Notes under the pieces: generated by a model
Told to the model about the DNA's origin: nothing
Databases searched by the model: none
What the model saw: only the letters and a program-made list of their open reading frames with translations
Part shown: positions 1 through 64,000 of the stretch, one piece after another
Layout of the letters: the number at the start of each line of letters is the position of its first letter
Numbering within the stretch: the first letter of the stretch is position 1
Translations under genes and position numbers: made by a program
Assembly: GCA_964016885.1 (NCBI GenBank)
Contig: OZ024742.1
Location: 376,774,001 to 376,838,000 of the forward strand
From: Eledone cirrhosa
Lineage: Eukaryota
DNA length: 64,000 nucleotides
Direction: 5' to 3'

Positions 1-846
1 GGGTGTTCAGAAAGTACAATAACTAGGGTAAGAACGGGATGGAAGAAGTTCAGGGAACTACTGCCACTGCTAGCTGCAAAAGGCTTCTCCCCCAAAATGA
101 AAGGCAGACTGTATGATGCGTGTATCCGAACAGCAATGTTACATGGTAGTGAGATCTGGGTGCTGAAGGTGGAAGACTTATGTAGATTAGAGAGAAACGA
201 AGCCTGCATGCTCCAATGGATGCCTAATAGTAATATACGCGAACGGCAAAGCATAAATAAATTGAGAGAGAGACTGAGCATCAGAGGAATCAAATGCTGT
301 GTGCAGGAGAGGCGGTTGCGCTGGTATGGACATGTGATGTGTATGAAGGATGACAGCTGCATAAAAAGGTGCAAAGCACTAGAAGTTGATGGAAGCCGCG
401 GAGCGGGGAGACCCAAGATGACCTGGGATGAGGTGATAAAGGCCGACTTTACCCAATTACACCTCTCAAAGGCGATGACACACGACCGTGACCTCAGGTG
501 TCACGCAGTAATACAGAGTACCCGACCTCCCATGGGTACAAGCTGAAGCATATAGACAATATTCCGCCACACCCCCCACCCCAAGGTGGCCGTGGAGGTG
601 CCATGGTAAAAAAGCACCCAGCCCACACTGTAAAGTGGACGTGTAGGCGCCACAGAAAAAAAGCACCCAGCACTCACTGTAAATGAGGTTGGTGTTAGGA
701 AGGGCATCCAGCTGTAGAAATCAAGCCAAAATCAGTTCCTGTATGAGCAAGGCATGGTCAGCCGACCAGACACTGCCCACAACAGGACAACCCGTCTAAC
801 CCATGTTAGTGTGGAAGAACGGACGTAAAACGGTGATGATGATGAT
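1..846 (+). mobile_element. RTE-clade LINE 3' end (long-3'UTR family B)
   Basis: ORF 97-546 with KGRLYDAC..AMLHGSE.W and RRLRWYGHV; 3' UTR ending GGACGTAAAACGGT(GAT)n. Confidence 0.9.
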
Positions 847-860
847 ATCTTTTTATTATT

Positions 861-1478
861 CGGTGGATTGGCAGTATTGGTAGAAGGTCGGACGCCATGA
901 TTGGCAGTATTGGTAGAGGGTCGGACGCCATGATTGGCAGTATTGGTAGAGGGTCGGACACCATGATTGGCAGTATTGGTAGAGGGTCGGACACCATGAT
1001 TGGCAGTATCGGTAGAGGGTCGGACACCATGATTGGCAGTATCGGTAGAGTGTCGGACACCATGATTGGCAGTATTGGTAGAGGGTCGGACACCATGATT
1101 GGCAGTATTGGTAGAAGGTCGGACGCCATGATTGGCAGTATTGGTAGAGGGTCGGACACCATGATTGGCAGTATTGGTAGAAGGTCGGACGCCATGATTG
1201 GCAGTATTGGTAGAGGGCCGGACGCCATGATTGTCAGTATTGCTAGAGGGTCAGACGCCATGATTGGCAGTATCGGTAGAGGGTCGGACACCATGATTGG
1301 CAGTATCGGTAGAGGGACAGACGAAATGCTTTGCAGCAAACAGTTATGCCCCTTTATGGTCTGAGTTCAAATCCCGCCAAGGTTAACTTTGCCTTTCATC
1401 CTTACGGGGTCGATAAAATAAAGTACCAGTAATACACTGGGATAATTGCTGGCCTTGTGCCAAAAGTAGAAACAATTC
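861..1478 (+). mobile_element. tRNA-derived SINE, family 1, with tandemly amplified head
   Basis: A-box-like TGGCAGTATCGGTAG, B-box GAGTTCAAATCC, body GTTAACTTTGCCTTTCATCC, end GGCCTTGTGCCAAAAGTAGAAACAATT; same body as 61710-61891. Confidence 0.85.
867..1328 (+). repeat. 33-bp minisatellite, 14 copies (ATTGGCAGTATTGGTAGAGGGTCGGACACCATG)
   Basis: Unit starts at 867, 900 ... 1296; the unit equals the head of SINE family 1. Confidence 0.95.
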
Positions 1479-1788
1479 TATATTTTAAAACTTACATAAA
1501 CATAGACATCATTCCACACAATATGAAGGTCAGCTGAAAGGTTCATAGTCCGACCAAGATACTCTCATGGAATGACCAAATGAAGTTTATTTTTCTACAT
1601 AGCTCCTGGAAAGAAACTATACAGTTATTAATAAGAGTTGAAATTAATGCACGCAAGATTTGACAGCTCTAGCATCACTCCTTCGTTGTCATCCTATGAA
1701 CTTTTCAGCCGACTGTCATACACTATACACTCATCTGCTGTGTTATCAAAAACACAAATGAGACCCAAATTTCTGGTTTATATTTCAG

Positions 1789-1974
1789 CTTTACGAATCT
1801 TTGGCCCAGTTGATTATTGACAATATAACAATAGGAAGATGGCTTCTGAAATTTGACACAACTGTTTCTAGTAATGGTATAGCTTATTGTGATATTATAC
1901 ATTTGAAATGCTACCTTCAGGTGTACAGAGAATCAATTCGATATGGCGACAAATGGCTCCATAGATGGGCTCAC
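1789..1974 (+). CDS. IQCH: IQCH-like gene, internal coding exon A (186 bp, phase 0/0)
   Basis: tttcAG acceptor and GTGAGT donor. Translates LYESLAQLIIDNITIGRWLLKFDTTVSSNGIAYCDIIHLKCYLQVYRESIRYGDKWLHRWAH, matching the IQCH segment as recalled (LSQLI...RWLFK...NGTAFCDI..LKCY..V.KES.RYG..W..KWA). Confidence 0.88.
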
Positions 1975-2169
1975 GTGAGTTGCATCCTGTAAATTATTTT
2001 CACATTGGTTTTATTCTGACGTTTCTAAGTTTCAACATTAGAATGAAATTAGAATTTGATTTTTTGCTCTCAGATAGAGGATTACAATAACCCAGAAACA
2101 TGTTGGCTGTTCTTCGATGCTGTTGTTGAATGAACGGATGAAGTTAGTCATCAAAAACAAAACATAGCG

Positions 2170-2375
2170 TAATGAGGCTGTTTGCTTGCAAACGAATTGC
2201 AGTATAGAAATATAGCCCTTTACATTCTGAGTTTAAATCCCACTGAGATTAACTTTGCCTTTCATCCTTATGAGGGTTGATAAAATAAATTACCAGAAAG
2301 TACTGGGGTTGATTTAATTGACTTTCACCTCCTTCATATTGCTGGCCTTGTGCCTAAATCAGAAACAATCATTAT
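2170..2375 (+). mobile_element. SINE family 1, diverged copy
   Basis: CTGAGTTTAAATCC...TTAACTTTGCCTTTCATCC...GCTGGCCTTGTGCCTAAATCAGAAACAAT. Confidence 0.8.
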
Positions 2376-2384
2376 TAACCATCT

Positions 2385-4055
2385 TGCTAACAACAATCCT
2401 GAGCATCTTTTTGAAATCTATGTCTAACACACGTGGACATGCTTACAAAGTGAGAAAACAGCACAGCTCCCAAGACTTTCAGAAATATTTTTTCACACCC
2501 AGAGTTGCTGAAGCATGGAACAAACTACCTGCATCAGTTGTTAGCTGTCGAGACACTGCATCCTTTAAAACCTCCATGGAACAAACTACCTGCATCAGTT
2601 GTTAGCTGTCAAGACACTGCATCCTTTAAAACCTCCATGGAACAAACTACCTGCATCAGTTATTAGCTGTTGGGACACTGCATCCTTTAAAACCTCCATG
2701 GAACAAACTACCTGCATCAGTTGTCAGCTGTCAAGACACTGCATCCTTTAAAACCTCCATGGAACAAATTACCTGCATCAGTTGTTAGCTGTCAAGACAC
2801 TGCATCCTTTAAAACCTCCATGGAACAAACTACCTGCATCAGTTGTTAGCTGTTGGGACACTGCATCCTTTAAAACCTTCATGGAACAAACTACCTGCAT
2901 CAGTTGTTAGCTGTCAAGACACTGCATCCTTTAAAACCTCCATGGAACAAACTACCTGCATCAGTTGTTAGCTGTCAAGACACTGCATCCTTTAAAACCT
3001 CCATGGAACAAACTACCTGCATCAGTTATTAGCTGTCGGGACACTGGATCCTTTAAAACTTCCATGGAACAAACTACCTGCATCAGTTGTTAGCTGTCAA
3101 GACACTGCATCCTTTAAAACTTCCATGGAACAAACTACCTGCATCAGTTGTTAGCTGTCAAGACACTGCATCCTTTAAAACCTACATGGAACAAACTACC
3201 TGCATCAATTGTTAGCTGTCAAGACACTGCATCCTTTAAAACCTCCATGGAACAAACTACCTGCATCAGTTGTTAGCTGTCAAGACACTGCATCCTTTAA
3301 AACCTACATGGAACAAACTACCTGCATCAGTTATTAGCTGTTGGGACACTGCATCCTTTAAAACCTCCATGGAACAAACTACCTGCATCAGTTGTCAGCT
3401 GTTAAGACACTGCATCCTTTAAAACCTCCATGGAACAAACTACCTGCATCAATTGTTAGCTGTCAAGACACTGCATCCTTTAAAACCTCCATGGAACAAA
3501 CTACCTGCATCAGTTGTTAGCTGTCAAGACACTGCATCCTTTAAAACCTCCATGGAACAAACTACCTGCATCAGTTATTAGCTGTCGGGACACTGGATCC
3601 TTTAAAACTTCCATGGAACAAACTACCTGCATCAGTTGTTAGCTGTTGAGACACTGCATCCTTTAAAACCTCCATGGAACAAACTACCTGCATCAGTTGT
3701 TAGCTGTCAAGACACTGCATCCTTTAAAACCTCCATGGAACAAACTACCTGCATCAGTTGTTAGCTGTCAACACACTGCATCCTTTAAAACCTCCATGGA
3801 ACAAACTACCTGCATCAGTTGTTAGCTGTCGAGACACTGCATCCTTTAAAACTTCCATGCTTCCTGAAATTCGCCAACACTACACCCAATATTCCCCCTC
3901 CATACACACACATGCATGTGTGAGTGTGTCTGTGTATATCATGACTCATGCACTGTTCACTTTCCTGACATTTGTACATTATTCTATGTACTATACATAC
4001 ACCTTTGATGAATTGTAGTGCAACTGAGCACTGTACACAATCATTTTCATTATTA
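2385..4055 (+). mobile_element. CR1-like LINE 3' end with internal tandem expansion
   Basis: TRGHAYKVRK...FFTPRVAEAWNKLPASVV...SFK is the CR1-type ORF2 C-terminal motif. The 3' UTR matches the unexpanded copy at 63049-63325 (-). Confidence 0.85.
2514..3859 (+). repeat. 61-bp minisatellite, 22 copies
   Basis: Unit CATGGAACAAACTACCTGCATCAGTTGTTAGCTGTCAAGACACTGCATCCTTTAAAACCTC; CATG at 2514 to CATG at 3856 = 1342 = 22 x 61. Confidence 0.97.
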
Positions 4056-4059
4056 TTTT

Positions 4060-4195
4060 ACGTCCCTTTACGATCTGAGTTCAAATCCTGCCGAGGTTGA
4101 CTTTGCCTTTCATTCTTACGGGGTCGATAAAATAAAGTACCAGTAATGCACTGGTTAATTGCTGGCCTTGTGCCTAAAGTAGAAACAATTATTTT
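4060..4195 (+). mobile_element. SINE family 1, 5'-truncated
   Basis: B-box GAGTTCAAATCC plus family body and tail. Confidence 0.8.
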
Positions 4196-4297
4196 ATTAT
4201 TCGATAAATACATCAACATTAGAATGGAATTGTATGTATTATAAAAGTTTCTTGTTTTTTTACCTTATTTTCTTTTTTGTTTATTTCCTTTTAAAAG

Positions 4298-4418
4298 GAT
4301 ACTTCTTTCAACCTCCTCATCCGTGAAATTCCCATGTATCTAAAGAATTATGCAACTCCAGTAAATAAGTCCAGATATTACTGTTGGGAACTATATAAGA
4401 AAGCCTTCCTTTTAAGAG
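4298..4418 (+). CDS. IQCH: IQCH-like exon B (121 bp, phase 0/1)
   Basis: Polypyrimidine tract plus AAAAG acceptor, GTAAGT donor. DTSFNLLIREIPMYLKNYATPVNKSRYYCWELYKKAFLLR(G); joins exons A and C in frame. Confidence 0.85.
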
Positions 4419-4620
4419 GTAAGTTATATAATATAGGGTGCTACATATAAGAACGCGTTATTTTTAAGAAGTAAGTTATATAATATAGGGTGGCACATAT
4501 AAGAAAGTCTTTCTTTTAAGATGTATAGTTTAAGTTATATAATATAGGGTGCCACATATAAGAAAGTTTTCTTTTTAAGAGGTAATGTTTCAGTATCACT
4601 TGTATAGTTTAAGTTATACA
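4394..4620 (+). repeat. ~52-bp tandem repeat (4 copies) spanning the exon B donor site
   Basis: TATAAGAA...TTTTAAGA.GTAAGTTATATAATATAGGGTG.CACA units start at 4394, 4446, 4498, 4557. Confidence 0.85.
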
Positions 4621-4791
4621 ATTTATACAAGAGAAAGTCTCCTCACACATATCTTCCAACTCCTGAGTCAGGGTAAGCTGATTATTTCAAGAAAGGGCCC
4701 CACAGCTGAATGGAGTAAAATTGTTAAATATTGGGAATTATCAGCTAAATATATTTTTTTTCAGCCTGTAACATTTAAGACCTCATTATAG

Positions 4792-4823
<32 letters not shown>

Positions 4824-4896
4824 CAGAACACACCTATGCAGGTTTAGCTGGCCTCCTCCAAGGTATATCTCATTTGAGGTGTCTTTGGTAATTTAA

Positions 4897-5053
4897 TGAT
4901 AGGGTCTCCAGTCCTATCATCTCATTTCTGCAGCTGAGTAAACTGGCTCAACGTGAAATAAAGTGTCTTGCTCAAGGAAACAACACATCACCCGGTCTGA
5001 GAATTGAACTCACAGCCTTTCGATTGCAAGCCCAATGCTCTAACCACTAAGCT
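4897..5053 (-). mobile_element. tRNA-derived SINE family 2 (head and body)
   Basis: Minus strand GCTTAGTGGTTAGAGCATTGGGCTTGCAATCGAAAGGCTGTGAGTTCAATTC followed by CCTTGAGCAAGACACTT (CORE-like body). Confidence 0.8.
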
Positions 5054-5415
5054 ATATCACTGTGTTGTGAGAGTTTTCTTGGGAGCTACAGGTGTCACCC
5101 ATTGCTCCATCTCTCCTAGTAGTTTACCGCTGTTGGTCCGGGGTTGCTTATTTGTCCTGCAGGAGCCTGCTTATATTGCAACTAACCATCACTTCTGGTG
5201 GCCATATCACTATCTGCCATCTGCAGAACAGCTCTGCCAAGATGTTTGGGGGAACTGGCCCTTAGCGATGTATCCTGTGATGTCCAGAGTTTTAGCCTGT
5301 CTATCATCTGCAAAATTATTGGAAGGACACTCCAGCATTCTTTGTTGTGGCATGTTTATTATACATTAAGGATAAAGGGTAAATAAAAACCTCCTTTTGT
5401 CACAAATGACCATGG

Positions 5416-5715
5416 GTTTTACACCTAGAAAGATCCCCTTTGAGGTACATGCCCAGGCAAGGTGTTTTTGTGGAAGACCAGCAGTCATCCATGCATACCA
5501 GTCTCTCTTTTTCCAACTTTTCATGCTACCAATATTAACCAAGAGAAAGGCAATGGCTGATACAGCTTGGCACCAGTGACATCACAACTCATTTCTACAG
5601 CTGTGTGAACTGGAGCAATGTGAAATAAAATATCTCGCTCAAGAACACAGTACATAGTCTGGTCTTGGAATTGATCTGATAACCTCATGATTGAACCCAA
5701 CGTTCTAACCACTAA
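5416..5715 (-). mobile_element. SINE family 2 relative with a different tail
   Basis: Reverse complement of the 44010-44310 type (GTCACTGGTGCCAAGCTGTATC...ACCTTGCC). Confidence 0.7.
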
Positions 5716-5809
5716 TAAACGTATTGTATGTGTTCACATACACCTGTAAACTATGTTGTGTTACTGCTATTGTTATTAAATGCATCTTTCAATATTTTTA
5801 ACCTTTCCA

Positions 5810-6010
5810 AGGTGGTAGAGTGTTGGACAACATGCTTTATGGCATACAGTTACACCCCTTTATGATCTGAGTTCAAATCACGTTGAGGTTAGCTTTGCCT
5901 TTCATCCTTATGGAGTTGATAAAATAAAGTACCAGTAACAAACTAGGGATGATTTCATCGACTTTTCTCTCTCCTAAAATTGTTGGTCTTGTGCCTAAAT
6001 CAGAAACCAA
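5810..6010 (+). mobile_element. SINE family 1, diverged copy
   Basis: GAGTTCAAATC, GCTTTGCCTTTCATCC, GGTCTTGTGCCTAAATCAGAAAC. Confidence 0.8.
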
Positions 6011-6075
6011 TATTCCTAGTCTTTTCAACTGTAACTGTCCATCTTGTATATTTCTGAGCTTTTTCACCTTTTCAG

Positions 6076-6350
6076 GAGGAATTATAGAAGCATATCCGCC
6101 CACAAATTTTGTCACAGCAGTGCATGTTGATATTCTAATTACACCAACTGATGAAACACAAATACTATGTACTGGAGATCAAATTATATCTGAAAATCGA
6201 TTTGACCCTTGGGGTTTATCTGTTCCACAGTGTTCAGTGGATCCACCAAAAATCAATAGTGCCTGTTTTAGAATTGGTAAATCATGTAAATCACAAGGAA
6301 TCATGGGATACGTTTCAATAGTTTTTGTTACGTTTCTCAGTGAACAAACG
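6076..6350 (+). CDS. IQCH: IQCH-like exon C (275 bp, phase 1/0)
   Basis: ttttcAG / GTAAGA. GGIIEAYPPTNFVTAVHVDILITPTDETQILCTGDQIISENRFDPWGLSVPQCSVDPPKINSACFRIGKSCKSQGIMGYVSIVFVTF matches the recalled IQCH motifs GGVIEAFPP, STGDQ, VPQTSVDP, IGKAC, GYFSIDLVTF. Confidence 0.92.
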
Positions 6351-6360
6351 GTAAGATATA

Positions 6361-6760
6361 TTCTTCTTCTTCTTCTTCTTCTTCTTCTTCTTCTTCTTCT
6401 TCTTCTCCTCCTCCTCCTCCTCCTCCTCCTCCTCCTTCTTCTTCTTCCTGAAAGGGTCATGAGGACAGAGTCCCCAAACACTCCTTCCAGCAGGTCCTGT
6501 CAGAAGCAACTGTCACTAACTGATCCAGCTGGATCCCCAAACGAGACCTACCAAGCTCATGGATGTTATCCAACCATCTTGCTCAGGGTCTACCCCCGGG
6601 TCTCCTGCTGTTTGTTTTTGCCCATAAAATTTGTCCAGCGATTCTTTCTTGAGATGTTCTAGCCACATGCCCAAAGTATCGGAGCTGTGATCTCTCAGAG
6701 AAGTAGCAGCTCTACCTGGAGTGACTCCCTCATCTCTGAGCTATGTACTCTATCGAGGAG
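6361..6760 (-). mobile_element. RTE (Expander/Rex3-like) 3' fragment with (GAA/GGA)n tail
   Basis: Minus strand reads RSQLRYFGHVAR...RRPGGRP*ARWLDNI...DRTCW; (TTC)n(TCC)n tract at 6361-6447 starts 10 bp after the exon C donor. Confidence 0.75.
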
Positions 6761-7284
6761 GTATAATCTTTTACTGAAAATATAAGAAATAATGGTGAAG
6801 ATAAATTAGATTTAAATATAAATTCAAAACAAAGAAATGGAAAATTTGAAGTGTGTGCATTCCAATGCAAATAACCATAATAATAGTTGACGTCTGTAAA
6901 TGATAGTTGTTGGGAAACAGTAAGGTATATTATTTTACTGAAATAAAAAAAATATTCGTGAAGTTAAATTGAAAACAAAGTGATTGACTTTAGAAGTGTT
7001 AAGAAAATTTGAAATTTGAAATTTGAAATGTGTGCACCCCAATAGAAATAACCATAATAATAGTTGATCACTATAAATTAGAAGTGAGAAAATAGAGTAA
7101 AGAACCTATCCACTGTTTTCTGTTGCCAGGGCTTCTTTACTTGATTTTCTCTTGTATATACAGATTTGAAATTTAATTTGAGGATTACTCTAGAGTTCGA
7201 CAGCCATCTTGAAATAATTAGTATTCCCTATATTATTTCTGAATGAAATGATAGAGTGACAGACTAAATATTTTATAGCATCAA

Positions 7285-7500
7285 TATCACCATCATCATC
7301 ATCATTTAAAGTCCATTTTTTTCCAAGCTAGCATGAGTTAGACAAGCCAGATCAGATGGCTGTGTCTTGTTCAAACGGAACTGTTTATGGCTTGGTTTCT
7401 ATAGCTGGATGCCCTTCCTAATGCCAACCACTTTAGAGTATGTACTGGGTACTTTTTGTCTTGGTACTAAAATGACAGCTTTGTAGTGTAGACTGGGGGA
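7285..7500 (-). mobile_element. RTE family B 3' UTR/tail remnant
   Basis: (CAT)n...GTCCATTTT...GCTAGCATG...GCTGGATGCCCTTCCTAATGCCAACC. Confidence 0.7.
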
Positions 7501-7649
7501 TGGGGTGGGAGAGTATGTGGGTATTTGTGAGGTAGATCTAGGGTGGGTATTTATCTGGAGAAAGGTGGGGTGTTATGACATGGGAGGTGCATGGAAGGAA
7601 GGAGGGACATGGATGAAGGGTGGGGTGCCATTTATCCCTTCAAAGGTGC

Positions 7650-8760
7650 TGTACCTGTACTAATACTAACATTTACACTAATTCAGTGGATGCTAGATGA
7701 GATCTGGGCCAATAATGTTAAAACAAAAAAGAATTGTTAGTGGCACTGAATATTTCCACATCAACAGTGTCAGGCCAACTCTGCCTATAACATAAATCTA
7801 AATAGCTTGTCAATGTTGCATCATATCCCTTCAATAACATCTAATAATCACCAAGCATAGAAGTCCATCCATAGAACAAGTCTGTCTCCATCAGGCAGGT
7901 AACATAATAAGAGTTGGGAAGGACTGTTTTGAGAGATACTCTCTGAATGATGACCAAAATCTCACACTCAGGGAAATTGCACAGCATTACCACAACAAAA
8001 CAGTAGTTGAAAAGCTTTATGTTTATGAGTAGTTAGTTATGTCTGATTGTTAGAGATGTTCAAAGTGAGTGTAATATAAATAACTGAAGCAGTCTTGGAC
8101 CAACAACCGATATATTGGCCCTCACTTTCAATGATATGCTTTTGTAATCCAACAACAGGAAATAACAACAAATAGGTAAAGATGCTGGCAAAACACCTAA
8201 ATATGACACCAGATGCATACTCTGTGGAAGAAACATTGATGGGGTACCCATGTCATCACGGTACTATCTACCTATGTGGCATGATGTAGTGACCAAAACA
8301 CTGTACAATGCAATCTGTAGAGAGGATAGTCCTGAGAATAAAAATATAAAAAGTTTCAGCAATGTAGTGGGACACACATATATATATGAGTACTGGTGGA
8401 ATTTTCCCAATAAAATATAGACATAGTAGAACAGATATAGTGATACAGGATAGAGGACAGAAAACATACACTATAGTGTAAATCAGCTGCCATTCACATG
8501 CTAATATAATTTTAAAGATTAGCAAAAAGGAGAGCATTTATGCTGAACTAATGAGGAATGTGCAGATACTCCACCATGACTATACCTTTAGATTTCTACC
8601 TGTGATAATTGGGGCTCTGGGATATGTTACTAACTGCCTCAGTACAGATATTGAGAAGTTAGACTTCACAGAACAATAAAGAGTGCAGCAAATTAGAAAA
8701 TTGCAGCTGGAATCCATTAATGGAACTGTCAAAACATTCCAGAAGATTAGTTTGTAGTAA
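7650..8760 (+). mobile_element. Decayed restriction-like-endonuclease non-LTR retrotransposon (R4/Dong-like) C-terminal region
   Basis: Broken frames read QQQEIT, TRCILCG, HVI, HDVVTKTLYNAI, EYWWNF, DIVIQDR, KESIYAEL, PVIIGALGYV, i.e. a CCHC knuckle plus a PD-(D/E)xK endonuclease. Confidence 0.7.
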
Positions 8761-8977
8761 CGGCATGTATACATGTAGATATATATAAACATATATACAT
8801 ATATATATATATGTATAGATACAAAACATATGCAGATGAAGAGTTATAGAAACATGTATATATGTTTGTATATACAAATGTATAGATATAGAAACATATA
8901 GAGACATAGAAACATGTATATATGTGTGCATATATATCAAAACATACAGATACTCATATGCAATGATATCCATAACT

Positions 8978-8979
<2 letters not shown>

Positions 8980-9066
<87 letters not shown>
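8980..9066. repeat. (CA)n microsatellite
   Basis: Pure CA run. Confidence 0.95.
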
Positions 9067-9068
<2 letters not shown>

Positions 9069-9179
9069 ATTACCCTGTTGATAATGTCTAAATTCCAATG
9101 ACAGAGTCTTGTGTCTTTCATAGTAGCCGGATCTCTCTCTCTCTTGCTGAACATTTATAAAACAATAAAACCAGAAGAA

Positions 9180-12100
9180 CATACATACTACATACATATT
9201 ACATACATATATACACACATATACATACCCACATACATATTACATATTACATACATATTACATACATATATATACACACACATACATACACACATACATA
9301 TTACATATTACATATATAGATACATATTACATATTACATACATACATATTACATACATATTACATATTACATATTACATATTACATATTACATACATATT
9401 ACATATTACATACATATTACATATTACATACATATTACATATTACATACATATTACATATTACATACATATTACATATTACATACATATTACATATTACA
9501 TATTACATATTACATACATATTACATATTACATACATATTACATATTACATACATATTACATATTACATACATATTACATACATATTACATATTACATAC
9601 ATATTACATATTACATACATATTACATACATATTACATATTACATACATATTACATATTACATATTACATACATATTACATACATATTACATATTACATA
9701 TTACATACATATTACATACATATTACATATTACATACATATTACATATTACATATTACATACATATTACATATTACATATTACATAGAACATACATATTA
9801 CATATTACATACATATTACATATTACATATTACATATTACATACATATTACATACATATTACATATTACATATTACATACATATTACATACATATTACAT
9901 ATATATTACATATTACATACATATTACATACATATATATAACATACATACATATTACATATTACATATATACATATATACATACATATTACATACATATT
10001 ACATACATATATATTACATACATATTACATACATATTACATACATATATATTACATACATATTACATACATATTACATACATACATACATACAAATTACA
10101 TACACACATACATATTGCATATTACATACATATTACATACATACATATTACATATTACATACATATTGCATATTACATACATATTACATACATACATATT
10201 ACATATTACATACATACATATTACATACATACATATTACATATTACATACATACATATTACATACATACATATTACATATTACATACATACATATTACAT
10301 ACATACATATTACATATTACATACGTATTACATATTACATACATACATATTACATATTACATACGTATTACATATTACATACGTATTACATATTACATAT
10401 TACATACATATTACATATTGCATATTACATACATATTACATATTACATACATATTACATATTACATATTACATACATATTACATATTACATACATACATA
10501 CATATTACATATTACATACATACATATTACATATTACATACGTACATATTACATATTTCATATATGGTGGCTGCCAACTCGTTTTTGAGTACGGCCACTA
10601 CTTTATATCCATGTAGGAGAACCCCTACCGATGCGCTGAACGAGTGTGACTTTTTAGTCCAGCCAGCCACCTGAAAACTCTGGTACAAACACTACACTTG
10701 TGACAATTATTGACACATAGTGCTGGGCCCATGGTACCATGTGACGACAAGTACAGAGAGATCTCCAGATATAAAGCAATGCCTGTGCCGTGAAGCTTTT
10801 ATAGTGAGCAAAGGCACTGCACAAAGCCAGTCCCACTCTCTTAACCAAGATGATATTTACCAAGAAAAAGAACAAGTCAACATCATTGGATACCATCAGG
10901 GTTGCAGGTGTTATATCAGAGTTTTCCTTCTCCTAGAATTCTGCCTTGACAAAGGCTAAGGGGTCATCTCTCTGGGATTACATACATACATACATACATA
11001 TTACATACATACATATTACATATTACATATTATATTCATACATATTACATACATACATATTACATATTATATTCATACATATTACATACATACATATTAC
11101 ATATTATATTCATACATATTACATACATACATATTACATATTACATATTACATACATATTACATATTACATATTACATCCATATTACATATTACATCCAT
11201 ATTACATATTACATCCATATTACATATTACATACATATTACATACATATATATAACATACATACATATTACATATTACATACATATTGCATATTACATAC
11301 ATATTACATATTACATACATATTACATATTACATACATATTACATATTACATACATATTACATACATATATATAACATACATACATATTACATATTACAT
11401 ACATACATATTACATATTACATACATATTACATATTACATATTAGATACATATTACATATTACATAAATACATATTACATATTACATCCATATTACATAT
11501 TACATACATACATATTACATACATACATATTACATATTACATACATATTGCATATTACATACATATTACATATTACATACATACATATTACATATTACAT
11601 AAATATTACATATTACATAAATACATATTACATATTACATACATATTACATATTACATACATACATATTACATATTACATACATACATACATATTACATA
11701 TTACATATTACATACATACATATTACATATTACACACATACATATTACATATTACACACATACATATTACATACATACATATTACATATTACATACATAT
11801 TACATATTACATATTACATATTACATATTACATACATATTACATATTACATAAATACATATTACATATTACATCCATATTACATACATACATACATATTA
11901 CATATTACATACATATTACATACATACATATTACATATTACATACATATTACATATTACATAAATACATATTACATACATATTACATACATATTACATAT
12001 TACATACGTATTACATACATATTACATACATATTACATATTACATATTACATATATATTACATATTACATACATACATATTACATACATATTACATATTA

Positions 12101-15100
12101 CATATTACATACATATTACATATATACATATTACATATTACATACGTATTACATACATATTACATACATATTACATATTACATGTTACATACATATTACA
12201 TATTACATACATACATATTACATACATATTACATATTACATATTACATACATATTACATATATACATATTACATATTACATACATATTACATATTACATA
12301 CATACATACATATTACATATCACATACATACATATTACATACATACATATTACATATTACATACATATTACATACATACATATTACATATTACATATTAC
12401 ATACATATTACATATTACATACATACATATTACATATTACATACATATTACATACATACATACATATTACATATTACATACATATTACATATATACATAT
12501 TACATACATATTACATATTACACACATATTACATACATATTACATACATACATACATATTACATATTACATATGACATACATATTACATATTACATACAT
12601 ACCTATTACATATTACATATATACATATTACCTACATATTACATATTACATATATACATATTACCTACATATTACATATTACATACATATTACATATTAC
12701 ATATTACATACATATTACATACATACATATTACATATTACACACATACATATTACATATTACACACATATTACATATGACATACGTATTACATATTACAT
12801 ATTACATACATATTACATACATATTACATATTAGATATTACATATTACATACCTATTACATACGTATTAGATATGACATATTACATACATATTACATATT
12901 ACATATTACATACCTATTACATACGTATTAGATATTACATATTACATACATATTACATATTACATACCTATTACATACGTATTAGATATTACATATTACA
13001 TACATATTACATATTACATATTACATATTACATACATATTACATACCTACATACATATTACATATTACATACATACATATTACATATTACATACATACAT
13101 ATTACATACATACATATTACATATTAAATACATACATATTACATATTACATATTACATACATATTGCATATTACATACATATTACATACATACATATTAA
13201 ATATTACATATTACATACATATTACATACATATTACATATTACATACATATTACATATTACATATTACATACATATTACATATTACATATTACATACATA
13301 TTACATATTACATACATATTACATATTACATATTACATACATATTACATATTACATATTACATACATATTACATATTACATATTACATATTACATACATA
13401 TTACATATTACATATTACATACATATTACATATTACATACATATTACATATTACATACATATTACATATTACATACATATTACATATTACATATTACATA
13501 CATATTACATATTACATATTACATACATATTACATATTACATACATATTACATGTTACATATTACATACATATTACATATTACATACATATTACATATTA
13601 CATATTACATACATATTACATACATATTACATATTACATACATATTACATATTACATACATATTACATATTACATACATATTACATATTACATATTACAT
13701 ACATATTACATATTACATACATATTACATGTTACATATTACATACATATTACATATTACATACATATTACATACATATTACATATTACATATTACATCCA
13801 TATTACATATTACATATTACATACATATTACATATTACATATTACATCCATATTACATATTACATATTACATACATATTACATATTACATATTACATACA
13901 TATTACATATTACATACATATTACATATTACATACATACATATTACATGTTACATATTACATACATATTACATATTACATATTACATACATATTACATGT
14001 TACATATTACATACATATTACATGTTACATATTACATACATATTACATATTACATACATATTACATACATATTACATACATATTACATATTACATATTAC
14101 ATCCATATTACATATTACATCCATATTACATATTACATCCATATTACATATTACATCCATATTACATATTACATCCATATTACATATTACATACATATTA
14201 CATATTACATACATATTACATATTACATATTACATATTACATATATATTACATATTACATATTACATACATATTACATATTACATACATATTACATATTA
14301 CATATATATTACATATTACATACATATTACATATTACATACATATTACATATTACATACATATTACATATTACATACATATTACATATTACATATATATT
14401 ACATATTACATACATATTACATATTACATACATATTACATATCACTAAGACAACAATATTACTAAACCGACTACCGTCGGTTTAGGATTACATACATATT
14501 ACATATTACATACATATTACATATTACATATATATTACATATTACATACATACATATTACATACATACATATTACATACATATTACATGTTACATACATA
14601 TTACATACATACATACATATTACATATTACATATATATTACATATTACATACATATTACATATTACATACATATTACATACATATTACATACATACATAT
14701 TACATATTACATATATATTACATATTACATACATATTACATACATACATATTACATATTACATACATATTACATACATACATATTACATATTACATATTA
14801 CATACACACATACATATTACATATTACATACATATTACATACATACATATTACATATTACATATTGCATACACACATACATATTACATATTACATACATA
14901 TTAGATACATACATATTACATATTACATACATACATATTACATACACACATACATATTACATATTACATACATACATATTACATATTACATACATACATA
15001 TTACATATTACATACATACATATTACATATTACATATTGCATACACACATACATATTACATATTACATACATATTAGATACATACATATTACATACATAC

Positions 15101-15500
15101 GTATTACATACATACGTATTACATACATACGTACATCATCATCATCATCATCATTTTTTACGTCCGCTTTTCCCTGCTTGCAATGGTGGGACGGGAACTG
15201 ATACTGGCTTGATTTCTACAGCTGGATGCCCTTCCTAACACCAACCTCAGTTACAGTGAGTGCTGGGGGCTTTTTTGCCGTGGCACCTCCACGACCACTT
15301 TGCAGTGGAATTATAGGGACCCCAGTCCCTATCATCTCATTTCTACAGCTGAGTAAACTGGAGCAATGTGAAATAAAGTGTCTTGCTCAAGGAAACAACA
15401 CATCACCCGGTCTGAGAATTGAACTCACAACCTTTCGATTGCAAGGCCAATGCTCTAACCACTAAGCCATGTGTCTCCATATTACATATTACATTCATAC
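9180..15500. repeat. ~6.3-kb compound simple satellite of CATATTA and CATA units, with small insertions
   Basis: Interspersed 7-mer and 4-mer units; interrupted at about 10565-10975, 14442-14487 and 15134-15476. Confidence 0.95.
15134..15476 (-). mobile_element. Full-length SINE family 2 with RTE-derived tail
   Basis: tRNA-like head, CORE-like body, tail GGTTGGTGTTAGGAAGGGCATCCAGCTGTAGAAA...GCAAGCAGGGAAAAGCGGACGTAAAA(ATG)n; near-identical to 44311-44641 and 50406-50713. Confidence 0.88.
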
Positions 15501-15570
15501 ATACATGATAATGGCTGCCCCCTCGTTATCGAGTACGGCTATTACACGGAAAAAAAAAAAATAATAATAA

Positions 15571-15720
<150 letters not shown>

Positions 15721-15799
15721 TAACAGATTAAAGTTTAATAAATATTTGTTCTATGGTTCTTATTTGGATTTTATTCTTCAAATTTATTATTATTACTAT

Positions 15800-16198
15800 C
15801 ATGATGATGATGATGATCATCATCGTTTAACGTCCATCTTCCACGCTAACATGGGTTTGGACGGGAATGTTCCCACTTGAGGCAAGATTTGTTATCCTGC
15901 TCGTATAGGACTGTCTGGCGGGTTTTCTACGGCTGGATGCTCTTCCTAACACCACCACATTTACAGTGTGGAGTGGGAGGTTTCTACCGTGTTACCTACA
16001 CGGCCACATTACAGCGTGGACTGTGTGGTTTTTTGTCGTGACACCTACACGACCTCATTTGTTTCGGACTGGATGTTGTGGTACCAACATAACTTTACAT
16101 TGGAAGGGGTGGTGTGGATGGGGTGGGGATAGTGGGGCCGGGGTCTATTTTTGTTAGAGATGCCTATTGACTGTAGGTTTCGCTTTGTACTTAGGCGA

Positions 16199-16200
<2 letters not shown>
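15800..16200 (-). mobile_element. RTE family B 3' UTR-only copy
   Basis: Colinear with 41862-42260. Confidence 0.85.
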
Positions 16201-16293
<93 letters not shown>

Positions 16294-16336
16294 TACATAT
16301 ATATATATATATAGTTTCGCCTAAGTACAAAGCGAA

Positions 16337-16388
<52 letters not shown>

Positions 16389-16404
16389 CATATACATATA
16401 TATA

Positions 16405-19400
16405 TCATCATCATCATCATCATCATTTTACGTCCGTTTTTCCCTGCTTGCAAGGGTGGGCCGGGTCCTATTCAGCACAGTATCTCTCCACTTATCACGG
16501 TCCTTCGTCATCTCCACTGTAAGCTTCAGCAATCTGAGGTCTGCTCTCCCCAACTCCGCTTATGTTTTTCGTCGTCTATTTCTACCTCGTCTTCCTTCAA
16601 CTGGCATTTCCTGGCACTTCTTCACCCATCGGTCATCCTCCATGCGCATCACATGTCCATACCATCGCAGTCTCCTCTCTCGCACACTACAATCTATCCC
16701 TCTCAGATACAGTTTCTCTCTCAACACATCCATGCTCGGTCATTCACGCACATTGACATTGCACATCCAACGGCGCATGTTTGTCTCATTTCTCTCCAAC
16801 CGTCGCATATCCTCTGCAGTTGCTGTCCATGTCTCACTACCATGCAGCATCGCGCTCCTCACACAGGCATCATATAACCAGCCTTTCGTACGCAGGGAGA
16901 AACCCTTCTTCATCAGCAGAAGAAGCAGCTCCATAAACTTCTTCCAACCCGTCCTTATTCTAGATACTATGGCCTCGGAACACTCCTCTTCCATGCTAAT
17001 CTGATCACCTAGGTACTGGAAGCTATCAACCACTTCTATAGCGCCCTCCTGCATTTGAAAAATGTGTCTATCAATGCGACTTCTACTGTCTAATTTCCCT
17101 GTACATCTACTGCATACGTATTTCTCCTTACCTGTTAGTTTGCCTGCTATCCCACTATATCTCTTGTGTACCCAAGATCTGCATTGTGTGCATTTTATAG
17201 AATTTAAGCCAGTTCCTTTTCTGCATATCGAACATGGCCATTTCCCTGACGGAATCAGAGTTTTGTCCTCTTTACTACTCATCAACACTTTTGTCTTAGC
17301 TAGATTCACTCTCAGTCCTCTTGCTTCCAACTGCTGTTTCCATAGCCAGAATTTATTCTCTAGCTCCTCTACTGATTCTGCTATAAGAACCAGATCGTCA
17401 GCATAGAGAAGTCCCATGGACAGCCAGTCTTAAACTCCTCTGTTATGGCTTGGAGGACTATAATGAACAAGAGCGGGCTGAGGACTGAACCCTGATGTCC
17501 TCTTACTTGTATCTGGAATTCCTCACTAAACTCCATTCCTACCCTCACTTTACTAACAGCACCTCTGTACAAAGTTTGCACTGTCCTCACAAGCCATTCC
17601 TCAACACCTAGTTTCCTTAGGGACCACCCGATGACAGATTGGGGTACCCTATCAAAGGTCTTCTCTAGGTCAACAAAGGCTAAGTATAGTGGCTTATTTT
17701 TCTCTAAGAACCTCTCTTACAATTGTCTCACCAAGAAGAGGGCATCTGTTGTACTCTTCCCAGGCACAAAACCAAACTGCATCTCATCTAGTTTGACCCT
17801 TTCTCTAATTAGTTGTGCTAATATCCTTACTGCCACTTTCATAACCTGATCCATCAGTTTTATACCCCTATAATTGCTCCTCTCCAGAGCATCCCCTTTA
17901 CCTTTGTAGCAATTTATGAGAATACTGCTGCACCAGTCTTCGGGTATGATGCTGCAATATATAGCCTGATTGATGATGCGTGCAACCAGTTTAGTGCCTA
18001 CGTACCCTGATGCCTTCAGCATCTCAGCAACTATCCCCGACGGTCCAGCGGCCTTACCATTTTTCATTTCCTTAATCGCCTCTTGGACCCTATATTTGTC
18101 AATCTCAATAGCTGGTCCCTCTGTTGGATCTACTGAGGGTAATTTCTCTCTCTCCCATTCGTTCTCCACATTCATCAGTCCCTCATAATGATATTTCCAG
18201 GCCTCCTTTTCCTGATCATTCCTGACATTAAGTACACTGGCATCATTCCGGACACAAACATCCTGATTTGCATTGACACACTGCTTTGCAATGTGGAACA
18301 TCACATGTCTCTGATCTTCCCATCGCAGAACATTGGCAAACCTCCTACTCTTAGCCTCCCTGCATGCTAAGTACACCTGACATCTAGCTTCTCTCTTAGC
18401 GGCTGTATATCCTTCTCTACTCCTACCCTTTTTCCAAGCCTTCCATGCTAGTCTTTTGTCTCTAATGGCCCTATCTACTGTGCTATTTCACCACCAGGTG
18501 ACTCTCTGTCTGCCTGGAGCTCTGCTCCAGCCACAAGTTTCAACAGTAGCCTGCAGTAAGTTGTCATCTATGTCATACGTCTCTAAATCGTCTTCATACA
18601 CGCCTTGAAGGGCTTTCCTAAATTTGTATTTTAGTGAAAGGTCTTTTAGCTTCCAGATCTTTCTTCTCCACACCTTCCTGTATGTCTCATTCCATCTCTT
18701 GCTTACTGAGATATCACTAACGACTAACCTATGCTGTGGGGTACATTCTTCCCCAGGGTATGCCTTGGTATTTGACACCATCTGCCTGTCCCACTGCCTA
18801 ACTAGTAAGAAGTCAATCTGGCTTATGTGCTCGCCTGATTTGTAGGTTATTACGTGGTTGGCAGGTTTCTGGAGGTTAGTGTTGTAAATGGTTAGTGTAC
18901 TTGCATCAAAACATTTAAGAAGTCTCACTCCTTCTTCATTTCTTGAGCTGTAACCGTGCCCACCATATACTCCAGTGTAACCATCCTGGAGCTGTCCAAC
19001 ATGTCCATTAAAGTCCCCTGCTAGCATAACGATGTCTCTGTCCTCTGTCATTGAGGCTGTTTGTAAAAGTTGCTCGTAAGAGCGGTCTTTCTCTTCTTTA
19101 CCTAGGCCTGCCTGGGGAGCATAGGCAGAGATGATTGTCAGTAGTCTCCTGCCTACAACTAATCTAAGCTTAATTATTCTATTACTAACTCTAACTACCT
19201 CTATTGTCTTATTGATCCATCTCTCAGCCAGTAAAATGCCCACCTCCCCTAACCCATCATCAGTACCCACCCAGAAAAGCTTATAACTATGATATTTGCC
19301 TGCGATTAGTCTCGCAGAGGTCGCTCTCCATCTCACCTCTTTCTCTCCAGCATCTCCGCTATTTCACCAGATCTACCTGTGAGAGTGCCAACATTAAGTA

Positions 19401-19590
19401 TGGCAACTCTGAGATGCGGCGTCTTCATATTCTTGTTCCTTTTCCTGTTGTGCGATTGCTTGAAGACGGTCGGGGGCTCTCGTACATGGCCTCACAAGCC
19501 ACCCCACTACCGTGCGCAGCCCTAACATGGTTAGTGTTATTGCTGTTTATGCAGTTATTGTGATATATATTTGTTGCTGTGCTCATAATT
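16405..19590 (-). mobile_element. Near full-length RTE-clade LINE (short-3'UTR family A), APE plus RT, decayed by frameshifts and stops
   Basis: APE motifs (LNVGTL, ISAYAPQ, GDFNGHVG, SQIDF, QHRLVV) in 18488-19410; RT motifs (KGKGD..NYRGIKL, QFGF, QGSVLSPLLF, LLYADD) in 16740-18376; (ATG)n tail at 16405-16425. Confidence 0.95.
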
Positions 19591-19598
19591 GTTTTGGC

Positions 19599-19661
<63 letters not shown>

Positions 19662-19826
19662 TACATACACACACACATACATGCACACATATACACTTAT
19701 ATATATATATATATATGTGTACACATACATATACATACACACACAGATACATGCACACATATACACTTACATATATATACATATACATATACATACACAC
19801 ACACACATACCCACACACAGACATAC

Positions 19827-19869
<43 letters not shown>

Positions 19870-19872
19870 CAA

Positions 19873-19998
19873 TTAACAGTGCTGCGATCGAATGTGGCTT
19901 TTTAGCCCAGCCAATGATCTAACATGTCTTGCACAGAGTTGGCTACCAAAACATTCACTGGGAATAGCCGGCTGTGGTTGGCGTTCATGTACTTTTGC
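19873..19998 (-). mobile_element. C-terminal C2H2-like finger remnant of another RTE-type LINE
   Basis: SQLCARHVRSLAGLKSHIRSQH resembles the CxxCxxxxxSxxGLxSHxRxH terminus of RTE ORFs. Confidence 0.55.
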
Positions 19999-20155
19999 AT
20001 ACACACATATACACATACACACATACATACAGACATACATACACACACATACACACACATATGCTTCCAGGTACATTTACATGTATTTTTCCATACTTGT
20101 ATCTAATTTGATTTATTTTCTCTCTTCTCTCTCTCTGTATATATGTATAAATATA

Positions 20156-23100
20156 TACACTATAAAGTGGTTATGTAGGTGTCACAACAAAAGTGCCCAG
20201 TCCACACTATAAAGTGGTTATGTAGGTGTCACAACAAAAGTGCCCAATCCACACTATAAAGTGGTTATGTAGGTCCCACGACAAAAGTGCCCAGTCCAAA
20301 CTGTAAAGTGGTCATGTAGGTGTCACAACAAAAGTGCCCAGTACATACTGTAAAGTGGTCATGTAGGTGTCACAACAAAAGTGCCCAGTCCACACTGTAA
20401 AGTGGTCATGTAGGTGTCACAACAAAAGTGCCCAGTCCACACTGTAAAGTGGTCATGTAGGTGTCATGACAAAAGTGCCCAGTCTACACTGTAAAGTAGT
20501 CATGTAGGTGTCACAACAAAAGTGCCCAGTCCACACTGTAAAGTGGTCATGTACGTGTCACAACAAAAGTACCCAGTCCACACTGTAAAGTGGTCATGTA
20601 GGTGTCATGACAAAAGTGCCCAGTCCACACTGTAGAGTGGTCATGTAGGTGTCATGACAAAAGTGCCCAGTCCACACTGTAAAGTGGTCATGTAGGTGTC
20701 ACTACAAAAGTGCCCAGTCCACACTGTAAAGTGGTCATGTAGGTGTCATGACAAAAGTGCCCAGTCCACACTGTAAAGTGGTCATGTAGGTGTCATGACA
20801 AAAGTGCCCAGTCCACACTGTAAAGTGGTCATGTAGGTGTCACAACAAAAGTGCCCAGTACACACTGTAAAGTGGTCATGTAGGTGTCACGACAAAAGTG
20901 CCCAGTACACACTGTAAAGTGGTTATGTAGGTGTCACGACAAAAGTGCCCAGTCCACACTGTAAAGTGGTCATGTAGGTGTCACAACAAAAGTGCCCAGT
21001 CCACACTGTAAAGTGGTCATGTAGGTGTCATGACAAAAGTGCCCAGTCCACACTGTAAAGTGGTCATGTAGGTGTCACAACAAAAGTGCACAGTACATAC
21101 TGTAAAGTGGTCATGTAGGTGTCCCGACAAAAGTGCCCAGTCCACACTGTAAAGTGGTCATGTAGGTGTCACAACAAAAGTGCCCAGCCCACACTATGAA
21201 GTGGTTATGTACGTGTCACGACAAAAGTGCCCAGTCCATACTGTAAAATGGTCATGTAGGTGTCTCACAAAAATGCCCAGTCCATACTGTACAGTGGTCA
21301 TGTAGGTGTCACAACAAAAGTGCCCAGTACACACTGTAAAGTGGTCATGTAGGTGTCACGACAAAAGTGCCCAGTGCACACTGTAAAGTGGTCATGTAGG
21401 TGTCACAACAAAAGTGCACAGTACATACTGTAAAGTGGTCATGTAGGTGTGCCGACAAAAGTGCCCAGTCCACAGTGTAAAGTGGTCATGTAGGCGTCAC
21501 AACAAAAAGCACCCAGTACACACTGTAAAGTGGTTATGAAGGTGTCACAACAAAAGTGCCCAGTCCACACTGTAAAGTGGTCATGTAGGTGTCACGACAA
21601 AAGTGCCCAGTCCACACTGTGAAGTGGTCATGTAGGTGTCACGACAAAAGTGGCCAGTCCACACTGTAAAGTGGTCATGTAGGTGTCATGACAAAAGTGC
21701 CCAGTCCATACTGTAAAGTGGTCATGTAGGTGTCACAACAAAAGTGCCCAGTACACACTGTAAAGTGGTCATGTAGGTGTCACGACAAAAGTGCCCAGTC
21801 CATACTGTAAAGTGCTCATGTAGGTGTCACAACAAAAAGCACCCAGTACACACTGTAAAGAGGTCATGTAGGTGTCACAACAAAAGTGCCCAGCCCACAC
21901 TATGAAGTGGTTATGTACGTGTCACGACAAAAGTGCCCAGTCCATACTGTAAAATGGTCATGTAGGTGTCTCACAAAAGTGCCCAGTCCATACTGTACAG
22001 TGGTCATGTAGGTGTCACAACAAAAGTGCCCAGTACACACTGTAAAGTGGTCATGTAGGTGTCATGACAAAAGTGCCCAGTGCACACTGTAAAGTGGTTG
22101 TGTTGGTGTCATGACAAAAGTGCCCAGTCCACACTGTAAAGTGGTCATGTAGGTGTCACAACAAAAAGCACCCAGTACACACTGTAAAGTGGTCATATAG
22201 GTGTCACGACAAAAGTGCCCAGTCCACACTGTAAAGTGGTTATGTACGTGTCACGACAAAAGTGCCCAGTACACACTGTAAAGTGGTCATGTAGGTGTCA
22301 CAACAAAAAGCACCCAGTACACACTGTAAAGTGGTTATGAAGGTGTCACAACAAAAGTGCCCAGTCCACACTGTAAAGTGGTCATGTAGGTGTCACGACA
22401 AAAGTGCCCAGTCCACACTGTGAAGTGGTCATGTAGGTGTCACGACAAAAGTGGCCAGTCCACACTGTAAAGTGGTCATGTAGGTGTCACACAAAAGCAC
22501 CCAGTACACACTGTAAAGTGGTTATGTAGGTGTCACAACAAAAGTGCCCAGTCCACACTGTAAAGTGGTCATGTAGGTGTAACACAAAAGTGCCCAGTAC
22601 ACACTGTAAAGTGGTCATGTAGGTGTAACAACAAAAGTGCCCAGTCCACACTGTAAAGTGGTCATGTAGGTGTCATGACAAAAGTGCCCAGTCCACGCTG
22701 TAAAGTGGTCATGTAGGTGTCATGACAAAAGTGCCCAGTCCACACTGTAAAGTGGTCATGTAGGTGTCATGACAAAAGTGCCCAGTCCACGCTGTAAAGT
22801 GGTCATGTAGGTGTCACGACAAAAGTGCCCAGTCCACACTGTAAAGTGGTCATATAGGTGTCATGACAAAAGTGCCCAGTCCATACTGTAAAGTGGTCAT
22901 ATAGGTGTCACAACAAAAGTACCCAGTCCACACTGTAAAGTGGTCATGTAGGTGTCACAACAAAAGTGCCCAGTCCACACTGTAAAGTGGTCATGTAGGT
23001 GTCATGACAAAAGTGCCCAGTCCATACTGTAAAGTGGTCATGTAGGTGTCACAACAAAAGTGCCCAGTACACACTGTAAAGTGGGCATGTATGTGTCACA

Positions 23101-26100
23101 ACAAAAGTGCCCAGTACACACTGTAAAGTGGTCATGTAGGTGTCACGACAAAAGTGCCCAGTACACACTGTAAAGTGGTTATCTAGGTGTCACAACAAAA
23201 AGCACCCAGTACACACTGTGAAGTGGTCATGTAGGTGTCACAACAAAAGTGCCCAGTACACACTGTAAAGTGGTCATGTAGGTGTCACGACAAAAGTGCC
23301 CAGTCCACACTGTAATGTGGTTATGTAGGTGTCACGACAAAAGTGCCCAGTCCACACTGTAAGGTGGTCATGTAGGTGTCACAACAAAAGTGCCCAGTAC
23401 ACACTGTAAAGTGGTCATGTAGGTGTCACGACAAAAGTGCCCAGTACACACTGTAAAGTGGTCATGTAGGTGTCACAACAAAAAGCACCCAGTACACACT
23501 GTAAAGTGGTTATGTAGGTGTCACAACAAAAGTGCCCAGTCCACACTCTAAAGTGGTCCTGTAGGTGTCACAACAAAAGTGCCCAGTCCACACTGTAAAG
23601 TGGTCATGTAGGTGTCACACAAAAGCACCCAGTACACGCTGTAAAGTGGTTATGTAGGTGTCACAACAAAAGTGCCCAGTCCACACTGTAAAGTGGTCAT
23701 GTAGGTGTAACACAAAAGTGCCCAGTACACACTGTAAAGAGGTTATGTAGGTGTCACAACAAAAGTGCCCAGTCCACACTGTAAAGTGGTCATGTAGGTG
23801 TCATGACAAAAGTGCCCAGTCCACACTGTAAAGTGGTCATGTAGGTGTCACGACAAAAGTGCCCAGTCCACACTGTAAAGTGGTCATGTAGGTGTCACAA
23901 CAAAAGTGCCCAGTCCACACTGTAAAGTGGTCATGTAGGCGTCATGACAAAAGTGCCCAGTCCACACTGTAAAGTGGTCATGTAGGTGTCACGACAAAAG
24001 TGCCCAGTCTACACTGTAAAGTGGTCACGTAGGTGTCACGACAAAAGTGCCCAGTCCACACTGTAAAGTGGTCATGTAGGTGTCATGACAAAAGTGCCCA
24101 GTCCATACTGTAAAGTGGTCATATAGGTGTCACAACAAAAGTACCCAGTCCACACTGTAAAGTGGTCATGTAGGTGTCATGACAAAAGTGCCCAGTCCAT
24201 ACTGTAAAGTGGTCATGTAGGTGTCATGACAAAAGTGCCCAGTCCATACTGTAAAGTGGTCATGTAGGTGTCACAACAAAAGTGCCCAGTACACACTGTA
24301 AAGTGGTCATGTAGGTGTCACGACAAAAGTGCCCAGTCCACACTGTAAAGTGGTCATGTAGGTGTCACAACAAAAAGCACCCAGTACACGCTGTAAAGAG
24401 TTCATGTAGGTGTCACAACAAAAGTGCCCAGCCCACACTATAAAGTGGTTATGTAGGTGTCACGACAAAAGTGCCCAGTCCATACTGTAAAATGGTCATG
24501 TAGGTGTCTCACAAAAGTGCCCAGTACACACTGTAAAGTGGTCATGTAGGTGTCACAACAAAAGTGCCCAGTACACACTGTAAAGTGGTCATGTAGGTGT
24601 CACGACAAAAGAGCCCAGTACACACTGTAAAGTGGTCATGTAGGTGTCACAACAAAAAGCACCCAGTACACACTGTAAAGTGATTATGTAGGTGTCACAA
24701 CAAAAAGCACCCAGTACACACTGTAAAGTGGTCATGTAGGTGTCACAACAAAAAGCACCCAGTACACACTGTAAAGAGGTCATGTAGGTGTCACAACAAT
24801 AGTGCCCAGCCCACACTATAAAGTGGTTATGTAGGTGTCATGACAAAAGTGCCCAGTCCATACTGTAAAGTGGTCATGTAGGTGTCTCACAAAAGTGCCC
24901 AGTCCACACTGTAAAGTGGTCATGTAGGTGTCACAACAAAAAGCACCCAGTACACACTGTAAAGAGGTCATGTAGGTGTCACAACAATAGTGCCCAGCCC
25001 ACACTATAAAGTGGTTATGTAGGTGTCATGACAAAAGTGCCCAGTCCATACTGTAAAGTGGTCATGTAGGTGTCTCACAAAAGTGCCCAGTACACACTGT
25101 AAAGTGGTCATGTAGGTGTCACAACAAAAGTGCCCAGTCCACACTGTAAAGTGGTCATGTAGGTGTCACGACAAAAGTGCCCAGTCCACACTGTAAAGTG
25201 GTCATGTAGGTGTCATGACAAAAGTGCCCAGTCTACACTGTAAAGTGGTCACGTAGGTGTCACGACAAAAGTGCCCAGTCCACACTGTAAAGTGGTCATG
25301 TAGGTGTCATGACAAAAGTGCCCAGTACACACTGTAAAGTGGTTATGTAGGTATCACAACAAAAGTGCCCAGTCCACACTGTAAAGTGGTCATGTAGGTG
25401 TCATGACAAAAGTGCCCAGTCTACACTGTAAAGTGGTCACGTAGGTGTCACGACAAAAGCACCCAGTACACACTGTAAAGTGGTTATGTAGGTGTCACAA
25501 CAAAAGTGCCCAGTCCACACTGTAAAGTGGTCATGTAGGTGTCACAACAAAAGTGCCCAGTACCCACTGTAAAGTGGTCATGTAGATGTCACAACAAAAG
25601 TGCCCAGTACACACTGTAAAGTGGTCATGTAGGTGTCACGACAAAAGAGCCGAGTACACACTGTAAAGTGATTATGTAGGTGTCACAACAAAAAGCACCC
25701 AGTACACACTGTAAAGTGGTCATGTAGGTGTCATGACAAAAGTGCCCAGTCTACACTGTAAAGTGGTCACGTAGGTGTCACGACAAAAGCACCCAGTACA
25801 CACTGTAAAGTGGTTATGTAGGTGTCACAACAAAAGTGCCCAGTCCACACTGTAAAGTGGTCATGTAGGTGTCACAACAAAAGTGCCCAGTACACACTGT
25901 AAAGTGGTTATGTAGGTGTCACAACAAAAGTGCCCAGTACACACTGTAAAGTGGTCATGTAGGTGTCACAACAAAAGTGCCCAGTACACACTGTAAAGTG
26001 GTTATGTAGGTGTCACACAAAAGCACCCAGTACACACTGTAAAGTGGTCATGTAGGTGTCACAACAAAAGTGCCCAGTCCACACTGTAAAGTGATCATGT

Positions 26101-29100
26101 AGGTGTCACACAAAAGCACCCAGTACACACTGTAAAGTGGTCCTGTAGGTGTCACAACAAAAGTGCCCAGTCCACACTGTAAAGTGGTCATGTAGGTGTC
26201 ACACAAAAGTGCCCTGTACACACTGTAAAGTGGTTATGTAGGTGTCATAACAAAAGTGCCCAGTCCACACTGTAAAGTGGTCATGTAGGTGTCACACAAA
26301 AGTGCCCAGTCCACACTGTAAAATGGTCATGTAGGTGTCACACAAAAGCACCCAGTACACACTGTAAAGTGGTTATGTAGGTGTCACAACAAAAAGCACC
26401 CAGTACACACTGTAAAGTGGTCATGTAGGTGTCACAACAAAAGTGCCCAGTCCACACTGTAAAATGGTCATGTAGGTGTCACACAAAAGCACCCAGTACA
26501 CACTGTAAAGTGGTTATGTAGGTGTCACAACAAAAAGCACCCAGTACACACTGTAAAGTGGTCATGTAGGTGTCACAACAAAAAGCACCCAGTACACACT
26601 GTAAAGAGGTCATGTAGATGTCACAACAATAGTGCCCAGCCCACACTATAAAGTGGTTATGTAGGTGTCATGACAAAAGTGCCCAGTCCATACTGTAAAG
26701 TGGTCATGTAGGTGTCTCACAAAAGTGCCCAGTCCACACTGTAAAGTGGTCATGTAGGTGTCACAACAAAAAGCACCCAGTACACACTGTAAAGTGGTCA
26801 TGTAGGTGTCACAACAAAAGTGCCCAGTACCCACTGTAAAGTGGTCATGTAGGTGTCACGACAAAAGTGCCCAGTCCACAGTGTAAAGTGGTTATGTAGG
26901 TGTCACAACAAAAAGCACCCAGTACACTCTGTAAAGAGGTCATGTAGGTGTCACAACAAAAGTGCCCAGCCCACACTATGAAGTGGTTATGTACGTGTCA
27001 CGACAAAAGTGCCCAGTCCATACTGTAAAATGGTCATGTAGGTGTCACAACAAAAGTGCCCAGTCCACACTGTAAAGTGGTCATGTAGGTTTCACGACAA
27101 AAGTGCCCAGTACACACTGTAAAGTGGTCATGTAGGTGTCACAACAAAAGTGCCCAGTCCACACTGTAAAGTGATCATGTAGGTGTCACACAAAAGCACC
27201 CAGTACACACTGTAAAGTGGTTATGTAGGTGTCACAACAAAAGTGCCCAGTCCACACTGTAAAGTGGTCATGTAGGTGTCACACAAAAGCACCCAGTACA
27301 CACTGTAAAGTGGTCATGTAGGTGTCACAACAAAAGTGCCCAGTCCACACTGTAAAGTGGTCATGTAGGTGTCACACAAAAGCACCCAGTACACAGTGTA
27401 AAGTGGTTATGTAGGTGTCACAACAAAAGTGCCCAGTCCACACTGTAAAGTGGTCATGTAGGTGTCACACAAAAGCACCCAGTACACACTGTAAAGTGGT
27501 CCTGTAGGTGTCACAACAAAAGTGCCCAGTCCACACTGTAAAGTGGTCATGTAGGTGTCACACAAAAGTGCCCAGTACACACTGTAAAGTGGTTATGTAG
27601 GTGTCATAACAAAAGTGCCCAGTCCACACTCTAAAGTGGTCATGTAGGTGTCACACAAAAGCACCCAGTACACACTGTAAAGTGGTCCTGTAGGTGTCAC
27701 AACAAAAGTGCCCAGTCCACACTGTAAAATGGTCATGTAGGTGTCACACAAAAGCACCCAGTACACACTGTAAAGTGGTTATGTAGGTGTCACAACAAAA
27801 GCACCCAGTACACACTGTAAAGTGGTCATGTACGTGTCACAACAAAAGTGCCCAGTCCACACTGTAAAGTGGTTATGTAGGTGTCACAACAAAAGTGCCC
27901 AGTCCACACTGTAAAGTGGTCATGTAGGTGTCACTACAAAAGTGCCCAGTCCACACTATAAAGTGGTTATGTAGGTGTCATGACAAAAGTGCCCAGTCCA
28001 CACTGTAAAGTGGTCATGTAGGTGTCATGACAAAAGTGCCCAGTCCATACTGTAAAGTGGTCATATAGGTGTCACAATATAAGTACCCAGTCAACACTGT
28101 AAAATGGTCATGTAGGTGTCACAACAAAAGTGCCCAGTCCACACTGTAAAGTGGTCATGTAGGTGTCAGAACAAAAGTGCCCAGTCCACACTGTAAAGTG
28201 GTCATGTAGGTGTCATGACAAATATGCCCAGTCCATACTGTAAAGTGGTCATGTAGGTGTCAGAACAAAAGTGCCCAGTCCACACTGTAAAGTGGTCATG
28301 TAGGTGTCACGACAAAAGTGCCCAGTCCACACTGTAAAGTGGTCATGTAGGTGTCATGACAAAAGTGCCCAGTCCATACTGTAAAGTGGTCATGTAGGTG
28401 TCACAACAAAAGTGCCCAGTACACACTGTAAAGTGGTCATGTAGGTGTCACAACAAAAAGCACCCAGTACACACTGTAAAGAGGTCACGTAGGTGTCACA
28501 ACAATAGTGCCCAGTCCACACTGTAAAGTGGTCATGTAGGTGTCATGACAAAAGTACCCAGTCCACACTGTAAACTGGTCATGTAGGTGTCATGACAAAA
28601 GTGCCCAGTCCACACTGTAAAGTGGTCATGTAGGTGTCACAACAAAAGTGCCCAGTCCACACTCTAAAGTGGTCATGTAGGTGTCACACAAAAGCACCCA
28701 GTACACACTGTAAAGTGGTCCTGTAGGTGTCACAACAAAAGTGCCCAGTCCACACTGTAAAGTGGTCATGTAGGTGTCACACAAAAGCACCCAGTACACA
28801 CTGTAAAGTGGTTATGTAGGTGTCACACAAAAGCACCCAGTACACACTGTAAAGTGGTTATGTAGGTGTCACAACAAAAGTGCCCAGTCCACACTGTAAA
28901 GTGGTCATGTAGGTGTCACAACAGAAGTGCCCAGTCCTCACTGTAAAGTGGTCATGTAGGTGTCACAACAAAAGTGCCCAGTCCACACTGTAAAGTGGTC
29001 ATGTAGGTGTCACAACAAAAGTGCTCAGTACACACTGTAAAGTGGTCACGTAGGTGTCACGACACAAGTGCCCAGTCCACACTGTAAAGTGGTCATGTAG

Positions 29101-32100
29101 GTGTCATGACAAAAGTGCCCAGTCCATACTGTAAAGTGGTCATGTAGGTGTCACAACAAAAGTACCCAGACCACGCTGTAAAGTGGTCATGTAGGTGTCA
29201 CAACAAAAGTACCCAGTACACACTGTAAAGTGGTCATGTAGGTGTCACGACAAAAGTGCCCAGTACACACTGTAAAGTGGTTATGTAGGTGTCACAACAA
29301 AAGTGCCCAGTCTACACTGTAAAGTGGTCATGTAGGTGTCACAACAAAAGTGCCCAGTACACACTGTAAAGTGGTCATGTAGGTGTTACGACAAAAGTGC
29401 CCAGTCCACACTGTAAAGTGGTTATGTAGGTGTCATGACAAAAGTGCCCAGTCTACACTGTAAAGTGGTCATGTAGGTGTCACGACAAAAGTGCCAAGTA
29501 CACACTGTAAAGTGGTCATGTAGGTGTCACAACAAAAAGCACCCAGTACACACTGTAAAGTGGTTATGTAGGTGTCACAACAAAAGTGCCCAGTCCACAC
29601 TGTAAAGTGGTCATGTAGGTGTCACAACAAAAGTGCCCAGTACACACTGTAAAGTGCTCATGTAGGTGTCACACAGAAGTGCCCAGTCCATACTGTAAAG
29701 TGGTCATGTAGGTGTCACAACAAAAGTGCCCAGTCCACACTGTAAAGTGGTCATGTAGGTGTCACGACAAAAGTGCCCAGTACACACTGTAAAGTGGTCA
29801 TGTAGGTGTCACAACAAAAGTGCCCAGTCCACACTGTAAAGTGGTCATGTAGGTGTCACACAAAACTGCCCAGTACACACTGTAAAGTGGTTATGTAGGT
29901 GTCACAACAAAAGTGCCCAGTCCACACTGTAAAGTGGTCATGTAGGTGTCACACAAAAGCACCCAGTACACACTGTAAAGTGGTCATGTAGGTGTCACAC
30001 AAAAGTGCCCAGTCCACACTGTAAAGTGGTCATGTAGGTGTCACACAAAAGCACCCAGTACACACTGTAAAGTGGTTATGTAGGTGTCACAACAAAAGTG
30101 CCCAGTCCACACTGTAAAGTGGTCATGTAGGTGTCACACAAAAGCACCCAGTACACACTGTAAAGTGGTCCTGTAGGTGTCACAACAAAAGTGCCCAGTC
30201 CACACTCTAAAGTGGTCATGTAGGTGTCACACAAAAGCACCTAGTACACACTGTAAAGTGGTCCTGTAGGTGTCACAACAAAAGTGCCCAGTCCACACTG
30301 TAAAGTGGTCATGTAGGTGTCACACAAAAGTGCCCAGTACACACTGTAAAGTGGTTATGTAGGTGACACAACAAAAGTGCCCAGTCCACACTCTAAAGTG
30401 GTCATGTAGGTGTCATGACAAAAGTGCCCAGTCCACACTGTAAAGTGGTCATGTAGGTGTCACGACAAAAGTGCCCAGTCCACACTGTAAAGTGGTCATG
30501 TAGGTGTCATGACAAAAGTGCCCAGTCCATACTGTAAAGTGGTCATATAGGTGTCACAACAAAAGTACCCAGTCCACACTGTAAAATGGTCATGTAGGTG
30601 TCACAACAAAAGTGCCCAGTCCACACTGTAAAGTGGTCATGTAGGTGTCATGACAAAAGTGCCCAGTCCATACTGTAAAGTGGTCATGTAGGTGTCACAA
30701 CAAAAGTGCCCAGTCCACACTGTAAAGTGGTCATGTAGGTGTCACAACAAAAGTGCCCAGTCCACACTGTAAAGTGGTCATGTAGGTGTCATGACAAAAG
30801 TGCCCAGTACACACTGTAAAGTGGTCATGTAGGTGTCATGACAAAAGTGCCCAGTACACACTGTAAAGTGGTCATGTAGGTGTCACGACAAAAGTGCCCA
30901 GTCCACACTGTAAAGTGGTCATGTAGGTGTCACAACAAAAAGCACCCAGTACACACTGTAAAGAGGTCACGTAGGTGTCACAACAATAGTGCCCAGTCCA
31001 CACTGTAAAGTGGTCATGTAGGTGTCACACAAAAGCACCCAGTACACACTGTAAAGTGGTTGTGTAGGTATCACAACAAAAGTGACCAGTCCACACTGTA
31101 AAGTGGTCATGTAGGTGTCACAACAAAAGTGCCCAGTACACACTGTAAAGTGGTCATGTAGGTGTCACGACAAAAGTGCCCAGTCCACACTGTAAAGTGG
31201 TCATGTAGGTGTCACAACAAAAGTGCCCAGTCCACACTGTAAAGTGGTCATGCACGTGTCACAACAAAAGTGCCCAGTCCACACTGTAAAGTGGTCATGT
31301 AGGTGTCATGACAAAAGTACCCAGTCCACACAGTAAACTGGTCATGTAGGTGTCACGACAAAAGTGCCCAGTCCACACTCTAAAGTGGTCATGTAGGTGT
31401 CACACAAAAGCACCCAGTACACACTGTAAAGTGGTCCTGTAGGTGTCACAACAAAAGTGCCCAGTCCACACTGTAAAGTGGTCATGTAGGTGTCATGACA
31501 AAAGTGCCCAGTCCACACTGTAAACTGGTCATGTAGGTGTCACAACAAAAGTGCCCAGTCCACACTCTAAAGTGGTCATGTAGGTGTCACACAAAAGCAC
31601 CCAGTACACACTGTAAAGTGGTCCTGTAGGTGTCACAACAAAAGTACCCAGTCCACACTGTAAAGTGGTCATGTAGGTGTCACACAAAAGCACCCAGTAC
31701 ACACTGTAAAGTGGTTATGTAGGTGTCACACAAAAGCACCCAGTACACACTGTAAAGTGGTTATGTAGGTGTCACAATAAAAGTGCCCAGTCCACACTGT
31801 AAAGTGGTCATGTAGGTGTCACAACAAAAGTGCCCAGTACACACTGTAAAGTAGTCATGTAGGTGTCACGACAAAAGTGCCCAGTCCACACTGTAAAGTG
31901 GTCATGTAGGTGTCACAACAAAAGTGCCCAGTCCACACTGTAAAGTGGTCATGTAGGTGTCACAACAAAAGTGCCCAGTACACACTGTAAAGTGGTCATG
32001 TAGGTGTCACAACAAAAGTGCCCAGTACACACTGTAAAGTGGTCATGTAGGTGTCACGACAAAAGTGCCCAGTACACACTGTAAAGTGGTCATGTAGGTG

Positions 32101-35100
32101 TCACAACAAAAGTGCCCAGTACACACTGTAAAGTGGTCATGTAGGTGTCACAACAAAAGTGCCCAGTACACACTGTAAAGTGGTCATGTAGGTGTCACAC
32201 AAAAGTGCCCAGTCCACACTGTAAAGTGGTCATGTAGGTGTCACAACAAAAGTGCCCAGTCCACACTGTAAAGTGGTCATGCACGTGTCACAACAAAAGT
32301 GCCCAGTCCACACTGTAAAGTGGTCATGTACGTGTCATGACAAAAGTACCCAGTCCACACTGTAAACTGGTCATGTAGGTGTCATGACAAAAGTGCCCAG
32401 TCCACACTGTAAAGTGGTCATGTAGGTGTCACAACAAAAGTGCCCAGTCCACACTCTAAAGTGGTCATGTAGGTGTCACACAAAAGCACCCAGTACACAC
32501 TGTAAAGTGGTCCTGTAGGTGTCACAACAAAAGTGCCCAGTCCACACTGTAAAGTGGTCATGTAGGTGTCACACAAAAGCACCCAGTACACACTGTAAAG
32601 TGGTTATGTAGGTGTCACACAAAAGCACCCAGTACACACTGTAAAGTGGTTATGTAGGTGTCACAACAAAAGTGCCCAGTCCACACTGTAAAGTGGTCAT
32701 GTAGGTGTCACAACAAAAGTGCCCAGTACACACTGTAAAGTGCTCATGTAGGTGTCACGACAAAAGTGCCCAGTCCACACTGTAAAGTGGTCATGTAGGT
32801 GTCACAACAAAAGTGCCCAGTCCACACTGTAAAGTGGTCATGTAGGTGTCACAACAAAAGTGCCCAGTACACACTGTAAAGTGGTCACGTAGGTGTCACG
32901 ACACAAGTGCCCAGTCCACACTGTAAAGTGGTCATGTAGGTGTCATGACAAAAGTGCCCAGTCCATACTGTAAAGTGGTCATGTAGGTGTTACAACAAAA
33001 GTACCCAGTCCACGCTGTAAAGTGGTCATGTAGGTGTCACAACAAAAGTGCCCAGTACACACTGTAAAGTGGTCATGTAGGTGTCACAACAAAAAGCACC
33101 CAGTACACACTGTAAAGAGGTCATGTAGGTGTCACAACAAAAGTGCCCAGCCCACACTATAAAGTGGTTATGTAGGTGTCACGACAAAAGTGCCCAGTCA
33201 ACACTGTAAAGTGGTTATGTAGGTGTCACGACAAAAGTGCCCAGTCCACACTGTAAAGTGGTCATGTAGGTGTCACAACAAAAGTGCCTAGTCCACACTG
33301 TAAAGTGGTCATGTAGGTGTCACGACAAAAGTGCCCAGTACACACTGTAAAGTGGTTATGTAGGTGTCACAACAAAAGAGCCCAGTCCACACTGTAAAGT
33401 GGTCATGTATGTGTCACACAAAAGTGCCCAGTCCATACTGTAAAGTGGTCATGTAGGTGTCACAACAAAAGTGCCCAGTCCACACTGTAAAGTTGTCATG
33501 TAGGTGTCACAACAAAAAGCACCCAGTACACACTGTAAAGTGGTTATGTAGGTGTCACAACAAAAGAGCCCAGTCCACACTGTAAAGTGGTCATGTATGT
33601 GTCACACAAAAGTGCCCAGTCCATACTGTAAAGTGGTCATGTAGGTGTCACAACAAAGGTGCCCAGTCCACACTGTAAAGTGGTCATGTAGGTGTCACGA
33701 CAAAAGTGCCCAGTACACACTGTAAAGTGGTCATGTAGGTGTCACAACAAAAGTGCCCAGTCCACACTGTAAAGTGGTCATGTAGGTGTCACACAAAAGT
33801 GCCCAGTACACACTGTAAAGTGGTTATGTAGGTGTCACAACAAAAGTGCCCAGTCCACACTCTAAAGTGGTCATGTAGGTGTCACACAAAAGCACCCAGT
33901 ACACTCTGTAAAGTGGTCATGTAGGTGTCACGACAAAAGTGCCCAGTCCACACTGTAAAGTGGTCATGTAGGTGTCACAACAAAAAGCACCCAGTACACA
34001 CTGTAAAGTGGTTATGTAGGTGTCACAACAAAAGTGCCCAGTCCACACTGTAAAGTGGTCATGTCGGTGTCACGACAAAAGTGCCCAGTACACACTGTAA
34101 AGTGGTCGTGTCACGACAAAAGTGCCCAGTACACACTGTAAAGTGGTCATGTAGGTGTCACAACAAAAGTGCCCAGTCCACACTGTAAAGTGGTCATGTA
34201 GGTGTCACACAAAAGTGCCCAGTACACACTGTAAAGTTGTTATGTAGGTGTCACAACAAAAGTGCCCAGTCCACACTCTAAAGTGGTCATGTAGGTGTCA
34301 CACAAAAGCACCCAGTACACTCTGTAAAGTGGTCATGTAGGTGTCACGACAAAAGTGCCCAGTCCACACTGTAAAGTGGTCATGTAGGTGTCACAACAAA
34401 AAGCACCCAGTACACACTGTAAAGTGGTTATGTAGGTGTCACAACAAAAGTGCCCAGTCCACACTGTAAAGTGGTCATGTAGCTGTCACGACTAAAGTGC
34501 CCGGTACACACTGTAAAGTGGTCATGTAGGTGTCACAACAAAAGTGCCCAGTCCACACTGTAAAGTGGTCATGTAGGTGTCACAACAAAAGTGCCCAGTC
34601 CACACTGTAAAGTGGTCATGTAGGTGTCACAACAAACAACACCCAGTCCACACTGTAAAGTTGTCATGTAGGTGTCACAACAAAAGTGCCCAGTCCACAC
34701 TGTAAAGTGGTCGTGTCACGACAAAAGTGCCCAGTACACACTGTAAAGTGGTCATGTAGGTGTCACAACAAAAAGCACCCAGTACACACTGTAAAGTGGT
34801 TATGTAGGTGTCACAACAAAAGTGCCCAGTCCACACTCTAAAGTGGTCATGTAGGTGTCACACAAAAGCACCCAGTACACTCTGTAAAGTGGTCATGTAG
34901 GTGTCACGACAAAAGTGCCCAGTACATACTGTAAAGTGGTCATGTAGGTGTCTCACAAAAGTGCCCAGTACACACTGTCAAGTGGTCATGTAGGTGTCAC
35001 AACAAAAGTGCCCAGTCCACACTGTAAAGTGGTCATGTAGGTGTCACAACAAAAGTGCCCAGTCCACACTGTAAAGTGGTCATGTAGGTGTCACAACAAA

Positions 35101-38100
35101 AGTGCCCAGTACACACTGTAAAGTGGTCATGTAGGTGTCACGACAAAAGCACCCAGTCCACACTGTAAAGTGATCATGTAGGTGTCACAACAAAAGTGCC
35201 CAGTCCACACTGTAAAGTGGTCATGTAGGTGTCACAAAAAAAGTGCCCAGTACATACTGTAAAGTGGTCATGTAGGTGTCACGACAAAAGTGCCCAGTCC
35301 ACACTGTAAAGTGGTCATGTAGGTGTCAACAAAAAGCACCCAGTACACACTGTAAAGTGGTTATGTAGGTGTCACAACAAAAGTGACCAGTCCACACTGT
35401 AAAGTGGTCATGTAGGTGTCACAACAAAGGGGCCCAGTACACACTGTAAAGTGGTCATGTAGGTGTCACAACAAAAGTGCCCAGTCCACACTGTAAAGTG
35501 GTCATGTAGGTGGCACACAAAAGTGCCCAGTACACACTGTTAAGTGGTTATGTAGGTGTCACAACAAAAGTGCCCAGTCCACACTCTAAAGTGGTCATGT
35601 AGGTGTCACACAAAAGCACCCAGTACACACTGTAAAGTGGTCATGTAGGTGTCACAACAAAAGTGCCCAGTCCACACTGTAAAGTGGTCATGTAGGTGTC
35701 ACACAAAAGCACCCAGTACACACTGTAAAGTGGTGATGTAGGTGTCACAACAAAAGTGCCCAGTCCACACTGTAAAGTGGTCATGTAGGTGTCACAACAA
35801 AAGTGCCCAATACACACTGTAAAGTGGTCATGTAGGTGTCACGACAAAAGTGCCCAGTCCACACTGTAAAGTGGTCATGTAGGTGTCACGACAAAAGTGC
35901 CCAGTACATACTGTAAAGTGGTCTTGTAGGTGTCACAACAAAAGTGCCCAGTCCACACTGTAAAGTGGTCATGAAGGTGTCATGACAAAATTGCCCAGTC
36001 CACACTGTAAAGTGGTCATGTAGGTGTCACAACAAAAGTGCCCAGTACATACTGTAAAGTGGTCATGTAGGTGTCACGACAAAAGTGCCCAGTCCACACT
36101 GTAAAGTGGTCATGTAGGTGTCACAATAAAAAGCACCCAGTACACACTGTAAAGTGGTTATATAGGTGTCACAACAAAAGTGCCCAGTCCACATTGTAAA
36201 GTGGTCATGTAGGTGTCACGACAAAAGTGCCCAGTACACACTGTAAAGTGGTCATGTAGGTGTCACGACAAAAGTGCCCAGTACACACTGTAAAGTGTTC
36301 ATGTAGGTGTCACGACAAAAGTGCCCAGTACACACTGTAAAGTGGTCATGTAGGTGTCACAACAAAAGTGCCCAGTCCACACTGTAAAGTGGTCATGTAG
36401 GTGTCAAAACAAAAGTGCCCAGTACACACTGTAAAGTGGTCATGTAGGTGTCACGACAAAAGTGCCCAGTACACACTGGAAAGTGGTCATGTAGGTGTCA
36501 CGACAAAAGTGCCCAGTACATACTGTAAAGTGGTCATGTAGGTGTCACGACAAAAGTGCCCAGTCCACACTGTAAAGTGTTCATGTAGGTGTCACGACAA
36601 AAGTGCCCAGTACACACTGTAAAGTGGTCATGTAGGTGTCACAACAAAAGTGCCCAGTCCACACTGTAAAGTGGTCATGTAGGTGTCAAAACAAAAGTGC
36701 CCAGTACACACTGTAAAGTGGTCATGTAGGTGTCACGACAAAAGTGCCCAGTACACACTGGAAAGTGGTCATGTAGGTGTCACGACAAAAGTGCCCAGTA
36801 CATACTGTAAAGTGGTCATGTAGGTGTCACGACAAAAGTGCCCAGTCCACACTGTAAAGTGGTCATGTAGGTGTCATGACAAAATTGCCCAGTCCACACT
36901 GTAAAGTGGTCATGTAGGTGTCACGACAAAAGTGCCCAGTACATACTGTAAAGTGGTCATGTAGGTGTCACAACAAAAGTGCCCAGTCCACACTGTAAAG
37001 TGGTCATGTAGGTGTCACAACAAAAAGCAACCAGTACACACTGTAAAGTGGTTATGTAGGTGTCACAACAAAAGTGCCCAGTCCACACTGTAAAGTGGTC
37101 GTGTCACGACAAAAGTGCCCAGTCCACACTGTAAAGTGGTCATGTAGGTGTCACGACAAAAGTGCCCAGCCCACACTATAAAGTGGTCATGTAGGTGTCA
37201 CGACAAAAGTGCCCAGCCACACTGTAAAGTGGTCATGTAGGTGTCACGACAAAAGTGCCCAGTCCACACTGTAAAGTGGTCACGTAGGTGTCACGACAAA
37301 AGCACCCAGTCCACACTGTAAAGTGGTCATGTAGGTGTCACAACAAAAGTGCCCAGTCCACACTGTAAAGTGGTCATGTAGGTGTCACAACAAAAGTGCC
37401 CAGTACATACTGTAAAGTGGTCATGTAGGTGTCACGACAAAAGTTCCCAGTCTACACTGTAAAGTGGTCATGTAGGTGTCACAACAAAAGTGCCCAGTCC
37501 ACACTGTAAAGTGGTCATGTACGTGTCACAACAAAAGTACCCAGTCCACACTGTAAAGTGGTCATGTAGGTTTCATGACAAAAGTGCCCAGTCCACACTG
37601 TAAAGTGGTCATGTAGGTGTCACAACAAAAGTCCCCAGTCCACACTGTAAAGTGGTCATGTAGGTGTCACTACAAAAGTTGCCGGGTCCACACTGTAAAG
37701 TGGTCATGTAGGTGTCACAACAAAAGTGCCCAGTACACACTGTAAAGTGGTCATGTAGGTGTTACGACAAAAGTGCCCAGTCCATTCTGTAAAGTGGTCA
37801 TGTAGGTGTCACAACAAAAGTGCCCAGTCCACACTGTAAAGTGGTCATGTAGGTGTCAACAAAAAGCACCCAGTACACACTGTAAAGAGGTCATGTAGGT
37901 GTCACAATAAAAGTGCCCAGCCCACACTATAAAGTGGTTATGTAGGTGTCACGACAAAAGTGCCCAGTCCACACTGTAAAGTGGTCATGTAGGTGTCTCA
38001 CAAAAGTGCCCAGTACACACTGTAAAGTGGTCATGTAGGTGTCACAACAAAAGTGCCCAGTACACACTGTAAAGTGGTTATGTAGGTGTCACGGCAAAAG

Positions 38101-38545
38101 TGCCCAGTCCACACTGTAAAGTGGTCGTGTAGGTGTCATGACAAAAGTGCCCAGTCCGCACTGTAAAGTGGTCATGTAGGTGTCACAACAAAAAGCACCC
38201 AGTACACACTGTAAAGTGGTCATGTAGATGTCATGACAAAAGTGCCCAGTCCACACTGTAAAGTGGTCATGTAGGTGTCACGACAAAAGTGCCCAGTCCA
38301 CACTGTAAAGTGGTCATGTAGGTGTCACAACAAAAAGCACCGAGTACACACTGTAAAGTGGTCATGTAGGTGTCACACAAAAGTGCCCAGTACACACTGT
38401 AAAGTGGTTATGTAGGTGTCACAACAAAAGTGCCCAGTCCACACTCTAAAGTGGTCATGTAGGTGTCACAACAAAAGTGCCCAGTACACTCTGTAAAGTG
38501 GTCATGTAGGTGTTACGATAAAAAGCACCCAGCAGACTCTGTAAA
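20156..38545 (+). repeat. ~18.4-kb satellite, 47-bp unit (46-48 bp variants), about 390 copies
   Basis: Consensus GTAAAGTGGTCATGTAGGTGTCACAACAAAAGTGCCCAGTCCACACT, uninterrupted. Confidence 0.98.
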
Positions 38546-38710
38546 TGTGGTTGGTGTTAGGAAGGGCATCAAGCTGTAGGAACCCAGTGAAAATCAGTTG
38601 TGTTTGAGCGAAACACAGTCCTATGACCTGACCTCTCACAAAGGGTCAGCGTGTCCTACCCATGCTAGCGTGGAAAATGGACGTTGAACGATGATAATTA
38701 TGATGAAGAT
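38546..38710 (+). mobile_element. RTE family B terminal 3' UTR and tail, contiguous with the satellite
   Basis: GTGGTTGGTGTTAGGAAGGGCATC...CCCATGCTAGCGTGGAAAATGGACGTTGAACGATGAT; colinear with 685-846. Confidence 0.88.
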
Positions 38711-38742
38711 ATATATTGTAGATATTATATATGTATATTACA

Positions 38743-38927
38743 GCGGTGAATTGGCAGTATCAGTAGAGCGTTAGACACCATGCTTTACAGCATAGAGTTA
38801 TGGCCCTGAACGTTCTGAGTTCAAATGCCGCCGAGGTTAACTTTACCTTTCATCCTTACGCGGTCGATAAATAAAGTACCAGTAATACACTGGGATAATT
38901 GCTGGATTTGTGCCAAAAGTAGAAACA
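38743..38927 (+). mobile_element. SINE family 1, full length, 19-bp TSD
   Basis: TSD ATTATATATGTATATTACA at 38724-38742 and 38928-38946. Confidence 0.9.
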
Positions 38928-38966
38928 ATTATATATGTATATTACACACAAAACACATATCTCCAC

Positions 38967-39601
38967 TATCATTTTACGTCCCCTTTTCCCTGCTTGCAAG
39001 GGTGGGTCGAGTCCTATTCAGCACAGCATCTCTCCACTTGTCACGGTCCTTCATCATCTCCTCCGTGAGCTTCAGCAATCTGAGGTCTGCTCTCACCACC
39101 TCCGGCCATGTTTTTCCTGGTCTTCTTCTACTGCGTCTTCCTTCTACTGGGATTTCTTGGCACTTCTTTACCCAGGGGTCATCCTCCATGCGCATCACAT
39201 GTCCATACCATCGCAGCCTTCTCTCCTGCACACCACAATCTATCCCTGTTATACACAGTTTCTCTCTCAACTCGTCTATGCTTGGTCGTTCACGCACATT
39301 GACATTGCACATCCAACGGAGCATACTAGCCTCATTTCTCTCCAGCCGTCGCATATCCTCTGCAGTTGCTACCCATGTCTCACTACCATGCAACATCGCA
39401 TTCCTCACACAGGCATCATATAACCGGCCTTTTGTTCGCAGGGAGAAACCCTTCTTTGTCAACAGAGGAAGCAGCTCCCTAAACTTCTTCCAACCCGTCC
39501 TTATTCTAGATACTATGGCCTTGGAACACCCCCCTCCCTACTTCCCATCCTAATCTGATCTCCTAGGTACCAGAAGCTATCAACCACTTCTATAGAACCT
39601 A
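38967..39601 (-). mobile_element. RTE family A, 5'-truncated copy
   Basis: ORF 38974-39462 ([20 protein letters not shown]...RRLRWYGHV); colinear with 16420-17040. Confidence 0.92.
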
Positions 39602-39690
39602 GATGAAGATATATATTATAGATATTATATATGTATATATTACACACATATATATAAATATATATTTTCTGTGTGAAATCTATTTTCCAG

Positions 39691-39885
39691 AAGGAGCAAC
39701 AGTTGTGGACAGTTGACATGAAACTTGGTTACAGTGATTCCCTAGCCATGTTTCAGTTGATGAAATTCCTCAGTAACATTTACTTTGACGTTGATACACA
39801 TCATCTCATCATGGCTGACAACGAGACACAAACTCATAAAGATAAAACTTCTCAAGAGAAATATTCTGCAAGCAAGAAATCCCAG
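39691..39885 (+). CDS. IQCH: IQCH-like exon D (about 195 bp; 3' boundary less certain)
   Basis: ttttccAG acceptor. [29 protein letters not shown] continues IQCH (EQQVWA..L.L.YSD.LA). Weak donor CAG|GTTGTA gives phase 0, compatible with exon E. Confidence 0.82.
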
Positions 39886-40035
39886 GTTGTACAACACAGT
39901 TTTTGTTAGAAAATAATGACATATATATGTATATGTATATATATATGTATATATATATGTATATATATATATGTATATATTATATATACATATATATATA
40001 CATGTTATACACACACAGATACACACACACATATA

Positions 40036-40084
<49 letters not shown>

Positions 40085-40401
40085 ATATATATACATATAT
40101 ATATATACATATATATATATATACTTATATATATATATATCTAATATATATATACTTATATATATATATAAATGTAAGTATGTATGTATACGTACATACA
40201 TATATGTATACAGACGTACAGTAGCATGCATATATATATATATATATATACATATATACATACAGGTACACATACATATATGCATGTATCAGTTTAGCGG
40301 ACGCTTATTATAACGCCGCTTTGTTCATTTGTAAACAAACTGAACAGCCTGAATTTATGCCGTACGGTGTTAAGGCAACCACGTCACCTTTTTGTTCAAC
40401 A

Positions 40402-40470
40402 CTGACACAGGAACGATGTACTAGTTTCAAGCTTGTTAGCTATCATCAGCACCGTATACCCTTCTGCCAG
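40402..40470 (-). ncRNA. Type I hammerhead ribozyme (antisense copy)
   Basis: Exact reverse complement of 40700-40768. Confidence 0.75.
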
Positions 40471-40699
40471 ATAGTTGAACGTTCGAAAGTATATGCTTTC
40501 CTTATGAAAATTAATATACATACATACTTACATTTAAGTAAGTGCCGTACTAAGAGTGAGAAATGAAATTTCGTTTTCATTTTATTTCAACTTATCATTT
40601 TCGGTATGCCTGACCGACTTAACTCACTCGATATGCAAATTAGGCCGCTCAGCCGTTAATTTTCATAATGAAAGTATATACTTTCGAACGTTCAACTAT

Positions 40700-40768
40700 C
40701 TGGCAGAAGGGTATACGGTGCTGATGATAGCTAACAAGCTTGAAACTAGTACATCGTTCCTGTGTCAG
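40700..40768 (+). ncRNA. Type I hammerhead ribozyme, predicted cleavage after GUA at 40751
   Basis: Helix I ACGGUG/CAUCGU; core CUGAUGA (40721-27); helix II AGCU-AACA-AGCU; GAAA (40742-45); palindromic helix III ACUAGU; distal helix I CUGGCA/UGUCAG. Confidence 0.78.
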
Positions 40769-40806
40769 AACTGATACATGCATATATGTATGTGTACCTG
40801 TATGTA

Positions 40807-40878
<72 letters not shown>

Positions 40879-41099
40879 TGCTACTGTACGTCTGTATACA
40901 TATATGTATGTACGTATACATACATACTTACATTTAAGTAGGTGCCGTACTAAGAGTGAGAAATGAAATTTCGTTTTCATTTTATTACAACTTATCGTTT
41001 TCGGTATGCCTGACCGACTTAACTCACTCGATATGCAAATTAGGCTGCTCAGCCGTTAATTTTCATAAGGAAAGTATATACTTTCGAACGTTCAACTAT

Positions 41100-41168
41100 C
41101 TGGCAGAAGGGTATACGGTGCTGATGATAGCTAACAAGCTTGAAACTAGTACATCGTTCTTGTGTCAG
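41100..41168 (+). ncRNA. Type I hammerhead ribozyme, predicted cleavage after GUA at 41151
   Basis: Same fold exactly 400 nt downstream; one C>U change in the distal stem I region. Confidence 0.78.
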
Positions 41169-41578
41169 TGTTGAACAAAAAGGTGACGTGGTTGCCTTAA
41201 CACCGTACGGCATAAATTCAGGCTGTTCAGTTTGTTTACAAATGAACAAAGCGGCGTTATAATAAGCGTCCGCTAAACTGATACGTGCATATATGTATGT
41301 GTACCTGTATGTATATATGTATATATATATATATATATATGCATGCTACTGTACGTCTGTATACATATATGTATGTACGTATACATACATACTTACATTT
41401 AAGTAAGTGCCGTACTAAGAGTGAGAAATGAAATTTCGTTTTCATTTTATTTCAACTTATATATATATATATACTTATATATATATATATACATATATAT
41501 ATACACATATATATATATGTATGCGTATATATATATATATGTATGCGTATATATATATATATATATATATATGTATGC

Positions 41579-41661
<83 letters not shown>

Positions 41662-41724
41662 TATATACTTATATATATACATACATATATATATACATAT
41701 ATATATACATACATATATATATAC

Positions 41725-41794
<70 letters not shown>

Positions 41795-41861
41795 ATATGT
41801 ATGCGTATATGTATATATATATATTTATATATATATATATATATGTAAATATATATATATA

Positions 41862-43234
41862 TCATCATCATCATCATCATCAACGTTTAACGTCCGTGTT
41901 CCATGCTTGCATGGGTTTGGATGGGGGTATTCCCACTTGAGGCAAGAGTGATTGTCTTGCTCGCATAGGACTGTCTGGCAGGTTTTCTACAGTTGGATGC
42001 CCTTCCTAACACCAACCACATTTACAGTGTGGGTCTGGGAGGTTTTTACCGTGTTGCCTACACGGCCACATTACAACGTGGACTGTGTGTTTTTTTGTCG
42101 TGACACCTACACGATTTCATTTGTTTCGGCCTGGATGGTGTGGCACCAACATAACTTTACATAGGAGGGGGTGGTGTGGGTGGGGTGGGGGTGGTGGGAC
42201 GGGGGTGTATTTTGTTAGAGATGCCTACTGGCTGTAGTAGGTTTTACTATGTATTTAGGTAAGGCGGGTCTTCTCTATTACTGAGTACCGCCAAAGGTCT
42301 CGGTCCAGTGACATTGTCTTGGAGAGGTGTAACTGTGTGAGGTCGGAGTTTATCAGCTCGTCCCAGGTTTTTCTAGGTCTGCCTATTCCGTGGCTACCGT
42401 CTATCTTTATTGCCCTGCACTTTGTTATACAGCTATCGACTTTCATGCGCATCACGTGTCCATACCAACGTAGCCTTCTCTCGAGTAAACAACATCTGAT
42501 CCCTCTTATTTCTAATTTTTTCCTTAGTTCGTTTATGCTTTGCCGTTCACGTATATTACTATTACACATCCAGCGGAGCATGCAAGCTTCGTTTCTCTCT
42601 AGTCTGCGTATATCCTCTGCACACAATGCCCAGGTCTCACTGCCATGCAACATTGCTGTTCGTATGCAGGCATCATACAACCTGCCTTTCATTTTTAGGG
42701 AGAACCTTTTAGCGGCTAATAGTGGTATAAGCTCTCTGAACTTTTTCCATCCAGTTCTGACTCTAGCTACTGTACTTTCAGAGCACCCTCCCCCACTGCT
42801 GATTTTGTCACCCAGGTAACGGAAGCTGTCCACTATTTCTATAGAGCCCTCTGCGCAGTTGTAAGAGCTAGTATTTCGTGGGCACTTGCTGCTACTTATT
42901 GCACCAGAGCACCGCCCACATGTAAAATCTATGTTCTTAGTTAGCTTACCTGTGATCCCACTACATCTTTTATACACCCATACTTTGCATTTAGGACATA
43001 AAATGGAGTTTCTGCCTACTCCTTTCCTACACACTGAGCATGGCCATTTGCCGGAAGGGACCGCTGCCTTATTTTCTTTCCTACAAACTAGAACTTTAGT
43101 CTTAGCCAGCTTAATTTTAAGGCCTTTTGATTCTAGGCCGTGCTTCCATGTTTGGAATTTCTTCTCTAGCTCGGCCATTGATTCAGCTATGAGTGTCAGG
43201 TCGTCTGCGTATAGGAGTTCCCATGGGCAGCCGG
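41862..43234 (-). mobile_element. RTE family B, 5'-truncated, RT C-terminal half open
   Basis: ORF from GCPWELLYADD to KTRLT* (42255), ~390-bp 3' UTR, (ATG)n tail. Confidence 0.95.
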
Positions 43235-43275
<41 letters not shown>

Positions 43276-43447
43276 AAATGAAAAGTATAGAAATGGTTGT
43301 AGCGAGAAGCCAACAGTATTCCATAACAAATATATATATATATATACATGTATATATATATATATATTATATTATATTTAGAGTTATAAACTCAAAAAGT
43401 CCTTACAATTAATTAGCTCAAAGAAAGAAGCATTTCTGAGCCGTGAA

Positions 43448-43669
43448 ATACAAGTTAATATAAATTAAAATATGATAAACACATAAGTGTTTGTATTGTA
43501 AAAGACGAAGTTAGCTAGAATGAAACAAACTAATTCAAATAAATATAGTTTGCCTGTCTCGATCTAAAATAATAAATCAATAAAAACAAACCTATATTGG
43601 CATCTAGCTAACTTCGTCTTTTACAATACAAACACTTATGTGTTTATCATATATTAATTTATATTAACT

Positions 43670-43674
<5 letters not shown>
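43448..43674. repeat. 72-bp near-perfect inverted repeat with 83-bp spacer
   Basis: 43448-43519 is the reverse complement of 43603-43674 with about one mismatch. Confidence 0.9.
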
Positions 43675-43723
<49 letters not shown>

Positions 43724-44009
43724 AGTCCCGGTGTGTTATTAAAGACATGACAATGTTTGAGTTTTATCTATTTTATCAAACAATTTTCATATTTTCTTTT
43801 GAGTTCTTTCCAGTTTGTTTGAAATAACAAACTTCCTCAATTCCTGATTTAATCAATTTTTCTTGGCTTTTACTTTAATAATATCTTTAAAAGAACAGCT
43901 GTACCCCACAAATACAAATATATATATCCACACATACATATATATATGTATATATATGTATGTGTGTGTGTGTGTGTGTGTGTGTTTATATATATATATA
44001 ATAATGTTA

Positions 44010-44310
44010 AGGCGCATGGCTTAGTGGTTAGAGCATTGGGCTTGCAATTGAAAGGTTATGAGACACTTTATTTCATGTTGCTCCATTTTATTCAGCTGTA
44101 GAAATGAGTTGCGACGTCACTGGTGCCAAGCTGTATCGGTCATTGCTTTTCCCTTGGACAATATTGGTGGAGTGGTGTGGGGAGGCTGGTATGCATGGGC
44201 GTCTACAGGTCTTCCACAAAAAAAACCTTGCCCAGGCTTGTATCTTGGAGGGAAAACTTTCTAGGTGCAAAACCATGGTCATTCGTGACCGAATCGGGCC
44301 AACGCGATAT
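44010..44310 (+). mobile_element. SINE family 2 relative (internal deletion removes B-box region)
   Basis: GGCGCATGGCTTAGTGGTTAGAGCATTGGGCTTGCAA head; tail as in 5416-5715. Confidence 0.8.
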
Positions 44311-44641
44311 GATCATCATTTTACGTCCACTTTCCCCAGCTTGCAAGGGTGGGACGGGAACTGATTCTGTGGCTTGATTTCTACAGCTGGATGCCCTTCC
44401 TAACACCAACCTCATTTACAGTGAGTGCTGGGTGCTTTTTTGCCATGGCACCTCCATGGCCACTTTGCAGTGGAATGATGTGGACCCCAGTCCCTATCAT
44501 CTCATTTCTACAGCTGAGTAAACTGGAGCAATGTGAAATAAAGTGTCTTGCTCAAGGAAACAACACATCACCCGGTCTGAGAATTGAACTCACAACCTTT
44601 CGATTGCAAGGCCAATGCTCTAACCACTAAGCCATGTGCCT
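44311..44641 (-). mobile_element. SINE family 2, full length
   Basis: Near-identical to 15134-15476. Confidence 0.88.
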
Positions 44642-44669
44642 CCATCATATATATATATATATATATTTC

Positions 44670-44755
44670 GGCTTTCTGTTCTCTGAGTTCAAAACCTAGT
44701 GAGGTCAACTTTGTCTTTCATCCATTTGAGATTGATAAAAAAAGTACCAGTCTAG
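44670..44755 (+). mobile_element. SINE family 1 fragment
   Basis: CTGAGTTCAAAACC...GGTCAACTTTGTCTTTCATCC...AAGTACCAGT. Confidence 0.65.
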
Positions 44756-45104
44756 GACTGGTGCAGATTCATCTTCTATATCTCCCTATCACTTCCTCTC
44801 TCTCACTCTCTATCTTTTCTTGAAGTGTATATATGCACAAATTAATAATAGCACATATTTTTCTTTATGTGGTATAAACTCATAGCTCCGACTACCTGTT
44901 GAGTTATTTAGTATTCTCAGTAATACTGTTTGTATTATGACCCTGTGTAGCTCCTGGAATCTATTTATACCTTTTCATATCAAAATTCTTAAAACCATTC
45001 CTGGTTCTATGATATAAAACTGTTCCTTTTAAAGTTCTATCATAATTTTATGTAAAAATCTTAGCTAAGTTATATTCCAAACACCAGCTTGATAATGAGA
45101 AAGT

Positions 45105-45270
45105 TACTGTATATACTTGAGTAGTAGTCAATCTCATGTAAAGTCGACTCCCTATTTTTGACCAAAAAATCTTGAATTTTTCATAGAACTTGTATAAAAG
45201 TTGACCCTATTATTTCAAGGTCAATTTGTGGGTCAAAGTATCAGCCTGTTCGTAGAGATAACACAGTTAC
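45105..45270. mobile_element. Old Tc1/mariner-type MITE remnant
   Basis: Begins TA-CTGTATATACTTGAGTA...AAGTCGAC, resembling CCGTATATACTCGAGTATAAGTCGA-type TIRs; the other end is degenerate. Confidence 0.45.
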
Positions 45271-45282
45271 TAAATCATCATT

Positions 45283-45462
45283 ATTGGCAGTATCGGTAGA
45301 GGGTTGGACGCCATGCTTTCTAGCATAGTTACTTCCCTTACGGTCTGGGTTCAAAATCTGTCGAGGTTAACTTTGCCTTTCATCCCTATGGGGTCGATAA
45401 AATAAAGTACCAGTAATGTACTGGGTATTGCTGGCCTTGTGCCAAAAGTAGAAACAATTATT
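45283..45462 (+). mobile_element. SINE family 1, full length
   Basis: ATTGGCAGTATCGGTAGAGGGTTGGACGCCATGCTTT...GTAGAAACAATTATTA. Confidence 0.88.
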
Positions 45463-45879
45463 ACAAATACATTTCTGAAACTAAAGATTTACCCAAATAT
45501 GTGTCTACCTTACTATAGACTGCCCTATAGCTGGAATACTTGGTACTTATAGTAAAAGACCATAGAATAGCAGGCACTACACATCTGTTGTTTTTACACC
45601 ACCATTACTAAAATGTATACACAAGATGTGCTGCAAGCCTGCAATCTTTATATTTTCCTCATTTCCAAACACAATAGCCATGCATCAACACTTGTCTCAT
45701 CGTCTCTTTACATCTTTATAGATTTTGTTATTTACTAATCAGTAATATTACTGTAATTCATTGTGTTTGTTTTTATTTGTTTAGAGATTAGTTGGGTTTC
45801 TGCTACTGATATGGTACTTTGGATTCTAGCTTGAATTTCATGTCCCTCAAAAATAGTATCTATGTAATAGTCAACAGAT

Positions 45880-46325
45880 GAGAAACAATGAGGTCACTAT
45901 TCTTGGAGGCAATCAAGGAGAAAATGCATTTATTCCCAAGATTCCTCTAATCCCTTCTTCTACTGAGGTGTCGTTCAAATTCTCAAGACTTCAGTTCCCT
46001 GTTAGAGCCAGTTTTGCTATGACCAGAAATAAAGCTCATAGTTGTAAGATTGAATACAAGAGAATCAGTTTTTACCCATGGACAGTTATAGGTAGGTTGT
46101 TCACACGTGGGAACACCTAGAAACTTCCATATACTATACACAAACACTAAAATGAAAAATCTGGTGTTTCTGGGAGATTTTTGACTTTTTTTTTTATAAC
46201 ACATACACAAAGTTCTCGCCTCATACTGTAAACCAAACAACGCATCCAATACAGTTGTTTTCTCTTCTACCTGTCTTCTCTTATCATCTGTTTACATGGG
46301 CTAAGCTGGGTACCTTAGTTAGTAA
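45880..46325 (+). mobile_element. Helitron remnant: Pif1-type helicase C-terminus and 3' end
   Basis: FIPKIPLIPS...FKFSRLQFPVRASFAMTRNKA, then shifted VFTHGQL*VGCSHVG; degenerate terminal hairpin near 46297-46323. Confidence 0.8.
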
Positions 46326-46506
46326 GAAATAAAGTGTTGAAAATGTTAAGAGTTGATGAGCAAGCTGTTCCATTGATCAAACAACCGGAACTCTCACCTT
46401 TGAAATTAGTGAAGCTACAACCTGTTCAGTAAAGAAATATACAAAGCAAGCAGTTTTAAAGTTAAAAGAATATTTTTCAAATAAAATAAAAAAAATAAAA
46501 ATTTGA

Positions 46507-46700
46507 TCATGACAATCATGACCATCACCATCATCACCATCACCATCATCATGACCATCATCATCACTATCATCATCACCACCACCACCACCACCATCAC
46601 CATCATCATGACCACCATCATCACTATCATCACCACCACCACCACCACCACCATCATCATCATTGTTTGATGTCCATTTTTTCCACGCTAGCATGGGTTT
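46507..46700 (-). repeat. (CAT/CAC)n trinucleotide tract attached to an RTE 3' terminus
   Basis: Tract adjoins GTTTGATGTCCATTTTTTCCACGCTAGCATGGG, the RTE-B terminus in reverse. Confidence 0.8.
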
Positions 46701-47319
46701 TATATTTGAGGAATTTCAGAAGGAGTTCTTTAAATTTCCATACAGTAGTGTTTGATATGTAGATACACTTCTTCAGTTTAAATTCCTTAAGAATTTCCCA
46801 ATGTCATTTTATTTCGCTGCCTTGCAGTAACCAAGTTTACGCTTAAGTGCTTGCATAAATTATTGCACGGAGAAAATTGGATTCTGTTCAAAATAAGATA
46901 GATTTGTATCCATGCATGGCTGAGCTTTAGACTAGGGCACCTTTTAAATTGTTTTGTCTCCTTCATTACCTTCGTCAGAACAAATAGCTACTTCTCAGTT
47001 TTCCTGTATAATCACATAGGATTAATTCAATATCCTTGTTAACTTCAAACTTCATCCTTACATTGAGGAATATATTTTCCAAATGTTGTTATAAATATTT
47101 TCACAGCTCCAACACCGCTGCACCCTAGGCCTAGAGCCCCCCTCCTTCCCCCTCCCATTCTTCTGTCACCCTAGAGTCCTTACCCTTCCCTTCCTTTTCC
47201 ATTTTCATAACCACAAAAGATGCGTTTATTTTACAATAAAATTTTAGTTAATAAACAATCTGGTGCTTAATTCTAGCAGAACACTTAATTTCACTTGTAT
47301 ATAAATACTGTAACATTGA

Positions 47320-47480
47320 AGTGCCATGCTTTGCAGCAAAGAGTTACGGTCCTTTACAGCCTGATTTCAAATCCTGCCGAGGTTAACTTTGCCTTTTATC
47401 CTTACGGGGTCGATAAAATAAGGTACCAGTAATACACTGGGGGTAATTGCTGGCTTTGTGCCAAAAGTAGAAACAATTAT
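47320..47480 (+). mobile_element. SINE family 1, 5'-truncated
   Basis: GCCATGCTTTGCAGC...GGTTAACTTTGCC...GTAGAAACAATTATT. Confidence 0.85.
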
Positions 47481-47913
47481 TTACACACATTAGAAGTAAT
47501 AGATAACTGAGAGTCAAATATATAGTTAATGTGATGTGGTTAATATATATATACATACACACCAGGCCTGAACACAAAGGAACCAAACTCCCACTGTCAC
47601 TGCCTCTGTCTCTCCCACTCTCCCTATCTCTCACTAATATAATAAAATTGGGGCCCACGTGCTGGCCGCCATGCAGCCCCGGTGGACAGACTAGGCGTAT
47701 CCCCAGAGGATAGTGAGGGAGACACAAGAGCCATTCCAACTCATGAGGCTCACACCTGCGGGTTGTCAACTCTGTACTGATGGTGGCGAGCAGGGAGATG
47801 GTCCTAGGGCCAAGGACACCAGAAGTCTCCATGTTTCTTGAGCTGTTTCTATTATTTCCTTTAGATGTTATTATAGCAGTAATTCTATGAAACAATTCAT
47901 CAACATTTTTGCA

Positions 47914-48505
47914 TTCATCATCATCATCATCACATCTCCATGCTTGCATGGGTTGGACAGGTCCTTCTCAGCACGGCATCTCTCCACTTGTCACATTCCT
48001 TCGTCATCTCTGCCAGTCTTAGCAATTTGAGGTTCTCTCTTATAAACTCTGCCCAGGTCTTTCTTGATTGTCCTCTGCTGCAGCTTTCTGCCACTGGAAT
48101 TTCCTTGTATTTCTTTACCCATTGGTCATTTACAGTGTGGGCTGGTTGCTTTTTGTTGTGACAACTACACGACCACTTTACAGTGTGGACTGGGGACTTT
48201 GGTGGGAGAGATGTGCAATGGTCAGCTTTTATTACCTCATCCCAAGTCTTCCTGGGTCTTCTTACTCCATGGCTTCAATCAACTTTGAACACTATGCACC
48301 TTTTTATACAGCTATCATCCTTCATATGCATCACATGTCCATACCAAAGCAATCTCCTCTCCTGCACGCAGCAGCTGATTCCACTTATGCCTAGTTTCTC
48401 TCTCAGTTCAATTAGGCTTTGCTGTTCACATAAATTACTTTTAGACATCTAGCGGAGAATGCAAGCTTCATTTCTTTCTAATCTTTGCAAGTCCTCTGCA
48501 CACAG
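47914..48505 (-). mobile_element. Composite decayed RTE 3' fragments
   Basis: (CAT)n tail, A-like ORF end, an embedded 47-bp-unit UTR piece (48127-48200), and CATCACATGTCCATACCA (WYGHVM). Confidence 0.7.
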
Positions 48506-48925
48506 TTATATATATATATATGTGTGTGTATATATATATATATATATACGAAGAAGAGAAGTGGTTGTGTAGTTGCTAGATAAGGTATGCTTAAAAATAA
48601 GAAAAAAGCAAGAACGGGAGAAGTTTTCCTCATCAGTTGTCTGCTGGGGGTCTCGGATATTTCTTCTATTAAAGACAAAATATCTACCCCCAGTATGTTC
48701 AATAACTAGGTAACTTATTGGGAAAACGAAGGAGAGAAGGAAAGAAAATATAGGTTAACAGAAGGGAAAAGGGAAGAAAAGAGAAAAGAGAAAAACAGCG
48801 AAAAAAATGTGAAACAACAAACCGAAGAGTATGTGAGCAACTCGAAGAGAGAAAATTCAAGTCCACGACGATTACTGAACATAAGTTCTAGATTGTGTGG
48901 ACGAATATATATATATATATATATA

Positions 48926-50082
48926 CTAGCAGTGTATGCCGGCGTTGCACGGGTACGAACATTGGTAATAGCACCTGCAATGAGAAACGTTTATTTGTGA
49001 GTACATGTTAAAAACTAACGAAAATATACCGACAGGAAACTTGTTTTATTTGGAGAAAATTAAGAAGTTGAAAGTACAGTTTAGCTGTCTACGTGCATTG
49101 TTCATAAAAATATTTTGACCCCCTTCTTTTCATACTCCTCTGTTTTGGCCTATTGGAGTAAATGTGAAAGAGAAAGTCACAGGTTAAGTTGGCAGAAGGT
49201 TCCAGTGTCATAGCAGTAAGGCGTAGGCTACTTACCTCAAAAGTTCATTCGCACTCTTTCCACTAAGTTACTCTTTATCTCTATCCCTCTCAGTGCAGTC
49301 CCTTGCGAATTTCTCGCGTAGGCCTGGTGTAGATTTGCACCCAATCCATCTGCCTGATGCACATGTCCGCTTGTACGGCTTTTGGAGGAAGGAGTGACCA
49401 GCAGTATGTTGTTCGGTATTATTACGAAAAGGTGTAGCAGAAAATCCCGTGTGAACTAACAGCTCGGGAGGAAAATGCTTACCTCGAAGATTCATTTGCC
49501 ATCGTTCTTGTCAACGCTCCGTTTAGTTGGTATTTGTTGGTCTACAGTTAGATGAATGGCGCACAAAGGGTCAATGTTTATTGGCAAGAAGTGGCAACTG
49601 GGCTGGCTTGCCTCGCTTATATTATATATTAAAATAATAGATTAAAGTTTAAGCAAAGAATCGCTGCTCTCACCCTTAACGGGATCTTCTGAAACTAAAA
49701 AAATCAATCTGTGAACGCAGAAGTAAATATTTCGAAAAACGTTGCAACCGAAGGAAGACAGGAAGATGATACTTTGGTTCGTGAAGACGTTCCCTGGCAA
49801 TGAATGGAAAATAGCGAACATAATACGTCATCAATGTTTGTCATAATATCGTAATGCAGACAGCCAGGCATACAGACAGATATTATAAGAGCGCGACGGA
49901 GATAGATAACCGGCGCCTAACACCCCTTTAACAACAGTTAATTGAAAAATAAAAGCTGCAGTTAATATTTTTATACCGCAAGGAATATATAAATGCAAGT
50001 TTGAGTAGAAATGTGGATTTGTATAGACTTTGCAAAAATGAGGACAGACAGAGACAATTTCAGTTTTATATATATGTATAGA
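48926..50082 (-). mobile_element. Non-autonomous Helitron, ~1.16 kb
   Basis: Minus strand starts TC (TCTATACATATATATAAAACTGAAATTGTCTCTGTC) and ends CCCGTGCAACGCCGGCATACACTG-CTAG followed by T; inserted between A and T in (TA)n; no TSD. Confidence 0.75.
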
Positions 50083-50126
50083 TATATATATATATATATG
50101 TGTGTGTGTATATATATATATATAAA

Positions 50127-50212
<86 letters not shown>

Positions 50213-50217
<5 letters not shown>

Positions 50218-50802
50218 GAACCTTGGTTCATCATTACCTCTCATCACGAACAATCGAACATAAAACATCTCAGGTGATGAACAACAGTTGGCAACAGGCT
50301 GGGAGTACTGGTGGAAAAGCATCACTTGCTGTGTTACTATTGTGATATCTATCTGTCTTTCACACACAGTCTCTCTCTCACTGTATTTCCCTCTCAACAT
50401 TTTGTATCATCATCATCATCATCATTTTACGTCCGCTTTTCCCTGCTTGCAAGGGTGGGACGGGAACTGATTCTGGCTTGATTTCTACAGCTGGATGCCC
50501 TTCCTAACACCAACCTCATTTACAGTGAGTGCTGGGTGCTTTTTTGCCGTGGCACTTCCACGACCACTTTGCAGTGGAATGATATGGACCCCAGTCCCTA
50601 TCATCTCATTTCTACAGCTGAGTAAATTGGAGCAATGTGAAATAAAGTGTCTTGCTCAAGGAAACAACACATCACCCGGTCTGAGAATTGAACTCACAAC
50701 CTTTCGATTGCAATGGAGGAGAAAATAGTTTTGGTTTACAAACATTTCGGGTAATGAATGTCTTTGAGGAATGAAGTAAGTTTGTGAACTGAGGTTCCAC
50801 TG
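50213..50802. mobile_element. Tigger/pogo-like MITE remnant interrupted by a SINE
   Basis: Imperfect TIRs TAGTAGAACCTTGGTTCA / TGAACTGAGGTTCCACTG, TA flanks. Confidence 0.6.
50406..50713 (-). mobile_element. SINE family 2, head truncated
   Basis: Near-identical to 15134-15445. Confidence 0.88.
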
Positions 50803-50824
50803 TATATATATATATATATATATA

Positions 50825-51225
50825 TTTTGCCGAAAAGAAGTAAGTGACATAGTCATTACTTTAAAACAGATACCGTATGGTCTTCTAAATGTTTTTAATT
50901 AAACATACAGTATATTGCCAAATATACTATACATACATTTCAGAGCACCAATCCTAATACTTAATTTTTGCTGGACCGGCAATCGCTCTGTATAATCAGC
51001 TCCTGATTATTACTGGAATTCTATAAAAATCCAGCTTCTATAATTTTCGGCGAAAGCAGGGGAGTACGTATCTCTGATGAACGTCAACCAGCGTGAAACA
51101 GACTGTCAGCTTCTCTCCCTTCTTTCGCCAAAAGGAAGTAAGTGACATAGTCACTACATTAAAACAGATAGCGAATGGTCTTCTAAATGTTTTTAATATT
51201 GCCAAATATACTATACATACATTCA
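50825..51225 (+). mobile_element. Second hammerhead-bearing partial-tandem element (298-bp period, ~1.35 copies)
   Basis: GAAGTAAGTGACATAGTC...CTATACATACATT repeated at 50837 and 51135; (TA)n on both sides; hammerhead between the repeats. Confidence 0.7.
51049..51129 (+). ncRNA. Type I hammerhead ribozyme, family 2, predicted cleavage after GUC at 51107 (proximal helix I weakened)
   Basis: CUGAUGA (51074-80), helix II ACGU/GCGU, GAAA (51095-98), helix III ACAG-A-CUGU, GUC, distal helix I GGCGAAAG/CUUUCGCC and AGGG/CCCU. Confidence 0.68.
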
Positions 51226-51403
51226 TATATATATATTTATTAAAATAACAGATTAAAGTTTAAGCAAAGAATCGCTGCTTTCACTTTACTTAAACTGTAA
51301 TGTGTTATTTTAATAAATATTTGCTCTACGGTTCTTATATATTTGATATATATTTATCCTTATCGAGCCCTCTTGGGATTTTAGTCTTCAAATTTATTAT
51401 TAT

Positions 51404-51453
<50 letters not shown>

Positions 51454-51589
51454 TCATCATCATATATATATGTGTGTGTGTGTGTGTAGACCCATAACTC
51501 CTGTTAGAGTTATAATGTTGCCACCGTGACATATGCCATGTCTTGGGCTCTTTAATCTTGTGAGAATACCACAGACACGTGTGCCAAAG

Positions 51590-51780
51590 TTCTCAGAGAG
51601 ATTATGTGTAACATAATGAGGGACTAGGCTGACACAGACAAGTACAACTAATTACTTTCAGCTGAGTAGACTGCAGCAGGAAATAAAGTGTCTTGCTCAA
51701 GGTTACAATATGCTACTGGGAATTGGTTTCATAACCTTACTATTGTGAGCTCAACACACTTACCACTAAGTTACATGCTT
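51590..51780 (-). mobile_element. Old SINE family 2 copy
   Basis: CAGCTGAGTAGACTGCAGC.GGAAATAAAGTGTCTTGCTCAAGG...ACCACTAAG. Confidence 0.65.
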
Positions 51781-51961
51781 TGACAAACCACACACACACA
51801 CTCATACACACACACATACACACTCTCTCACACACACATATACAGTCCTATGCGAGCGAGACATCTGACCAAACGTGCCTCAAATGGGACAAACCTGTCT
51901 AACCCATGCTAGCGGAGAAGATAGACGTTAAATGATGATGATGATGATATATATATATATG

Positions 51962-51993
<32 letters not shown>

Positions 51994-52413
51994 TATATAC
52001 AGTGTATATGTCATCATCATCATCATCGTAAAATGATGATGATGATATATACACTGTATATATATATATATATACATATATACTATATATATGTATACAT
52101 GTATACATATTTCTCTCTCTCTCTATATATATATAAATATATATATACACACACACATACACATATATATAATAATTTCCTTGACATAGATCTGCATGTG
52201 TACTTGTGTACATGTGTACATGTGTACATGTATACATATATACATGTGTAAATGTATACATGCACATATACATATTTAGTGTGATAAGTAAATTGAAGTG
52301 GGAAACGCTATCTAAGTTTGTAATTACTAAGGACTAAGTGATAACAAAAGGAAATATAAGTTCCTTATCATTGTTGTAAAGTATTTCTAAAATATTGTGT
52401 AATTGCTTTGCAG

Positions 52414-52530
52414 GATTCCCTCCGCTACGGTGTACTCAGTACAAAGTTGTATCATTCAAATTTATCAATCATACATTACAGTGTGTTTTTTCAAATGTGC
52501 CGAGCTCATGGCATTGGCTATGATATTAAG
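52414..52530 (+). CDS. IQCH: IQCH-like exon E (117 bp, phase 0/0)
   Basis: tttgcAG / GTGAGA. DSLRYGVLSTKLYHSNLSIIHYSVFFQMCRAHGIGYDIK matches IQCH HSNLS...VF.Q.CRAHGIGYD. Confidence 0.92.
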
Positions 52531-52579
52531 GTGAGACATTTTCGCATAGTGTTGTTAAGATAGGTAATAGAGAGTGTGA

Positions 52580-55500
52580 TGAAGTGGTGATAGTGGTGCT
52601 GGTAGATGTGGTGATAGTGGTGCTGGTAGATGTGGTGATAGTGGTGCTGGTAGATGTGGTGATTATGGTGCTGGTAGATGTGGTGATAGTGGTGCTGGTA
52701 GATGTGGTGATAGTGGTGCTGGTGGATGTGGTGATTATGGTGCTGGTGTATGTGGTGATAGTGGTGCTGGTGGATGTGGTGATAGTGGTGCTGGTAGATG
52801 TGGTGATTATGGTGCTGGTAGATGTGGTGATAGTGGTGCTCGTAGATGTGATGATAGTGGTGCTGGTACATGTGGTGATTATGGTGCTGGTAGATGTGGT
52901 GATAGTGGTGCTCGTAGATGTGATGATAGTGGTGATGGTACATGTGGTGATAGTGGTGCTGGTGTATGTGGTGATAGTGGTGCTGGTACATGTGGTGATA
53001 GTGGTGCTGGTGTATGTGGTGATAGTGGTGCTGGTGGATGTGGTGATAGTGGTGTTGGTGGATGTGGTGATAGTGGTGCTGGTACATGTGGTGATAGTGG
53101 TGATGGTACATGTGGTGATTATGGTGCTGGTAGATGTGGTGATAGTGGTGCTGGTAGATGTGGTGATAGTGGTGCTGGTGTATGTGGTGATAGTGGTGCT
53201 GGTGGATGTGGTGATAGTGGTACTGGTACACGTGGTGATAGTGGTGCTGGTGGATGTGGTGATAGTGGTGATGGTACATGTGGTGATTATGGTGCTGGTA
53301 GATGTGGTGATAGTGGTGCTGGTAGATGTGGTGATAGTGGTGCTGGTGTATGTGGTGATAGTGGTGCTGGTAGATGTGGTGATAATGGTACTGGTGGATG
53401 TGGTGATAGTGGTGCTGGTGGATGTGGTGATAGTGGTACTGGTACACGTGGTGATAGTGGTGCTGGTGGATGTGGTGATAGTGGTGCTGGTAGATGTGGT
53501 GATAGTGGTGCTGGTAGATGTGGTGATAATGGTACTGGTGGATGTGGTGATAGTGGTGCTGGTACATGTGGTGTTAGTGGTTCTGGTAGATCTGGTGATA
53601 GTGGTGCTGGTACATGTGGTGATAGTGGTGCTGGTACATGTGGTGATAGTGGTGTTGGTGAATGTGGTGATAGTGGTGCTGGAGGATGTGGTGATAGTGG
53701 TGCTGGTAGATGTGGTGATAGTGCTGCTGGTACATGTGGTGATAGTGGTGTTGGTGGATTTGGTAATAGTGGTGCTGGTACATGTGGTGATAGTGGTGCT
53801 GGTACATGTGGTGATAGTGGTGTTGGTGGATGTGGTAATAGTGGTGCTGGTACATGTGGTGATAGTGGTGCTGGTACATGTGGTGATAGTGGTGCTGGTA
53901 CACGTGGTGATAGTGGTGCTGGTACATGTGGTGATAGTGGTGCTGGTACATGTGGTAATAGTGGTGCTGGTGGATGTGGTGATAGTGGTGCTGGTACATG
54001 TGGTGATAGTGGTGCTGGTGTATGTGGTGATAGTGGTGCTGGTACATGTGGCGATAGTGGTGCTGGTACATGTGGCGATAGTGGTGCTGGTAGATGTGGT
54101 GATGGTACATGTGGTGATAGTGGTGCTGGTACATGTGGTGATAGTGGTGCTGGTGGATGTGGTGATAGTGGTGCTGGTGGATGTGGTGATAGTGGTGCTG
54201 GTACATGTGGCGATAGTGGTGCTGGTAGATGTGGTGATAGTACATGTGGTGATAGTGGTGCTGGTAGATGTGGTGATAGTGTTGGTGGTGGATGTGGTGA
54301 TAGTGGTGCTGGTGGATGTGGTGATAGTGGTGCTGGTACATGTGGTGATAGTGGTGCTGGTACATGTGGTGATAGTGGTGCTGGTGGATGTGGTGATAGT
54401 GGTGCTGGTGGATGTGGTGATAGAGTTGGTGGTGGATGTGGTGATAGTGGTGCTGGTACATGTGGTGATAGTGGTGCTGGTACATGTGGTGATAGTGTTG
54501 GTGGTGGATGTGGTGATAGTGGTGCTGGTGGATGTGGTGATAGAGGTGTTGGTGGATGTGGTGATAGTGGTGCTGGTACATGTGGTGATAGTGGTGCTGG
54601 TGGATGGGTTGATAGTGATGCTGGTACATATGGTGATAGTGGTGATGGTGGATGTGGTGATAGTGCTGCTGGTACATGTTGTTATAGTGGTGCTGGTAGA
54701 TATGGTGATAGTGGTGCTGGTAGATGTGGTGATATTGGTGCTGGTGGATGTGGTGATAGTGGTGCTGGGGGATGTGATGATAGTGGTGCTGGTAGATGTG
54801 GTGATAGTGGTGCTGGTGGATGGGTGTTAGTGGTGCTGCTAGATGTGGTGATAGTGGTGCTGGTAGATGTGGTGATAGTCGTGCTGGTAGATGTGGTGAT
54901 AGTGGTGATGGTGGATGTGGTGATAGTGGTGCTGGTGGATGGGGTGATAGTCGTGCTTGTGGATGTGGTGATAGTCCTGCTGGTAAATGTGGTGATAGTG
55001 GTGCTGGTGGATGTGGTGTTGGTACATGAGGTGATGGTGGTGCTGGTAGATGTGGTGATAATGGTGCTGGTGCATGTGGTGATAGTGCTGCTGGTACATG
55101 TGGTGATAGTGCTGCTGGTACATGTGATGATGGTGGTGCTGGTGGATGTAGTGATAATGGTGCTGGTAGATGTGGTGATAGTGGTGCTGGTGGATGTGGT
55201 GATAGTGGTGCTGGTACATGTGGTGATAGTGGTGCTGGTAGATGTGGTGATATTGGTGCTGGTAGATGTGGTGCTAGTGGTGCTGGTGGATGTGGTGATA
55301 GTGGTGCTGGTGCATGTGGTGATAGTGGTGCTGGTGGATGTGGTGATAGTGGTGCTGGTACATGTGGCGATAGTGGTGCTGGTAGATGTGGTGATGGTAC
55401 ATGTGGTGATAGTGGTGCTGGTACATGTGGTGTTAGTGGTGCTGGTACATGTGGTGATAGTGGTGCTGGTGTATGTGGTGATAGTGGTGCTGGTGGATGT

Positions 55501-58500
55501 GGTCATAGTGGTGTTGGTGGATGTGGTGATAGTGGTGCTGGTACATGTGGTGATAGTGGTGCTGGTACATGTGGTGATAGTGGTGCTGGTACATGTGGTG
55601 ATAGTGTTGGTGGTGGATGTGGTGATAGTGGTGCTGGTACATGTGGTGATAGTGGTGCTGGTGGATGTGGTGATAGTGGTGTTGGTGGATGTGGTGATAG
55701 TGGTGCTGGTGGATGTGGTGATAGTGGTGCTGGTGAATGTGGTGATAGTGGTGCTGGTACATGTGGTGATAGTGGTGCAGGTACATGTGGTGATAGTGGT
55801 GCTGGTGGATGTGGTGATAGTGGTGCTGGTACATGTGGTGATAGTGGTGCTGGTACATGTGGTGATAGTGGTGCTGGTGGATGTGGTGATAGTGGTGATA
55901 GTGGTGCTGGTGGATGTGGTGATAGTGGTGCTGGTGAATGTGGTGATAGTGGTGCTGGTACATGTGGTGATAGTGGTGCTCATACATGTGGTGATTGTGG
56001 TGCTGGTATATGTGGTGATAGTGGTGCTGGTGGATGTGGTGATAGTGGTGCTGGTACATGTGGTGTATGTGGTGATGGTACATGTGGTGATAGTGTTGCT
56101 GGTGGATGTGGTGATAGTGGTGCTGGTGGATGTGGTGATAGTGGTGCTGGTACATGTGGTGATAGTGGTGCTGGTAGATGTGGTGATAGTGGTGGTGGTG
56201 GATGTGGTGATAGTGGTGCTGGTTGATGGGGTGATATTGGTGGTGGTAGATGTGGTGCTAGTGGTGCTGATGGATGTGGTGATAGTGGTGCTGGTGGATG
56301 TGGTGATAGTGGTGCTGGTACATGTGGTGATGGTACATGTAGTGATAGTGGTGCTGGTGGATGTGGTGATAGTGGTGCTGGTACATGTGGTGATAGTGGA
56401 GCTGGTGGATGTGGTGATAGTGGTGCTGGTACATGTGGTGATAGTACATGTAGTGATAGTGGTGCTGGTTGATGGGGTGATATTGGTGGTGGTAGATATG
56501 GTGCTAGTGGTGCTGATGGATGTGGTGATAGTGGTGCTGGTGGATGTGGTGATAGTGGTGCTGGTACATGTGGTGATGGTACATGTAGTGATAGTGGTGC
56601 TGGTGGATGTGGTGATAGTGGTGCTGGTACATGTGGTGATAGTGGTGCTGGTGGATGTGGTGATAGTGGTGCTGGTGGATGTGGTGATAGTGGTGCTGGT
56701 ACATGTGGCGATAGTGGTGCTGGTAGATGTGGTGATAGTACATGTGGTGATAGTGGTGCTGGTAGATGTGGTGATAGTGTTGGTGGTGGATGTGGTGATA
56801 GTGGTGCTGGTGGATGTGGTGATAGTGGTGCTGGTACATGTGGTGATAGTGGTGCTGGTACATGTGGTGATAGTGTTGGTGGTGGATGTGGTGATAGTGG
56901 TGCTGGTACATGTGGTGATAGTGGTGCTGGTACATGTGGTGATAGTGTTGGTGGTGGATGTGTTGATAGTGGTGCTGGTGGATGTGGTGATAGAGGTGTT
57001 GGTGGATGTGGTGATAGTGGTGCTGGTACATGTGGTGATAGTGGTGCTGGTGGATGGGTTGATAGTGATGCTGGTACATATGGTGATAGTGGTGATGGTG
57101 GATGTGGTGATAGTGCTGCTGGTACGTGTTGTTATAGTGGTGCTGGTAGATATGGTGATAGTGGTGCTGGTAGATGTGGTGATATTGGTGCTGGTGGATG
57201 TGGTGATAGTGGTGCTGGGGGATGTGATGATAGTGGTGCTGGTAGATGTGGTGATGGTACATGTGGTGATAGTGGTGCTGGTACATGTGGTGATAGTGGT
57301 GCTGGTGGATGTGGTGATAGTGGTGCTGGTGGATGGGTGTTAGTGGTGCTGCTAGATGTGGTGATAGTGGTGCTGGTAGATGTGGTGATAGTCGTGCTGG
57401 TAGATGTGGTGATAGTGGTGATGGTGGAGGTGGTGATAGTGGTGCTGGTGGATGGGGTGATAGTCGTGCTTGTGGATGTGGTGATAGCCGTGCTGGTAAA
57501 TGTGGTGATAGTGGTGCTGGTGGATGGGGTGATAGTGGTGTTGGTACATGAGGTGATGGTGGTGCTGGTAGATGTGGTGATAATGGTGCTGGTGCATGTG
57601 GTGATAGTGCTGCTGGTACATGTGGTGATAGTGCTGCTGGTACATGTGATGATGGTGGTGCTGGTGGATGTAGTGATAATGGTGCTGGTAGATGTGGTGA
57701 TAGTGGTGCTGGTGGATGTGGTGATTGTGGTGCTGGTACATGTGGTGATAGTGGTGCTGGTAGATGTGGTGATATTGGTGCTGGTAGATGTGGTGCTAGT
57801 GGTGCTGGTGGATGTGGTGATAGTGGTGCTGGTGCATGTGGTGATAGTGGTGCTGGTACATGAGGTGATAGTGGTGCTGGTGGATGGGGTGATAGTGGTG
57901 ATGGTAGATGTGGTGATAGTGGTGTTGGTACATGCAGTGATGGTGGTGCTGGTGGATTTGGTGATAGTGGTGCTGGTAGATGTGGTGATAGTTGTGATGG
58001 TGGATGTGGTGATAGTGGTGCTGGTAGATGTGGTGATAGTGGTGATGGTGGATGTGGTGATAGTGGTGCTGGTGCATGTGGTGATAGTGGTGCTGGTACA
58101 TGTGGTGATAGTGGTGCTGGTGGATGGGGTGATAGTGGTGCTGGTAGATGGGTTGATAATAGTGCTGGTGGATGTGTTGATAGTGGTGCTGGTGGATGGG
58201 TGATAGTGGTGCTGGTACATGTTGTTATAGTGGTGCTGGTAGATATGGTGATAGTGGTGCTGGTACATGTTGTTATAGTGGTGCTGGTAGATGTGGTGAT
58301 GGTGGTGCTGGTGGATGTGGTGATAGTGGTTCTGGTGCATGTGCTGATAGTGGTGCTGGTAGATGTGGTGATAGTGGTGCTGGTAGATGTGGTGATAGTG
58401 GTGCTGGTGGATGTGGTGATAGTGCTGCTGGTAGATGTGGTGATAGTGGTGCTGGTAGATGTGGTGATAGTGGTGCTGGTAGATGTGGTGATATTGGTGC

Positions 58501-59730
58501 TGGTGGATGTGGTGATAGTGCTGCTGGTGTATGTGGTGATAGTGGTGCTGGTAGATGTGGTGATGGTACATGTGGTGATAGTGGTGCTGGTACATGTGGT
58601 GATAGTGGTGCTGGTGGATGTGGTGATAGTGGTGCTGGTGGATGGGTGTCAGTGGTGCTGCTAGATGTGGTGATAGTGGTGCTGGTAGATGTGGTGATAG
58701 TCGTGCTGGTAGATGTGGTGATAGTGGTGATGGTGGATGTGGTGATAGTGGTGCTGGTGGATGGGGTGATAGTGGTGTTGGTACATGAGGTGATGGTGGT
58801 GCTGGTAGATGTGGTGATAATGGTGCTGGTGCATGTGGTGATAGTGCTGCTGGTACATGTGGTGATAGTGCTGCTGGTACATGTGATGATGGTGGTGCTG
58901 GTGGATGTAGTGATAATGGTGCTGGTAGATGTGGTGATAGTGGTGCTGGTGGATGTGGTGATAGTGGTGCTGGTGCATGTGGTGATAGTGGTGCTGGTAC
59001 ATGTGGTGATAGTGGTGCTGGTGGATGGGGTGATAGTGGTGCTGGTAGATGGGTTGATGATAGTGCTGGTGGATGTGTTGATAGTGGTGCTGGTGGATGG
59101 GTGATAGTGGTGCTGGTACATGTTGTTATAGTGGTGCTGGTAGATATGGTGATAGTGGTGCTGGTACATGTTGTTATAGTGGTGCTGGTAGATGTGGTGA
59201 TGGTGGTGCTGGTGGATGTGGTGATAGTGGTTCTGGTGCATGTGCTGATAGTGGTGCTGGTAGATGTGGTGATAGTGGTGCTGGTAGATGTGGTGATAGT
59301 GGTGCTGGTGGATGTGGTGATAGTGCTGCTGGTAGATGTGGTGATAGTGGTGCTGGTAGATGTGGTGATAGTGGTGATGGTAGATGTGCTGATAGTGGTG
59401 CTGGTACATGAGGTGATAGTGGTGCTGGTGGATGGGGTGATAGTGGTGATGGTAGATGTGATGATAGTGGTGTTGGTGGATTTGGTGATAGTTGTGATGG
59501 TGGATGTGGTGATAGTTGTGATGGTGGATGTGGTGATAGTGGTGCTGGTAGATGTGGTGATAGTGGTGCTGGTAGATGTGGTGATAGTGGTGATGGTGGA
59601 TGTGGTGATAGTGCTGCTAAGACAGGTAATAGAGAGTATGAAGTGGTGATTGTGGTGCTGGTGGATGTGTTGATAGTTCTGCTAAGACAGTTATCAGAGA
59701 CTGTAAGGTGGTGATAGTGGTGTTGGTGGA
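52580..59730. repeat. ~7.1-kb 24-bp satellite (GTGGTGATAGTGGTGCTGGTAGAT and variants), about 300 units
   Basis: 24-bp periodicity with 15-bp and 9-bp deletion variants and larger duplicated blocks. Confidence 0.97.
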
Positions 59731-59912
59731 TGTGAATGCTGGGTGCCTTTTGCCATGCACTTCAATTCTGTATGAGCAAACCCTGTCATCTACCCTGATT
59801 TGACCCACAATGGCACAACTCCGTTTAACGCTAGCATAGAAAAATAGATATTGAACGGTGATGATGATAGTCGTGATATATATATTTATATAGATTTGAT
59901 CTTTTCTTTTAG

Positions 59913-59974
59913 GAAAAACAAGGTACACTATTCACACTAATTGATTATGCCTCACGGAATTATATAGGAATGTT
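59913..59974 (+). CDS. IQCH: IQCH-like exon F (62 bp, phase 0/2); gene continues beyond the window
   Basis: cttttcttttAG / GTAAGT. EKQGTLFTLIDYASRNYIGM matches IQCH ERQGTVF.L......GML. Confidence 0.85.
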
Positions 59975-60087
59975 GTAAGTATATTTTATTATCTATTAAA
60001 GTTATGTCTTAATAAATTCAGAGTGTGGAACCGAGACTGCACCACTGTCTATAAATATATATATAGTTTTATATTGTGTGTGTACAT

Positions 60088-61470
60088 ATCATCATCATCA
60101 TCATCATCAACGTTTAATGTCCGTGTTCCACGCTTGCATGGGTTTGGATGGGGGTATTCCCACTTGAGGCAAGAGTGATTGTCTTGCTCGCATAGGACTG
60201 TCTGGCAGGTTTTCTACAGTTGGATGCCCTTCCTAACACCAACCACATTTACAGTGTGGGTCTGGGAGGTTTTTACCGTGTTGCCTACACGGCCACATTA
60301 CAGCGTGGACTGTGTGTTTTTTTGTCGTGACACCTACACGACCTCATTTTTTTCGGCCTGGATGGCGCAGCACCTACGTAACTTTACATAGGAGGGGGGG
60401 GGGGGATGGGGGGGGTGGTGTATTTTGTTAGAGATGCCTACTGGCTGTAGTAGGTTTTACTATGTATTTAGGTAAGGCGGGTCTTCTCTGTTACTGAGTA
60501 CCGCCAAAGGTCTCGGTCCAGTGACATTGTCTTGGAGAGGTGTAAGTGTGTGAGGTCGGAGTTTATCAGCTCGTCCCAGGTTTTTCTAGGTCTGCCTATT
60601 CCGTGGCTACCGTCTATCTTTATTGCCCTGCACTTTGTTATACAGCTATCGACTTTCATGCGCATCACGTGTCCATACCAACGTAGCCTTCTCTCGAGTA
60701 AACAACATCTGATCCCTCTTATTTCTAATTTTTTCCTTAGTTCGTTTATGCTTTGCCGTTCACGTATATTACTGTTACACATTCAGCGGAGCATGCAAGC
60801 TTCGTTTCTCTCTAGTCTGCGTATATCCTCTGCACACAATGCCCAGGTCTCACTGCCATGCAACATTGCAGGCATCATACAACCTGCCTTTCATTTTTAG
60901 GGAGAACCCTTTAGCAGCTAATAGTGGTATAAGCTCTCTGAACTTTTTCCAGCCTGTTCTGACTCTAGCTACTGTACTTTCAGAGCACCCTCCCCCACTG
61001 CTGATTTTATCGCCCAGGTAACGGAAGCTGTCCACTATTTCTATAGAACCCTCTGCGCAATTGAAAGAGCTAGTATTTTGTGGGCACTTGCTGCTACTTA
61101 TTGCACCAGAGCACTGGCCACATGTAAAATCTATGTTCTTAGTTAGCTTACCTGTGATCCCACTACATCTTTTATGCACCCATAGTTTGCATTTGGGACA
61201 TAAAATGGAGTTTCTACCTACGCCTTTCATACACACTGAGCATGGCCATTTCCCGGAAGGGACCGCCGCCTTATTTTCTTTCCTACAAACTAGAACTTTA
61301 GCCTTAGCCAGGTTAATTTTAAGTCCTTTTGATTCTAGGCCGTGCTTCCATGTTTGGAATTTCTTCTCTAGCTCGGCCATTGATTCAGCTATGAGTGTCA
61401 GGTCGTCTGCGTATAGGAGTTCCCATGGGCAGCCGGTCTTGAACTCCTCTGTTATAGCCTGAAGGGCAAT
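60088..61470 (-). mobile_element. RTE family B, 5'-truncated, near-identical to 41862-43234
   Basis: ORFs 60468-60782 and 60850-61380; an 11-bp deletion near 60868 shifts the frame. Confidence 0.95.
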
Positions 61471-61567
61471 AATATATAAATATATAAATATATATATGTA
61501 TATATATACATCTTTATATGTGTGTGTATATATATATTTAAATATATATGCACATATAAATATATAG

Positions 61568-61599
<32 letters not shown>

Positions 61600-62335
61600 C
61601 TTGTCGTTTCTTTTATCTGTAGTCTTCTCTATAAGCAGTGTTTTAAACTCCTATTTATGCCAGTCTAAAATTCAAATTCTCCATTTTCCTCTCGGATTTT
61701 CATTATTATATGGATTGGCAGTATCGGTAGAGGGTCGGACGCCATGCTTTGATGGATAGAGTTATGGCCTTTGCTATTCTGAGTTCAAATCCCGTCGAGG
61801 TTAACTTTGCCTTTCATCCTTATGGGGTCGATAAAATAAAGTACCTGTAATGCACTGGATAATTGCTGGCCTTGTGCCTAACGTAGAAACAATTATTATT
61901 TTACATGTTTTTTTAATAATATGTCTCAATCTGTTGGACCCTTCCTAAAAACTAACCTTCTAGTATTATTATTAATTAATTATTCTAGAACCTTCCTGCA
62001 TCTCGCTCACAAACTTTGTAAACACTTTGCTCCTTCTCTCATACTCCCCCCCCCCCCCTCCCGCCTGATCGTAAGTATAAAATAAATCTTGCTGGTTCCC
62101 AAGGACAGAATTTATCTATTTTATCTATCTTACGGGCAATCTGTCGATTTTGAGAATGTAAGCAATACTTGTCTTTTCTTTTATCCGTAGTCTTCTCAAT
62201 AAGTAGTGTTTTAAACTCCTATTTATGCCAGTCTAAAATTCATATTCTTCGTTTTCCTCTCGGATTTTCATTATTATTTTACATGTTTTTAATATGTCTC
62301 AATCTGTTGGACCCTTCCTAAAAACTAAACTTCTC
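61600..62335 (+). repeat. Local direct duplication (~170 bp; 61600-61962 vs 62168-62335), first copy carries a SINE
   Basis: CTTGTC.TTTCTTTTATC.GTAGTCTTCTC...GGACCCTTCCTAAAAACTAA present twice. Confidence 0.85.
61710..61891 (+). mobile_element. SINE family 1, full length, 8-bp TSD ATTATTAT
   Basis: TSD at 61702-61709 and 61892-61899; empty site visible at about 62269-62276. Confidence 0.9.
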
Positions 62336-62679
62336 CTAAAGTTACCCATTTCCCGCCCCCCACCTCCACACATCACCATTGCTATATGGTCCAATCATAA
62401 CTCAGCGGCTTTAGTAAGTTCTCTAACAAATCAGTATAGCAAAGCTACCACCCTGGTTACTACTCCTTAAGTTTAGACCTGTCTGATGGGTGGACTGCGG
62501 AAATTTGGAAAGTCTAAGCACTCAATGACAATGTCACAGATAAAGATAAATTCACCCCCTGCTACAAGATGAGAATACAAGGACCCCTCTTTATTTCAGA
62601 CATGGAGGACCAACAAAATTCCGTCTCCCACACCCCTCACTGCCCCTCCAACCCATCCATCCCATCCTCCCAACTTCAG

Positions 62680-64000
62680 AGTTGATACCATGAACGTAGG
62701 TACATTGAAAGGTCGTTCAAATGCGGTTGTAGAGATGCTTGAACGTAAAGAAGTTGTTTGTTGTATTCAAGAGACTAGGTGGAGCGGGGGGGGGGGGGGG
62801 GGGCTGCCAGATTCATCGTGCGTAAAAAACGATGCTATAAACTTTTCTGGGTGGGAAATGACAACGGACTGGGTGGTGTAGGAATTATGTTAGCTGAAAA
62901 ATGGGTAGATAAGGTAATTGACGTAAATAGGGTGAATGACAGAATAATTAAATTAAGACTAGTTCTAAATAGAACTACTGTGACAATAATATCCGCTTAT
63001 GCACCCCAATCTGGTCTACCTGACGTTATAAAGGACAGGTTCTATTTTAATAATAATAATAATAATAATGAAATTATTGTGTAAAGTGCTCAGGTACACT
63101 ACAACTCGTCAAAGGTGCATGTATAGTACATAGAATAATACACAAATGTCATGGAAGTGAATAGTGTATGAGTCATGATATACATGTGTGTATGTGTATG
63201 GAGGGGGAACATTAGGTGTAGTGTTGGCGAATCTCGGGAAGCATGGAGGCCTTAAAGGATGCAGTGTCTCGACAGCTAACAACCGATGCAGGTAGTTTGT
63301 TCCATGCTTCAGCAACTCTGAGCATGAAGATGCTAATGCACACTGCCTCCCAAATAACCGACAGCGACTACTTAATTATTGCTGGCGATCTAAATGGTCA
63401 CGTTGGACAACATAGTGATTGCTATGATGGAATCCATGGAGGCAATGGGGTTGGAAATAGAAATGAGGAGGGCTTCAGAATCCTGGAATTCTGTGACGCA
63501 AATAGCCTATCTGTAACACAAACTTCAAAAAACGTGAAAACCACTTGATCACCTATAGATCAGGGGAACACGCCAGCCAGATAGATTATATCCTTACTAG
63601 AAGACGGGACAAAGTGTCTGTTGTAAACACTAAATCCCTCCCACATGAAGAATGCACCTCCCAACATATCCTAGTAGTCAGGAATAGACGTACTCGACAA
63701 CAGAGGAGGCCTACCTTGAGGAGAAGAATATGGAAGTTGAAGGACCCCATAGCCAGTGACAAATTTAAAAGCTTATTACTTGATGCCTTTGACAATAAGG
63801 AAGAGCAATATAGAGGAACAATTCTTGAAAGTGAACCTGCTGAAAGCAACAGATGAAATCTGTGGCTGGAGCAGACCTATTTGCAGGAGGAGAGTAACTT
63901 GGTGGAAGAGACAATCAAGGCCAAAAAGCAGGCTTAGAAAGTATGGTAGGATGGGGAAAGTAGAGAGCATTATCAAGTGGCCAGGAGAGAAGCTAGGAGA
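62680..64000 (+). mobile_element. RTE LINE 5' half (APE endonuclease), frameshifted, runs off the window
   Basis: MNVGTLKGRS, CCIQETRW, ISAYAPQ, AGDLNGHVG, SQIDYIL. Confidence 0.92.
63049..63325 (-). mobile_element. CR1-like 3' fragment with (ATT)n tail nested in the RTE
   Basis: Single-unit version of 2500-4055; splits the RTE between DRFY and MLMHT. Confidence 0.88.

What the first reader, a model, noticed from the sequence alone, without database searches (positions are those of the whole stretch)
20156..38710. 18-kb intronic satellite grown out of an RTE LINE 3' UTR and still attached to its tail
Seen: the 47-bp unit matches an imperfect two-copy repeat in the RTE-B 3' UTR (585-683 on +; 42021-42112 and 60249-60341 on -, e.g. 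GTGTAGGTGTCACGACAAAA...CAGTCCAC..TGTAA.GTGG). The last unit reads directly into the rest of the UTR and the (GAT)n-like tail at 38546-38710, and the array starts abruptly in (TA)n with no upstream LINE. Inference: a 5'-truncated RTE (or RTE-tailed SINE) insertion seeded a ~390-copy satellite in place. The array keeps the RT-recognition tail in sense with IQCH, so array pieces could be retro-mobilised.
Basis: partly seen in the sequence, partly recalled or inferred. Interest (0 to 1): 0.75.

Follow-up and report, generated by a model that had tools for sequence, protein, structure and literature searches.

The report
LINE tail grown into intronic satellite
An 18-kb run of 392 copies of a 47-base repeat fills part of an intron of the IQCH gene and runs straight into the tail of an old retrotransposon; it likely grew in place from that element's own short repeat, as happened at many other copies in this genome, and one variant of the repeat likely also spread back into unrelated copies of the element.

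Summary
Observation confirmed: 392 units (mostly 47 bp) at 20157-38546, in an IQCH intron, sense strand, running into an RTE-type LINE 3' tail with no parent LINE upstream. It is not unique. The scan already reported this RTE-UTR satellite at seven other loci of this genome, and 5 of 29 RTE 3' ends in the 272 kb around the window are arrays of 10 or more units, each with its own unit variant (one is 53 kb, also in IQCH). Best reading: in-place expansion of the 2-6 native UTR units of an old, probably 5'-truncated copy (0.75). Retro-mobilisation is not supported: the nearest other tail is 87% identical, the array's dimer is private, and no complex target-site duplications were found (0 of 46). 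New here: one CpG-free 48-mer forms a ~700-kb tail-less array on contig C25 and sits, exactly, inside UTRs of LINE subfamilies whose relatives never carry it (0 of 87 tail-selected copies). That suggests secondary satellite-to-LINE back-transfer. The focal array holds no exact copy of it. Known kind (Ogre-UTR satellites; Rsp-like invasion), not found described for octopod RTEs.

The parts
20157..38546 (+). Tandem array, 392 units of 41-48 bp (modal 47 bp), derived from the RTE 3' UTR repeat; 172 distinct variants; irregular duplicated blocks of 6-8 units
38547..38715 (+). Remainder of the RTE-type 3' UTR: two conserved blocks and a decayed (GAT)n tail; nearest other copy found is 87% identical
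20138..20156 (+). TA-rich 5' flank; shares only a low-complexity 12-mer with the sequence after the tail (possible, unprovable TSD)
6078..6351 (+). IQCH exon upstream of the host intron (PF24923 positions 140-227)
39692..39885 (+). IQCH exon downstream of the host intron (PF24923 positions 232-265)
38742..38929 (+). Short interspersed repeat inserted just after the tail, flanked by a ~17-bp duplication (SINE identity recalled, not tested)
   Evidence: high copy number
38970..39602 (-). Separate RTE ORF-end fragment, opposite strand, flanked by a ~48-bp duplication once the SINE is removed
1..850 (+). RTE copy with ORF end, two UTR units (583-683) and tail: unexpanded state, different subfamily
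41855..43118 (-). RTE copy with ORF end (PHD-finger hit below Pfam cut-off), two UTR units and tail: unexpanded state, different subfamily
60086..61500 (-). RTE copy of the same subfamily as the 42-kb copy, two UTR units and tail
15810..19363 (-). Long broken RTE copy (endonuclease, RT and PHD pieces) with its own 2-unit UTR; head to head with the array, not its parent

Best explanation
The 18.4-kb array is a tandem repeat joined to the 3' tail of an old RTE-type LINE copy in an IQCH intron, and it likely grew in place from the few 47-48-bp units that this LINE subfamily carries in its 3' UTR. Shown: unit homology, position, private variants, irregular multi-unit duplications, and neighbours with their own variants. 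Inferred: a 5'-truncated copy inserted into TA-rich DNA with a few units; after partial decay, unequal exchange or intra-array gene conversion shuffled and multiplied them, in a region near the contig end that favours such expansion. It is a passive by-product with no sign of having been retrotransposed as an array. Separately, and mostly at other loci, one derived 48-mer (S48 = L040:4584-4631) likely spreads between loci by homology-led ectopic repair into pre-existing LINE UTRs.
For: (1) Of 29 copies chosen by the window's tail (84-87% identical), 28 have 0-6 units and one has 24; the G(C/T)GCCC motif that marks 73% of the focal units is native to them (12 of 55 inner units) but 1 of 22 in subfamily D and 0 of 64 in B'. 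(2) The exact dimer of the modal unit occurs 10 times in the genome, all in this array; 165 of 172 variants were not seen in any other array then fetched. (3) 10 duplicated blocks of 6 or more units versus 0 in 19 of 20 shuffles and 1 in one; longest exact repeat 384 bp. (4) Unbiased census: 5 of 29 RTE 3' ends in 272 kb around the window are arrays of 10 or more units, with medoid units 15, 9, 3, 10 and 5 edits from S48 and tails 61-85% alike. (5) Among 29 relatives of one younger tail, two had expanded, each from a different one of their own native units (L278 x15, L279 at least 31). (6) Arrays with ORF, UTR and tail all intact exist from 5 to ~95 units. (7) Polarity: LINE units mostly carry CpG at two sites; S48 has none.
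Against: The focal modal unit is only 2 edits from S48 and shares its two CpA states, while native relatives are at least 5 edits from the modal unit, so input from the S48 lineage is not excluded. One focal unit carries a minor motif found in 6 of 34 S48-selected loci and 0 of 87 tail-selected loci. Tail distance does not predict unit distance across 34 arrays (Mantel rho 0.03, p 0.36), although that set was selected by unit similarity. No clean TSD marks the insertion, so 5' truncation is inferred. Similarity does not fall with distance along the array, which fits long-range shuffling but gives no growth polarity. Array length was not validated with long reads.
Confidence: 0.75

Rival explanations
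1. The focal array was seeded or overwritten by foreign satellite units (S48 lineage), copied into an old LINE UTR by ectopic gene conversion or circular-DNA reintegration, and then diverged locally.
For: This appears to have happened elsewhere. L033 has its two native units, then abruptly ~95 S48-type units (47% exact), while 29 tail relatives at 93-96% have no inner unit closer than 7 edits. L316 is a second B'-like case, and L328 ends in a tail 99% identical to a young short element whose native units are 10-12 edits away. The focal modal unit is 2 edits from S48, and one unit carries an S48-associated minor motif.
Against: 0 of 392 focal units are exact S48; the dominant motif is native to the tail's subfamily; the first units end like the native first unit (by eye); four neighbouring arrays are 5-15 edits from S48; the first 100 listed places of the S48 dimer, sorted by contig, include none on C3.
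Confidence: 0.17
2. The array was retrotransposed as a long block by an array-carrying RTE or SINE, and such arrays are mobile through the retained tail.
For: Many arrays are 5'-abrupt and end in the tail like truncated retrocopies: 8 of 14 unit-selected and 20 of 33 dimer-selected arrays have the tail.
Against: No near-identical tail for the focal element (87%), L145 (89%) or L040 (86-88%); 40 array tails average 74% identity and the only pairs at 96% or more are local duplicates; no sister of the L033 junction; complex TSDs 0 of 46 versus 24 of 2070 mismatched controls; the focal (GAT)n is decayed. Each search scored only ~40 best candidates.
Confidence: 0.05
3. The array or its junction with the tail is an assembly artefact (collapse, false expansion or misjoin).
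For: No read or contig spanning the array or its 5' junction was obtained; the assembly holds very large arrays of related units.
Against: 172 variants and no exact repeat over 384 bp; the last unit is LINE-like and in register, as at dozens of other loci; a 107-bp contig of a public run matches 38666-38772 exactly (tail-to-SINE junction only); IQCH exons are collinear across it.
Confidence: 0.03

Closest known systems
Satellites from 3' UTR tandem repeats of Ogre LTR retrotransposons in Lathyrus sativus (PMC7004042, passages read)
   Same: Short tandem array at a fixed place downstream of the coding region, a continuum of array sizes, occasional large expansion, regional preference.
   Different: Host here is a non-LTR RTE-type LINE; expansions seen are intronic and near contig ends or on small contigs, not shown to be in primary constrictions; one homologous unit expands independently from several subfamilies.
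LINE 3'-end-derived satellites: cetacean common satellite from L1, chicken HinfI from CR1, Drosophila HeT-A 3' satellite (as listed in review PMC9659126, passages read; primary papers not read)
   Same: Satellite monomer homologous to a LINE 3' region.
   Different: Here the monomer is already a short internal repeat of the UTR, and junctions to ORF, UTR and tail survive at many loci. The review's main text has no occurrence of 'RTE'.
Rsp-like satellite invading 1.688 clusters in Drosophila simulans clade (PMC7403614, passages read)
   Same: A young homogeneous repeat enters dispersed older repeat loci at junctions with shared sequence; interlocus conversion or eccDNA proposed.
   Different: Here the target is the UTR of the LINE family that gave rise to the satellite. 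This applies to L033, L316 and L328, not demonstrably to the focal array; eccDNA was not tested.
RTE-2_OV of Octopus vulgaris (PMC9115989, passages read)
   Same: Octopus RTE-clade LINE with a repeat-rich 3' UTR.
   Different: Described with a microsatellite UTR and a C2H2 finger; no 47-49-bp repeat mentioned in the passages; sequence not compared.

Membership tests
RTE-clade LINE (parent element) | AP-type endonuclease and reverse transcriptase in one coding region | tested here: met
   Window copy 15810-19363: Exo_endo_phos_2 (below cut-off) and RVT_1 (above cut-off) hits, frame-broken. The focal copy itself has no ORF left.
RTE-clade LINE (parent element) | 3' end of short tandem microsatellite rather than poly(A) | tested here: met
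   (GAT)n tails in all four aligned copies, decayed in the focal one. That RTEs end this way is established knowledge; PMC9115989 passage agrees.
RTE-clade LINE (parent element) | RT phylogeny places it in the RTE clade | tested here: inconclusive
   No tree with reference RTs. Best named endonuclease hit is 'craniofacial development protein 2-like [Octopus bimaculoides]'; that this label marks RTE endonucleases is recalled. 'RTE-B' or BovB sub-label not tested.
RTE-clade LINE (parent element) | Target-site duplication around the insertion | tested here: inconclusive
   Only a low-complexity 12-mer at the focal copy; 0 of 46 old array copies show a complex TSD.
Retroelement 3' UTR-derived satellite (Ogre type) | Monomer present as a short array at a fixed position downstream of the coding region in ordinary element copies | tested here: met
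   0-6 units between ORF stop and tail in three tail-selected sets of 29.
Retroelement 3' UTR-derived satellite (Ogre type) | Continuum from short to expanded arrays still embedded in the element | tested here: met
   ORF-and-tail-flanked arrays of about 5, 9, 11, 15, 17, 26, 53 and 95 units.
Retroelement 3' UTR-derived satellite (Ogre type) | Host is a Tat/Ogre LTR retrotransposon | tested here: not met
   Host is a non-LTR element. It works like the Ogre case but is not a member.
Retroelement 3' UTR-derived satellite (Ogre type) | Expanded arrays concentrated in primary constrictions | not testable with these tools
   No centromere data. The window lies 2.1 Mb from the end of a 378.9-Mb contig.
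Retro-mobile tandem repeat (VNTR-bearing retroposon) | Dispersed daughter copies with near-identical tail and array | tested here: not met
Rsp-like-type satellite invasion of older repeat loci | Foreign homogeneous units abut native units at a homologous junction | tested here: met
   Met at L033, L316 and L328; not met at the focal array (0 of 392 exact S48).
Rsp-like-type satellite invasion of older repeat loci | Repeat enriched on extrachromosomal circles, or interlocus contacts | not testable with these tools
   No eccDNA or Hi-C data.

The most novel reading that the evidence does not exclude
The RTE 3' UTR repeat and its satellite form a two-way system: thousands of LINE insertions plant seeds that expand independently, and one winning variant, amplified to ~700 kb on C25, is copied back by ectopic repair into UTRs of unrelated LINE subfamilies, so dead LINE copies serve as landing pads for satellite spread and for LINE-LINE chimeras.
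Probability: 0.55. Interest if true: 0.7.

Novelty: new variant of a known kind. Interest (0 to 1): 0.5.

Why it matters
It gives a dated, many-replicate natural series of satellite birth in an animal genome, with subfamily-diagnostic tails acting as built-in lineage tags. That makes in-place growth versus inter-locus transfer directly separable, an old question in satellite biology. It also shows a route to intron inflation: about 72 kb of the 163 kb of IQCH mapped here is this one repeat family. No function for the array is shown.

Tried and rejected
Retro-mobilisation from this locus: rejected. A young array-carrying LINE subfamily: rejected. The minus-strand LINE at 15.8-19.4 kb as parent: rejected (opposite strand, own UTR). 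A regular higher-order repeat in the focal array: none; lags 1-30 are flat at 3.7-4.1 edits. Read validation: contigs of four runs could not bridge the 5' junction because repeats were skipped; RAD reads and contigs at the 3' end were dominated by other copies; small-share runs from other organisms were not used as evidence. I first read S48 sharing as proof of general homogenisation, then downgraded it: arrays met without selection on the unit are often far from S48 (3-15 edits), so the low between-array distance is partly ascertainment; only the tail-controlled cases are kept as evidence. The unbiased C25 census (200 kb) was uninformative: it held other satellites and no array of this unit. 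Structure, complex, RNA-fold and small-RNA tests were not run. Expression was not examined.
Full report
1. Observation. TRF finds a 47-bp array of 391.6 copies at 20157-38513; alignment-guided splitting gives 392 units. The last unit and the next ~170 bp align with the 3' UTRs of the RTE-type copies at 1-850 (+), ~42 kb (-) and ~60 kb (-). The 5' end abuts TA-rich DNA with no same-strand LINE. IQCH is on + (PF24923 E 3e-31, 1e-7, 6e-20 for three exons; 13 tblastn segments with an O. bimaculoides IQCH protein over 163 kb), and the array is in the intron 6352-39691. The genome is 3.0 Gb and octopod by these hits; the window is 2.1 Mb from the end of contig C3. The parent family has endonuclease and RT domains and CFDP2-like endonuclease neighbours; RTE clade is likely but no RT tree was built.

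2. It is one of many. A unit query gave 2138 first-look candidates, 39 scored. Of the 14 distinct arrays fetched from it, 8 end in the tail (3 of these also have the ORF upstream) and 6 do not. The two largest lack both LINE ends: ~698 kb on C25 (18,426,715-19,124,330; both ends read, interior sampled by 12 probes of 1 kb and three of 10 kb, all filled) and ~77 kb on C1132. An earlier-findings look-up returned eight notes, seven of them describing this same RTE 3' UTR satellite at other loci; I treated them as leads only.

3. Unbiased neighbourhood. In 272 kb around the window, 5 of 29 unit-bearing RTE 3' ends are arrays of 10 or more units: at least 28 kb (43/49 bp), 53 kb (49 bp, between IQCH exons), the focal 18.4 kb, 11 units with ORF upstream, and 87 units. 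Their medoid units are 15, 9, 3, 10 and 5 edits from S48 and their tails 61-85% alike. In 200 kb of C1 and C2 interior there was 1 short copy and no array. Against 3 of 85 expanded copies in tail-selected sets (two D loci dropped for lack of an anchor), the region is enriched (Fisher p 0.025; post hoc, and tail-selected sets favour well-kept tails).

4. The focal array fits its own subfamily. 29 copies chosen by the tail alone (84-87%) have 0-6 units, one has 24. The G(C/T)GCCC motif of 73% of focal units is in 12 of their 55 inner units, against 1 of 22 and 0 of 64 in two other subfamilies. All three states of one CpG site (CG 20%, CA 47%, TG 12%) occur in the array, as expected from several decaying founder units. 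The exact dimer is private, 165 of 172 variants were unshared among arrays then in hand, and 10 duplicated blocks of 6-8 units occur against 0-1 in shuffles. Against this reading: the modal unit is 2 edits from S48, and one unit carries a motif seen in 6 of 34 S48 loci and 0 of 87 tail-selected loci.

5. No retro-mobilisation. The best non-self tails are 87% (focal), 89% (L145) and 86-88% (L040). Forty array tails are scattered over the tail tree, mean 74%, with only two local duplicate pairs at 96% or more. Complex TSDs: 0 of 46, control 24 of 2070. Each search scored ~40 candidates, but recovered the self hit.

6. Direction and back-transfer. The unit sits at the same UTR position in every subfamily examined, in subfamily-specific forms with CpG; 61 units of short copies are at least 7 edits from S48 and S48 has no CpG, so LINE to satellite is the original direction (inference from CpG decay, established knowledge). 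Yet an exact 76-bp S48 dimer occurs at 2574 places. The first 100 listed show one locus each on C1 and C2, none on C3, and ten in the first 1.1 Mb of C25; a further search was dominated by C25 and C27. Of 33 dimer-selected arrays, 20 have a tail. Exact S48 is in 0 of 87 tail-selected loci. The clearest case is L033: native unit 1, native unit 2, then an abrupt switch to ~95 S48-type units at a shared 17-bp stretch, whereas its 29 relatives at 93-96% have 1-2 native units or expansions of these. L316 and L328 are similar; the L328 tail is 99% identical to a young short element in the window. Caveat: S48 is about 3 edits from a native unit of subfamily D (by eye) and my searches select for it, so exact matches in old C- or D-type copies could partly be chance retention (15 of 56 arrays have S48 as medoid with tail decay 11.5%, versus 11.7% in the rest). 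The mechanism (ectopic conversion, break repair or circle reintegration) is inferred.

7. Assembly. The longest exact internal repeat is 384 bp. A 107-bp public contig matches the tail-to-SINE junction exactly. The array length and 5' junction are unverified.

8. Literature. Passages read: PMC7004042, PMC7403614, PMC9659126, PMC9115989, PMC13282606 ('satellite' 0 and 'UTR' 0 times in the main text). Supplements of these papers were not opened; the repeat library of PMC13282606 could hold this unit. Seven searches (listings only) showed no paper on an RTE-UTR satellite in cephalopods; subscription journals and Repbase are not covered. A near-window look-up and a words look-up for back-invasion in the scan's notes returned nothing.

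9. Verdict. Real feature; in-place expansion 0.75; retro-mobilisation unsupported; a known kind of process in a new host class, with a probable back-invasion twist at other loci. Interest 0.5.

Noticed in passing
G000:C25:18,426,715-19,124,330 (L046-L048, L050-L061, L069-L088): ~698-kb single-orientation array of the 48-bp S48 variant without LINE ends; its right end folds back into a short inverted copy of the unit. Candidate master array; centromeric role untested.
   Followed up: partly
108 kb upstream of the window (L211-L220, L122): Two more arrays from the same RTE UTR unit: 53 kb (49 bp) in an IQCH intron and at least 28 kb (43/49 bp), each ending in its own tail.
   Followed up: partly
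IQCH region, 272 kb: All 5 large arrays are in sense to IQCH while other RTE tails are 9 sense and 12 antisense (Fisher p 0.04, post hoc); earlier scan notes report antisense arrays in other genes, so this may be chance.
   Followed up: partly
window 866-1316 and about 78-100 kb downstream of the window end (L208-L210): A 33-bp x14 array in the head of a SINE-like repeat, and a 41-bp array of at least 22 kb whose unit resembles the reverse complement of that head by eye: a second element family seeding satellites.
   Followed up: no
window 2514-3859, 9182-15125, 52584-59618: Further intronic expansions: 61 bp x22 from another LINE's 3' end (single copy near 63200-63370), a 6-kb AT-rich array and a 7-kb 24-bp array. 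About half the window is minisatellite.
   Followed up: no
L034:8253-10000: ~88-bp tandem array built from a piece of the RTE ORF.
   Followed up: no
window 16743-17429, 42258-43118, 60853-61500 (-): The RTE ORF has a PHD-finger-like segment (below Pfam cut-off) downstream of the RT core.
   Followed up: no
L328:1284-3080 (-), G000:C25 about 1.31 Mb: Chimera: 5' UTR of one RTE subfamily (by eye), 35 S48-type units, and the tail of a young short element (99% to the copy at window ~50.4 kb).
   Followed up: partly
G000:C25:100,001-244,000: Unrelated satellites: 53 bp x at least 1690 and 36 bp x about 1470.
   Followed up: no
window 38706-38755 and 39603-39650: ~48-bp duplication around a minus-strand RTE fragment, interrupted by a later SINE-like insertion; long for a target-site duplication.
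   Followed up: no
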